Positions 1 to 64,000 of a stretch of 64,000 bases of DNA are shown here, in pieces. The notes below the pieces were generated by a model. The model saw only the letters and a list, made by a program, of their open reading frames with translations. It did no database searches and was not told the origin of the DNA. The translations under genes and the position numbers were made by a program. The DNA comes from Mustelus asterias (Eukaryota). How positions within the stretch are numbered: the first letter of the stretch is position 1; the number at the start of each line of letters is the position of its first letter. The stretch covers positions 70,494,001 through 70,558,000 of the forward strand of contig NC_135812.1 of assembly GCF_964213995.1 (NCBI RefSeq), in the 5' to 3' direction.

Positions 1-160
1 CTCCTGCACCTCTATCCCTAACAGCACTCTGGGTGTACCTACATGTCATGGACTGTAGTGGATCAAGATATCAATTCTCCAGTCTCTTAAGGGTAATAAG
101 AGATAAACAATGAGTGCTCACCTTGTCAGCGATACCCACATCTTGTGAATAATTAAAAAA
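1..160 (+). mobile_element. 3' tail of CR1-group (L2/Crack-like) LINE, same family as 62410-64000
   Basis: aacagcactctgggtgtacctaca...ggactg resembles 63911-63960; ends in cccacatcttgtgaataattaaaaaaa. Confidence 0.55.
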
Positions 161-968
161 ATAATCCTCACAGTTAAAGCCATAGAACGTTTTCCTCAAT
201 TAATTTGTGATATTTTGAGCTTAAAGAAATGGAGAGTTCTTGGAGTCTGGGTTTTGAGGGACTTTGGCACTGTGGATGCTTCTTGATTGGTGGAGTAAAC
301 AAAGTGACAGCAGCTGGAGAGCCAGTGCAGGCATGATGATGGGCCAAATGGCTTCCTTCAGTGCCAGAACAGTTCTGTGATTCTGTGACCAAAATAAACT
401 CAAAGATCTGGGAACACATTCTCAAGAAACTAAGGGGTGATTTGATCAAGACTTATAAAATGACGAAAGGAATAAACTGTGTTTGTGTAGGCAGCTTGCT
501 TCAAATTATGTTAAGGCAGAGCTATTTTAGATGTTAAGACATGGTTCTTTTCCCAGAGGACAGAGATCCGAAGAAACACGCTTGCATAGTCACAGAGAAC
601 GCTGGCTAATTCACTGAGTGGGAACTGGCCCTGCTTCTGGCTGGGACAGCGATTACTTCAAACAAATACTGTATGACATTAATCAGACTGTCCCCTGGAG
701 AGATATGGGGCAATATTATTTTTTCTTAATTGGGCTTGGTATTAACTTGTATTATCATCTCTTGAAGAAGATCAAATATCGCTTGGATGGAATTGTCAAC
801 TCTTATGGAATGAATTAAGGAGTATTTCAAAAGTGATTTGGGGAGTGGGAACCACATGGGAGGATTTAAACTAGTTTGGCAGGGGGGTGGGAACCAAAGC
901 AAAGGTGATTAAACTAAGGGGAACCAGAGAGTGGGGCCAGTAAGACTCAGAGGAAGAGCGGGGAGGGT

Positions 969-2345
969 GTGGTTGCTAATCAAAGAGGGTCTGGTGGACT
1001 GAAGTGCATTTGTTTCAATGCGAGAAGTGTAACAGGTAAGACAGATGAACTTAGAGCTTGGATTAGTACTAGGAACTATGATGTTGTTGCCATTACAGAG
1101 ACTTGGTTAAGGGAAGGACAGGATTGGCAGCTTAACATTCCAGGATACAGATGTTTCAGGCGGGATAGAGGGGGATGTAAAAGGGGTGGGGGAGTTCCAC
1201 TACTGGTTAAGGAGAATATCACAGCTGCACTGCAGGAGGACACCTCTGAGGGCTCATACAGCAAGGCAATATGGGTAGAGCTCAGGAATAGGAAGGGCAT
1301 AGTCACAATGTTGGGGGTTTACTATAGGCCACACAACTGCCAGTGGGAGATGGAGGAACAGATATGCAGGCAGATTTTGGCAAGATGTAAAAGTAACAGG
1401 GTTGTTGTGATGTGAGATTTTAATTTCCCCTATACTGACTGGGACTCACTTAGTGTCAGGCTTATGGATGGGGCAGAATTTGTAAGGAGCATCCAGAAGG
1501 GCTTCCTGAAACAGTATAGATGGTCAAACCAGGGAAGGAGCCATGCTGGACCTGGTATTGGGGAGTGAGCCCAGCCAGGTTTCCAACGTTTCAGTAGGGG
1601 AGCAGTTCAGGAATAGTGACTACAATTCAATAAGCTTCAAGGTACTGATGGATAAAGATAAGTGTAGTCATCAAGTTAAGGTGCTAAATTGGGGGAAGGC
1701 TAATTACAACAATAATTGGCAGGAACTGAAGAATGTAGATTGGGGCAGATGTTTGAGAGCAAATCAACATCTGGCATGTGGGAGGCTTTCAAATGTAAGT
1801 TGATAGGGATTCAGGACCAGCACAATCCTGTAAGGATGAAGGATAAGTGTGGCAAATTTTGCGAACCTTGGATAACGAGAGATATTGTGAGCCTAGTCAA
1901 AGAGAAAAAGGAAGTATTTGTCAAGGAGGGCTAAAAGGGGTCACAAAAAATCATTGGCCAGCAGAATTAAGGAAAATCCCAAGGCTTTTTATACATATAT
2001 AAAGAGCAAGAAGGTAGCCAGGGAGAGGGTTGGCCCACTCAAGGAAAGGGGAGGGAATCTATGTGTGGAGCCAGAAGAAATGGGCGAGGTATTAAATGAG
2101 TACTTTGCATCAGTATTCACCAAAGAAAAGGACTTGGTGGATGATGAGGCTGGGCAAGAGTGTGTAGATAGTTTGAGTCATGTTGAGATCATAAAGGAGG
2201 AAGTATTGGGGTTCTTGAGAAACATTAAGGTAGACAAGTCCCCAGAGCCCGATGGAATATACCCCAGAATACTGAGAGAGGCAAGGGAGGAAATTGCTGG
2301 GGCCTTGAGAGAAACCTTTGTATCCTCACTGGCTACAGGGGAGTT
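969..2345 (+). pseudogene. CR1 ORF2 endonuclease and linker, frameshifted
   Basis: Broken ORFs 969-1415, 1543-1803, 1716-1934 and 1918-2349, including LDLVL, KENPKAFYTY, LNEYFASVFT and KSPEPDGIYPRIL. Confidence 0.9.
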
Positions 2346-2440
2346 ATGATGTGGAGATGCCGGCGTTGGACTGGGGTAAGCACAATAAGAAGTCTCACAA
2401 CACCAGGTTAAAGTCCAACAGGTTTATTTGGTAGCAAATA

Positions 2441-2479
2441 CCATAAGCTTTCGGAGCGTGCTGCTCCTTCGTCAGATGG
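2441..2479 (-). ncRNA. Minimal hammerhead ribozyme, second copy on the opposite strand
   Basis: ccataagctttcggagcgtgctgctccttcgtcagatgg is the exact reverse complement of 4154-4192. Confidence 0.8.
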
Positions 2480-2687
2480 AGTGGTTATCTGTTCTCTAAC
2501 AGTGCACAGACACAGAAATCAAGTTACAGAATACTAATTAGAATGCAAATCTCTACAGCCAGCCAGGTCTTAAAAGGTACAGATAATGTGGTTGGAGGGA
2601 ACATTAAACACAGGTTAAAGAGATGTGCATTGTCTCCAGACAGAACAGCTGGTGAGATTATGCAAGACCAGGGGCAAGCTGTGGGGG

Positions 2688-3665
2688 TTACTGATAATGT
2701 GACATAAATCCAACATCCCGGTTTAGGCCGTCCTCATGTGTGCGGAACTTGGCTATCAGTTTCTGCTCAGCGACTCTGCGCTGTCGTGTGTCGTGAAGGC
2801 CGCCTTGGAGAATGCTTACCTGAAGATCCAAGGCTGAATGCCCGTGACTGCTGAAGTGCTCCCCCACAGGAAGAGAACAGTCTTGCCTGGTGATTGTTGA
2901 GCGGTGTTCATTCATCCGTTGTCGTAGCGTCTGCATGGTTTCACCAATGTACCATGCCTTGGGACATCCTTTCCTGCAGCATATCAGGTAGACAACGTTG
3001 GCCGAGTTGCAAGAGTATGTACCATGTACCTGGTAGATGGTGTTCTCACGTGAGATGATGTCATCCGTGTCGATGATCCGGCACGTCTTGCAGAGGTTGC
3101 TGTGGCAGGGTTGTGTGGTGTCATGGTCACAGTTCTCCTGAAGGCCGGGTAGTTTGCTGCGGACAATGGTCTGTTTGAGGTTGCGTGGTTGTTTGAAGGC
3201 AAGAAGTGGGGGTGTGGGGATGGCCTTGGCGAGATGTTCGTCTTCATCAATGACATGTTGAAGGCTCCGGAGGAGATGCCGTAGCTTCTCCGCTCCGGGG
3301 AAGTACTGGACAACGAAGGGTACTCTGTCCACCGTGTCCCGTGTTTGTCTTCTGAGGAGGTCGGTGCGGTTTTTCGTTGTGGCGCATCGGAACTGTTGAT
3401 CGATGAGTCGAGCACCATATCCTGTTCTTATGAGGGCATCTTTCAGCGTCTGGAGGTGTCTGTTGCGATCCTCCTCATCCGAACAGATCCTGTGCATTCG
3501 GAGGGCTTGTCCGCAGGGGATGGCTTCTTTTACGTGTTTAGGGTGAAAGCTGGAGAAGTGGAGCATCATGAGGCTATCCATGGGCTTGCGGTATAGTGAG
3601 GTGCTGAGGCGACCGTCCTTAATGGAGATGCGAGTGTCCAAGAATGCAACCGATTCCGGAGAGTA
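2688..3665 (-). CDS. Penelope-like RT C-terminus/thumb plus GIY-YIG endonuclease (5'-truncated, frame open)
   Basis: FLDTRISIKDGRLSTSLYRKP...SSFHPKH, CKTC, VVYLICC...WYIGET, RMNEH, AEQKLI...GLN; the ORF-track start at 3743 is read-through from the inverted arm. Confidence 0.9.
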   Translation of the reverse strand, partial: YSPESVAFLDTRISIKDGRLSTSLYRKPMDSLMMLHFSSFHPKHVKEAIPCGQALRMHRICSDEEDRNRHLQTLKDALIRTGYGARLIDQQFRCATTKNRTDLLRRQTRDTVDRVPFVVQYFPGAEKLRHLLRSLQHVIDEDEHLAKAIPTPPLLAFKQPRNLKQTIVRSKLPGLQENCDHDTTQPCHSNLCKTCRIIDTDDIISRENTIYQVHGTYSCNSANVVYLICCRKGCPKAWYIGETMQTLRQRMNEHRSTITRQDCSLPVGEHFSSHGHSALDLQVSILQGGLHDTRQRRVAEQKLIAKFRTHEDGLNRDVGFMSHYQ

Positions 3666-3676
3666 TGGTACCGAGA

Positions 3677-4250
3677 CATGGTACATTGGGGAAACCATGC
3701 AGACACTACGACAATGGATGAATGAACACCGCTCGACAATCACCAGGCAAGACTGTTCTCTTCCTGTGGGGGAGCACTTCAGCAGTCACGGGCATTCAGC
3801 CTTGGATCTTCAGGTAAGCATTCTCCAAGGCGGCCTTCACGACACACGACAGCGCAGAGTCGCTGAGCAGAAACTGATAGCCAAGTTCCGCACACATGAG
3901 GACGGCCTAAACCGGGATGTTGGATTTATGTCACATTATCAGTAACCCCCACAGCTTGCCCCTGGTCTTGCATAATCTCACCAGCTGTTCTGTCTGGAGA
4001 CAATACACATCTCTTTAACCTGTGTTTAATGTTCCCTCCAACCACATTATCTGTACCTTTTAAGACCTGGCTGGCTGTAGAGATTTGCATTCTAATTAGT
4101 ATTCTGTAACTTGATTTCTGTGTCTGTGCACTGTTGGAGAACAGATAACCACTCCATCTGACGAAGGAGCAGCACGCTCCGAAAGCTTATGGTATTTGCT
4201 ACCAAATAAACCTGTTGGACTTTAACCTGGTGTTGTGAGACTTCTTACTG
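3677..4250 (+). repeat. Inverted pseudo-LTR arm (574 bp), reverse complement of 2383-2956
   Basis: Same GIY-YIG C-terminus (WYIGET...MSHYQ) and 3' UTR on the opposite strand; about 7 mismatches counted by eye. Confidence 0.93.
4154..4192 (+). ncRNA. Minimal type I hammerhead ribozyme in the PLE pseudo-LTR
   Basis: CCAT-CTGACGA-A-GGAGC(agcac)GCTCC-GAAA-GCTTA-TGG: catalytic core, 5-bp stem II, palindromic AAGCTT stem III, CCA/TGG stem I. Confidence 0.8.
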
Positions 4251-4262
4251 TACAGGGGAGTT

Positions 4263-5449
4263 CCCAGAAGATTGGAGAATAGCCAATTTTGTTCCTTTGT
4301 TTAAGAAGGGTAGCAAGAATAATCCAGGTAATTACAGGCCGGTGAGCCTTACGTCAGTGGTAGGGAAATTATTGGAGAGGATTCTTCGAGACAGGATTTA
4401 CTCCCACTTGGAAATAAGTGGACGTATTAGCGAGAGGCAACATAGTTTTGTGAAGAGGAGGTCGTATCTCACTAACTTGATCGAGTTTTTCGAGGAAGTG
4501 ACGAAGATGATTGATGAGGGAAGGGCAGTGGATGTTGTCTACATGGACTTCAGTAAGGCTTTTGACAAGGTCCCTCATGGCAGACTGGTGCAGAAGGTGA
4601 AGTCACATGGGATCAGAGGTGAACTGACAAGGTGGATACAGAACTGCCTTGGTTGTAGAAGGGTACCAATGGAAGGGTGCGTTTCTGAATGGAGGGCTGT
4701 GACAAGTGGTGTTCCTCAGGGATCAGTGCTGGGACCTTTGCTGTTTGTAATATATATAGATAATTTGGAGGAAAATGTAACTGGTTTGATTAGTAAGTTT
4801 GCAGACGACACAAAGGTTGGTGGATTTGCGAATAGCGATGAGGACCATCAGAGGATACAGCAGGATATAGATCGGTTGGAGACTTGGGCGGAGAGATGGC
4901 AGATGGAGTTTAATCCGGACAAATGTGAGGTAATGCATTTTGGAAGATCTAATACAGAGAGGAAATATACAGTAAATGGTAGAACCCTTAGAGTATTGAT
5001 AGACAGAGTTATCTGGGTGTGTAGGTACACAGGTAACTGAAAGTGGAAAGCAGGTGGAGAAGGTAGTCAAGAAGGCATGCGAAATGCTTGCCTTCATCGG
5101 CCAGGGCATTGAGTTTAAAAATTGGCAAGTCATGTTGCAGCTTTATAGAACCTTAGTTAGGCCGCACTTGGAATATAGTGTTCAATTCTGGTCGCCACAC
5201 TACCAGAAGGATGTGGAGGCTTTGGAGAGGGCACAGAAAAGATTTACCAGGATGTTGCCTGGTATGGAGGGCATTAACTATGAGGAGAAGTTGGAGAAAC
5301 TTGGTTTTTTACCACTGGAAAGACGGAGGTTGAGGGGCGACCTGATAGAAGTCTACAAGATTATGAGGGGCATGGACAGAGTGAATAGTCAGAAGCTTTT
5401 TCCCATTGTGGAAGAGTCAATTACTAGGGGGCATAGGTTTAAGGTATGA
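4263..5449 (+). pseudogene. CR1 ORF2 reverse transcriptase, frameshifted
   Basis: ORFs 4297-5040 and 5054-5449 with QGSVLGP and FADD motifs. Confidence 0.92.
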
Positions 5450-7227
5450 AGGGCAAGATTTAAAGGAGATGTACACGGCAAATGTTTTACACAAAGCGTG
5501 GTGGGTGCCTGGAACTTGCTGCCGGGGGAGGTTGTGGAAGCAGATATGATAGTGAGTTTTAAGGGGCATCTTGACAAATGCATGAATAGGATGGGAATAG
5601 AAGGATATGGTCCCAGAAGGGTAGGGGGCTTTAGTTCAGTTGGGCATTATGATCAGCGCAGGCTTGGAGGGCCAAAGGGCCTGTTCCTGTGCTGTAATTT
5701 TCTCTGTTCTTTGGGTGGGTGGGGAGAGATGGGTGGGGGGTATTATTGGTCAGAGTGGAGTGCTGGTGAGAATAATACTCGGAGGGGCATTTATTGCTTT
5801 AAGGCAGGACTTGTTGTGAGGAAGTTCTGCCTCTGAGAGCTGCCATTCAAAGGGTGGGCAGCTGGTCCCAGAAACGCGAACAGGAGCGATGGCCACTGCT
5901 GGGATGACAATAGTCCCCAATGCTGAGAAGCCGGAATCAGAGTGAAAGGTAATTCAGGTGGGAGGGGATATATCGCCCAGGCCAGGCAAGAAATTCCAGA
6001 CAAAGGGACTGAGGGGAATAGGGGGCCAAGGTAGGCAAGACAGTTGGGGAGAGGAATAGGTGAGAGTGACATGGTTGAGGGACTTCCAATGGACCCAGAG
6101 AGCCCATTAAAATGTTGACTGCTGCAAGTCCATGCAGTAAAAGCTGCTGGGATAGAGACTCTCCCACCACTGGTCAAATCCCAAAGGAAGGATGAGACCC
6201 ATCTTAAGGGCATCAGGTGGCCCTTAAGCAGTGGAGCAGGGCACCCAATGCCTCCCCTGCTGCAGGTAAAATTGCAGCAGAGGCAGTGGTGGGTGATCAT
6301 ATGGCAGGCATGGTATCTGTGACATTATGCGACCTGCAAACCTGCCGGTTGGAAGCCTTCAAATCCAGACCATAGATTCTCACTAGCCAGTTCAGTTGGG
6401 CAGAATAGCAACCGAATAAAATTAGAAAAAGTTTTTAAAAGTTGCTGTTTGCAAAATTTTATCATGTGGCAATTGATTTTTCTAATTGGCTGCACAGCAA
6501 CTATAATTTAAAACAATTAATTGGGGGTGAAACACTTTAGGGTAATGTGCAGGCAGGCTAAGATGTTATAAAAATGTAGCTTCTTTATTCCTGTCCTCTT
6601 AGTTTCAAACCAGTAGCAGTTCATCAAGTCATCCCCTTTCCTGGATGGTTTCAGAGTTAAGATCACTTAGGAATGGGAGTGGTTTGACAAACTAGTACAG
6701 CTTTGAAACAAAAGGTATTGATCCAGAGTTGTACACAGATTATAGCATCAACCAAGAATTATACTACCAAAGTTCACAAAATAGATCACAGAACATGCAC
6801 GTATGTGATTAATACGCATTGATAGTTATTGAGTTGAGACCACATTCATCTCCACAGAACAATGGGAAAGAATCACAAATCTTGCTCTCATCCACACATA
6901 GATATTCATTCATGTCCATTATTCTTTTTTACATACAGTTTTCCTCTCTCCTTTGCAACGCCTAGATGGTTTCACGTACACTGATTGCCCTCCAGTAACT
7001 GAAGCAAGTGACCATTCTTCATTCAAAAACAAAATACTGCAAGTGCTGAAAATCCCTCAGTAACCATTGATCTGATATGTTAACACTGTTTCTCTCTTCA
7101 CAGTGGCTGTCTAACCTGCTTAGTATTTCCGGCATTTCCTGTTTTAATGCCATTCTTTACCTGTCTGTCTGAGAGTCGGAGGCCAAATCCTGTCATGTTC
7201 TCGTCCAGAGGCCACACGTAGAAGCCA

Positions 7228-7551
7228 TAGAAGAATCATAGAATCCCTACAGTGCAGAAGGAGGCCATTCAGCCCATCAAGTCTGCACCAACCACAATCC
7301 CACCTATCCCCATAACCCCATGCATTTACCCTAGATAGTCCCCCTGGCACTAAGGGACAATTTAGCATGGCAAATTCGCTTAACCCACATATCTTTGGAG
7401 TGTGGGAGGAAACCGGAGCACCCAGAGGAAACCCACGTGGACACTGGGAGAATATGCAAACTCCACACAGACAGTGACCCAAGCTGGGAATTGGACCTAG
7501 GTCCCTGGCGCTGTGAGGCAGCTGTGCTCACAGACTACTGTGCCACCGTGT
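7228..7551 (-). mobile_element. HE1-type V-SINE with CR1-like tail
   Basis: tRNA-derived head, V-core ggtttcctctgggtgctccggtttcctcccac, tail gaatggcctccttctgcactgtagggattctatg. Confidence 0.9.
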
Positions 7552-7552
7552 C

Positions 7553-7680
7553 ACCCAGAATTTTACCATCCCGCCTGCCACGGGAATTGGAGTGAGTGAG
7601 GGGCGGACCATGGCAAGGTCCGTTGACCTTGGGCGGGATTTTACATTTACGGGACAAGCGAGGCCATAAAATTCCACTTT
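7553..7680. mobile_element. Short GC-rich MITE (Harbinger-like)
   Basis: agaattttaccatcccgcc...ggccataaaattccac; homologous to 13760-13890 and 25830-25937. Confidence 0.65.
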
Positions 7681-7964
7681 TGCAGAGTGAGTAAAGATTG
7701 TCCAGGGTGAGATTGTGGAGGGATTTGAAGCTGCAGAATATAAACACCAGCTCTTCGGAACAAAATAAGGTGGAGGACAGACATTCGTCCAAAGTCAAAA
7801 GATGGGGAGGTGACACCGTCAACCATTTCAAGCACTGCAGAGATTGAGGACACTGAACACAACTTTGTCACATTCGAAAGGAACATTGTTTGTAATTATG
7901 GCTGGAGCAATCTTGGGGTGCAAGGTGCAAGGTAAATTCAAGCAAGGGGTTTTGGGATTGAATC

Positions 7965-8876
7965 TGTGAAGACCCAGGCCAGAAACGCCAGGGTGTTTTA
8001 TGAAGTTAGCCTAGACCCTAGGTCTTCACGTTTGAATTTGGCACGGGTGAGCATAAGGTGTTTCACTCCAGGTATGATTCAAGCGATCCACTAGATAGCT
8101 TTTATCAAACAAACTTTATTTAAGAACACAGTTAAGATATAACAAAAAGAATTAGCATAAATGTTACCAATTACAAGAATCAAACATGACACAGTATAAA
8201 CATTAACAGCTAGCTATCTCTGTTGTTCCAAGTCAACCACTATCCTATAGGCATACACCCCTTTCTGGATGTGGCACAAAAAGCAAGTATGTTCACGTGG
8301 TGCTGGACCTTCAGCTTGTTAACACCTGCTGTTGGTCAGTTGAATGTTGGATTAAAACACTGAAGCTTTCCAGTCCTGGAACATTCCTAAAAGCCTCGGA
8401 GAGAGAGGGAGACAGAGAGAGAGAGAGACACTGTCTTATTCCACCAGTTTCTAACAGCAACTCACAGACGGCAGAATTTACGACTCCAGAGAGGGAAAAA
8501 CAATTGACACTGCTTCCTGTCTCAAGTTCAAACAGCATCTGAGAAAATGAAACTAAAGACTCCAACTCGAGGAGAGAGGGGAAAAGAACTGTTGCTGCTC
8601 TCAACTTCAGTCTACTAGTGACAAGTGAAACCAAAAACATGGACTATTCTGTGACAAAAGAACTGTCCCCAGGCATCACCTGACCAATCATGCAATCCCA
8701 AAGGAACATTAAAAACCACAAGACCCTGCATTGGTCCAGATTAAAATCAACTTGATATCAATTATACTGCTTCAGTAGCAATTAGAGGACACTAGTTACA
8801 GACATTACGGCACCAATAAAATGTTTGCAAAGGAACATGACTAAAATACATTTCTTAAAGGCACAGTATTGTCACA
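7965..8876. mobile_element. Probable solo LTR inserted into an old LINE relic
   Basis: TG...CA termini (tgtgaa...gtcaca); left end similar to 15100-15175; no clear TSD. Confidence 0.45.
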
Positions 8877-10377
8877 ATAAGCATGGAGTTCTGGAGTGAT
8901 AACATGTTCAAGGACTTTGGGGTGGAAGGGAAGTTAGCAACTATTGGGAACAAAGATAAGGTGATGGAGTATTTGAGTGACCCACTGGCATATGTGCACA
9001 GTTCTGATAATTAAGTTGAACCCATTCCCATCTCATATTAAATGGGTAATTTTCCTGAGCCATAACCAGGCTGAAATAGAATTGGAAGGTCAGGAAGCAT
9101 TGACAGGGAAACAGTGCCATTGGTTAGTGGCCCTATCCTTTTCCCCTCTTCCCAGCAACTCGGTTCTCCCTGGTTCCGGATGCACGATGCATGTCATTTA
9201 ACTCACACCAACCTGTCATCCAAACACAGAATAGTATGTGACATTATTAAAATGCTGCAGTTTCATCATTTTCAGCTATAATTCTCGGCTTCCACTCATT
9301 CAATCATGATTACAATGAAAGCCTCAGTGATTTTTACAGATTTCATTTCTGAGTCCACTTACTCAAATCCACTGACATTTCTTTATTCACTCTTTCTGCC
9401 AAGCTCCATTCTGAATGGCTGCCAACAGCCCAGTGGTGCATGCAAAATAAGGCAGTGTGTGTAGAAATGACTAGTGACAAATCTGGCAACATGTTCGCAA
9501 AGCATTGCCGCATAATTAGCAAAGTTTCATTTTTAAAAACTGACGTCTGCTGGAATCTTCCAATTGAGCCTGGCTCTTTATACTGCGGAGTTCCTTCTCC
9601 TGTGCTGGAATTCATTCCTTTCTTAACCTGATTTAAAACCCTCCTGAACACTGCATATTATTAGACTGGAATCCGTGGTGGTAATTTATTAATTCAATTG
9701 AAATAATTGTGTGTTAAATTTATGCAGCTTTATCTAGACTAATGGATTTTTATTCTTAAGTAGGCTATTATAGCCAGCAATCATATTAGTAGTCAATTGG
9801 TATCTCCAGTTTATTAAGCACCCAAACAGAATGGTTGCATGATTTTCCTCTGCCTGTGATTTTATTTGTTTGTGGAAGACTTTGTGGAAATAAAAAATAA
9901 TAAGGCAATAATCCTTTGCTTAACTTGATGCATTGGTAACTATAACAGCACATGTCAGGTTTCTGCAGAGAGAAAAACAACTACTTCATTTGCAGACAGT
10001 AATAATACGTTTTTGATCCACGTTTCACTCCTGCTTCCTGGGGCTAAATTCTTAATGCTGCAGCACACACTATTAGGATGTAATTGATTTGGCCCCGCTG
10101 TGCAAAAGCAGCCTCTGCCGTCACGACGAAGAGGGTTATGTCCGTGGACAGGCACAGCATGACTCCCTTTGGTCACATTGCGCTCAGATCACACCTCAAT
10201 AAAATTTTAGCGAGGGGAGATAACTCGCAATCTTCTTTCCTCAGTCATGTGTAACTCGAGTGAAAGTACTCCTTAAAGTAGCAGTAGAAGTGGCGAGGTT
10301 TTGCAATCATGCAACATTATTGAAAGGTATCCTAGCTTTTGTTAGGAAAAGCTAGTTAAGGCAGAGGGCAAGAATTA

Positions 10378-10452
10378 AAATTTAAAGTTTATTTATTAGT
10401 CACGAGTAAGGCTTACATTAACACTGCAATGAAGTTACTGTGAAATTTCCCG
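10378..10452 (-). mobile_element. Isolated type-b SINE/LINE 3' tail fragment
   Basis: aaagtttatttattagtcacgagtaaggcttacattaacactgcaatgaagttactgtgaaa matches the tails at 19680-19755 and 47280-47355. Confidence 0.75.
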
Positions 10453-10694
10453 TTTGCAGCAGAGAAACAGACCATTTGGTGTACTGTTGTTTAAGGCCCA
10501 CATGAGCCTTCTCCCACTTTATTTATTTCACTCTATCGGCACATTCTCCAATTCTGTTCCCCTTCATCTTTGTTACACTATTCACCTCAACTGTGGGAGT
10601 GAACATAAAGAAGAATATTATACCAGTTAAATATGGAAATTTTTGCTAGTCAGCTTTTGTTATGTTCTTTTATGTTAAAAGTCAAGTCAAGAAC

Positions 10695-11941
10695 TGTTAG
10701 AGTTCTTTGAAGAGATAACAAATAGGTTAGACCAAGGAGAGCCAATGGATGTTATCTATCTTGACTTCCAAAAGGCCTTTGACAAGGTGCCTCACGGGAG
10801 ACTGCTGAGTAAAATAAGGGCCCATGGTATTCGAGGCAAGGTACTAACATGGATTGACGATTGGCTGTCAGACAGAAGGCAGAGAGTTGGGATAAAAGGT
10901 TCTTTCTCAGAATGGCAACCGGTGACAAGTGGTGTCCCGCAGGGTTCAGTGTTGGGGCCACAGCTGTTCTCTTTATATATTAACGATCTAGATGACGGGA
11001 CTGGGGGCATTCTGGCCAAGTTTGCCGATGATACAAAGATAGGTGGAGGGGCAGGTAGTATTGAGGAGGTGGGGAGGCTGCAGAAAGATTTAGACAGTTT
11101 AGGAGAGTGGTCCAAGAAGTGGCTGATGAAATTCAACGTGGGCAAGTGCGAGGTCGTGCACTTTGGAAAAAAGAATAGAGGCATGGACTATTTTCTAAAC
11201 GGTGACAAAATTCATAATGCTAAAGTGCAAAGGGACTTGGGAGTCCTAGTCCAGGATTCTCTAAAGGTAAACTTGCAGGTTGAGTCCGTAATTAAGAAAG
11301 CAAATGTAATGTTGTCATTTATCTCAAGAGGCTTGGAATACAAAAGCAGGGATGTACTTCTGAGGCTTTATAAAGCACTGGTTAGGCCCCATTTGGAGTA
11401 CTGTGAGCAATTTTGGGCCCCACACCTCAGGAAGGACATACTGGCACTGGAGCGGGTCCAGCGGAGATTCACACGGATGATCCCAGGAATGGTAGGCCTG
11501 ACATACGATGAACGTCTGAGGATCGTGGGATTATATTCATTGGAGTTTAGGAGGTTGAGGGGAGATCTGATAGAGACTTACAAGATAATGAACGGCTTAG
11601 ATAGGATGGACGTAGGGAAGTTGTTTCCATTAGCAGGGGAGACTAGGACGCGGGGGCACAGCCTTAGAATAAAAGGGAGTCACTTTAGAACAGAGATGAG
11701 GAGAAATTTCTTCAGCCAGAGAGTGGTAGGTCTGTGGAATTCATTGCCACAGAGGGCTGTGGAGGCCAAGACGTTGAGCGTCTTCAAGACAGAAATTGAT
11801 AAATTCTTGATTTCTCGAGGAATTAAGGGCTATGGGGAGAGAGCGGGTAAATGGAGTTGAAATCAACCATGATTGAATGGTGGAGTGGACTCGATGGGCC
11901 GAATGGCCTTACTTCCGCTCCTATGTCTTATGGTCTTATGG
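10695..11941 (+). mobile_element. Young 5'-truncated CR1 LINE
   Basis: Uninterrupted ORF2 3' half, CR1 3' UTR stem (gatgggccgaatggcc) and tandem tail tcttatgg. Confidence 0.95.
10745..11860 (+). CDS. CR1 ORF2 reverse transcriptase C-terminal 371 aa (truncated retrocopy)
   Basis: YLDFQKAFDKV, GVPQGSVLGP, KFADDTK, LVRPHLEYC, RRNFFSQRVV. Confidence 0.92.
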   Translation: MDVIYLDFQKAFDKVPHGRLLSKIRAHGIRGKVLTWIDDWLSDRRQRVGIKGSFSEWQPVTSGVPQGSVLGPQLFSLYINDLDDGTGGILAKFADDTKIGGGAGSIEEVGRLQKDLDSLGEWSKKWLMKFNVGKCEVVHFGKKNRGMDYFLNGDKIHNAKVQRDLGVLVQDSLKVNLQVESVIKKANVMLSFISRGLEYKSRDVLLRLYKALVRPHLEYCEQFWAPHLRKDILALERVQRRFTRMIPGMVGLTYDERLRIVGLYSLEFRRLRGDLIETYKIMNGLDRMDVGKLFPLAGETRTRGHSLRIKGSHFRTEMRRNFFSQRVVGLWNSLPQRAVEAKTLSVFKTEIDKFLISRGIKGYGERAGKWS

Positions 11942-12261
11942 CCAACCCGCTCTTCTTAAAGACAACCTGTCCCGCATAAAGAGAAGCTGCATTTAAGAAC
12001 ATTGCTGGAATTTGGGAAATGGAATGCCTGGCCAGACAGAGGGTGCAATCTTACCGGCTGTTCACACCCAGCTGCAAGCAAGGGCAGAGAATTTGGCACT
12101 CAGGTGGGATTTTCCGGCCTTGAGGCGAGCACGGCCAGAAACTCACACCCCATATTTCCATCACCATTACCTTATCATGATCTTTCCATTTACCATGACC
12201 TCTTCTTTTACAATGCACCAAATCTGCTGAATTAAATTCTGTCTCAGATGATCTTGTAAAT

Positions 12262-12618
12262 AGAGTCATAGAGTCACAGAGGTTTACAGCATGGAAACAA
12301 GCTCTTCAGCCCAACTTGTCCATGCTGCCCAGTTTTTACCACTAAGCTAGTCCCAATTGCCACCATTATGACCCATATCCCTCTATACCCATCTTACCCA
12401 TGTAACTGTCTAAATGCTTTTTAAAAGGCAAAATTGTACCCGCCTCTACTACTACCTCTGGCAACTCGCATCAGACACTCACCACCCTCTGTGCGAAAAA
12501 ATTGCCCCTCCGGACCCTTTTGTATCTCTCCCCTCTCACCTTAAACCTATGCCCTCTAGTTTTAGACTCCCCTACTTTTGAGAAAAGATGTTGACTATCT
12601 GGCTTATCTATGCCCCAA
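12262..12618 (-). mobile_element. CR1 LINE 3' end
   Basis: KTRGHRFKVRGERY...FFAQRVV in ORF 12471-12743; gagtcata tail repeats. Confidence 0.85.
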
Positions 12619-13479
12619 ATAGAATATTTCAGCATAACAAATATGCGCTTATATTCATAAAAGCCGAGAATCCAAGATGTTTTTTCGACATTTTTATCAA
12701 ATCGTTTTATGCATGTAAACTCCTGAACTCTCTCTTTTCCCATACCCTATTTTAAAAGTGTACCATGCTTAGTTCTCTCCAAATTTTCTCTGATACCTCA
12801 GGATCTAACGAAAATCCATCTCCCTACAGTGTAAAGCGTTCAAATGTGAAAAAAATAGCTTTAATTTTATTGCCTTCTCGAGCAGGAGTACCAACAACAC
12901 AGATTGGAATGCAATGTGGCATTTTACCCACAGATCAACGGATAGGGCCAGCACCTCCAACCATCTGGAGTGAACTGCTTGCATAAACTGCCCATGCCAG
13001 AGTGGCCATCAACCTGCCATCCAATTGATCAGCTCAAATTTCATACAGCATTTCATTCATCACCGCATGATACCTTTCACAGAGTCCATTTCTGAACGGA
13101 CTTCCAATTGCAGTATCCATATGTTCATACTTTCCCACATGTCTCTGAAGTAGTTATTGGCAACATCCCCTATATTATCTGTCAGAAGCTTTGCTGGTGT
13201 TCCCATCCCTGTTCATTTCTCCACGATTTTGCCTATAATAACATTTTTGCCTTTACTATGTATCATCATAAGACTGAATCTGGTCACCAAGTCTACAAAA
13301 TGTGAGTTGAAAATACTTCTGTCTTTTTCCCACATCTTTCGATCTGTGGTAAACACCTTGTTAAAGTTACATGCCAATGGATGGCTTACGTGGTGGCATT
13401 TTCTGGTACTTTTCACAGATTTCACACTTCTCATTAATCTTTTCTATTAACCTTGAATAATCTTCATCAACCACAACTT

Positions 13480-13759
13480 TTTAAGTTTAAGTTTTTTAAG
13501 TTTTAAATTTTAAGTTTATTTATTAGCCTCACAAGTAGGCTTACATTAACACTGCAGTGGAGTTACTGTGAAAATCCCCTAGTCACCACACTCCAGCAGC
13601 TGTTCGGGTACACTGAGGGAGTATTTAGCATGGCCAATGCACTTAACCAGCACATCTTTCAGGCTGTGGGAGGAAACCAGAGCACCCAGAGGAAACCCAC
13701 GTGGACACAAGGAGAATGTGCAGACTCCGCACAGTCACCCAAGCTGGGAATCAAACTGT
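13480..13759 (-). mobile_element. HE1-type V-SINE with type-b tail, 5' head lost
   Basis: V-core plus tail cagtgtacccgaacag...gtaagcctacttgtga. Confidence 0.88.
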
Positions 13760-13890
13760 GGCCAGAATTTTACCATCCTGCCCAGCACAGGAATCGGAGC
13801 GAGCAAGACCATGGCAGACCATGGAAAGATCCATTGACCTTGAGTGGGATTTTACAGTTTTGGGATGATTGAGGCCATAAAATCCCACCC
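13760..13890. mobile_element. Harbinger-like MITE
   Basis: Imperfect TIR ggccagaattttac / taaaatcccaccc. Confidence 0.7.
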
Positions 13891-14570
13891 TGAGTGTATC
13901 TTTCAGCAGGATTTGTAACTTCTGAAAAGCAGAGTGAGCAGACTGTCTGTCTAACTTTAAGACAATTTGTTTTTTTTCTATGATTCTTACCACCAATTGA
14001 CATACTGGTGATGATACTTTATCCAACCATCTGACAACATTAGGCACTGTTAAAGCAATACAATAAATGTCCTGATTAGATAAACTGACTTTCCAAGATG
14101 ATTGTCTCATCATACTCCTTGTCAAGTTTCATTTGTACCTTTTTCATAAGAGGTCTACTCAACAGTATAAGTATCTCTCTAGAGATCAGTACTTATACAG
14201 TGCCTACTTTTGTTACATGGAATTACAACTCTCAAGAGTGACCTCAATGAAAACTAAAGTAAGTAATACTTTCATATTCCTTAATTTTGCCTTGATCCTC
14301 ACTATTTAGTGAATCATGATAACATTTTAAAAACCTGTCCCACGTACTGTTGAAGTGCAAGCATCATCCAGTACTGCAAATGAAAGGAGTCTGTTACCAA
14401 CACATTCATGACAGGACTAAAACTCTTGCTGACCGGCACAATTTGTTGAGATCCATCATTAACTTCATCCCCTTCTTCAGAATTTGTTTCACCATGAGCA
14501 CAATGAATACACGGCCTCTTCGCTTTTGGCAATTCACCATAAAATACTTCGAATCACACCTGAAGCAACT

Positions 14571-14901
14571 CATAGAATAGAATCCCTTCAGTTCAGAAGG
14601 AGGCCACTCAGCCCATCGAGTCTGCACCGACAACAATCCTACCCAGGCCCTATCCCCATAACCCCACATATTTACCCCACTAATCCCTTTAACCTACACT
14701 CCCGGGACACTAAGTGCCAATTTACCGTGGCCAATCAACCTAACCCACACATCTTTGGACTCTGGAGAAAACCGGAGCACCCGGAGGAAACCCATACAGA
14801 CATGGGGAGAATGTGCGAACTCCAGACAGACAGTCACCCGAAGCTAGAATTGAACCCAGGTCGCTGGAGCTGTGAGGCAGCAGTGCTAACCGCTGTGCCA
14901 C
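14571..14901 (-). mobile_element. HE1-type V-SINE with CR1-like tail, inserted in the Copia gag
   Basis: Head, V-core and tail present; flanked by CATAG at 14571 and 14902. Confidence 0.9.
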
Positions 14902-15175
14902 CATAGACATGTTTCTTGGCATTCTGGGAATTCATTCATCCATCATTTTTGTTCCAATTCTGTCTTCTGTAATAGCCAGCTCTGCTAAAGTGTTTTAATC
15001 TACATTCTGCCTGCCTTTAATCCTTCCATTCTTTTGATACCTGCATCCAGTATGTAGACTATTTCAAAATCTGACCGTCATTAACTTTTCTGCCACCTAT
15101 TGGGGACCAGATCAGAAACTCCAAGGTGTATTATGAAGTTGGCCTAGACCCCAACTTTTTTTGATTTTGGCATTT

Positions 15176-15430
15176 GGCGGCACGGTGCCTCACAGCACCA
15201 GAGACCCAGGTTCAATTCCGGCCTCGGGTCACTGTCTGTGTGGAGTTTGCACATTCTCCCCGTGTCTGCGTGAGTTTCCTCCGGGTGCTCCTGTTTCCTC
15301 CCACACTCCAAAGATGTGCGAGTGAGGTTGATTGGCCATGTTAAATTGATCCTAGTGTCAGGAGATTAGCAGGGTAAATATGTGGGGTTATTGGGATAGG
15401 GCCTGGATGGGATTGTGGTCAGTGCAGATC
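15176..15430 (+). mobile_element. HE1-type V-SINE, 3'-truncated
   Basis: ggcggcacggtgcctcacagc...ggttcaattcc B-box and V-core. Confidence 0.88.
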
Positions 15431-15929
15431 ATATCCCAACCAATTCACATTTGCTTTCTACCACTTTCCACTATGCCCGCAAGGACTTCAGTTTCCTGCC
15501 CAATTTTCTTTTTTAGTTTTCTACCTTGAAATTTAGGCAACCAGCCTCTCCCATCATGTTACATCTCCAGAAAGACAATTGGTCAAGGATAGAACCTGAA
15601 CCAACTTTTACACACATTTATTTACAGAAGTACACATTACAAGCATGCACCTCTTAATCTAACCACCAACATTTTATTCATAGGAACACAACCAAGTCCC
15701 CAGGTAACGTCCCCTATACAATTAAATTCTATTAATACACTACCAGCACCTTGGAAGCAAGTATTGACTTGAGATCAGCACATGGTGAGTCATCCAGGCA
15801 CACGTGGGTGGCACCCAGGTCTGTAGTGCCATTGAAGGAAGCTCTATGAAGATAAAATTCCAGCCTGGAGAATTCAGAACTTACTCTTTAATTGCATTAT
15901 TTTAATTTTGATTTGATGAGTGATGCACA

Positions 15930-16160
15930 GCCTGTGGAATTCATTATGACAGGAAGTAGTTGATGCCAAAACATTGAATGTATTCAAGAGGCAGTTAGAT
16001 ATAGCACTTTTCCCCAAGTGCTTGAAATCAAAGGCTACGGGGAGAAAACAGGATTAGGCCACTGAGTTGGACTATCAGCCATTATCGTGATGAATGGTGG
16101 AGCAGGCTCGAAGGGCCAAATGGCCTCCTCCTGTTCCTATCTTCTCTGTTTCTATGTTTC
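15930..16160 (+). mobile_element. CR1 3' end fragment
   Basis: ctgtggaattca...gaagggccaaatggcctcctcctgttcct. Confidence 0.8.
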
Positions 16161-16884
16161 AATTTAAATGTTGGGTTTTGCTCAACCTATGTGGTCAATA
16201 TGGTATTTACGATGATTTTAGGTTGTTTAGATCAATAAAGAGGGTTTAATTATACTGAAGTCTCCTATTCCTGTTTTAAAATTCTGAAAAATCATCACTG
16301 AAGTATCATAGTTAATGTCTCCATAAAAGGCTTCCATTTTACAATGTCTTCAGTTGCTTGAGAGGGGGAAGTCTTTAGGTGAGATTTGTCAGGGAAAGTT
16401 TTTTTTCATTTATTTAACAATTTGAGAGCATCCATCACACTTCAGACATTGCAGTTCAAAAATGTCAAAACTCCTTGGGGAGAAAAAAAAGAGAAAGAAA
16501 AGCAGTCATTTCTTGCGGGTTCTCTGTCCATCAGAGGCATTCCGCAATTTAACTGGAGCAATAGGAACTGCAGCAATCTGCAAGCTATTTTCATCAATAT
16601 TAAATATCCATAATCAACATCAGGATCCGGTTATATTACCTACCTGCAGCAAATGTCTAAGGCTTCAAACTTCAGATCCTGACCCATGAATAATGTCACA
16701 GTGAATCAACTAATATTGTTCAAAAAATCTTTAATGGTTTTCCTCTAATTAAAATACATGAAGTTGCAAGAATATTAGTATAAGAAGCAAAGCAGATATT
16801 AAACTCTGCAGAACTAACAATACCTTCTTGAAAAGCAGATAATCTGAATGCAAATGACTTGATTGCTTAAATATGTCTATGCAG

Positions 16885-17720
16885 CACAAAGACCAAAGAA
16901 CAAAGAACAGTACAGCACAGAAACAGGCCCTTCAGCCCACCAAGTCTGCACCAACACAGATGCCTTTCAAATCTAATATTTTCTTGCCTCTATGTGGTCC
17001 ATATCCCTCTGTCCCTATTCATTTATCTATCCAGGTGCCTCTTGAACATTGTTATAGAATCTGCCTCCACCACCTCCTCCAGCAGCATGTTCCAGGCATT
17101 CACCACCCTCTATGTGAAAAACTTTCCCCTTACATCTCTTTTAAACTTTCCCCCTCTTACTTTCAACCTATGCCCCCTTCAGCCCACCAAGTCTGCACCA
17201 ACACAGATGCCTCTCAAATCAAATCATGCCCCCAGTAATTGACCCTTCGACCCTGGGAAAAAGACTCTGACTATCCACTCTATCCAAGCCTGCCATAACC
17301 TTGTAAACCTCAATCAGGTCCCCCCTCATCCTATGACTCCCTAATGAAAACAACTTACGTTTGTTCAACCTTTCTTCATAGTCCATATCCTCCAAACCAG
17401 GCAACATCCTGGTTCTTCTCTTCTGCACCCTTTCCAATGCATCAACATCATTCCGGCAGTGTGGCGAACAGAATTGTACACAATACTCCAAATGTGGCCT
17501 AACCAAAGTCAGCTGCAACATGATTTTCCAATTCCTATACTCAACACACCGACTGATGAAGGCCAGCATACCATACGCCTTCATGACCACCTTGTCCACC
17601 TAAGTTGCCACCTTCAGGGAACTGTGGATCTACACACCTAGATCCCTCTGTATGCTAATATTTCTAAGGGCTCTACCATTTACTGTATACTTTCCTTCTA
17701 CAGTAGACCATCCAAATTGT
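16885..17720 (-). mobile_element. CR1 LINE 3' portion with an internal re-duplication of its tail
   Basis: ORF 17219-17599 (LVRPHLEYC, RGDLIEVYK); 16928-16974 repeated at 17175-17220. Confidence 0.88.
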
Positions 17721-17807
17721 ATCTTTATTGGACGTTATATTGACACTTAGCTTCCTGCCTGTCCAGCTTTATATTTAGGGGGTACCCCAATGATGCATTG
17801 GGGAATC

Positions 17808-18755
17808 CATAAGACCATAATACATAGGAGCAGAATTAGGCCACTCGGCCCATCGAGTTTTTTTCTCATCCCCATTCTCCTGCCTTTTCCCCATAACCCT
17901 TGATCCCCTTATTAATCAAAAACCTATCTATCCCCGTCTTAAAGACACTCAATGACCTGGCCTCCACAGCCTTTTGCGGCAAAGAGTTCCACAGATTCAC
18001 CACTCTCTGGTTGAAGAAATCCCTCCTCATCTCTGTTTTAAGGGATCGTCCCTTTAGCCTGAGGTCGTGCCCTCTGGTTCTAGTTTTTTCTATGAGTGGA
18101 AACATCCTCTCCATGTCCACACTATCCAGGCCTCGCAGTATCCTATAAGTTTCAATAAGATCCCCCCTCATCCTTCTAAACTCCAATGAGTACAGACCTA
18201 GAGTCCTCAACCGTTCCTCATACGACAAGCTCTTCATCCCAGGGATCATTCTTGTGAACCTCCTCTTGACCCTTTCCAAGGCCTGCCTTCCTTAGATATG
18301 GGGTCCAAAACTGCTCTCAATACTCCAAATGGGGTCTGACCAGAGCCTTATACAGCCTCAGAAGTACATCCCTGCTCTTGTATTCTAGCCCTCTCAACAT
18401 GAATGCTAACTTTGCATTTGCCTTCCTAACTGCCAACTGAACCTGCATGTTGACCTTAAGAGAATCTTGAACAATGACTGCCAAGTCCCTTTGTGTTTCT
18501 GATTTCCTAAGCATTTTCCCATTTAGAAAATAGTCTATGCCTCAATTCTTCCTTCCAAAGTGCATAACCTCACACTATTTCCACATTGTATTCCATCTGC
18601 CACTTTGTTGCCCACTCTCCTAACCTGTCCAAGTCCTTTTGCTGCCCCCCCCTGCTTCCTCAATACTACCTGTCCCTCTACATATCTTTGTATCATCTGC
18701 AAACTTAGCAACAGTGCCTTCAGTTCCTTCCTCCAAATCGTTAATGTATATTGTG
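17808..18755 (-). mobile_element. CR1 LINE 3' portion
   Basis: ORFs 17866-18279, 18317-18514 and 18620-18856 (KFADDTK, LVRPHLEY). Confidence 0.9.
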
Positions 18756-19029
18756 AAATCCCTCTCAGATGTTCCCACGTAAGGGTTTACCCGGAAATTG
18801 TCCAGAAGGGTTAAATTCCCCTGGGGAATTGCTTTGGACTGGGAACCATCTGACAAAAGATTTAAATCGCTAACTTCGGTTGGTTCTGCCAGTGTTACCC
18901 TGATAGTTACTCTGAAAAAGTTATAAGGAAAAGAAGCACTTCCAGCTTCAGAGTAACTATTTTAAACACCCAGACCAAGATCTATACAGGATACCCCAAA
19001 TACACGCAGTCCCCCACAGTGTCGCCCAT

Positions 19030-19335
19030 ACCCCCACACCACCCCCACCATGACACCCCTGAGGATCACTCCACCCAATCAAGCAATCCTCCCACCCCAA
19101 CCCAATACTAAACCCCCTCCCCTCCTCCCCCCACCCCCACCACTCTTCCCACCCCCCCCCACCCCACCCCTCACCCCCCCCCCCCCCCCCCCACCCCCAC
19201 CCCGGCCCGACTCCAGCCCCAGCCACCATCTGGGTCTAAAACTACCTTCCTGCCTGTTCCAATCTCCCATGCCCACAGTTTGACCTACCCCTCCCCTCTC
19301 AGTGCTTCATCCCCTGTCCCCCACCCCCACACACC
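19030..19335 (-). repeat. C-rich low-complexity tract with G-quadruplex potential on the minus strand
   Basis: Many C4 to C18 runs. Confidence 0.7.
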
Positions 19336-19449
19336 ACTGAGTGAGGAAGTTTGGGCAAGACAGCAGCTTTGGAATTTGAACAAGATTAAGCCCCTCCACT
19401 GGTAATTGCCACTCTAAGGAAGTTACAAACCTCCAACACCTTGCTTACC

Positions 19450-19755
19450 TGTGGCCCAGTGGTTAGCACTGCTGCCTCATAGCACCAGGGAACCTCGGTT
19501 TGATTCCAGCTTGGGTCACTGTCTGTCTGGAGTCTGCACATTCTCCCCATGTCTGCATGGGCTTCCTCCAGGTGCTCCGGTTTCCTCCCAGAGTTCGAAA
19601 AACGTGCTGGTTATGTGCATTGGCCATGCTAAATTCTCCCTCAGTGCACCCGAACAAGTGCTGGAGTGTTGCAACGAGGGGATTTTTACAGTAACTTCAT
19701 TGCAGTGTTAATGTAAGCCTACTTGTGACACTAATAAATGAACTTTAAAACTTTA
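19450..19755 (+). mobile_element. HE1-type V-SINE with type-b tail
   Basis: tggcccagtggttagcactgctgcctca head, V-core, type-b tail. Confidence 0.9.
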
Positions 19756-19829
19756 CTGAAAAACAAATTCTGTGCAGACAGATTCACCATTGGAGATTAG
19801 AAAATTGAGAAATAACTTTATTTAAACAC

Positions 19830-20175
19830 ATAAGATCCTGAGGGGATGTGACAGGTTGGATGCTGTAAGGATGTTTCCCTTTGTAGGGTGACTGGAACTA
19901 GGGGACCCAGTTTTAACATTAGAGGTCTCTCATTTAAGACAGAGATGTGGAGAAATTCTCAGAGTTGTGAGCCTGTGGAACTCAATTGCCCAGAAAATTG
20001 AATTGTATTAAAGCTCAGCAAGATAGATCCTTGATTGACAAAGGAATCAAAGGGTATAAGCGTTGGAAGGAAAGTGGAGTTGAGGCCACTATCAGATCAG
20101 CCATGATCTTGTTGAATGGCAGAGCACGTTTGATGGGCTGAATGGCCTGCTCTTCTGATTCATGTGTTTGTATGT
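19830..20175 (+). mobile_element. CR1 3' end, old
   Basis: gaactaggggac...ctgtggaactc...gggctgaatggcctgctcttctg. Confidence 0.75.
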
Positions 20176-20813
20176 TCGTATATCCAGTGCTGACCTGGCC
20201 TTCTGCTCCATCCACACATATTTTGGCTCCCACTCACCAAAGGTCACATCATTCCCTCCCTCTGATATGTAAATAAGATCAATAGGCTAAAGTCTTTTGG
20301 AATCATCTTCCCAGGGACAGATGGCTTGCTTCAGCCAATGGTTCCGCCAATTCCTAACATAAGTTAAAATCAAGAATTTCTAATGTATAACATTTTTGAT
20401 TATGTTTTGCAATTAATAATAACAAAGTTTCAGCTTTTTTCCTGTTCCCTTGTGCATGGACCATCAAATGCGTCACTCTAGCACAATTTATATTCATAAT
20501 GGAATTACAAGCTTGATTGCGTATCAATCAAATGTTACTCGAAAATACATTGCTTTGTTTCTGGAATTAAGCAGATGCTGGTCCAATTTCACAAAACAAA
20601 TTAGTGGAGGAATTGTTAATGTCAAATGGTGTATGAAAAGAGGAGCACAATGAAACAGTGGCTTAGTGTAGTTTAGAATACTGAGTTAGAGATAACCTAC
20701 TTCAGCATTGTAATCAATATAATCTCACAGAAAACCATGTTGATTTTGCCATAGTTCATAAATATAAATCTGCCAACCATTTATTGAACTCTTGTGTCTG
20801 CAATATCATCCAT

Positions 20814-21112
20814 GCGGCACAATAGTTAGCACTGCTGCCTCACTGCGCCAGGGACGCGGGTTCGACTCCCGGCTTGCGTCATTGCCTGTGCGAAGTCTGG
20901 ACGTTTTCCCCGTGTCTGCGTGAGTTTCCTCCAGGTGCTCCAGTTTCCTCCCACAGTGCGAAAGATGTGCTGGTTAAGTGCATTGGCCATACTAAATTCT
21001 CCCTCAATGTACCCAAACAGGCGCCGGAGTGTGGCGACTAGGGGATTTTCACAGTAATTTCATTGCAGTGTTAATGTAAGTCTACTTGTGACACTAATAA
21101 ATGATGTTTAAA
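20814..21112 (+). mobile_element. HE1-type V-SINE with type-b tail
   Basis: A/B boxes (ggttcgactcc), V-core, type-b tail. Confidence 0.9.
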
Positions 21113-21415
21113 AAAGAATGCATCGCTCTGCTTCAGAATTCGTTCCCTCACTCTGGAACGTTACAAACCAGTTTCAAACTGGAAGTCCCAAAAGCTCAAG
21201 GAGCAATGTATGAGCCATAATAAAAATCAATTATGAATATTGTCCAAGATTTCGCTTCTTGACCAATATGGAGAGTACTCAAACAAAGCTTAAACATTCC
21301 GAAATATTCCAGAACTCAAACATTGAACTGTTAAGAAACAACATGAATAGAACAATCTCCTTCTGCAGGAAAAAGGAGATGGCACATCAAGTCAATTCAA
21401 AGTGAGTCTGTATTA

Positions 21416-21730
21416 TCATAGAATCACTGCAGTGCAGAAGGAGGCCATTCAGCCCATCCAGTCTGCACCAACTGCAATCCCACCCAGGCCCTATTCCCAT
21501 AACTCCACATATTTACCCTAGCTAATCCCGACACTAGAGTCAATTTAGTCAATCAACCTAACTTGCATATCTATGGACTGTGGGAGGAAACCAGAGCGCC
21601 TGAAGGAAACCCACGCAGACACGGGGAGAATGTGCAGACTCCACATAGACAGTGACTAGAGGCCGGAATTGAACCCAGGTTCCTGGCGCTGTGAGGCAGC
21701 AGTGCTAACCACTGTGCCACAGTGCCGCCA
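21416..21730 (-). mobile_element. HE1-type V-SINE with CR1-like tail
   Basis: Head, V-core and tail present. Confidence 0.9.
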
Positions 21731-22169
21731 TCTGTATTATGAGTACCTTCAATGAAACTTTCCTCTTTATGATTTAAACTCATTGTGGTTATATGCTGAA
21801 ATCTGTCCCCAAGAAAGCTGTTTAGGCTGAGATTGGTAGATCTTGTTAGACAACGGTATCAAAGGTTAGAGTACTAAGACAAGGAGATGGAGTTCATAGA
21901 CAGATCAGTCCTGATCTAATTGAACAATGAAACAAGTTTGAGGAATGTAATGATCAATTCTGTCCCAACATTTGAATATTTTCCCTGGAAAGAATTGACA
22001 CATTGCAAACTGAGCAATGAACACAGGTGTATTTAAAGGGGCAATCCGATAAACACATGAGGGAACAAAGAATGAAAGGAGATGCTGACGCTTTCAATGA
22101 GGAAGGTTGGGAGGAGGCTTATATGAAGCTTGACACTGGGATGTACCTGTTTCTGGAAATAGTGTGGGG

Positions 22170-22992
22170 GGGGTGGGAATCTTCTACCCCTTTTCTGGTG
22201 GGCAACAAAGCTGTAGGGGGCAGAAAATCCAATATGACTCCCAAAATGGCATTTACACCAATGGGATTTCGCACTGAGATAGTTTCAGCCCCCTCACTAA
22301 TGATGTAATGAGGTTCCCGTTTTGAAAGGTCAGGAACTTCATTAACATATAATTAAATGTTATCAACGGGAATCCCCGCTATATCATCGCCCACATAAGG
22401 AATTCCCCCCCCCCCCCCCCCCCCCCACCGCCTCCCCTCCACCTCTTCCCCCAGTTGACGTGACATGGGTTTACAACAGATCTGGACAAACGGGGGCCTG
22501 GCAAACAGAACCCACCAGGGGCACGTAGGTAAGTACAACCCCCAGGGGGGAGAGAGTCATGCCTGGGCAATACCGCCCCCCCCCCCCCCCCCCCACCCCC
22601 TCCCTCCCCGGCAATGCCCCCTGGTAATGACCCACAGCTTCTGTTGAGGATGTTCAGAATAGGAGGATTTGGGGGGGTGGGTGCGGTGGTTGGGGGTGGG
22701 GGCGGGGGTGCGGTGGAGGGAAGGGTGTCCTGGAAAAGGTTCCCATGTCCATGGTGGGGGTTGGGGAGGGTGTGGCCTTTTTAAAAAATTATCTTTCAGA
22801 TTCTCGATCAGTCAGGGGCCGAGGTTGCTGGCGGGGCAGATTCATTCAGTGCAACATCGTGGAACCTGCCTCCAGAATTTTGTTTCGACTACCTGGCAAA
22901 AAATATGGCGGGAAAAGCGGGCAGTGCCGCTGACGGGTACACATTGCATTTCCCGCCTGAGCTCACGCAGTCAAAAACAGAAAATTCTACCC
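22170..22992. mobile_element. Long GC-rich non-autonomous DNA element (Harbinger-like) with poly-C tracts
   Basis: Degenerate TIR gggtgggaatcttct / agaaaattctaccc; C-runs at 22404-22427 and 22575-22600. Confidence 0.5.
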
Positions 22993-23814
22993 TGCGTATA
23001 TGTTTTATTAGTTTGGGTGAAAGATGTTCACAAAGCTGAAGATACATTTGGTCTGATTTATTTCTTCATATCTAACTGCTGCCAAATCTGCTGCTGGATC
23101 CCTCAGGGAAGATTACACTTTCTTAATGACAACTAAAATTAAACAATCTGAAACAAATCCACACTCTGGCAATCCAGGTGGGCTGCGTTTGAATATTATA
23201 AAGTTGCTTTTTACAATGCTCAGTAGGGCAAAATGTAATGTTTATCGAGTAATTCAAAATAATGTACAACTCAGAAGCAGCAAAATTTAAAAAAGCTTAT
23301 TTTTAATGTAATTTATGATAATCTTCTTGTATTTTCAAAGCAATATGAGAATATAATAATCATGAAACCGGACTAAAAATAGTCTTTTCTTTGTCAAACG
23401 GAACTGATACCGTTATTTTATGAATGACTGTGAGAATTGTAATGTCATTCCAAGGGTACAGGCTTGTGGGGGGCGCGGGGGGGGGGGCGGGGGGGCAGAT
23501 TTACATTTTCAGTGCCTGCTGTATTTAGCTTTTTGGCTCCAGAATTCTTTTGGTCGAGATTTTGCAGACTCCACTATTATTCCACATGAATAGTGTGGTA
23601 TGTGTGCTCTGCCTTAGGGCAGGTCTTTGGCTCATTATCTGCTGATGTTTCATTCTGAGCTGATTTCTCTTGGCAGTATTTCTTTTGTCAGTCATGGTTT
23701 TACAATGGCTGCCAGTCTCAGCAGCAGGGCACAGAGGCAGATCACAAGTCTACCTCAGCCCGAGCAGGAATTGAACCTGCACTGTTGGCAACATTTAGGA
23801 GCACATGAGTCATA

Positions 23815-24778
23815 GGGCGGAATTTTACGAAAATGATTCTGAGTATCCAGCTTGCGTGAGAATGGGAGAATTGCAGATCCAATTTTTTGGGTGAGTTTTC
23901 ACATCCAATCTTGTGCATATACTGCATGAAAAAATGAGTAAGACTGTTTCTAGTTGCTGCAGGCAGTGGGCTGGGCTTAATTTGCCAGACAGCCTGCAGA
24001 GGGAGCTATTGCGCATGCGCAGACCTCTGTGTCTGCACATGCGCAATGGCAAATGCAGAGAGAGCTATTACGTATGTGCAGACCACTGATTCTGCACATG
24101 CACAATAGCAGCAGCAGAGGCCTGACAGACAGAGAGAAAGCTGTCAGGCTCCTGCTGCAGGAGGCAGCCTCAACAAACTATTCCTCCCCACAATCCCGGG
24201 GGCCCACGGCAGATCATGAACCCCACACTGCCCAAAATGCAGCTTCCACGACCGCCCGCAATGATCGCAATGCAGAGTGGGCTCCCTTCTCTCCCCCCCC
24301 CCCTTCCGCCGATTGCTTGCAGAATGGCAGCGGGCCCCCCTCTCCCCGATCCAATCACTGGCAGCATTCACAACAGCCACCCTCACCCCCAATCAGCCCA
24401 CCCCCATAGGTCTCATCCTGGTGGGCATTACTGCGATGCCAGTCTGGCTGTGCCAAGGTGCCAGGCTGGCACTGCCCAAGGGGTACCCCCCCTTGCCCTC
24501 GGCCTCCCCGGGGGGCCTCAATGGTTCCACCAGCAAGGTCAACATGACTGCTCTTCATTCATGGGGAGTAGGTGTTTACCTCGCCGGAGAGTAATAAAAT
24601 TGAATAGTTTATTCAGCCTCTCACGCATTTCTGACGAGAGGCTGGCCTCGCTGGAAATGCGGCTACTGTAAGATTGTGAGAGCCAAAAAGAATCGAGCGT
24701 TTTCCTGATTTCTCAGCTGTCGTGTGATTTTACCTGCTCACTCCATCATGGGCAGGGCGAGCCGGTAAAATCCCGGCC
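23815..24778. mobile_element. PIF/Harbinger-like non-autonomous DNA transposon
   Basis: TIR GGGCGGAATTTTAC / GTAAAATCCCGGCC (12/14 match); ATA TSD at 23812-23814 and 24779-24781; inserted in a CR1 tail repeat gagtcATAgagtc. Confidence 0.8.
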
Positions 24779-25650
24779 ATAGAGTCACAGATGTATACAG
24801 CATAGAAAATGGCCCTTCGGCCCATCGAGGCTGCGCCTGTCAAAGACAAACCTCCCAACTATTCTAATCCCATTTTCCAGCACTTGGTCCATATGCCTTG
24901 AACGCCTTGGCATCGCAAGTGCATATCTAAATACTTACTAAATGTTATGAGGGTCTCTGCCTCCACCACCCTTTCAGGTAATGAGTTCCAGACTCCCACC
25001 ACCCTTTGAATGAAAAGGATTTTCCTGACATCTCCTCCAAGCTTTTTCCCAAGAGAAAAAGTTTCTTCCTGTCTTTGTCCCTCATGATTTTATGCATCTC
25101 AACCTTGTCCCCCGTCAGTCTCTTCTGCTCCAAGGAAAGCAACCCCAGTCTATCCAATCTCTCTTCATAACTCGAGCTCTCCAGCACAGTCAACATCGTG
25201 GTAAATCTCTTCTGCACCTTTCCCAGTGCTATCACATCCCTCCTATAATGTGGATTCCAAAACTGCAACAATGCTCGAGCTGTGGCCTAACCAACATTTT
25301 ATATAGTTTCAGCATAACATCACTACTCTTAATCTCAGTGCCACAGCGAATAAAGGCAAGTTATACCATAGGCCTTCTTAATCACTTTGTTCACCTGTCC
25401 TGCTATCTTAAAGGACTGATGTACATGCAGATCAAGGTTCTTCTGATCCTCGGTGCTTCCCAGGATCCTGTCATTCATCGTGTATTCCCTTGTCTTGTTT
25501 GTCCAGTCCAAATACATTACCTCACACTTATCCGGATTGAATTCCATTTGCCACTGATCTGCCCATCCGACCAGCCCATCCATAGCCTCCTATCATCTAA
25601 GGCTATCCTCCTCACTATTTACCACCCCACCAATTTTCATATCATTGCTA
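24779..25650 (-). mobile_element. CR1 LINE 3' portion
   Basis: ORFs 25335-25583 (WQMEFNPDKC) and 24945-25271. Confidence 0.88.
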
Positions 25651-25696
25651 GCCATGCTAGCCATTAAAGTTAACTGACATCCTCCACATGAATATA

Positions 25697-25826
25697 GGGC
25701 CGGATTCTCTAACCTCATTTGCAGCAGGGATTCTCCCGTCCTGCTGCAGTGAATGCAGATTTGGCTCAGTGCCAAATTCTCCATTCTCAATGGCAGTGGA
25801 ACGTGAACAGCCGGAGAAATTGTGTC
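25697..25826. mobile_element. Harbinger-like MITE, family A
   Basis: gggccggattctc...ggagaaattgtgtc; internal palindrome gatttggctcagtgccaaattc; similar to 47658-47766. Confidence 0.6.
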
Positions 25827-25829
25827 TTA

Positions 25830-25937
25830 GGTCGGAATTTTACCGCCTCGCCCATCCCGGAATCGGGGCGGGCGAGGCTCGCAGAATGGAAATCTCTGGG
25901 CAGGATCTCACACGACTGAGGTCACAAAATTCTGCCC
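25830..25937. mobile_element. Harbinger-like MITE, family B
   Basis: TIR ggtcggaatttt / aaaattctgccc; TTA TSD at 25827-25829 and 25938-25940. Confidence 0.8.
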
Positions 25938-26967
25938 TTAAAGACCCAAACTGTCAATAGGTGAAAGAAATATCTGCACTTGGTGCCCCAACCATGGTTA
26001 CATCCACTTTAATATGTGTGTATATATATTATATATAAATATAAAGTATATTCGAACACAAGTTATGTCCTTTTTTTTATTCCCAGAAGGACGTGAAAAC
26101 AAGAACTGATAATCCAGTCACAGTTATTTCCTGAGGAGACTGATTCAATAAGATGACTTTCACTGTGCCTTCAACGCACTGGATAGAAACCAGCAGTGAC
26201 AATTCAGATAAGAAAAATGAGAATTAGAAAAGGGCTTATCAGGAACAAAAATAAATGGCAAAAAAAAATCTAAATCATAAACTCTAAGGCAACAGAGTTT
26301 CAACCAAAAAAAATAGATGAATTGTAGAATAAAAAGTAACATACTGGCCATGGAACTTATTGCTGAAGATTGAAAAAAAAGGGGGAGGCGCTGGATTAAC
26401 TATAAGTGAAAATATAAGTCAGGATGTAATTTAAAATGAGTAGCAGTTGTAAAGTAAAACATTGTTAAGGAGGCAGACACTCCAAAGGCAGTGGAACAGG
26501 ACAGAAAAAGTCTGAAGTGTTGGTCGTAGTGTTACTGAAGCAACCAATGAAAGCAATTTGCAAAATAATTTGGGCATCGCTAGCTGTCAACTTGTTTGAA
26601 TATAAAAGCAAAATACTGCCGATGCTGGAAATTTGGGATAATAAAGAAAATGCCAGGAACACTTACCAGGTGGCTGAGCATCGCAGCTCTGATACGTGAC
26701 CGCTTTGTTTCACTCTCCACAGATCCTGCCAGGCCTGCATGAGTGTTACCCTCACTCCGTCTAAATTATCATTTGAATTTATCTTCAATGAGCAAGCTTT
26801 ATTGATTATTAGGCTCAGGGCCAGATAGAATGTTCCCTGGAAGAGAAGAACTTGAATCCGGAAGAAAAGAAGGAATGTTTAATACTCATGCAACCATTTT
26901 GGACGACTGCTCCATCCATGAAGTGCAAAGGTAACCAATGGCAAGGATTGTCACTGATGTGGAAGTC

Positions 26968-27132
26968 AAACATAGAAGATAGGAGCAGGAGGAGGCCATT
27001 CGGCCCTTCGAGCCTGCTCCACCATTCATCACGATCATGGCTGATCATCCAACTCAATAGCCTAATCCTGCTTTCTCCCAATAACCTTTGATCCCATTCG
27101 ACCCAAGTGCGATATCCAGCCGCCTCTTGAAA
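26968..27132 (-). mobile_element. CR1 3' tail
   Basis: catagaagataggagcaggaggaggccattcggcccttcgagcc. Confidence 0.8.
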
Positions 27133-28239
27133 CAAATAGCCTTATTCTCTAGTGAAAACATTGACAGAAAGAGAAAGGGACTCAGTAAGAAGGGCAAGAG
27201 CAAAATAAATGACTTGAGCAGTCATTGCTATTTATACAACACAGTTCTGAATGAAGATAGTTTGAAACAGAAGTCCAGCCAATTCCTCTTCATGAGTGAA
27301 GAATAGTCATCAAATTAAAAGGACAAATGATAAATAATAGTCCTGCCATTCCATGAGAAGGTAGGAGGTGGGTTCAGTCATGAATCTACAATTCTCCAAG
27401 CGTTGAATTCCCTGGTCAGAGAAATAAAATGATAGGGAGGCAGGCGAGGGCAGTGAGTTACCCTTGGATGGCCTCACCTCTCCACAACTGGTTGTAAAGT
27501 ATCTTTGTCAATGGCTTGGCTCCAAATCAAAGACATGAAACATGCAAAAGTAAGTACCTTGAAAGTGGGGATATTTTCATAATAAAATATGAAGGGCATT
27601 GAAATAAATGCAAAGTTGCCTCTTTCCTTTGCAGCCATCTTGTTTAGGGTCTCATAAAGAAATTCCCAATTCATCTGTAAGTACCTCCAGTATATGAAGG
27701 AAAATAACTTATATTTGAATGCTGGAAACTCAAAAGCAATGTAGGTGCTGTGGTGTCACCAAGGGGTTGTGTGCTGGAAGAGCGATACCTTCTCATAATA
27801 TTCTCCAATTTCTTGACAGATTTTCCCCTTACTAAGATGGCCACAGGATGTCAACACGGAAGTCACATTGCAGATTGATAGAAAATCCCTATTAGGAATC
27901 AGCTGTGTTGCCTTGCTAGACTATATAAGCAGAGCACTGAGTCCTGCCAAAGGAGAAGCTAACCTGGTGAATGAGAGGAAGATTCCTTGGAGAGGGAAGA
28001 ATTTGCTGCGTGCATAACTGTGTGTTTGTCCTTGGACTGTATGAAAACCCACTCTGGTGGGTAGGTTGGACTTTGGCCTGTAGGAGAATGCACTCTGGTA
28101 ACCTGACCTTTGTCTGTGTTTTGACCTTGCACTCCTGAAGGACTGTCACTGTTATATACTGTGAGTTTTCCCTGAAAAACAGGATAGCCATCCAGGTTTA
28201 AGTAGGGATATACTGGTTGGAATTTTTTGACCATTCATG

Positions 28240-28469
28240 CCAATGGGATTTTCTCATCCTAAGGCAGTGAACAGAGATTTGGCTTGTTGCCAAATTCTCT
28301 GTCTTTGCTGCAGTGGGAGTGTGGTGTGAATGGGCCGTAATATTGTGCACATTTACTGTCCTGCCTGGCATGGGAATTGGAGCAGGTGAGGGGCAGACTG
28401 TGGAAAGGTCTGTTGATCTTGGGTGGGATTTTATGGCTTTGGGACTAATGAGGCTGTAAAATCCTGCCC
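28240..28469. mobile_element. Adjacent MITE family A and family B remnants
   Basis: Similar to 25697-25826 and 13760-13890; ends gtaaaatcctgccc. Confidence 0.55.
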
Positions 28470-28989
28470 ATAGTGTGTAAAGTTAGGCCCAAGAGTGGGT
28501 GTTTATTTCTTCTGTTTTAGCTGAGTATCTGAAGACATTTAACCAAAAGTTCTTTTTTTTTGTATTTGGACAACTGATCTATTGAATTGAATGAACCCCA
28601 CCCTGCCCATCATGATCCCCAGCAGCTTGTGACATCACTTTGACCCAATAGATGAAAAATACAATTGGAATCATCAACCTTGAAGCAAGAAAATCCCATG
28701 TTTATCATGGAGCAAAATTCAATCTTTTAAAAAATAAAACAGTGTTCTACTACACGCCAAGACAAGATTCTGGCAACTGAGTTAAAATCCAGGGACGCAA
28801 CGTGGAATAATTCAACTGTTCAAGAACATCATCAGATGATTACCTTTTTCAAAATGGCAGGAGGGCTTATGAATTTTGTGCCCCCCGCTTTGTGTATTAT
28901 CAGAAACTAGTGGGATGATGGTCGGATTGCCAGCACAGCACCAGCACAGAGCGGGGGTAGCCTGCCTGATTTGTGGCTCTAAAAGATGT

Positions 28990-29152
28990 GAGATTAGCTG
29001 GATTGGCCATGTAAATTGACCCTTAGTTTTGGGTGGGGTGGAGAGGATAGGGTGGTTAGCAGGGTAAATATGTGGGGTTGCAGGGATAGGGCCTGGGTGG
29101 AAATGATGGTAGTGCAGGGCCAAATGGCTTCTTTCTGCACTGGAGGGATTCT
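28990..29152 (+). mobile_element. V-SINE 3' half
   Basis: gattggccatgtaaattg...gggccaaatggcttctttctgcactg. Confidence 0.75.
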
Positions 29153-30062
29153 AAAAACCAACCTGATATAAATTTTCAAGAGCCGCTCCAACATTGATAT
29201 CTTTACAACCTCCATCAAGTGAGCCTGACAATCTCTGGAATGATTCTGAGTTAATATGTCTCTTGGAGGAATATAAGAATGTTCACGAGGGACAGAGGTC
29301 ACCAGGATAAAATAACCACTTTCCTGCGCATATATATAGCACTGTGAATGTAATAAAACATCCCAAAGCGGTGAATTTGACTTGCAATTTCCCAACTCTT
29401 AACCTCTATTTCCTTAACATTGTTTCCAAAATGCCAACTATCACATCAGCAATCATTGTTATCACAAATGACTGGTAAAGAAAATGGGTCCATTTCTGAT
29501 ATCCAATTAACAGTATAAAAACAGTCCTTCATCATAAAAGAGCTTTTTGTAGATTTCCATGATGCAGGAACAAGCCTCTTCTGAGATGTGAGTAAATCAC
29601 TTGATTAGCAGTTGGAGACATCAATCTGTCTGTTGATGGTTTTACCTTTATCACCGAGTGTTTGATTTACCTACACAGCCTTGACTGAAATCTTTTCAAT
29701 GTCCACAGTTTATCTTTTGTAGGGAAGTTATTTTTATCTGTTTCTCTCTTCGCATTTCTTTTTCATGCAAAGATAATTTGCATCGTATCCTTGCACTCCT
29801 CCTCACTTCATTTATAGTTTTGTGATAATTCCACCCACTTTTTAATTCCACACGTTTGTTTCAGGTAGTCCTTTTTTGTGTTCTTCTTTCACATCTCCAT
29901 AGTAATTTGTTTTGAACGCTTTCCTGAGCTGTGTAATTTTTGTTGCTGGCTTTTTATGTAACCTTCTACAATACGATGGAAAATTGGGGCGGGCATTTTA
30001 TTCCAAGGAAATATATTGTCCATGTTTGGGCATCCTACTTTCAAAGAGGCACCAGAGAGAGT

Positions 30063-30228
30063 TCATAGAATCCCTACAATGCAGAAGGAGGCCATTCGGC
30101 CCATTGAGTCTGCACCGACCACAATCCCACCCAGGCCCTATCCCCATGCATTTACCATAGCTAGTCCCCCTGACACTAAGGTGCAATTTTAGCACAGCCA
30201 ATCCACCTAACCCGCACATCTTTGGACT
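30063..30228 (-). mobile_element. V-SINE 3' half with CR1-like tail
   Basis: catagaatccctacaatgcagaaggaggccattcggccc. Confidence 0.85.
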
Positions 30229-30663
30229 CAGATTAGATCATTCTAGAGTGGACAACTTGAGAACAGAATTATGTCCCTTTCACCAAAACAAAGTAGCTTG
30301 AAAGGGTAGATGATTCAGTTCTTAAATGTTGAACGGCAGTAATGGTATACACACAAGACAGTGGCTACAGAACTTGAGAGCCACAAGTAAAAAGTCATCT
30401 GTCCCAAACATTCATAGGCAGCCACCCAAGTAAGTTCAAGCTGTGGCCACTAATGCCTCTAAAAGAAAGTTCTGGGAATGCTCACAGAGACAAACACTGA
30501 CACAGATGTGAAGGGCCAAATGCTCTGTTCCTGTGTCGTAAGATTCTAAAACCATTTGGTTATAGGACTGAATGCCAAAAGACTAGGCATTAATCGATCA
30601 CTGGATAAAACATTCCCATTTGTTGGGCCCATTGAAATATCATCTGAACAAATCACTAGCCAG

Positions 30664-33600
30664 TGTTGAACATTAGAGAATACACAACTCCTTTATTTAT
30701 TTTTAAAACCATACAGAGGCTTGCAGCCTTGTGGCTGCAATCAGCTCCTCCAATGACTGAGTACTGAAGCCCATGCCAACCAGGGTGGTCCCCCACCCTG
30801 CTCCCTGGGTCATGTGACCATTACTCTACAAATTTATCCTAAAGGAACAATCACCACATCCCCCCCTCACCTCTTTTATACAAATGTCAATACCCAATTT
30901 ACATAGTCCCAGATAATTAAACATTTAGTCAATTGTAAATTAAGTCCTCCGGGAGTTTTCAAATCCTTGTGGAACAGTGTAACTCTTCTGTCTGGGGAGC
31001 TTTCACAGGATTGCTGTCAACTGTAACCACAACAACAGGTGCCTCTTCAGGCGCAGGCAGCTCAGTTCTATATGTTTCCACGGAGATGTTGGTTGTGTCT
31101 GTCACAGGACAACCAAGTACATCAGTGCGCAAACAGTCGGCAATATTTCCTAATGGCAAAACTGGCTGCTGGGGCTTCTCTCTTTTGCTCAAATGGTCGA
31201 TCTGTTTTCAAACGATCCTTCCTTCTAATCTACTTGATAAGACAAGGGTCCAGTTTCAGAGACAATGATTCCAGGGACCCAACTCGACCCACTACCAAAA
31301 CTCTTCATATACACAGCATCATCAACCGGTGGAAAAAACATCGGCATAATCTTTCAATGGTAGCGTGTGATGTAGGAGACTTCACCTGAAAACATCTGTC
31401 CACTTAGTGTGCATCAAAAATGAGCAGAAACATGGTGCCCATGAGTGAAGCAACATAATCAATATGGACTCTTACCCATGGCTGGCCAGGCCATACTCAA
31501 GGGTGCGGTGGGGCTGCAGGAGGCAACCTTTGTTGCAATTGGTACTGTTCACAAAGCTTAACTAGGCTCTCGATGTCAGCATCAATGTCAGGTCACCACA
31601 CAACTTCGAAGGAGATTTTCATCTTTGAGATGCCCGGATGGGCACTGTGTAAGTCCATTAGAAATGACTCTCTGCCTGGTACAGTGATGACTACTCTTAC
31701 TCCCCAGAGTATGATGCCATCCTGGAAACTCCATTCATCCTTGTGGGTAGCAAGTGGTTTCATTTCTTCAGAAACAGACTCATTGTCTCAATCTGTAAGT
31801 ACCTTGTGTCTCACTTTGGACTGAAGTGATCCCGACTGGTCCAGTACCTGCTTTACTGAAACTGGCAACATGTCCAAACAATTCAACACCATGACCATAT
31901 CCTGTGGTACTGAAGAGGATGTAAAACTTCCTTGTAAAGGCAGGTGGCTAAGTGCATCTGCGTTTACTGTCCCAGGTCAGTTCTCAAATATATATTCGTA
32001 GAATTAACACCCAATGTTGAATTCCTACCAATGTGAGTGGACGGAATAGCCTTGTCGTCTTTAAAAAGCGGCTTGTATTCAGAAATGAATTGATGGTAAA
32101 GTGACTACCATATAAGTGGTATATGGTACCATTATATGGTGGAATTTCTTGACACCAAAAAATATTAATAATCCCTCTTTATCAATTTGTGAATCGCCTT
32201 TATTGGCCTCTGAGACAATTCTTGAGACATAGACTATTGTACTTTCAGATCCGTCATCCATCTCGTGGGACAACACCGCACCAATGCCATATGGAGAGGC
32301 ATCACAGGTCAACACCAGCTCCTTAGATGGGTTGAAATGTACTAATAAATTCAAAGAATGCAGCAATTGTTTTACTCTGAGAGCTTCTACCCAGGTGAGT
32401 CTTCCAAGACCAAGGCTGGTATTTCTTTAGCAGAATATGGAAGGGTATAAATAATGTCAACAAGTTTGGTTTAAAAAAAAATGTCCATGGTCAGCAAGAG
32501 AGCTAGGAGTGAGATGAAGAGAAACACTTTACTCTGAGTTGTTGCGATTTGGAATGTGCTGTCAGGGAGAGTGGTGAAGACTGATTCCATAGGAATTTCA
32601 AAAGAGGTCTGAATACATATTTGGGGGGCTACGATGATAACTGGAGAATGGGACTAGCTGGGTAGCTCTTTTGGGAGCTGGTGCAGGCACAATAGGCCAA
32701 ATAACCACCTTCTGTGCTGTAAAATTCTATGATTTTAGTAATTTACCATTCCCAAAAATCATTTGAGTTCAGATGTGTTTTTGGGGGCTGATGCTTCCTT
32801 TATGGCCTTGACCTTGTCTTCCATTGGGTGTAATCCTTGCGCATCTACACTGTACCCTCGGTAGGTTACATCAGTGGTTGGAAAAATACATTCCATCCTC
32901 TTCAGCGCCTCCTCTAAGTTTGCTAGATGCTCAACTTCTGCCGATCCAATTATGAGAATATCATCCAGGTCTACCACAACTCCTAGCAGCCCCTGCAGCA
33001 GACTCTCCATTTGTTCTTTGGAAAATTGCACATGCTGAAGACATACCAAAAGGCAGGTGAGTGTATCGGAACAACCCTTTGTGTGCTTGTCATGACAACC
33101 TCAGGAAACTTCTAATTTGAGTTGCTGATATGTTTATCCAATTTGGCAGCCAGATTAACTGTTAACTTGTAATCACTACAAATGTGGATGGTCTTGTTCG
33201 GTTTCAATACGGGCACTATTGGTGCTGCCCATTCTGAGAACTGAACGGGCTGGATAATGCCCAGTTCTTCCAGTCACTTTAATTCAGTGTTTGCTTTCTC
33301 TCGTAAACTATATGGTACTGGTGTCACCCTAAAGAATCAAGTGATTGTCGCTGGGTCCACATAAATCTTTGTCTACAGACCTTTTAGTATGCCTGATTCA
33401 TCCTTGAAGATGCATTCATATTTCTTCATCAGTTTGAGCAGTCCTCCTCCCGCACTTCCTTTATTTCCTTAAGCCAATCATGGATGAGAAGGCTTGGGTC
33501 CTTTGCCTGTCACTATGATATCTAGGAGTTGGGCAGACTGTTTCCCATAGCGCTTAGGTACCATTGCAGTGTCCAGTATTTTGACCGCTTCTCCAAGTTG

Positions 33601-33700
33601 TTAACTTGGCCGCTGTACTCTTCAAATTAAATGGTTGAACTCCGATTGCGTACCGATATGTATATTTACCTGTCACAGAAGCTGATGCCCCTCTAGGACC
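30664..33700 (-). mobile_element. Decayed Ty3/Gypsy (Mag-like) element: RT, RNase H, integrase, PPT and probable 3' LTR (~30664-30858)
   Basis: LQGLLGVVVDLDDILI (RT, 32759-33049); LTCDASPYGIGAVLSH (RNase H, 32079-32366); purine tract 30859-30867 followed by TGTGGTGA. Confidence 0.8.
32480..32735 (+). mobile_element. CR1 3' end inserted in the Gypsy relic
   Basis: gagatgaagagaaacacttt...ggccaaataaccaccttctgtgctgtaaaattctatgatt. Confidence 0.75.
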
Positions 33701-34144
33701 TTTTTTCACTGATACTCAAATACAATTTTCAGCAGCTTTGCAATACATTGTTCAATGTTTTAGTTTGTATACCATAGTTGTATGGGCTGAGTTCTGGATT
33801 TTAAATTTCAATCGATTATGCAGAGACACAGCACTGCCGAGCTATCAGTCCCACACAAGTGGTATGGGGTAGGCACCAACTCTTGTTTCTTTTCATCAAG
33901 TGCATTCCGGGCAATTAATGTGACTTTACACATAAAATGCAAACTATCTTCCAGTCAATTATGTGTCTGACACCTGTGTCTTTAACAGCAAATGCATGTT
34001 TAAATAGGAAAACAGTTGAACAAACCTGAAAACAATATTTTTCAGATAACCAGCCCCACAGTGGAAAATGGACACACAACCCTAGATTAAAGATTGTCTG
34101 TGAATTCTATGATATTGTTTTTTATTTTCTCGTTGCATCACAGG

Positions 34145-34440
34145 ATCATAGAAACAGAGAAGCCTGCAGTGCAGAGGGAAGCTATTTGGTCCATCGAGTC
34201 TGCAGCGACCACAATCCCATCCATGCCCTATCTATATAAAGCCATGCATTTACCCAAGTGAGTCCCCTGACACTAAGGAGAAATTTAGCATGGCCAATCA
34301 ACCTGACCAGCACATCTTTGGACTGGGGGAGGAAACAGGAGCACCCAGAGGAAACCCACACAGACACTAGGAGAATGTGCAAACTCCACACAAACAGTGA
34401 CCCAATCCAGGTCCCTGTGAGGCAGAAGTGCTGACCACTG
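34145..34440 (-). mobile_element. HE1-type V-SINE with CR1-like tail
   Basis: V-core and tail present. Confidence 0.85.
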
Positions 34441-35161
34441 GATGACCAATTAACCAGCACCTCCTCTCTGCAATGAGGGAGCTTGCAATTGGCACACTGC
34501 TCCACCACTTAAATGGTAAACTGTATCAATGCATGTGTTATCTCACTGCCTCCAATATTACTGTACACTAGCTAGTCCCATGGTTCTCGGTTGACATCTT
34601 TACCCAAGATGCATACAGTTAAGACATCAGCTGCAAAGCTCTACTTAAGTCACAATTATGTTTTAGGATAAAATATTAATTGTAAGGTTCATGGAAATAT
34701 CAAGCACCTTGTTTGAAAGTCTCGTTGCTCAAGCTCATCTGATTTACCTTTGCAGGCATACATTAAGGATCGAAAGCATGACTGGCTCAGAGTAATGAAG
34801 CCCAAGATGGGGTACAATGTCTTATCTTGTCAGCTTAGGTCTTATTTGTCTACTTTGTGGGAACCTTGAATTGGATTCACTTGGATTTTGAATTTGTTTT
34901 TTGGAGCAAGCAAGGAATGGATTTGGGTTCGCCCAGTCCACTCTGAGCATTGGCTTTGTAACTTTAAGAATAGAGTGCGGTTACTGTAGATTTTACAGGT
35001 AACAAACAATATCAACTGTACATTATTAAGAGGTTTCATTTTCATACGCATTATTCAAACTGAGCTCTGAATTTCAAAGGAGAACTCGACCCTATTCCAA
35101 GAAACAGAATCTAGAAGTGCTAGAAGATTGGGCAGTGTCCGTGGAGAGTGACGGAGTTATC

Positions 35162-35662
35162 GGGCTGAATCTTGCCACGGGGTTCAAAGACAGAGGAGGG
35201 GGTGGGGAAATTCAGATGGTTACACATTGGAGCAGCTATCCGGCTTGGAGTTTTCCAGGGGAAAGATGCCCTGGGGAATCAGCAAGCCGCCCCACTGAGA
35301 TAAGCAGCCAAAGGTCAGGCCCCACTTTGGGACCATTGTCAGAAACCAGCAGCATTTTCCTGACTTCGGTTTGTGCACCCCACCCTATGCTTAGCCCAGG
35401 GGCTGTCAGCAGGTTATCAATGGCCCATCGCAGATTCCTCTCCACAACTGGCCCAATGAACAAGCTGCAAGTAAGAAAAGACATCAACTGAGGCCAAAAC
35501 CATCCCCGGGGAGGAGTTCTAACAATGGGCTTTCTTTAATTTTAAATCTTTGGCAGGCTTGCGGGAGTTTCCCTTGTTTACCTTTCCCCTCAGCATTGTC
35601 CACCTCGCCTGGCGGGGGCAGGGCTGCCAGCAGGTGAGGCTTCCAGCCTTAAAATTCTGCCC
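35162..35662. mobile_element. Harbinger-like non-autonomous element
   Basis: TIR GGGCTGAATCTT / AAAATTCTGCCC; ATC TSD at 35159-35161 and 35663-35665. Confidence 0.7.
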
Positions 35663-35892
35663 ATCATTCTTAACTGATGGCAAATGTGGAGTGAATAACG
35701 ATGAGCCTGCCTCATGTAAAGTTCCGCTGGCAGGTTCCTTGGCAAGAAACATGGGCTCAGGGTCAAAGGTTCCAAAGTTGGGTTTCCAAAACCTACTGAA
35801 AAATTCAGCTCAACATTTCAGATTAGCGACTTTTCGTCAGAACCTTTCTTGCATTTTATATTTAGTTCAAAATTTTCAGCATCCGTTGTAAT

Positions 35893-36640
35893 TTTTAAAA
35901 TTGTTTCCCAGAATGTGGACTTTGCTGGCTAGGCCAGTGTTTATTGCCCATCCCTAATTTCCCCTGAGAAGGTGGTGATGGGACACCTTCTTGAACCACT
36001 TTGGTGTAGGTGCAGCCACAGTGCTGGCAGGGAGGGAGTTCCAGGATTTTGACCCAGTGATAGTGAAGGAATGGTGATGGAGTTCCAAGTCAGGTTGGTA
36101 TGTGGCTTGGAGAGAAACATGGAGGTGGTGGTGTTCACATGCATCCCCTGCCCTTGTCTTTCTAGGTAGTAGAAGTAACGAGTTTAGAAGGTGCTGCCAA
36201 AGGAACTCTGGTGAGTCCCTGCAGTGCACGTCCCATGGTGCACACGGCTGCCACTGTGTGCCAGTGGTGGAGGGAGTAAATGTGGAAGGGGTGCCAATCA
36301 AGTGAGTTACTTTAGCATGAACGGTGTTGAGATTTTTGAATGCTGTTGGAGATGAACTCATCCAGGCAAGTGGAGAGCATTCAGTGACACTCTGACTTGT
36401 GCCTTGTAGATGGTGGACAGGCTTTGAGGTGAGTTACTAGCCACAGAATTTCCAGCCCCCTCTTGTAGGCACAGTATTTATGTGGCATGTCAAATTAAAC
36501 TTCAGGTCAAAGATAATCCCCAGGATGTTGATAGTGGGGGATTCAATGATGGTAATGCTATTGAATATCAAGGGGAGATGGTTAGATTCTCTCTTGTTGG
36601 TGATGTCAATGTCTGGCACTTGTGTGACACAAATGTTACC
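35893..36640 (-). mobile_element. CR1-group (L2/Crack-like) LINE 3' portion
   Basis: ESPTINILG and GSKSWNSLP peptides; 3' UTR matches 63880-64000. Confidence 0.8.
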
Positions 36641-37066
36641 TTTGTTTCCTATTTTAAAAATGTCATTCATTGGTTTACACAAAAACACAGCACTCTGCCA
36701 AGTTATTTGACACTTCACGTTGCCCTGCTGTGGGAGTGCAGATAACACTGCTTCTATCCTTTCATCCAGTACATTTTGGGTGGTTATTCACAGGACTGCT
36801 GTGACTACAAAGAATGTAATTTTACACATGTTATACAAGCTATTTTACACTGAAAAGGTGCCTGAATACCAACTGTACATTATTCACCAATTGTGTTTGA
36901 ATAGGAAGTTAATTAAATAAACCTGGCAGTTTTTTCCCACAAAATAAGCACAGCTTTCCTTTGGAAAATGCACAGACTAACCCAGATACAGATTATCTGT
37001 GAAATACAGACAGCCAACAAAAATTGAATGTTTTCAACAAGGAAACATTATGCGTTAAGAGAAGTT

Positions 37067-37252
37067 GGCTGGAATTCTCGGCCGTTCATGCAACCAGGAT
37101 ACTCTAGTCCCACTGGCAGCGGACCTCCATGTGGTGACGTCAATGGGAATTCCCATTGACAGTCGCGCGACCAGAGAATCCCGCCGCTAGCAAACAACAC
37201 GCCACCTCCCGCCGGCAGGAAACAGGTGAATGGGAGGCCAGAGAATCTCACC
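37067..37252. mobile_element. Palindromic MITE (Harbinger-like)
   Basis: TIR ggctggaattctc / gagaatctcaccc; central palindrome gtcaatgggaattcccattgac. Confidence 0.7.
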
Positions 37253-37446
37253 CATTGAATTTGAGATGTGTAAATATTTCTAACTTTGATAAATTGTGTC
37301 TTAACTATTTTACAAAATAAAGCCAAAACATAAAATTAAGGAGCAAAATTGGCCACTCCAAAAACAGACAAGGGAATAACACTGCTTGATTAAACTACAC
37401 TCGTTCATCTCCACACTAACAGCTTAAAAATGTTAAACACACTCAT

Positions 37447-37615
37447 TTTGATTTATTATTGTTACATGTATTAGCATACAGTGAAAAGTATTATTTCTTG
37501 TGCGCTATACAGACAAAGCATACCGTTCACAGAGATGGAAAGGAGAGAGTGCAGAATGTAGTGTTACTGTCATGGCTAGGGTGTAGAGAAAGATCAACTT
37601 AATGCAAAGTAGGTC
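37447..37615 (-). mobile_element. Rex1/Babar-like LINE 3' UTR
   Basis: Reverse complement of ~53215-53385. Confidence 0.75.
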
Positions 37616-37662
37616 ATACCTAGTCCTCCTCCTCAAATCCCTCATCCATCGATCTGCCTAGT

Positions 37663-37880
37663 TGTGATGATCGTCCCTTTAAGGGCAACACAGCAGAGTA
37701 AGGGTCACCTAACCTAAGTGACCTTTTTTTTTACTCAGTGGGGAATCACCATGGGGAAAGAGGAGTTCTCTTAGGCAGGAAGCATTCCAGAATAACAGCA
37801 GATGTGCTGCTATTCTTGTCGATCCTCATGAATAAATCCTTTGTTGTTCACTAATGATGTCTCAAAAGTGCATTATTAAA
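37663..37880 (+). mobile_element. Possible solo Gypsy LTR
   Basis: Starts tgtgatgatcgtcccttta (compare tgtggtgattgttccttta at the 30858 LTR end); AATAAA at ~37831. Confidence 0.4.
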
Positions 37881-38032
37881 CCTGCTTTACAGGCTGCACC
37901 TTCTCAATGCAACTTTAACCTTGTGCTTTTCTGCTTTCAGATACCCAGGAGCTGCAACTTCCAGATAGAGGTGCAGAGGCCAAAAATTGGACGCAGAAGA
38001 AGAGACTGATGATGGAATGTCATCATTTATTC

Positions 38033-38315
38033 TCAGTGGTTAGCGCTGCTGCCTCACAATGCCAGGAACCCGGGTTCAATTCAGGGCTTGGGTCACTGTC
38101 TGTGCAGAGTTTGCACATTGCCTGCGTGGATTTCCTTGGGATGCTCCGATTTCCTCCCACAGTCCAAAAATGTGCGGGTTAGGCAGATTGGCCATTCTAA
38201 ATTGCCCCTTAGTGTCAGGGGGACTAGCTAGGGTAAATGGGTATAGGGCCTGGGTGGGATTGTGGTTGGTGCAATGGGCCGAATGGCCTCCTCCTGCACT
38301 GTCTGATTGTATGTA
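38033..38315 (+). mobile_element. HE1-type V-SINE with CR1-like tail
   Basis: Head, V-core and tail present. Confidence 0.85.
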
Positions 38316-38869
38316 TGTTCATGAAAACATAGCCCACTTGCGCTGATATGTGCTTTGTAATGTGTGATGCTCAGCAGAGCAAGTGTTAACATGGGACTGG
38401 AGAGTGGCACCACCCATGGTGTGACGTATGTAGTCATCTGGTCAGAGACTAGAACAACACTCAGTAAGCAGCTAGCCTGCATGGTGGAGGCAATAGTATA
38501 CTTGAAATGGTAAATAGTTAAACCTACCAATTTGATGTTTATGTTTAAGCACACAAGCCTCATAATCTCATCAATAAAACACCACCACTGCAACATTAGG
38601 AACCTATACTACATATATATGATGGTGCTTACTCATATCTGAGTTGATGCTGGTCTTCATTGCCCTGATAGTTACGAGGAGGCTCACCCTCTTCTCTGAA
38701 CTTCACATTTCGAGATTGAAAGAAAGATCCAATCTTTGCTAAAACCTTCCTTGAAACATAGACATCAGTCAAAAAAGTCCATTTTCAACTTTCTAGCTCT
38801 TTAAATCTCTGAATGAAATGTTTTTTTTGAAGGCAAAATATATTCATCCTCTCTACACTCTCCTCACTC

Positions 38870-39000
38870 GCTGAAGGGTCATATGGACCCTAAACATTAA
38901 CTCTGTTTCTCTCTCCACAGATGCTGCCAGACCTGCTGAGTTTTTCCAGCATTTTCTGTTTTTATTTTGGATTTCTGGCAGCCACAATATTTTACTTGCA
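38870..39000 (+). mobile_element. Old Penelope-derived 3' terminal fragment with a degenerate hammerhead; related copies at ~7030-7145, 26605-26750, 58030-58100/58640-58680 and 63315-63385
   Basis: ctgaa-GGGTC-atatg-GACCC-taaac followed by ctctccacagatgctgccagacctgctgag. Confidence 0.55.
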
Positions 39001-40179
39001 CCATCGAGGCCAGTCTATTTTCAGGTATTACCCATACCATCCAGGGGGGTCTTCCTTGTAATGTTTTCCAAGTGTTTACCTTGCATTACCCCTTTTTTCC
39101 CAACACTCCTGTTTGTATCACACGTCCAAAATGGGTGCGCTTCCTTGATATCACGGCCTCGAATCAATTTCCTTTCAACACCAGCTTTCTGGAGGGCACT
39201 GGAGAAAGAGATGTATTATGAAACACAGTTTAATTATCCACCAAAATCCCAGGTTGATATTTGTCCTCTTCTCCACAGCCTGCACAACGAAGATCAGGAA
39301 CTCCCCTAAGGCAGGAATCGACTAAATGTACCTCTGCTAGGTCCACAACTTCCCAAACATTCACAGTGACTCCCTGCCTAATCAGGTTCAATAGTTAAAC
39401 TCAATTGCACAGGCTTTTGAGCCATATTACTAAAGTTCTGTCGACCTTGAAGTGACAGATGTTACTTGTTGCATCACAGTACACCTCAAGCAACCAAATG
39501 GGCCACTCAACACAAACATTGATATGAAATTCTCTTTTTAAGACACTCCTGCAGTGTGCATGGGAAGAATAGTAATTGCTCTGACAACTTTTGTACTAGA
39601 TTGACCCTTCCATGTAGTATTGGCTCATAAATCAAACAGCATTTCACCCTGAAAATAAAACAAAATATCTTAATTAAGAAATTAGTTGCTATGACGACAG
39701 ACTCGCTGTATTAATACATGCTCAAACAAGTGCTGTGCAAGCAAATAATGTAACCATCGTACTGTGAAACCTAATGCAAAACATTTTGATTAATAAAGGG
39801 AAACACAGGCCTTCACATTATAGCATAAGACAGTAACAGCTGAGTGCTTCAGCCGTTGGTCTGAAACTCTTCCTTCCCTTATTTTTGAAGAGGAGTTTTA
39901 TCTGGTTTGAAATAACTGGGCTAAAACTTTCACCAAAGGAAAGAGAAGAACTTTGAACAAAGTGATTAGCACGGTTCCATTATTCCCAAATCAAGTGTAA
40001 ACGCAATTTCCTGAAGTGGAATTATTCATATTTGTCAACCATATTTGATCTTAATTTTTTTTTTTACATAGCCACTTCTCAGTTTCCATTGCATCTGGTC
40101 AGCCTGTGACCCAACCGTTTTGGGAGTGTTTTCTCCTGAACTGGATGAATGGACTATAGAAGGAGCGAAGCCAATTACA

Positions 40180-40757
40180 GTCTGGATTGTTTCTTGCTCG
40201 CTATACAGACAAAGCATACCGTAGGGGCGGCATGGTTGTTGGCACTGCTGCCTCACAGTGCCAGGGACCTGGGTTCGATTCCCAGCTCGTGTCTGCGTGG
40301 GTTTCCTCTGGGTGCTCCGGTTTCCTCCCACAGTCCAAAGATGTGCGGGTTAGGTGGATTGGCCATGCTAAATTGCCCTTCATGTCAGGGGGACTAGCTA
40401 AGGCAAATGCATGGGGTTATGGAGATAGGGCCTAGGTTGGGATTGTGGTCGGTGCAGTCTTGATAGGCTGAATGGCCTCCTTCTGCACTGTAGGGATTCC
40501 ATGATTCTATGATTCATAGTGAAGGAAAGGAGAAGGTGCAGAATGTAGTGTTACAGTCACAGCTAGGGTGTAGAGAAAGATCAACTTAATACGAGATGGA
40601 TCCATTCTTTTATCCATTCAAATGTCTGATGGCAGCAGGGAAGAAGCTGTTCTTGAGTCAGTTTGGTACGTGATCTCAGACTTTTGTATCTTTTTCCCGA
40701 TGGAAGCAGGTGGAAGAGAGAATGTCCAGGGTGTGTGGGGTCCTTGATTATGCTGCA
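40180..40757 (-). mobile_element. Rex1/Babar-like LINE 3' end interrupted by a V-SINE
   Basis: IIKDPTHPGHSLFHLLPSGKRYKSLRSRT in ORF 40581-40790. Confidence 0.82.
40224..40512 (+). mobile_element. HE1-type V-SINE with CR1-like tail
   Basis: ggttcgattcc B-box, V-core, tail. Confidence 0.9.
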
Positions 40758-41579
40758 TGACAATTTCACCAACATTGCAACAAAAAGCACGGTCCATCAT
40801 GTCTGACTTGTGTTCATAGAATGAGCTCAATACAGCAAAGAAGTTAGAAGGCTTTGACATTAACTGATAAATTATTAAGCAGGATTAATATTACAATCTC
40901 CGAGATGAATATGCGCAGAGTAATCAAATACCCCATGGACATTATTGACATGTATTAGGCCTATTGTAATGGTCTGCCTAAGGGCAAGTCTTCTGTTCGT
41001 TAATCCACGTCTTGCACTGTTGTACTTTTTCTTTGCAGTTGACTGTAAGAGCCTCTGATTTTCAATTCCAATAAGCACAGCTAGAGCAATGACTGATATG
41101 ACGGGAGAAAATAATATGAGGTGGTTTCCTCGTGCGTTTAAATAGAACACAATTCCTCTTCCCCAAGATCGCCTGCCAGTAAGCAGCCACGAGGTCCGAA
41201 CTCTTCCTTCCTCACCACTAAACATTCACTGATCCCACCATTGGCCATGGCTTATAACACAGAGCATGCGACCTTTAGCAGGACCTGAGGTGACTCCCAA
41301 AAAGGCAGAGATCACCACCACCTGAGGCCTGCAACCCTGCCATCATTTATTCCATTCAAAAACAATGGATGATCTGGCTAAATTGAGGTGTCGAATTTGG
41401 TTATCTTGCAGAAGTATGTAGCTATCATTAATTATTAACTGAATAAGTAATAAAAAGCTGCCCATCATCTTCCTCCTCCTCCCAGTTAATTCCAACACCC
41501 ACTATATAGAGCACTGGAAATTTGCAAAGAGCCCAAGAAGCCACAACCCAACATAAGCTGGCTGACACAGAAGTGGATT

Positions 41580-41965
41580 ATTTTTATTCATTCATGGGAT
41601 GTGGGCATCACTGGCTAGGCCAGCATATGTTGCCCATCCTTAGGAGAAGATGGTGGTTAGCCATCTTTTTGAACCACTGCAGTCAATGTGTTGTAGAAAC
41701 TCCGTAAGAAGTCTCACAACACCAGGTTAAAGTCCAACAGGTTTATTTGGTAGCAAATACCATTAGCTTTCGGAGCACTGCTCCTTCGTCAGATAGAGTG
41801 GAAATGTGCGGAAACTTCCACAGTGCTGTTAGGGAAGGAGTTCCAGGATTTTGACCGAGTGAAGGAATGGTATTTCCAAGTCAGGGTGAGGAGTGGCTTG
41901 GAGGAGAACTTACAGTTGATGGTGTTCCTTTGCATCTGATGCAGATGGTGGTGTTCCTATGCATC
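41580..41965 (-). mobile_element. CR1-group LINE 3' end (family of 35893-36640) hosting a PLE fragment
   Basis: tattcattcatgggatgtgggc...gttccaggattttgacc. Confidence 0.75.
41704..41810 (-). mobile_element. Penelope-like terminal fragment (~105 bp) containing the hammerhead motif
   Basis: gtaagaagtctcacaacaccagg...agctttcggagcactgctccttcgtcag matches 2385-2484. Confidence 0.88.
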
Positions 41966-42679
41966 TGGGAATGTTAGTTGTCTATTGCATCAGTACATTG
42001 ATTAATACATTGTGAATACACAACAGGACTGAAGTGGAAAATCTACAATGACAATGCAAAATAATGATGGTAATAATAATAATGGATGGAAGTGCCACAT
42101 TTTTGGGATGCGTATTAATGTCTTGTCTGTACAGATAAATATTAAAATGTCCAGCAGTTTTTGCAGGAAATTCTCCTGATTTCCCTCATTCAGCAAATAT
42201 GATGAGAAATAAATACTTGGCCACTCATCCTATATTGTATCTGAGTATTACTAGAGTACAAAAACGGCTGTGTTTGCTTACAAATGACTATGTTTGAGAG
42301 TAATTCATTGCGTGAAACACTTTGAGACATTTTCATGGCGTAAGGTGTAAGATAAACTCAAACATTGCAATAAAAGCAGGAGAAGCAATCTCTATTCCTC
42401 ATCTAATATACTTCCAGCAACAGAAAAAAAAAATTAAGAAATGTGGGACCAACTCCAAAGCTATTTTAATAAACTTACTTATTCTAAACAAAATGTATTT
42501 TTTTATTGGCTGGGGAAATATTTTTCCAATGAGCTTGAACTGGGTGACAGGTTTCTGGAAATTATTCTGGCTAACGGATAAAAACAGGCACTAACGAGTT
42601 TATAAAAAGACACAGTTATTTGTAAGTCTGGATTTGGCACACAATTTTGGCCCTAATTGCTGATTACTATTATTTAATT

Positions 42680-43017
42680 TATTTATTCATTTGTGGGACA
42701 TGGGCATCGCTGGCTGGGCCAGCATTTATTGCCCATCCCTAGTTGCCCTTGGAGGGCAGTTGAGAGTCACATGTAGGCCAGACCAGGTAATGACAGCTGA
42801 TTTCCTTCCCTAAAGGACATTAGTGAACCAAATGGGTTTTTATGACAATTGACAATGGTTTCATAGTCATCAGTAGATTCTTATTTCCAGATTTTTTTTC
42901 TATTGAATTCAAATTCCACTGTCTGCCGTGGCGGAATTCGAATTTGGGTCTCCAGATCATTAGCTGAGTTTCTGGATTAATAGTCTAGCAATAATACCAC
43001 TGAGCCATCACCTCCCC
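42680..43017 (-). mobile_element. tRNA-derived Deu-domain SINE (SacSINE1-like)
   Basis: Head gggaggtgatggctcagtgg...ttcgaattcc; Deu-like ggttcactaatgtcctttagggaaggaaa...ctggtctggcctacatgtgactc; tail shared with the CR1-group LINE. Confidence 0.75.
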
Positions 43018-43097
43018 TATTTGAACTTACTTGATGGTGCCAAAGCATAAACCTACAGGTTTAGCGCTCAAGCACTGATTAGATGCTATTTTTGTGT

Positions 43098-43151
43098 GCG
43101 AGCTTGCGTGTGTGCGTGCGTGCGTGCATGCGTGTGTGTGCATGTGTGTGT
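43098..43151. repeat. (TG/CG)n microsatellite
   Basis: gcgtgtgtgcgtgcgtgcgtgcatgcgtgtgtgtgcatgtgtgtg. Confidence 0.85.
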
Positions 43152-43466
43152 ACCCCTCACACCCACTTCCACTGAAGACGTGGCATCTACTAACTGATGC
43201 ACAACAGCTTGGTGCAAGATAGCTCAAAGACTGACAGAGATGGCACACAGATCCTGGGACAGGAGGTCCAGAGGACGAGAGCCATAGGGGATCAGGAGGA
43301 CACCTTACTCTCCTCTCCTCCTCATCCTCCATTCCCTCTCTCCAGCAGCATCTGATACTATTCTGCCTGATTTCACATCCCTTCACATTCCTTGTCCAGA
43401 CATCAGGGATACCTAGCAAGATGGCTAAGACCAAGCTCCCCCTTTCTGCTCGTGACTTTCTGCTAG

Positions 43467-43770
43467 GGGGACGACACAGTGCCACTGCAGCCTCACAACA
43501 ACAGTGACCCGGGTTCAATTCTGGCCTCGGATGACTGTCTGTGTGGAGTTCATTCGTTCTCCCAGTGTCTGCATGGGTTTCCTTCGGGTGCTCCAGTTTT
43601 CTCCCACACTCCAAAGATGTGTGGTTTAAGTTGATTGGCCATGCTAAATTGCCCATTAGTATCAGGGGGATTAACTGGGTAAATATGTGGGGTTATGGGT
43701 GGGATTGTTGTCAGTTCAGGATTGATGGGCTGAATGGCCTCATTCTGCATTGTAGGGATTCTATGATACT
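43467..43770 (+). mobile_element. HE1-type V-SINE with CR1-like tail
   Basis: V-core and tail present. Confidence 0.85.
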
Positions 43771-44856
43771 GTGACTTATATAAGGTGCAATAGCACAGCC
43801 CCTATTCTTTACTTAGGTGAAGTCTTCAAAAGATTTGTGGAATAATATTGTCCAAGTGTTGCTGAAGTCCTGGACAGTTCCCAACGAGTTTCTGAGATTC
43901 TCTTCACAGCTGCAGAGACAAGTGAACAAGAATTGATGAGTACCCCTTTAAGTCGCACTTGTAATTCACACCAACACCTTGTTTATTCCCGGATAGCTGA
44001 GGTCGGATTCTCATACATTGAATCGGGCTGGCATAGAGGTGGGCGGTCAAAAGGTATGGCACTGGTAGAGCATCGATGAACCAACTCTGACAACAGTTGT
44101 GAGGGTGGGGAGGAGGGGAGAACAGGAAAGTGAAGTCAACCACCTGGATAATTGGGCACATTTAAATAATTAAGTCACTCATTAAGAACTCACCTTCTAA
44201 CGTCCCAATATGTTTTAGGGCTGCTGACCTTTCTGAGCGGAAGAGCTCCAACCTGTCAGGGAACAGTTTTGACAGCATATCAATAGGTCTTGTGCGGTCT
44301 TAAAAAGTGCAAGTTTTGATGAAAATCTATTGTGCAGCATTGAAATTTTTTAAAATCCTGACATTACCCCACCCTGTCCCAATTCCAATTCTCCATTTGC
44401 CCTGATCAATTGGAAGATGCAGATTCTTCCCTTAATGAATGCTGGCAGGCACTTTAAGTGGCTATCAGCCCTTTCATGAGCCTCCGGGTGATTATTCTCA
44501 CAGGCTTCACCTATTTTATGAAGACAGCGCTAAATTTGGGAAATTGGCATTGGTTCCCAAGTCTCCATCCAGCCACCTCAAAGGCTACTTAGGACCTGAA
44601 TGCACTGCCAGTATTTGCCCCCATTGTCATCTTCATCTTCAATTTGAAATTCTCATTTTACGCCAAAGATTACTGTTCCTAATATTAAAGGACAGATACC
44701 AAGCCACTTACATGGCATTTCTCTATCCGTTATCATAGCAGGCATATCAATGTGTTAAAAATAAATGACACTTGCTTTAACCTGGCTGAGATTGGGATGT
44801 CACACGGAAGGATTGAGCATAGGCTAACATAATTTCTATACCTGTAGCTGTCCCGA

Positions 44857-45163
44857 TTATAGAATCCCTACAGTGAAGAAGGAGGACATTCAGCACATTG
44901 AGCCTGCACTGACAACAATTCTACCGAAACCACAACCCCGTAACCCTACGTATTTATCCTGACAATAAGGGTCAATTTAGCATGGTCAATCAACCTAACC
45001 TGCACATCTTTGGAGTGTGGGAGGAAACCAGAACACCCAAAGGAAACCCACACAAGTATGAGGAGAATGTGCAAACTCCATACAGTCACACAAGGCCAGA
45101 ATTGAACCCGGATCCCTCGTGCTGTGTGGCAGCAGTGTTAACCACTGTGCCACCATGCCGCCC
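44857..45163 (-). mobile_element. HE1-type V-SINE with CR1-like tail, diverged
   Basis: Head, V-core and tail present. Confidence 0.85.
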
Positions 45164-45902
45164 AATTCTTGCCAGCTATTTCACCATTTGACTAACAGTG
45201 ACCAAGCTGGTGTGAATGAACTCGGGTTTGCATTGCCAATCATTGCAGAAAGGTGGAGAAATCTGAGAGGGCGCAGGAACAAATTGTGCCCTAACTATTA
45301 GAAGGAACTAATTCAGCAGAGCAAAGAAAAAAAATGGACGGATGATGGATGAAGGGGAAGAAATTACTTGACAACGTGAGATTGATTTCAAAGATCCACC
45401 GTTCATAAACTAATTGGAGGCCTAAATATTCCCAATCCTTCCTTCCTTGATCTCCACTTACGTATTACTCATGGGAATTTTACAACTCCTGGAACTTCAG
45501 CTCTCAATTACACCTGAGTCTGTGCTTGAAGGTAACGAGAGAAGGGATGGTACCTTGGAATGTTTCTTCTCAATTATATTATTTCTGACTAAAACTATTT
45601 TCTGAAATTCTAACTGGTCAACAACTAGCTGAATGAGCTTGGAGTGAGTACTAAATTCAAACTGGTTCAAAAGTGTGTTCTGTTTCAAATTGTTTTGTTA
45701 TTTTGGTGTATCCCTGCTTATACAAAATGGTGCCGTAGAGGCACAGAGGGATACTTGGATACTCGCTTCATATGGACATTCTTTTATGGGTAATTCTCCA
45801 ATGTGACCAGCAGTATTAAAACTAATTAATTTATTACTAATTAATTAATTTATAAGTTCTATGTTATGTTGCTTCATCGATAGAAACTAACTTCAAGGAC
45901 CC

Positions 45903-46050
45903 TAGAATCATAGAATCATTATCATTGAATCCCTACAGTGCAGAAGGAGGCAATTCAGCCCATTAAGGCTGCACCGACTCTCCGAAAGAGCACCTTACCC
46001 AGGCCCCACTCTATCCGTAACCCCGCACATTTACCATGGTTAATCCGCCA
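45903..46050 (-). mobile_element. SINE 3' tail fragment
   Basis: atcatagaatc...ccctacagtgcagaaggaggc. Confidence 0.75.
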
Positions 46051-46949
46051 TTTAGTTGCAAACTGCTATTGGAGACAATAGGATAAAAACAAAGCCTGAG
46101 TCAGGACATTAGGCAGAGAATTCATTTTTTAAAAATTTTGCCTTGCTCTTGAAGTATGACCATGGATTGATCTGCAAAATCCTTGCTATTCCTTGCCGTT
46201 ATTCATTGTTACTTGCTCTTGTTGTGGAGTGAACTGACCTCTTCAAAAGTGAATTATCTGTTTGAAGAAGGTTTTCTCTCATTGCGGACTCGACAAATCA
46301 TTTTAATTGTTATTTAAGACTCAGTTGGTGCTCACTTTTCAGCTGTTGGCCAGATAACAGACACAGTTACATTATGTAACCTTCACACTGTAGCAGGTAG
46401 AAGCGACAGGTAGCTTGGTTTTAACATTGGGAAGTTAGTCCACATCGCGGCTGCATTTCACAAGAGGGATAAAAACAGTCTGTTAATCCTTAACTGATAT
46501 TATTTTTTTCTCTTCCAAATCTGCATCCTTAACTGTTGCTTTCCAGGTCTTTTTTTTTCTCTCTGAAAGCATTTCTCAGTAATTTACAGCACCCGAAAAA
46601 GCGTGCTATTACCTAATGTTCTATTCACAAGACTCAGGGGACCTGCTTGTTTCTTAGCAACCAGCGTGATCTACAGATTCATTTACGTGTTAGTGATGTT
46701 TTTACTTCACCACTCTTATCGTCTCTGCAAACACATTTGGAAAATAAAACTCCAAAGATCTACAAAGTGAATTAAATCTGGGGTGCAAGGAAAATGGTTC
46801 CCCCTTCTTATTGGCTAAAAATGTGCCCCATCACTTATTTGATTTCAAATCTAGCAAAGTGGAAATCAATGTTCACACACGGTTGTGTTTAACCATTCGG
46901 GTGGCAGCGTCTGCTGAAGTTGCATCATCCTGTCACACTGGCATTTCTG

Positions 46950-47355
46950 GTGGCGGCATGGTGGCACAGTGGTTAGCACTGCTGCTTCACAGAGCAGGGA
47001 CCCTGGTTTGATTCTTGGCTTGGGTCACTGTCTGTGTGGAGCCTGCACGTTCTCCCCGTGTCTGCATGGGTTTCCTCTGGGTGTTTCAGTTTCCTCCCAC
47101 AGTCCGGAAGACGTGCTGGTTAGGTACATTGACGTGCTAAATTCTCCCCGTGTCTGCGTGGGTTTCCTCTGGGTGTTCCAGTTTCCTCCCACAGTCCGGA
47201 AGACGTGCTGGTTAGGTACATTGGCCATGCTAAATTCTCCCTCAGTGTACCCAAACAGGTGTCGGAGTGTGGCGACTAGGGGATTTTCACAGTAACTTCA
47301 TTGCAGTGTTAATGTAAGCCTACTTGCGACACTAATAATAAATAAAGTTAAACTT
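46950..47355 (+). mobile_element. HE1-type V-SINE with type-b tail and internal tandem duplication of the V-core
   Basis: 47051-47142 repeated from 47143. Confidence 0.9.
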
Positions 47356-47657
47356 AAGCTTTAATGCTTCAGGCCTTTGTTTAACTTCATCAAAAGGGGA
47401 TACATTCCTCCCTTAGTCCTGTCCTGTTGCTACCTCCCAGAAAAAGACCCCCAGCAAAATGTTCCCCTCCTCTCTGGAAAATGCTGTCTCCCGCTGGGAT
47501 GCAGTTTCACTTGTATCAATAGTTCTCCACTGTCTACCCCATCCCAGGACATTCTTAGCACTTGAGCCCAGGTGATGTGTGTCGGCTGGCTACCTGACTG
47601 TGGTAGGCAGCACGGCTGAGCATCGCCTTGACCTCACCAATGATCTGCACACACATA

Positions 47658-47766
47658 GGCCGGAATTCTCCAGCCATTCACGTTCCACACCGCTGCCAGT
47701 GAGGATGGAGAATTTGGTGCTCAACCAAAGAATCCCGTTAGCACGAATGGCCGGAGAACCCCGCCC
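47658..47766. mobile_element. Harbinger-like MITE, family A
   Basis: TIR ggccggaattctcc / ggagaaccccgccc; ATA TSD at 47655-47657 and 47767-47769. Confidence 0.78.
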
Positions 47767-47774
47767 ATATCTTT

Positions 47775-47945
47775 CTCCAGGGGTCACTGCTTCGTAATGA
47801 ATGGTAACAAGAAGGGGAATATTGATTTGTTGTTCTCCCATTTCCTTGCCCGAACCCATACCTAACAACTTCACAGCAACGAGGCTGAGATCAGCTAACA
47901 CAACACAAACCAGTGATCAAATAGGACTTGTGTGGCTCAGTGCTG
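47775..47945 (-). mobile_element. Ancient LF-SINE-like fragment
   Basis: ggctgagatcagctaacacaacacaaaccagtgatcaaa resembles the reverse complement of the LF-SINE 5' region as recalled, not aligned. Confidence 0.4.
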
Positions 47946-48404
47946 CAGTGATGATGTTGAGTTTATCCATTGAACCTGATGCTGATACTAAACACCAAAG
48001 TCTCACTCGACCTTGACCTTATATTCTGTTAAATATCCAAGTGTGTATAAGATGTCGAAAAATGTGTATTGTTGTAATGCATTCCATGAAGTAATTTAGA
48101 AATGTTACTTTCAAAGATCACATTTTAAATTTGAGTCACTGCCCTCTTCATGATTATCTACAAATTACAAGATATTTTCACAGTTACATAGATATCATAA
48201 TATAAAGAAGCGAGTTATTCAGCCCAATGATGGTGTTTATTTTCCATGTGAGCAGTATCCTAATCTCATATTGCCACCTTGTCTCTGCTTTCTAATATAC
48301 TTTTAAATGTAGGGGATAACAGGCAGAATTTAGCATCTCCCTAGGGTGAATTTGGAGGCAGAGGGCATTTGATGTAGCAAAATGGTATAAAGTGGAGTCC
48401 CTAC

Positions 48405-48701
48405 TGATGCGCGATTAAATCACTCGGGAGGCTAGATTGTACCCGGGAAATAAAGGCTTTTATTACTGACAAGAATGGAGCACACTATATACAATACAAT
48501 CCCAGACTAAAGGGTCACCAGGCAGTGCAGTGACCTTTATACTTCCCCTGGTAGGCGGAGCCAACTGGAGTGTACCACAGAACAATATCAACAGGTAGAA
48601 CAGCCCAACCCTAACACCAACAGTAACATATCTACAAACCCCATAGTGCTGACCATCCATGGCTCAGCACTCATAGTGGTAACCAACTATGGTTCACCAC
48701 A
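48405..48701 (-). repeat. 3' LTR
   Basis: Direct repeat of 52793-53089; AATAAA (minus strand) at 48459-48464. Confidence 0.97.
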
Positions 48702-48715
48702 TTCACCCCTCCTTT
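48702..48715 (-). other. Polypurine tract
   Basis: AAAGGAGGGGTGAA immediately upstream of the 3' LTR. Confidence 0.9.
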
Positions 48716-48766
48716 AAAAACAGAGGCTGGTGGGGCAAAAGAAACCCAGAATAACTGTTCATATAA

Positions 48767-51700
48767 TCACAAGTTCAGTCGTATTGGAGGACCGCACCGT
48801 CTCTGCGACCTCCTCAACACTGGCGGTAATGCCGGTTCTGGTGACCGTGGTGACCTTCTCTCCAAGGCGGTGTCCAGTGACTCCTCCAGTTCCTCACGGA
48901 CAGGTGGACCACGAGGTGGCGACAATCTGCTGGACTCGAGCACGCCTCGAGGTGGTGACAATCTCCTGGACTCAGGCAAGCTGTACACGGGAGTAAGAGG
49001 ATTAAGTGGTGGTCCCGATACTGCCCGCGCCGTGTCAGGAGGGGAGATAAGGGTCGGGGGGCCCCTACCTAGGGGTGTGGGAGCAACTGGGGTGTCCAAG
49101 TCCCCTGCTGGCACCAGATCTCTAATAGAGACCGTGTCCCCTTACCCGTCAGGATATGCCACATAGGCATATTGAGGGTTGGCGTGGAGGAGATGGACCT
49201 GTTCAACCAAAGGGTCAGACTTGCGGGTCCTAACATGCCGCCGCAGGAGGACAGGTCCTGAGTGCGTCAACCAAGACTGTAATGAGGTCCCAGAGGAAGA
49301 CTTCCTAGGGAAGGTAAACATCCTCTCATGTGGAGTAGCGTTGGTTGCCGTACACAGGAGTGAGCGGATAGAATGGAGCACATCAGAGAGTACCTCTTGC
49401 CAACGGGAGACTGGAAGACCTTTAGACCTCAACGCCAGTAAGACAGCCTTCCAGACTGTAGCATTTTCTCGTTCAACCTGTCCGTTACCCCTAGGGTTGT
49501 AACTCGTAGTTCTGCTTGAGGCAATCCCTTTTGAGAGCAGGTATTGCCTCAAGTCGTCACTCATGAATGATGAGCCCCTATCACTGTGGATATAGCTGGG
49601 GTAACCGAACAGGGTGAAAAGATCCCGTAATGCTTTGATAACCGTGGCAGTGGTCGTATCAGAACAGGGAATGACAAAAGGGAATCGTGAATACTCGTCA
49701 ATCACATTGAGGAAGTACACGTTCCGATCTGTCGAAGGAAGGGGGCCCTTGAAGTCCACACTCAGTCTTTCGAAAGGGCGAGTGGCTTTAATGAGGAGTG
49801 CCCTGTCAGGTCGGTAGAAGTGCGGTTTGCATTCAGCACATACCTGGCAGCTTCGGGTTATGGACCTGACATCCTCCACTGAGTAGGGTAGATTCCAGGC
49901 CTTTACGAAATGGAAGAGCCGAGTGACCCCCGGATGGCAGAGATCATTGTGGAGAGTCTGTAATCGATTCTCCTGCACACTTGCACATGTTCCACGCGAC
50001 AGGGCGTCTGAGGGCTCATTGAGCTTCCCTGGACGGTACATGATATCATAATTGTAGGTGGAGAGTTCGATTCTCCACCTCAAGATTTTATCATTTTTGA
50101 TCTTACCCCGTAACGTGTTGTTGAACATGAACGCCACGGACCGCTGGTCCATGAGCAGGGTGAATCGTTTTCCCGCCAAGTAATGGCGCCAATGCCGAAC
50201 GGCCTCCACAATGGCCTGGGCCTCCTTTTCCACCGCAGAGTGTCGAATTTCGGGGCCTTGGAGGGTGCGAGAGAAAAAGGCGACGGACCTGCCCGCCTGG
50301 TTAAGTGTGGCGATCAAGGCGAAATCAGATGCATCACTCTCCAGCTGAAAGGGGATGGACTCATCAACAGCGTGCATCGTGGCTTTCGCGATGTCGGCTT
50401 TTATCCCTTCAAAGGCTAAGCGAGCCTCTGTTGCTAGGGGAAAGGAGGTAGACTTGATGAGCGGACGGGCTTTGTCCGCATAATTGGGAACCCACTGTGC
50501 ATAGTATGAGAAGAAGCCTAAGCATCTTCTCAGTGCTTTGATGCTAGTGGGCAGAGGAAGTTCCAGTAGGGGACGCATGCGGTCTGGATCAGGGCCAAGG
50601 ACCCCGTTTTCCACCACATATCCGAGAATTGCTAAACGGCGCTTGTGAAATATGCACTTCTCCCTGTTGTAGGTCAGATTCAGGCGAGACGCAGTGCGTA
50701 AAAATCTAAGGAGGTTGGCATCGTGGTCCTACTGGTCATGGCCGCAGATAGTGACGTTATCCAGGTACGGGAAGGTAGCCCGCAGCCCGTTTTGGTCCAC
50801 CATTCAGTCCATTGCACGCTGGAAGACCGAGACCCCATTCGTGACGCCAAAGGGAACCCTTAAAAAGTGATAAAGGCGACCATCCGCCTCAAAGGCCGTG
50901 TATTTTCGGTCCTCTGGGCGAATGGGGAGCTGGTGGTAAGCTGACTTCAAGTCAATGGTGGAGAACACCCGCTACTGCGCAATCTGGTTGACCATGTCAG
51001 ATATGCGCGGGAGAGGATACGCATCCAGCTGCGTGTATCTATTAATGGTCTGACTATAGTCTATGACCATCCGGGGTTTGTGTCCAGTTTTAACCACCAC
51101 TACTTGCGCTCTCCATGGACTAGAGCTAGGTTGGATGATCCCTTCCTTGAGGAGCCGCTGAACCTCAGATCGAATAAAGATCCGATCCTCAGCGTTGTAA
51201 CGCCTGCTCTTGGTTGCGATGGGCTTGCAGCCTGGCACTAGATTCTCGAATAAGGATGGTGGGGTGATTCTGAGTGTCGAGAGGCTACACGTGGAGCGCG
51301 CTGGGCAATTTGGAGGCTGCGGTGCTCCCACTGAAAGTGGAGGGAGCAGTCCATCGTACTGCAGGGTTACACTCCTCAGGTGGACCATAAAGTCTAGTCC
51401 CAGGAGCATCGGAGCGCAAAGGTGCGGTAACACAAGGAGCCTGAAGTTCTCGTAAACTGTGCCCCGCACCGTCAGGTTGACCATGCAGCTCCCTAGCATG
51501 GTAACAGACCGGGACCTCGACGCCATCGAAATTGTCTGTCTGACAGTCCGTACTCGGAGACCGCACCATTTCACGGTGTCAGGGTGAATGAAACTCTCCG
51601 TGCTCCCGCTGTCAAACAAACAATGAATTTGGCGTCCATTTACCTCTATGTCCATCATGGACTTGTCGAGTCTGTGAGGCTTGGCCTGGTCCAGGATGAT

Positions 51701-52153
51701 TGACGCCCCCGTTGGATCTTGGGTGCCGCTGCAGGCAGCTGAGATGGTTGATGATGATGACCCCTGCTGGTCGTCCGCGGTCGGTGCCGACCAAAATGGC
51801 TGCGCCCATGGATCGCACGTGGTCGGTGTCGCTAAAAGTGGCGGCCCCTGCAGGTCGCACATGTCTTGCGTCTCCGTCGTCAGGAATGGCGGCGCTCTGG
51901 AATCGCACGTGGTGGAAGACCGCGAAGACGCTGGAGACAAGGAGACAGGCTCAGGAGAATCACACGCTGCACTGCTATGTTTGGAGGGTGGTTTGGTCCT
52001 ACAGACTTTGGCATAATGCCCTTTCTTTCTGCACGCGGAGCACAATACCATTCTGGCTGGACATCGTTGCCGAGGGTGTTTCGCCAATCCACAGAAGTAA
52101 CACCGCGGGCCTCCTGGAGCTGCCGCCGTCGTCAGGTCCGAGGTTGGGAACAC
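48767..52153 (-). pseudogene. Gypsy pol (twin CCHC knuckles, protease, RT, RNase H, integrase) with four in-frame stops
   Basis: CYFCGLAKHPRQRC/CSACRKKGHYAKVC; LFDSGST; IDLKSAYHQ; YLDN; ESDASD; HSDRG...GNGQVER; stops at 50972-50974, 50804-50806, 50729-50731 and 49142-49144. Confidence 0.93.
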
Positions 52154-52772
52154 AATCGCGCAGTTTTTCGGAGCCGCTGAATAAAGTAGTCGGTGGCTGT
52201 AATTGCCACGATGTTCCCACGTGGTCGGTGGGGTACGTTTCTAGGCTTCTGGAGGCCGTCTCCATAGCGTCAGCCAATTCTACTGTCTTAGCGAGGTCTA
52301 GGTTACCTTGCTCTAACAGCCGGAGGCGAATGTACGACGAGCCGATTCCCGCCACGAACGCATCGCGGATCAAGTCACTCGTATACTGGGCCGCCGACAC
52401 TGACTTGCAATTGCAGGCTCTGGCTAGCTGCTGGAGTTCACCCGGGTACTGTTCAGTCATTTTGCCGGGCTGCCGCCGTCGAGTGGCTAGAAGGTGTCGA
52501 GCATGGATCTCGTTTGGCGGTTTGTTGTACCGCTTCTTAAGTCGTTCGATGGCCCCCTTGTAGTCTTGGGCATCGCGGATTGCTAAGTATATGGTGTCGC
52601 TTACCCTCGCGTGGAGGACCCGCAGTCTATCGTCGTCGTTTTGAATGGCTGTTGAGGCATCGATGTAGTCTTGAAAACACTTTAACCAATGGTCGAAAGT
52701 GTTCGACGCTCCTGCTGCACGTGGATCTAAAGTAAGCCGATCGGGTTTTAACATTTGCTCCATGGTTTTCAA
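51999..52772 (-). CDS. Gypsy gag; frame changes to the knuckle/pol frame near 52150-52200
   Basis: MLKPDRLTLDP...HWLKCF, ARHLLATRRRQPG, IRDAFVAGIGSSYIRLRLLE. Confidence 0.85.
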   Translation of the reverse strand: MKTMEQMLKPDRLTLDPRAAGASNTFDHWLKCFQDYIDASTAIQNDDDRLRVLHARVSDTIYLAIRDAQDYKGAIERLKKRYNKPPNEIHARHLLATRRRQPGKMTEQYPGELQQLARACNCKSVSAAQYTSDLIRDAFVAGIGSSYIRLRLLEQGNLDLAKTVELADAMETASRSLETYPTDHVGTSWQLQPPTTLFSGSEKLRDCVPNLGPDDGGSSRRPAVLLLWIGETPSATMSSQNGIVLRVQKERALCQSL

Positions 52773-52773
52773 A

Positions 52774-52791
52774 ATTCTGTCAGTAATAAAA
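52774..52791 (-). other. Non-tRNA primer-binding site complementary to the element's own LTR
   Basis: Minus-strand TTTTATTACTGACA(GAAT) begins 1 nt after the 5' LTR and pairs with 52846-52864; no TGG. Confidence 0.75.
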
Positions 52792-52792
52792 T

Positions 52793-53089
52793 TGATGCAC
52801 GATTAAATCACTCGGGAGGCTAGATTGTACCCGGGAAATAAAGGCTTTTATTACTGACAAGAATGGAGCACACTATATACAATACAATCCCAGACTAAAG
52901 GGTCTCCAGGCAGTGCAGTGACCTTTATACTTCCCCTGGTAGGCGGAGCCAACTGGAGTGTACCACAGAACAATATCAACAGGTAGAACAGCCCAACCCT
53001 AACACCAACAGTAACATATCTACAAACCCCATAGTGCTGACCATCCATGGCTCAGCACTCATAGTGGTAACCAACTATGGTTCACCACA
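52793..53089 (-). repeat. 5' LTR
   Basis: Direct repeat of 48405-48701. Confidence 0.97.
52924..52929 (-). promoter_or_regulatory. Putative LTR TATA box
   Basis: TATAAA on the minus strand about 70 nt upstream of the LTR AATAAA. Confidence 0.55.
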
Positions 53090-53129
53090 CCTACTTCCTT
53101 CCCACCTCCATCTGGTTAAGTCTGAGCGT

Positions 53130-53390
53130 AGGGAAAAAGATACAAAAGTCTGAAGGCACGTACCAACCGACTCAAGAACAGCTTCTTCCCTGCTGCCATC
53201 AGACTTTTGAATGGACCTACCTCACACTAAGTTGATCTTTCTCTACACCCTAGCTATGACTGTAACCCTACATTCTGCACTCTCTCCTTTCCTTCTCTAT
53301 GTACGGTATGCTTTGTCTCTATCGCATGCAAGAAACAATACTTTTCACTGTATACTAATACATGTGACAATAATAAATCAAATTAAATCA
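53130..53390 (+). mobile_element. Rex1/Babar-like LINE 3' end
   Basis: Encodes KRYKSLKARTNRLKNSFFPAAIRLLN; tail aataaatcaaattaaatca. Confidence 0.82.
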
Positions 53391-54849
53391 GAAGATGCAT
53401 GGGCTCTCTGCCTCGGATGCCAATTGAAGCCCTTAAGTCAGCAATTAAGGGGTTCATCCCACCGTCACTAGTGTTCAAAGAGCAGCAGGCAGGGGGGAGG
53501 GGGGAGGGGGAGGGGTCAACACTCGGGAATCCTGAAAATTAAACCAGCAGAGTCTCAGATGGGTTCCTTGTTTCAAGGCAAACAGAGCCTGAACAAAGAA
53601 TCCCGCACAAGGAAGGGAGGGTGGGGACATTGGGTGGGAACACTGAAAGCCACCCATCATCCCCGCCCTTGTTTCTGACTCCCTGCTTCTGAGCCTGTCA
53701 CTCCACACACCCGTCCTGCTGTCACTCACTTTTGATCAGGAGCCCCTCCTTGGCCTTTGCTGGGTGCATTACCGGCAGCAACCACAGCGCCTGGTGGCAC
53801 TGATGGGCAATGGAGAGCTGCTGGCCTCTGATCGGCTGACAGCTCTTGAGGGTGGGATTTCCAGAGGTCTTAAATCCCCAGGAAGGCCTGACATTGGCCA
53901 CTTGAGTGCCCGATGGGCATTTAACAGATAGGTCTTCGCTAAAGAGGTGACATGGGGCTCCCACTGGTTCTCCAGCGACACCCATTGCAAGCATTAAGTT
54001 CTGCCAATGATCACTGCTTCAATTATCTATACTCTGACAGAAAGCAGAGCCACCCCCTGTAAACATTTCCAATTTTCACAGGCTTTTTCAGGAACCAAGT
54101 CCATCAGCAGCTCCCCGACTCAGAACAATGCTCTCTTAAAACCTTCGTCTGACCTTAAGAGTCCAATATTTGTCTGCAACTGAGGCTGATAATGAGATGC
54201 GTCACATGAATGAAATCTGTCAAAAGTTGGAAACTTAACCAACTATTACCATTTATTCGCAATTTCTGGGGTTTAATTTGTTGGGTATTTCATGGTTTGC
54301 ATGATTTAAAAAATCTTGAGGGAAAACACCATCAGAGTAAATGATGACAAAGCTTAGAAGAGCCAATTATTTTCAAAGATGTAATTGTTTTTGTTGAGGG
54401 GCTGGGTTGAGGGTTTGAGACCTGCTACTGCCATTTTTTTCCTTCAGTCAAGCTGTCCCACACAGCTCTGTAATAAACACATCATTCAATCTGAGTAATA
54501 TATGAAATGTGTTGTAATGGAGAGAGGGGAATAGGATTGCGAGGTCAACACAGCTTTATTGCAATAACCTACCCATCTCTCTCTCTCTCTCTCCTTCCTT
54601 TTGTTTCTCTCACTTTCAGCTAGGCCAGGTCATTCTGGTCAAAGCTATATCTGCAGTCAGGATCTCTCAGGCAAAAGAAAGCAGAGTTGGGGCAGATGGT
54701 CATCTTAGGAATGCCCCATATAAGCAACAGCAGCTTTCCATCAACTCTGTATGTCATTGGTTTTTTATTTTCTAAATGTGTTTGCAGTGACGATAAAGAT
54801 TAGTGATATAAAGACATCACTAACTACTGGATAACTATAGCACTGATCC

Positions 54850-55495
54850 ATCCCACACCCCACTGCACACCCCCCAACTACCCTCCAGACCCCACCATCC
54901 CCCCGATGGAATCACTCCTAGCCCCATAACATCCATCCCTATGACCGCTGACTACCCCCTCAGCCCCTACTACCCTCCTGACCTCCCTGACTATCCAGCC
55001 AGCCCCAGACTATCCTCCCAACCACCTGACTAACCCTACCCCAACTACCATCTCAAACCCCTCAACCCTTGACTACTTGCCCAACCTCTGACTATCCTCT
55101 TGGCCCCTCAACTATCCCCAGTAGCCAGTAAACCCCGTCCCACTGATCACCTTTCCCACTGACCATCAGCCCCCTGCCATTGGCCATCCAACCCTCCCAT
55201 GACCATCTAGCACCCCCCCCCCCCTTCCACATTGAACACCTGACTCTCACCACTGACCACTCAAACCTTTCCAATGATCACCCAGCCCATTGACCAGCTG
55301 ACCCCCCTCACGCTGACCATACAATCCTCCCATACAATAACTACCCCTCCCTCCCAGTGAGCAGCTGACCACCGCTACTGACCATCCAAACCTTCCCTAT
55401 GATCACCCACCCCATTGACCATGTGACCCCCCACCATTCAACCCTCCCACTCCGAATCATTCGACACACCCCCACCCCCACCCAACCCCCCTTCT
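54850..55495. repeat. C-rich degenerate tandem/low-complexity repeat
   Basis: Recurring gactacccc and ctgaccat units; 55251-55310 resembles 55375-55436. Confidence 0.7.
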
Positions 55496-55629
55496 TCAAG
55501 TGGCTAAATCTTTAAACTTATCTGCTTTACAAAAGCTAGCACCATAAGAAATGGGGTTGAGGGGATGTGGGGGATGGCTTCCTTTTCCCCAACTCTCCTG
55601 CACTCAACTGAAAGACTTGGGATCCTGCT

Positions 55630-57790
55630 GCAGTATGCAATTGCATTTAAAGGTGTCATTCTCAGATGTAACATTGCAATGTATAGATCTTCCTCGGTCT
55701 GTCTACATTTGAGAATGAAAGGTTTCACCATTAATTCACCCTGACCATTAGACCTAGAGTAATGAGGTGAAGAAGTAGTGTGATCGATATTCCACTTCTC
55801 GCACATATCCTGAAATGGCTTATCAATAAATTGTGGACTGTTAGCTAAAGTGAAATCTCTAGGCACACCTAATAAATTGAAAATCGCATTTTGAGTATAT
55901 GTGACAGTTTTGCTTGATGTATCGTGCGGTCGTTTAATAATGGGGTACCTGGGAAAAGTAGCTGATAAAGTCGGCACCATGGACATGAAAAAGGCCAAAA
56001 GGACCAAGGATGGTGAGGAACGTCATATGGAATCAATGGAATCAGTGGAATCAGATTTGTGCTGACTTGATATTTTCTCTTTGGGTGGCACAGTGGCACA
56101 GTGGTTAGCACTGCTGCCTCACAGCGCCACGGACCCGTGTTCAATTCCAGCCTCGGGTCATTGGCTGTGTGGAGTTTGCACATTCTCCCCGTGTCTGCGT
56201 GGGTTTCCTCCGGGCGCTCCGGTTTCCTCCCACAGTTCAAAGATGTGCAGGCTAGGTTGATTGGCCATGCAAAATTGATCCTAGTGTCAGGGGGATTAGC
56301 AAGGTAAATATGTGGGGTTACGGGAATAGGATCTGGGTGGGATTGTGGGACTCGATGAGCCAAATGGCCTCCTTCTGCACTGTAGGGGTTCTGTGATTCT
56401 TGACATGCCTCGCACTTCTTGACAATGACTTCAATGTCATTGCTCATACCTAGCCAAGAAACTGTTTCTCTTTCTTCTTGTCCAATCTGTGTCTACATGT
56501 GAGTGGAGAAGTTGTTAAAGAATATCAGTTTACAAAGACTCAGGTACAATGGCCTGCCATTAAAAATGACTCTGGAGGAGATGCCCAGCTTGTCCTGATG
56601 AAGCTAAAATAGCCTCATGTTCTGAATTGAACCACGCTATCCTTCAGTGATTGTCTTCCTCAGTTTCTGCAGTATGGAATCTTTCACAATTTCTTCTTGT
56701 AGCTGCTGGCACTTGTGCTGTGCAAAATATACCAGATCAATTTGGAGAACATCTTAAAGTTTAACGCCAATCAAATCAGTTTATAGATCTAAAGATATAT
56801 CTTCTGTTTTCACTGGGTTAGGCAACTCGCTAAGTGTATCTGCTATGATTATCAACTTACCTGACTTGTACCTAATCTCACTGTCTTTATCAAGGGATAT
56901 TGCAAACTTGATGGGACACAGGTCAATGGTTTTCATCAAATCATTTCTGTGATATAGATGCATCCTGGTACATCCATGTGAGCTTGAATGATGTCCTGGC
57001 TAACCGAGTGCCCAACAGGAAGTAATTATAAGCAATATTGTCCAAATTGGGGTATAAAACTCATTAGGCTATCCAGACCCCTCCACGAGATGTACTAATC
57101 AAAACCTTGCTTGGCATCAAGCTTCAAAAAGAATTTTGCATCTCTAAATCTCTGATTCAATTCTTCTAATGTGGGAACAATGTGTCAAGACTACATTTAA
57201 AAATCATGGATCGAGTCATACTCTCAATGATCTGCCCTTCTTTATGACCATGTGATAGTCTGTAAGCTCTTGCACTTTTCCAATGATTCCATCTTTTTCC
57301 ATTTTGTCTAGAGCAACCTTCAGTTTGGCTTGTATGTGAATGCTGAGCTTACGCCATAGTTCAATCGACAGACTTACATTGCCCTGCAAGTGCAGTGTTG
57401 CAGCTCCCTGGAAACTGCCAGGCTTGTCGAAACATTCTGGATATTTTGATGTTAGATTGTGAGCTGAGGTGACAGGAGTAACTTCCGAGGTTGAGCTGCC
57501 CTGTGATATCTGACTGTTTCCATCAATTGTTGCCAATGCGAGGTGTTGATATGCCGGTAGACCTGCAATCGCTGGGCCATTCAGTCCCACAGAGTAGACA
57601 CCCAGGAGGATTAATTATACTTGTACTCCAGGATTGTGGATCCTGCACATGGAATTATGCTGAAAGTTTCACAGCGGTAGGTTTCGTCATAACTTTCCCT
57701 GTTTGTGGGTACATGTCTTTTGGAATTTGCCCTTGCCTCTATCTTGGTCAAGAACGAATAGTTACCAACTTTCTTGGAAACGTGATTTGA
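55630..57790 (-). mobile_element. Decayed Ty3/Gypsy pol relic (RT and integrase)
   Basis: NSPQF...WNIDHTTSSPHYSRSNGQGE (integrase, ORF 55504-56007); KYPECFDKPGSF...LDKMEKDGIIGKV (ORF 57216-57590). Confidence 0.8.
56083..56400 (+). mobile_element. HE1-type V-SINE with CR1-like tail, inside the Gypsy integrase
   Basis: Full head, V-core and tail. Confidence 0.92.
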
Positions 57791-58197
57791 ATCTTGACAA
57801 AGGATTCCAAGGGTGTGAAGAAACTCAGCATATTACCAAAGAAAATAAATATATTATCATAAAATATTGTCAACATTTTTCTTTCTGTGGCTGATGGAGT
57901 TCACTCTTAAGCCCCTTAGAGCTATTAGGTAGCAGCAAAAACTATTGGGTTTCCCACGTCACCCATATACAAAAACTAAACTAAAAATCTAATTAATCTC
58001 CTATCAGATATTCTGCATTTAATGAATAAATAAAATACTGTGGATGCTGAAAATCTGGAACAAAATCAGAAGAAGAGTCATATTGGACTTGAAATGAGAA
58101 GCAGGATTTTTCTCCCTCTCCATGGTGTCTTTCACAGTGACAGGAGGCAGCATGCCGCTCACTGGCAGCAGTATTGTATGGTCCTGCTGCTGTCAAT

Positions 58198-58510
58198 GGG
58201 GCAGCACGGTGGCACAGTGGTTTGCATTGCTGCCTCACAGCGCCAGAGACCAGGGTTTAATTCCCGGCTTGGGTCACTATCTGTGTGAAGTCTGCATATT
58301 CTCCCCGTGTCTTCGTGGGTTTCCTCCAGGTGCTCCAGTTTCCTCCCACAGTCCGAAAGACGTGCTGGTTAGGTGGATAGGTCATGCTAAATTCTCCCTC
58401 AGTATACCCGAACAGGTGCCGGAGTGTGACGACTAGCGGATTTTCACAGTAACTTCATTGCAGTGTTAATGTAAGCCTACTTGTGACCATGAATAAATAA
58501 ACTTTAAAAA
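58198..58510 (+). mobile_element. HE1-type V-SINE with type-b tail, inside a MITE
   Basis: Full head, V-core and type-b tail. Confidence 0.92.
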
Positions 58511-61164
58511 CTTTTCCCATTGAATGCGCCCCTCGCCATCGGGAAACCCACGGCAAGGGTGTGCCGTCGGTGGGACCGTAAGATCTTACCAGTGAGAATG
58601 CCAGCAAGACTTCACTGGTTACCTTTATCTCACTCCCCAAAGTTGCTGCCAGACTTGCTGAGTTTTACCAGCAATTTCTCAATAATGGGTTAAGTCTTTC
58701 ATTGGCACTGATCAAAAAAGATCGGACTGCTTAAGAATTTGTATCTTTTTCTGCAGAAGTGGCGCACAATCACTTCCAGATCTGCTCACCTTCAACTCAG
58801 AATTAGGTTGGAGACAGAGATTCTTGGTGGTGCTTTACTCTGGGGCATAACCTTGTTTGAATGGCACATCATCCTATCACAGAGTTTGCTCTTTACAGAA
58901 AGGAATAAGCTGAACATAGATGTCTTTCAGCCTTGTCGCTGCTGTGCACTGATCTTGATAAGTTTCAATTGTTCAGGGTGGTAACAAATGTCAGTTGAAT
59001 GGACCAGCTGAGCTTCTCTTTAAAAAACTACTTAACTGATAGAGATTACAAGAAGTTCAAGTGTGCAGAACATTGAATGAGTTTCACAAATCAAAGCAAG
59101 CATTGCAATGTATGGGGAACAATGCCAGTACTAAGTTTAATAACCTTTTCTTTTCTATGACTCTTATGTGTTGCAGAGGCACTGAGTCAGTGAATTCAAC
59201 TTTTCCATGAAGCAGAAAGTTTTTTTGCGATATCTAGATCGGTGTTTTTGTCCCGATTTTGTATATTTTCAGATGAATTAAAGTCATGGCACTTTAGTTA
59301 TTCAATAATCAGACAATTTTCCCTCAAATCATTCCTCTATTTTTAACCTGATCCTTCTTCAGCATGATTACTTTGGAATCAGAGGCTAGATTTTCATGTT
59401 CTTTGCTCGGGAAATGCGAGTCAGGTCAATTCCCGACTTTGAATACCCAAGCCCGTCACCTTTGCCGAAACCCACCATATTTTCATCACCTGGAGATGTA
59501 GGTGGGCAGGGTTCAAGTTTCCCAATTCTCAAGGTAGCACTGGAGGAGTGCAGGTGTCAAAGCAGCTGGTTAGGCGTCCCTCTTTGGTTTGGTGGGACAT
59601 CAGCCCCGCTATCCGTGTCATTCTTAAGCCCTCTTGTGCTCAACCACTCATTCCCACCTACCCCCTGCCACCATCAGGGCCACTCACGCCCCCGTGTCCC
59701 CTCATATTCCCCATGCCTCTCCATATCCACCATGCCCCCTCCATGCAGACTCACACCCACCATGTCCCATCTGCCCCCATGTATCCTCTATAGCCACTCA
59801 CCCAGTATCTGCAATGTACAGTCCCTCGGAACCACCTAAGAGCAATGCAAAAACTTTGAAATGGACATGAAAAAGTACACTTCAAACAATCTATTCAAGC
59901 TGTCACTCAGAAACACAAAATATACTGAAAAAGCTCCAGACCCAATTAAAAAAAGCTTAAGTCCCCTCAGGTAGTTATTCTATTGTACAGTAACCACTTC
60001 AAGTGCAGATCATCCTTTAATAAGCTCTTTATAATCTGTTAACTCAGCCTGCTGCTGCATTAAGTGGTTCAACAGATTTTGAAACTCAGCCAAGCTCTCA
60101 TAATGGACGCAGCTGTCAAAACAAGCCCTTGCAACTATAGACAATGAAACCTGTTGAAAATGGAAAAACAGATGACTAGGTTTCTTTCTAAGTTACACCA
60201 GTTGGCCTTTCAATCAAAGCAATACAGGAACAGGTGGCTAATTTATTATTTTTTTATATATAAAGCACTATGGGCATTTAAATGGCTTCAAATTGTGACA
60301 CTTTAATTCTCAAGCACTGTTTTCTTCAGTCTTAAATGCAAAATAGGACTTTTGCCATAGGAAAAGTATTCCAGTGCATCTCAACACTAAAACAATGCTA
60401 TGCAATGTAATGGTCACAGGGGAGATCCCTGTTATCATTCACTGCCGTGCAAACACATTTAACTTGTAATACAGGTTAGCTTTTAAATATGACCTTTAAA
60501 GTTCTTGAAACATTGAACAAATACCTGCAAGAATGTTCCCCAACTCCTCTGCAGGCTTCCCTCAAATCTCCTGACCTCTTAAACAAGCCAGGTTTTCTCA
60601 AAGCCTTCAAAACCCATCTGACCAAACAAAAAGACTGGGGATAAATTTCCCTTAGAGTTATCAATGACAGCCTTAATGTCAAAGGACATGAATGTCAATC
60701 CAATCCTCATCCAAATTTCTTCCTGACTGTGGGAAGATTCTGTGAATTGTTGGGTGTCAGAAGTAAACATATTTAGGAGTTTTTTTACATCAGCTAAAAG
60801 GAGGCAGCAGAAGGGCAGTGGACCTGCCCTGATTTAATGTTACAGAAGATTCTGCTGGGGACAGTGCAGCACTGTACAATATTTTAATGACATGATTAAC
60901 CTTTTTGTGCCTTCAATGATTATTAAAGACTGATTCTCAGAGCAGAGGACCTTTAAAACTATATTCGTGATCATGGCATTCTCCCTCTGCCGTATGGCGT
61001 CCCAGCTTATAGCATCAAATCTCAGAACCCATAAGTTATATATTCACACCAAGGAATGATTCCTATTCCTCTACAGCAAAGATTCAATACTACATTATTT
61101 TTCATATTAACTCAAAGTTACAAGAGCTGAGTATAACTGTGGAATCTAAAAACAGACCTGAGAA

Positions 61165-61765
61165 ACATTTTTTTTCTATTCATTCATGGGACATTTGATT
61201 TAATATGATTTATTATTATCACACATATTAGTATATAATGAAAAGTATTGTTTTTTGCTCTCTATACAGACAAAGCACACCGTACATAGAGGAGAAAAGG
61301 AGAGGGTGCGGAATGTAGTGTTCCAGTCATAGCTAGGGTGTATAGAAAGGCCAACTTAATACGAGGTAGGTCCATTCAAAAGGTTGCTGGCAGCAGGGGA
61401 GAAGCTGTTCTTGAGTCGGTTGGTAAGTGACCTCAGACTTGTGTATCTTTTTGATGGAACATGGTCATCACTGGCTGGCCAGCATTTGTTGCCTATCCCT
61501 AGCTGACAGTCAACCACATTGCTGAGTCACACATAGGCCAGACCAGGTAAGGACAATAGATTTCCTTCCCTAAAGGACATTAGTTAATCAGATGGGTTTT
61601 TCAGACGGTTTCATGGTCATCAGTAAGATTCTTAATTCCAAATATTTTTGATTGAATTCAAATTCCACCATCTGCTGTGGCAGGATTCGAACCCGGTTCC
61701 CCAGAACATTAGTTGAGTTTCTGGATTAATAGTCTAGCGATAATACCACTAGACCATGCTTCCCT
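61165..61765 (-). mobile_element. Deu-domain SINE interrupted by a Rex1/Babar-like 3' fragment (61195-61452)
   Basis: Homologous to 42680-43017; insert flanked by ggacat / gaacat. Confidence 0.78.
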
Positions 61766-62409
61766 CCTAATGCCCTTATAATAACTGCAAGATTGGAAGG
61801 GAGTAAGAGGAAGGATCTGTGGTCAGGAAGCAAACTTCCAATGCACTTCTAACTGGTCTCTAATTAGCCATCCAGTGTTTTATTGAATGTGCAGAGGTGG
61901 CAGGGTGGGAGCGGTGAACCCATCCATTTCCATTCCACCTCCCACACCCTGTCAAGAAAAGTAAAATCCAATCTGTTGTTTCAAAAGTTATGTATTGTTG
62001 ATAATCCTGGAGTTTAACTCTGCGACTCAAACACATTCTTCACTGCTAGAAATTAAATTAGGTCGAGATTTTATCAGACTGTATGAAGCATCAGGAGGAA
62101 GAGCATCTGTGATCTTCCTCTACGGCTACCCATTATTCTGCACGAGCAATAATGCTATTGTCATGGTAATGCCAAAGGATGTGCTCTATAATGCTTGGGA
62201 CTCAAATGATTATCAATGTATATGTCCTATGCCCTTATTTAAACAGAGTTTCAAGAGAAATTTTACCCATACGTTGACGCAAGAAGATTCATCTTTTGTA
62301 TGAAATATCGTTTTGAAGATGTCATTGAATACTTTCTTGTAAAAAATCCCATCAGTTGTTGGACTTTTAACACAAGTGCAATTAAACCTGCAAAAAGAAG
62401 GTTTTTTGA

Positions 62410-64000
62410 CTTCAGTCCAGTTACAATTCCATTCACTCCTCGTGATATCAAGAAGCAGCTGAAGGCACTGGAAAGGCTATGGGCCATGACAAAGTTCCAG
62501 TAATAGTACTGAAAACTTGTGCTCCAGAATGAGCTGTGCCCTGAGTCAAGCTGTTCCAGTACCGCTACAACACTAGCAATGACCCAGCAATGTGGAACAT
62601 TGCCCAGGTATGTCCACAAAAAGCAGGACAAATCCAACCTGGCTAATTATCACCCCATCAGTCTACTCTCAATCATCTGTAACTTGATGGAAGGGGTCAT
62701 CAACAGCAATATGATGTGACACTTACTCAGCAATAACCTGCTCACTGAGGCTCAGTTGGGTTCCATTAGGCCCACTCAGCTCTTTACTGCATCACAGGAG
62801 ACATGGACAAAAGAGCTGAACACAAGAGGTGAGATGAGAGTGACTGGCCTTGACATCAAAGCAACATTTGACCGGAATCAGGGAGATCATTGGGAAACTA
62901 AGGGAAAACTCTCCATTGATTGCACTCCTACCTAGCACAAAGGAAGATGGTTGTGATTGTTAGTTCCAGGACATCATTGCAGGATTTCCTCAGGGTAGTG
63001 TCCGAGACCCAGCCGAGGCCGAGAACTCATTAATGGCCTTCCATCCATCTTAAAGTTAGAAGTGGGGATGTTCATTGATGATTGAACTATTCACGACTAT
63101 TCAGACATTGAAACAGTCCATGCCCACATGCAGCAAGATTTGGATAACATTCAGCTTGGGCTGATAAATGACAAATTACATTCACACCACACAAGTGCCA
63201 GTAAATGACCGTCTCCAAGACATGAGAATCTGATCATTGCCCCTTGACATTCAATGGTATTACTATTGCTGAATCCCGTAATAACAACATCCTGGAGGTT
63301 ATATAGACTCAGGAAGTTAACTCTGTTGCTCCATAGCTGCTGCCAGACCTGATGAGTTTATCCAGCATTATCTGTTTTTATTCCTGGGGTTACCATCGAC
63401 TAGAAACTGAACTGGACTAGCTATTTAAATACTGTTGCTACAAGAACAGTCAGAGGCTAAGAATTCTGTGACGAGTAACTCATCTGACTCCCAGAACCTA
63501 TCCACCATCTACAAGGCACAAGTCAGGAGTGTGATGGAATATTGTCCACCTGCCTGGATGAGTGCATCTCCAACAACACTCAAGAAGCTTGACACCATCC
63601 AGGACAAAGCAGCCCACTTGATCAGCCTCCTATCCACCACTTTCAACATCTACTCACTCCACCACCAGTGCACAGTGGCAGAAGTGTGTACCATTCTACA
63701 AGATGTGCTGCAGGAACTCACCAAGTCTCCTTTGACAACAACTTACAAACATGTGACCTCCACCATCTAGAAGGACAAGGACAGCAGATGCATAGGAACA
63801 CCACCACCTGCAGGTTCCCCTCCAAGCCACACAGCATCCCAATTTGGAACTTTATCATCTGCATATGCACCAAGTTCCTTCACTGGGTCAAAATCCTAGA
63901 ACTACCTACCTAACAACACTGTGGGTGTAACTGCACCACATGGACTGCACGGTTCAAGAAGGCAGCTCACCACCATCTTCTCAAGGGCAATTAGGGATGG
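62410..64000 (+). mobile_element. Decayed CR1-group (L2/Crack-like) LINE ORF2 and 3' UTR, running off the window end
   Basis: ANYHPISLLSII, LDIKATFD, FPQGSV, IYKAQVRSVMEYCPPAW. Confidence 0.85.

What the first reader, a model, noticed from the sequence alone, without database searches (positions are those of the whole stretch)
52774..52864. Gypsy element with no tRNA PBS: self-complementary primer site that also covers its own poly(A) signal
Seen: on the sense (minus) strand the 5' LTR ends ...GCATCA and is followed by A-TTTTATTACTGACA-GAAT, not the TGG expected for pairing with a tRNA CCA end. These 14 nt (52778-52791) are the exact complement of TGTCAGTAATAAAA in the LTR (52846-52859). Pairing extends 4 more bp (52774-52777 with 52861-52864) across a 1-nt bulge. 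The 3' end of the LTR segment points into U5, the geometry needed to prime minus-strand DNA. Known: S. pombe Tf1 self-primes through a PBS/5'-RNA duplex cut by RNase H. Inference: this element has twin CCHC knuckles, a 5-bp TSD and no chromodomain (Mag-like rather than Tf1/sushi), so it may be an independent self-priming lineage. Unlike Tf1, the partner lies some 35-50 nt downstream of the predicted start site and contains AAUAAA. The duplex could therefore also suppress polyadenylation in the 5' LTR. I cannot tell whether this lineage is already catalogued.
Basis: partly seen in the sequence, partly recalled or inferred. Interest (0 to 1): 0.8.

Follow-up and report, generated by a model that had tools for sequence, protein, structure and literature searches.

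The report
Self-priming Gypsy clade of marine animals
This jumping gene and its relatives, in the same shark-like genome and in marine metagenome contigs, have no tRNA landing site; the spot pairs with a stretch of their own end-repeat whose letters change in step with it, so they likely start copying themselves with a piece of their own RNA.

Summary
Observation confirmed. A young but broken Gypsy element (48405-53089, minus strand) has no TGG after its 5' LTR. The next 14 nt are the exact complement of an LTR stretch holding the only AATAAA. The pairing is clade-wide. With LTR ends fixed blindly, 37 of 43 members pair for 11 nt or more, against 0 of 21 other Gypsy elements (20 have TGG). Across 18 distant families 176 of 180 variable positions pair (permuted mean 98). 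Inside this family 30 of 30 copies with a changed primer site carry the matching LTR change. Self-priming is the likely mechanism. The primer is predicted to be internal (about 37 nt after the start site) and cut at a conserved AAA|RCC junction. No RNA data could be had. Trees put the clade beside Mag-like elements but do not reject a link to chromoviruses, so independent origin is unproven. Poly(A) masking is untested. This scan reported the same idea on other genomes; ten literature searches found no description.

The parts
52793..53089 (-). 5' LTR, 297 bp, TG...CA (sister copies 306-308 bp)
52923..52929 (-). TATA box TATAAAG
   Evidence: TATAWA at -83 to -85 from the primer end in 7 of 12 shark sub-family representatives
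52893..52898 (-). initiator-like TTAGTC; predicted start at A 52896
   Evidence: YYAGTY at -51 to -55 in 9 of 12 representatives; not mapped on RNA
52863..52870 (-). 8 nt complementary to the gag start (52756-52763); possible second helix
   Evidence: shark mean -13.3 vs -8.3 kcal shuffled, but no covariation (p 0.11) and absent in invertebrate families (p 0.64)
52846..52859 (-). predicted self-primer, complement of the primer site; holds AATAAA (52847-52852)
52843..52846 (-). conserved AAA|RCC junction, predicted cut site and primer 3' end
   Evidence: RCC follows the duplex in 16 of 18 distant families; cleavage inferred
52793..52845 (-). 53 nt between duplex and LTR end: predicted template of minus-strand strong-stop DNA, with a CA 21 nt after the hexamer
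   Evidence: inferred
52778..52791 (-). primer-binding site, after a one-base spacer (52792); no TGG
48767..52763 (-). gag-pol region (twin CCHC, protease, RT, RNase H, integrase, no chromodomain), split over several open frames in this copy
48702..48715 (-). polypurine tract
48405..48701 (-). 3' LTR; carries the same hexamer (48459-48464) with no primer site downstream
53090..53094 (-). 5-bp target-site duplication GTAGG (second copy 48400-48404)

Best explanation
This is a young Gypsy LTR retrotransposon of a widespread animal clade whose primer site is complementary to its own LTR, and which likely primes reverse transcription with its own RNA instead of a tRNA. Shown: the duplex, its fixed register (one base after the LTR end; ending at AAA|RCC) and its covariation. 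Inferred: transcription starts near 52896; the 13-15 nt ending in AAA fold onto the primer site; a nuclease, most likely the element's own RNase H as in Tf1, cuts at AAA|GCC; the capped 5' piece of about 51 nt primes copying of the 53-nt U5 side, which then jumps to the 3' repeat. A side effect, untested, would be to hide AAUAAA in the 5' LTR while leaving it free in the 3' LTR.
For: Blind LTR ends (TG...CA plus TSD): perfect run of 11 nt or more in 13 of 13 family copies, 9 of 11 other sub-families and 15 of 19 metagenome elements, against 0 of 21 control Gypsy elements, 20 of which have TGG. 18 distant families: 176 of 180 positions 4-13 pair; permuted mean 98, maximum 131, 0 of 100,000 reach it; 0 of 930 non-cognate pairings among 31 representatives match fully. 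Within this family: 32 primer sites with G>A genome-wide; 30 of 30 fetched have the matching C>T in the LTR. A metagenome copy (L095) has the double change in both LTRs among only 6 differences in 720 nt from its sister. Geometry and one-base spacer are fixed in 18 of 18. Tf1 precedent: passages of PMC10085805, PMC4600332, PMC5341516.
Against: No RNA evidence: start site, cut site, poly(A) site and primer-linked DNA were not observed. In Tf1 the primer is the 5' end of the RNA and two more duplexes form with sequence downstream of it (PMC10085805, passages); here the primer is predicted to be internal and no such three-duplex fold was found. The base after the primer is predicted paired in 23 of 30 folds, without a shuffle control. 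In one search the register was chosen by maximising pairing; one search is the blind version and has 6 misses of 43 (one decayed pair, one deleted site, four mis-called ends or repeats). Only 43 of 127 clade loci had both LTRs and a TSD. 2 of 17 two-LTR copies with the LTR change keep the old primer site. Covariation shows a needed duplex, not what it is used for.
Confidence: 0.72

Rival explanations
1. Self-derived primer, other route: the primer comes from a separate short LTR transcript (5' LTR or solo LTR) or from the 3' repeat of the genomic RNA, trimmed back by an exonuclease until the duplex protects it; no cut in the 5' leader.
For: The same stretch lies in the 3' LTR and in many solo LTRs (1,016 LTRs of one variant alone; 3 of 3 unpaired ones checked had no primer site). 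It predicts the same covariation. The primer ends in A's.
Against: The cis duplex is predicted at P 0.86-1.0 over 15 pairs in the family's leader and would form first. The conserved RCC beyond the duplex suggests a recognised junction. The Tf1 precedent is cis cleavage.
Confidence: 0.15
2. The duplex is regulatory only: it hides the poly(A) signal in the 5' LTR (and in sharks the gag AUG), and priming uses some unknown RNA or a protein.
For: AWTAAA lies inside the paired stretch in 12 of 12 shark representatives and 11 of 18 distant families; a CA lies 15-24 nt downstream in all 13 shark rows.
Against: 7 of 18 families lack the hexamer in the duplex yet keep it, and 2 of these have the hexamer outside it. 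The duplex always starts one base after the LTR end, where a primer must sit. No alternative primer site is seen.
Confidence: 0.08
3. A tRNA or tRNA fragment primes, and the LTR match is secondary.
For: Most Gypsy elements use tRNA (20 of 21 controls have TGG). The host tRNA set tested was incomplete: 33 sequences of 7 amino-acid types.
Against: 31 different primer sites in 31 representatives, each matching its own LTR. Best tRNA match 5-7 nt for 13 shark sites (control site 11 nt). The 14-mer outside the majority LTR context occurs 57 times, control 69; none of 30 such loci holds a tRNA.
Confidence: 0.03
4. Chance or a local inverted duplication without function.
For: The stretch is A/T-rich.
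Against: 1 of 20,000 shuffles; clade-wide fixed register and compensatory changes.
Confidence: 0.01

Closest known systems
Tf1/Tf2 (S. pombe), Tj1, Tosmo: Tf1/sushi self-priming chromoviruses
   Same: Gypsy; no tRNA site; primer site complementary to own LTR; cut needed to free a 3' end (passages of PMC10085805, PMC4600332, PMC5341516).
   Different: Those carry a chromodomain, use a primer at the RNA 5' end and fold into a three-duplex 'pretzel'. Here: no chromodomain, twin CCHC, primer predicted about 37 nt inside the RNA, 13-17 bp, ending in a poly(A)-type hexamer at a conserved AAA|RCC junction.
Tcn1 (plant Gypsy) and TAR/Houba/Osr-1 (plant Copia), predicted self-primers
   Same: Self-priming predicted from LTR complementarity; TAR shows the trait can occur outside Tf1/sushi (PMC6317226, passages).
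   Different: Other hosts and lineages; no overlap with a poly(A) signal in the passages read.
Mag lineage (A, B, C/SURL clades)
   Same: Twin CCHC, 5-bp TSD, single gag-pol frame, no chromodomain; nearest group in three of four trees.
   Different: Mag-like controls here have TGG primer sites; this clade stands on a long branch of its own (0.9-1.4 changes per site).
Cigr-1 clade (Ciona; also molluscs and annelids)
   Same: Host range fits (PMC6238403, PMC8556966, passages; a tunicate and a mussel protein among hits). Recalled sizes of Cigr-1 (LTR about 245 bp, frame about 1,210 aa) fit.
   Different: No Cigr-1 sequence was on hand, so identity is untested; the passages read say nothing on its primer site.
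Saci2/lennie clade of flatworms
   Same: Single gag-pol frame, variable primer sites (PMC12471100).
   Different: 4-bp TSD, frames mostly about 1,400 aa, tRNA-assigned sites; here 5-bp TSD. Their primer-site figure could not be read.

Membership tests
Ty3/Gypsy LTR retrotransposon | TG...CA LTRs, TSD, PPT | tested here: met
Ty3/Gypsy LTR retrotransposon | protease-RT-RNase H-integrase order; nearest solved structure Ty3 | tested here: met
   (Ty3 Gag-Pol, E 1e-59)
Tf1/sushi self-priming group | primer site complementary to own LTR, no tRNA site | tested here: met
Tf1/sushi self-priming group | chromodomain at the integrase end | tested here: not met
   none in the window frames nor in the 120 rows each
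Tf1/sushi self-priming group | primer at the 5' end of the RNA | tested here: inconclusive
   promoter motifs put the start about 37 nt upstream; a second TATA-like motif lies at -34; no RNA data
Tf1/sushi self-priming group | three-duplex pretzel with sequence downstream of the primer | tested here: inconclusive
   a stem often begins right after the primer (23 of 30 folds); the sequence after the primer site pairs upstream of the primer in sharks only
Tf1/sushi self-priming group | RT nested among chromoviruses | tested here: inconclusive
   free trees separate it from three plant rows taken as chromoviruses, AU p 0.38 does not reject union; no Tf1 or sushi row
Tf1/sushi self-priming group | RNase H cleavage frees the primer | not testable with these tools
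   needs bench work
Mag lineage | twin CCHC, 5-bp TSD, no chromodomain (recalled definition) | tested here: met
   5-bp TSD in 41 of 43 blind calls
Mag lineage | tRNA primer site | tested here: not met
Mag lineage | RT inside the Mag clades | tested here: inconclusive
   sister to three Mag-like rows at 85, 92, 97 and 69; the Mag label is mine, from features
Cigr-1 clade | RT groups with Cigr-1 | not testable with these tools
   no reference sequence on hand
Saci2/lennie clade | 4-bp TSD | tested here: not met
   PMC12471100 section 2.2 and Table S1

The most novel reading that the evidence does not exclude
A second, independent invention of self-priming in Gypsy elements, spread from cnidarians to sharks, in which one 13-15 bp helix is at once the primer, the mask of the 5' poly(A) signal and the template that rewrites the primer site in each cycle, so primer and site drift together free of host tRNA.
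Probability: 0.3. Interest if true: 0.8.

Novelty: new variant of a known kind. Interest (0 to 1): 0.6.

Why it matters
In the papers I could read, self-priming among Gypsy elements is tied to the Tf1/sushi chromovirus group. A large non-chromodomain clade in sharks, rays, tunicates, crustaceans, molluscs, cnidarians and a nematode would widen that, and would bear on whether hairpin priming is ancestral or arose several times. Such elements would not depend on host tRNA. The predicted cut site (AAA|RCC) and 51-nt capped primer are sharp, testable predictions, and the family is large and young in this genome. Tools that look for tRNA sites will score these elements as lacking a primer site.

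Tried and rejected
RNA evidence for start, cut and poly(A) sites: not obtained, so these stay predicted. The 4-bp extension over a bulge: rejected as a family feature (29 of 29 sisters differ). Helix between the LTR and the gag AUG as a clade feature: rejected (invertebrates p 0.64; sharks no covariation, p 0.11). Chromovirus references from the own genome: none found; three plant proteins stood in. The careful tree did not finish; one search is the quick mixture tree. AU tests did not reject union with plant chromoviruses (0.38) or CsRN1-like rows (0.47). Viral contigs: no relatives. Rfam: two weak chance hits. tRNA test incomplete (33 sequences, 7 amino-acid types). A second primer-site position gave one variant copy, uncompensated. 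The asymmetry at the variable pair (0 of 30 site-only, 2 of 17 LTR-only) fits copying of the primer into the site, but also selection for a G-U wobble or recombination between sub-lineages, so it is not counted as proof. Naming the clade (Cigr-1, Saci2): not settled. The original Tf1 and Saci-2 papers were not held.

Full report
Observation. The element lies on the minus strand from 53089 to 48405. Its 297-bp LTRs differ at 2 sites and are flanked by the duplication GTAGG. After the 5' LTR comes one A and then 14 nt (52778-52791) that are the exact complement of 52846-52859 in the LTR; 1 of 20,000 shuffled LTRs reached 14. The LTR stretch holds the only AWTAAA of the LTR. The coding region has twin CCHC knuckles, protease, RT, RNase H and integrase, no chromodomain, and is split over several frames in this copy. 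The host looks like a cartilaginous fish: 3.7 Gb, nearest named relatives in rays and a catshark.

Family. The search with the leader gave 3,698 candidates, 40 scored. All 29 other copies fetched have A where the window has G at 52777, so the family duplex is 15 bp (28 of 29 perfect) and the bulged extension is private. Family copies with blindly called ends have 5-bp TSDs in 13 of 13 (20 fetched).

Clade. Relatives at 55-82% identity occur in rays, sharks, sea anemones, a soft coral, a tunicate, crustaceans, a mussel and Trichuris; none of the 120 rows listed in each of two searches carries a chromodomain. I fetched 78 metagenome loci, 9 loci from contaminated genome bins and 60 loci of other sub-families in the own genome. 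In a blind test the LTR ends were fixed by TG...CA and a TSD, without regard to pairing. A perfect run of 11 nt or more was found in 13 of 13 family copies, 9 of 11 sub-family copies and 15 of 19 metagenome elements. The other 84 of 127 loci lacked two LTRs with a TSD or a matching RT and were not scored. The six misses are one decayed pair, one deleted site and four mis-called ends or repeats. Of 40 control loci from other clades 21 could be scored: 0 reached 11 nt and 20 have TGG.

Covariation. With the register set by best pairing, 18 distant families pair at 176 of 180 positions 4-13; permuting partners gives a mean of 98 and a maximum of 131 in 100,000 draws. Among 31 representatives all primer sites differ, and 0 of 930 non-cognate pairings match fully. 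The duplex starts one base after the LTR end in 18 of 18, is followed by RCC in 16, and spans 12-17 bp in most. In one search seven further loci scored 8-9 of 13 and six gave no result; most lack the 5' LTR on that side of the contig, one has a deleted site and one (L086) is unresolved.

Coupled change inside the family. 32 primer sites in the genome carry G>A at pair 11; 30 of 30 fetched carry C>T at the partner base, and these two are the only fixed differences from the main lineage between the partner and the site. This is one event inherited by many copies. From the LTR side, 15 of 17 two-LTR copies with C>T have the matching site and 2 keep G. One copy with a change at pair 10 is uncompensated. 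In a metagenome family, L095 has a double change in both LTRs and the site among 6 differences in 720 nt from L104. Copying of the primer into the new site would explain such fast coupling; Tf1 cDNA often keeps a copied primer site (PMC11042837, passages). Selection or recombination would also fit.

tRNA. Best complement to 33 host tRNA sequences of 7 amino-acid types was 5-7 nt for 13 shark sites; the set is incomplete. The 14-mer outside the majority LTR context occurs 57 times against 69 for the reversed control; none of 30 such loci holds a tRNA and 4 are element copies.

Where the primer lies. In 12 shark representatives a TATA motif stands at -83 to -85 in 7 and an initiator-like YYAGTY at -51 to -55 in 9, counted from the primer end. 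This puts the start near 52896, 37 nt before the paired stretch. The window's family also has a TATA-like motif at -34, and invertebrate families show no such pattern, so the start is predicted only. A CA lies 15-24 nt after the hexamer in all 13 shark rows, which would leave about 20 nt of overlap for the first strand jump. AWTAAA is inside the duplex in 11 of 18 distant families; 2 of the other 7 have it downstream. A helix with the gag AUG is seen in sharks only and does not covary.

Mechanism. Most likely the leader folds on itself, is cut at AAA|GCC, and the capped 5' piece primes DNA synthesis across U5. Cleavage by the element's RNase H is inferred from Tf1 (PMC10085805, PMC4600332, PMC5341516; passages). 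A trimmed LTR RNA acting in trans predicts the same covariation and is the main rival. Masking of the 5' poly(A) signal recalls the HIV-1 poly(A) hairpin (recalled) and is untested.

Position in the tree. On RT-RNase H the clade has support 100 on a long branch. It is sister to three Mag-like rows at 85, 92 and 97 but only 69 when two long rows are left out, and AU tests do not reject union with three plant rows taken as chromoviruses (p 0.38) or with CsRN1-like rows (p 0.47). Outgroup labels are mine, from domain order, TSD and recalled primer sites. One search left out 20 near-duplicate or long rows; searches used 38 and 36 rows. No Tf1, sushi, Mag or Cigr-1 reference was available. It works like Tf1, fails the chromodomain test for that group, and its origin is open. 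Cigr-1 is the likeliest existing name (host range; recalled sizes).

Literature. Ten searches found no description of self-priming in a non-chromovirus animal Gypsy clade. I read passages of PMC3601003, PMC6317226, PMC6934838, PMC6238403, PMC3670739, PMC4600332, PMC10085805, PMC5341516, PMC2774666, PMC8556966 and PMC11042837, and passages, section 2.2 and part 1 of the supplementary tables of PMC12471100, whose supplementary figures (with the primer sites) could not be read. Levin's and DeMarco's originals were not held; Butler 2001, Simmen and Bird 2000, Repbase and GyDB entries were not seen and may hold prior notice. Five earlier notes of this scan report the same idea on other genomes; my tests were made independently, and a look-up by sequence found no overlap.

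Verdict. Real, clade-wide and well supported as a self-complementary primer site; self-priming likely; independent origin and poly(A) masking open. New variant of a known kind; interest 0.6.

Noticed in passing
G000:C1:39205633-39210276 (L029): An element whose 5' LTR has the main-lineage base at the variable pair while its 3' LTR has the variant base; mutation, conversion or a recombinant.
   Followed up: no
G000:C1:67234483-67236256 and C1:156480980-156482753 (L485, L490): LTR pairs only 1.74 kb apart at two places, both with intact primer site and gag start; possibly a non-autonomous deletion lineage.
   Followed up: no
L107:130-200: A distant member whose duplex ends AAAT|TTC with a T spacer, breaking the AAA|RCC rule while keeping 12 perfect pairs.
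   Followed up: partly
window 52756-52763 with 52863-52870: [quoted passage not shown]
   Followed up: yes
G003, G004: Two genome bins labelled bacterial hold over 100 Gypsy RNase H matches each, with full eukaryotic LTR elements: heavy host contamination.
   Followed up: partly
window 55504-57614: Decayed remnant of another Gypsy element (integrase- and RT-like fragments, Mag-like by recalled motifs).
   Followed up: no
window 2688-3785 (-): 365-aa frame that reads like a Penelope-type RT tail with a GIY-YIG nuclease (recalled motifs), inside CR1-like LINE fragments.
   Followed up: no
window 918-5040, 10679-11860; 40186-47330 and 56081-58487: CR1-like LINE fragments and many copies of SINE-like repeats.
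   Followed up: no
G000: No chromodomain-bearing Gypsy found in this genome: 17 chromodomain matches, the six checked showing no retrotransposon frame.
   Followed up: partly
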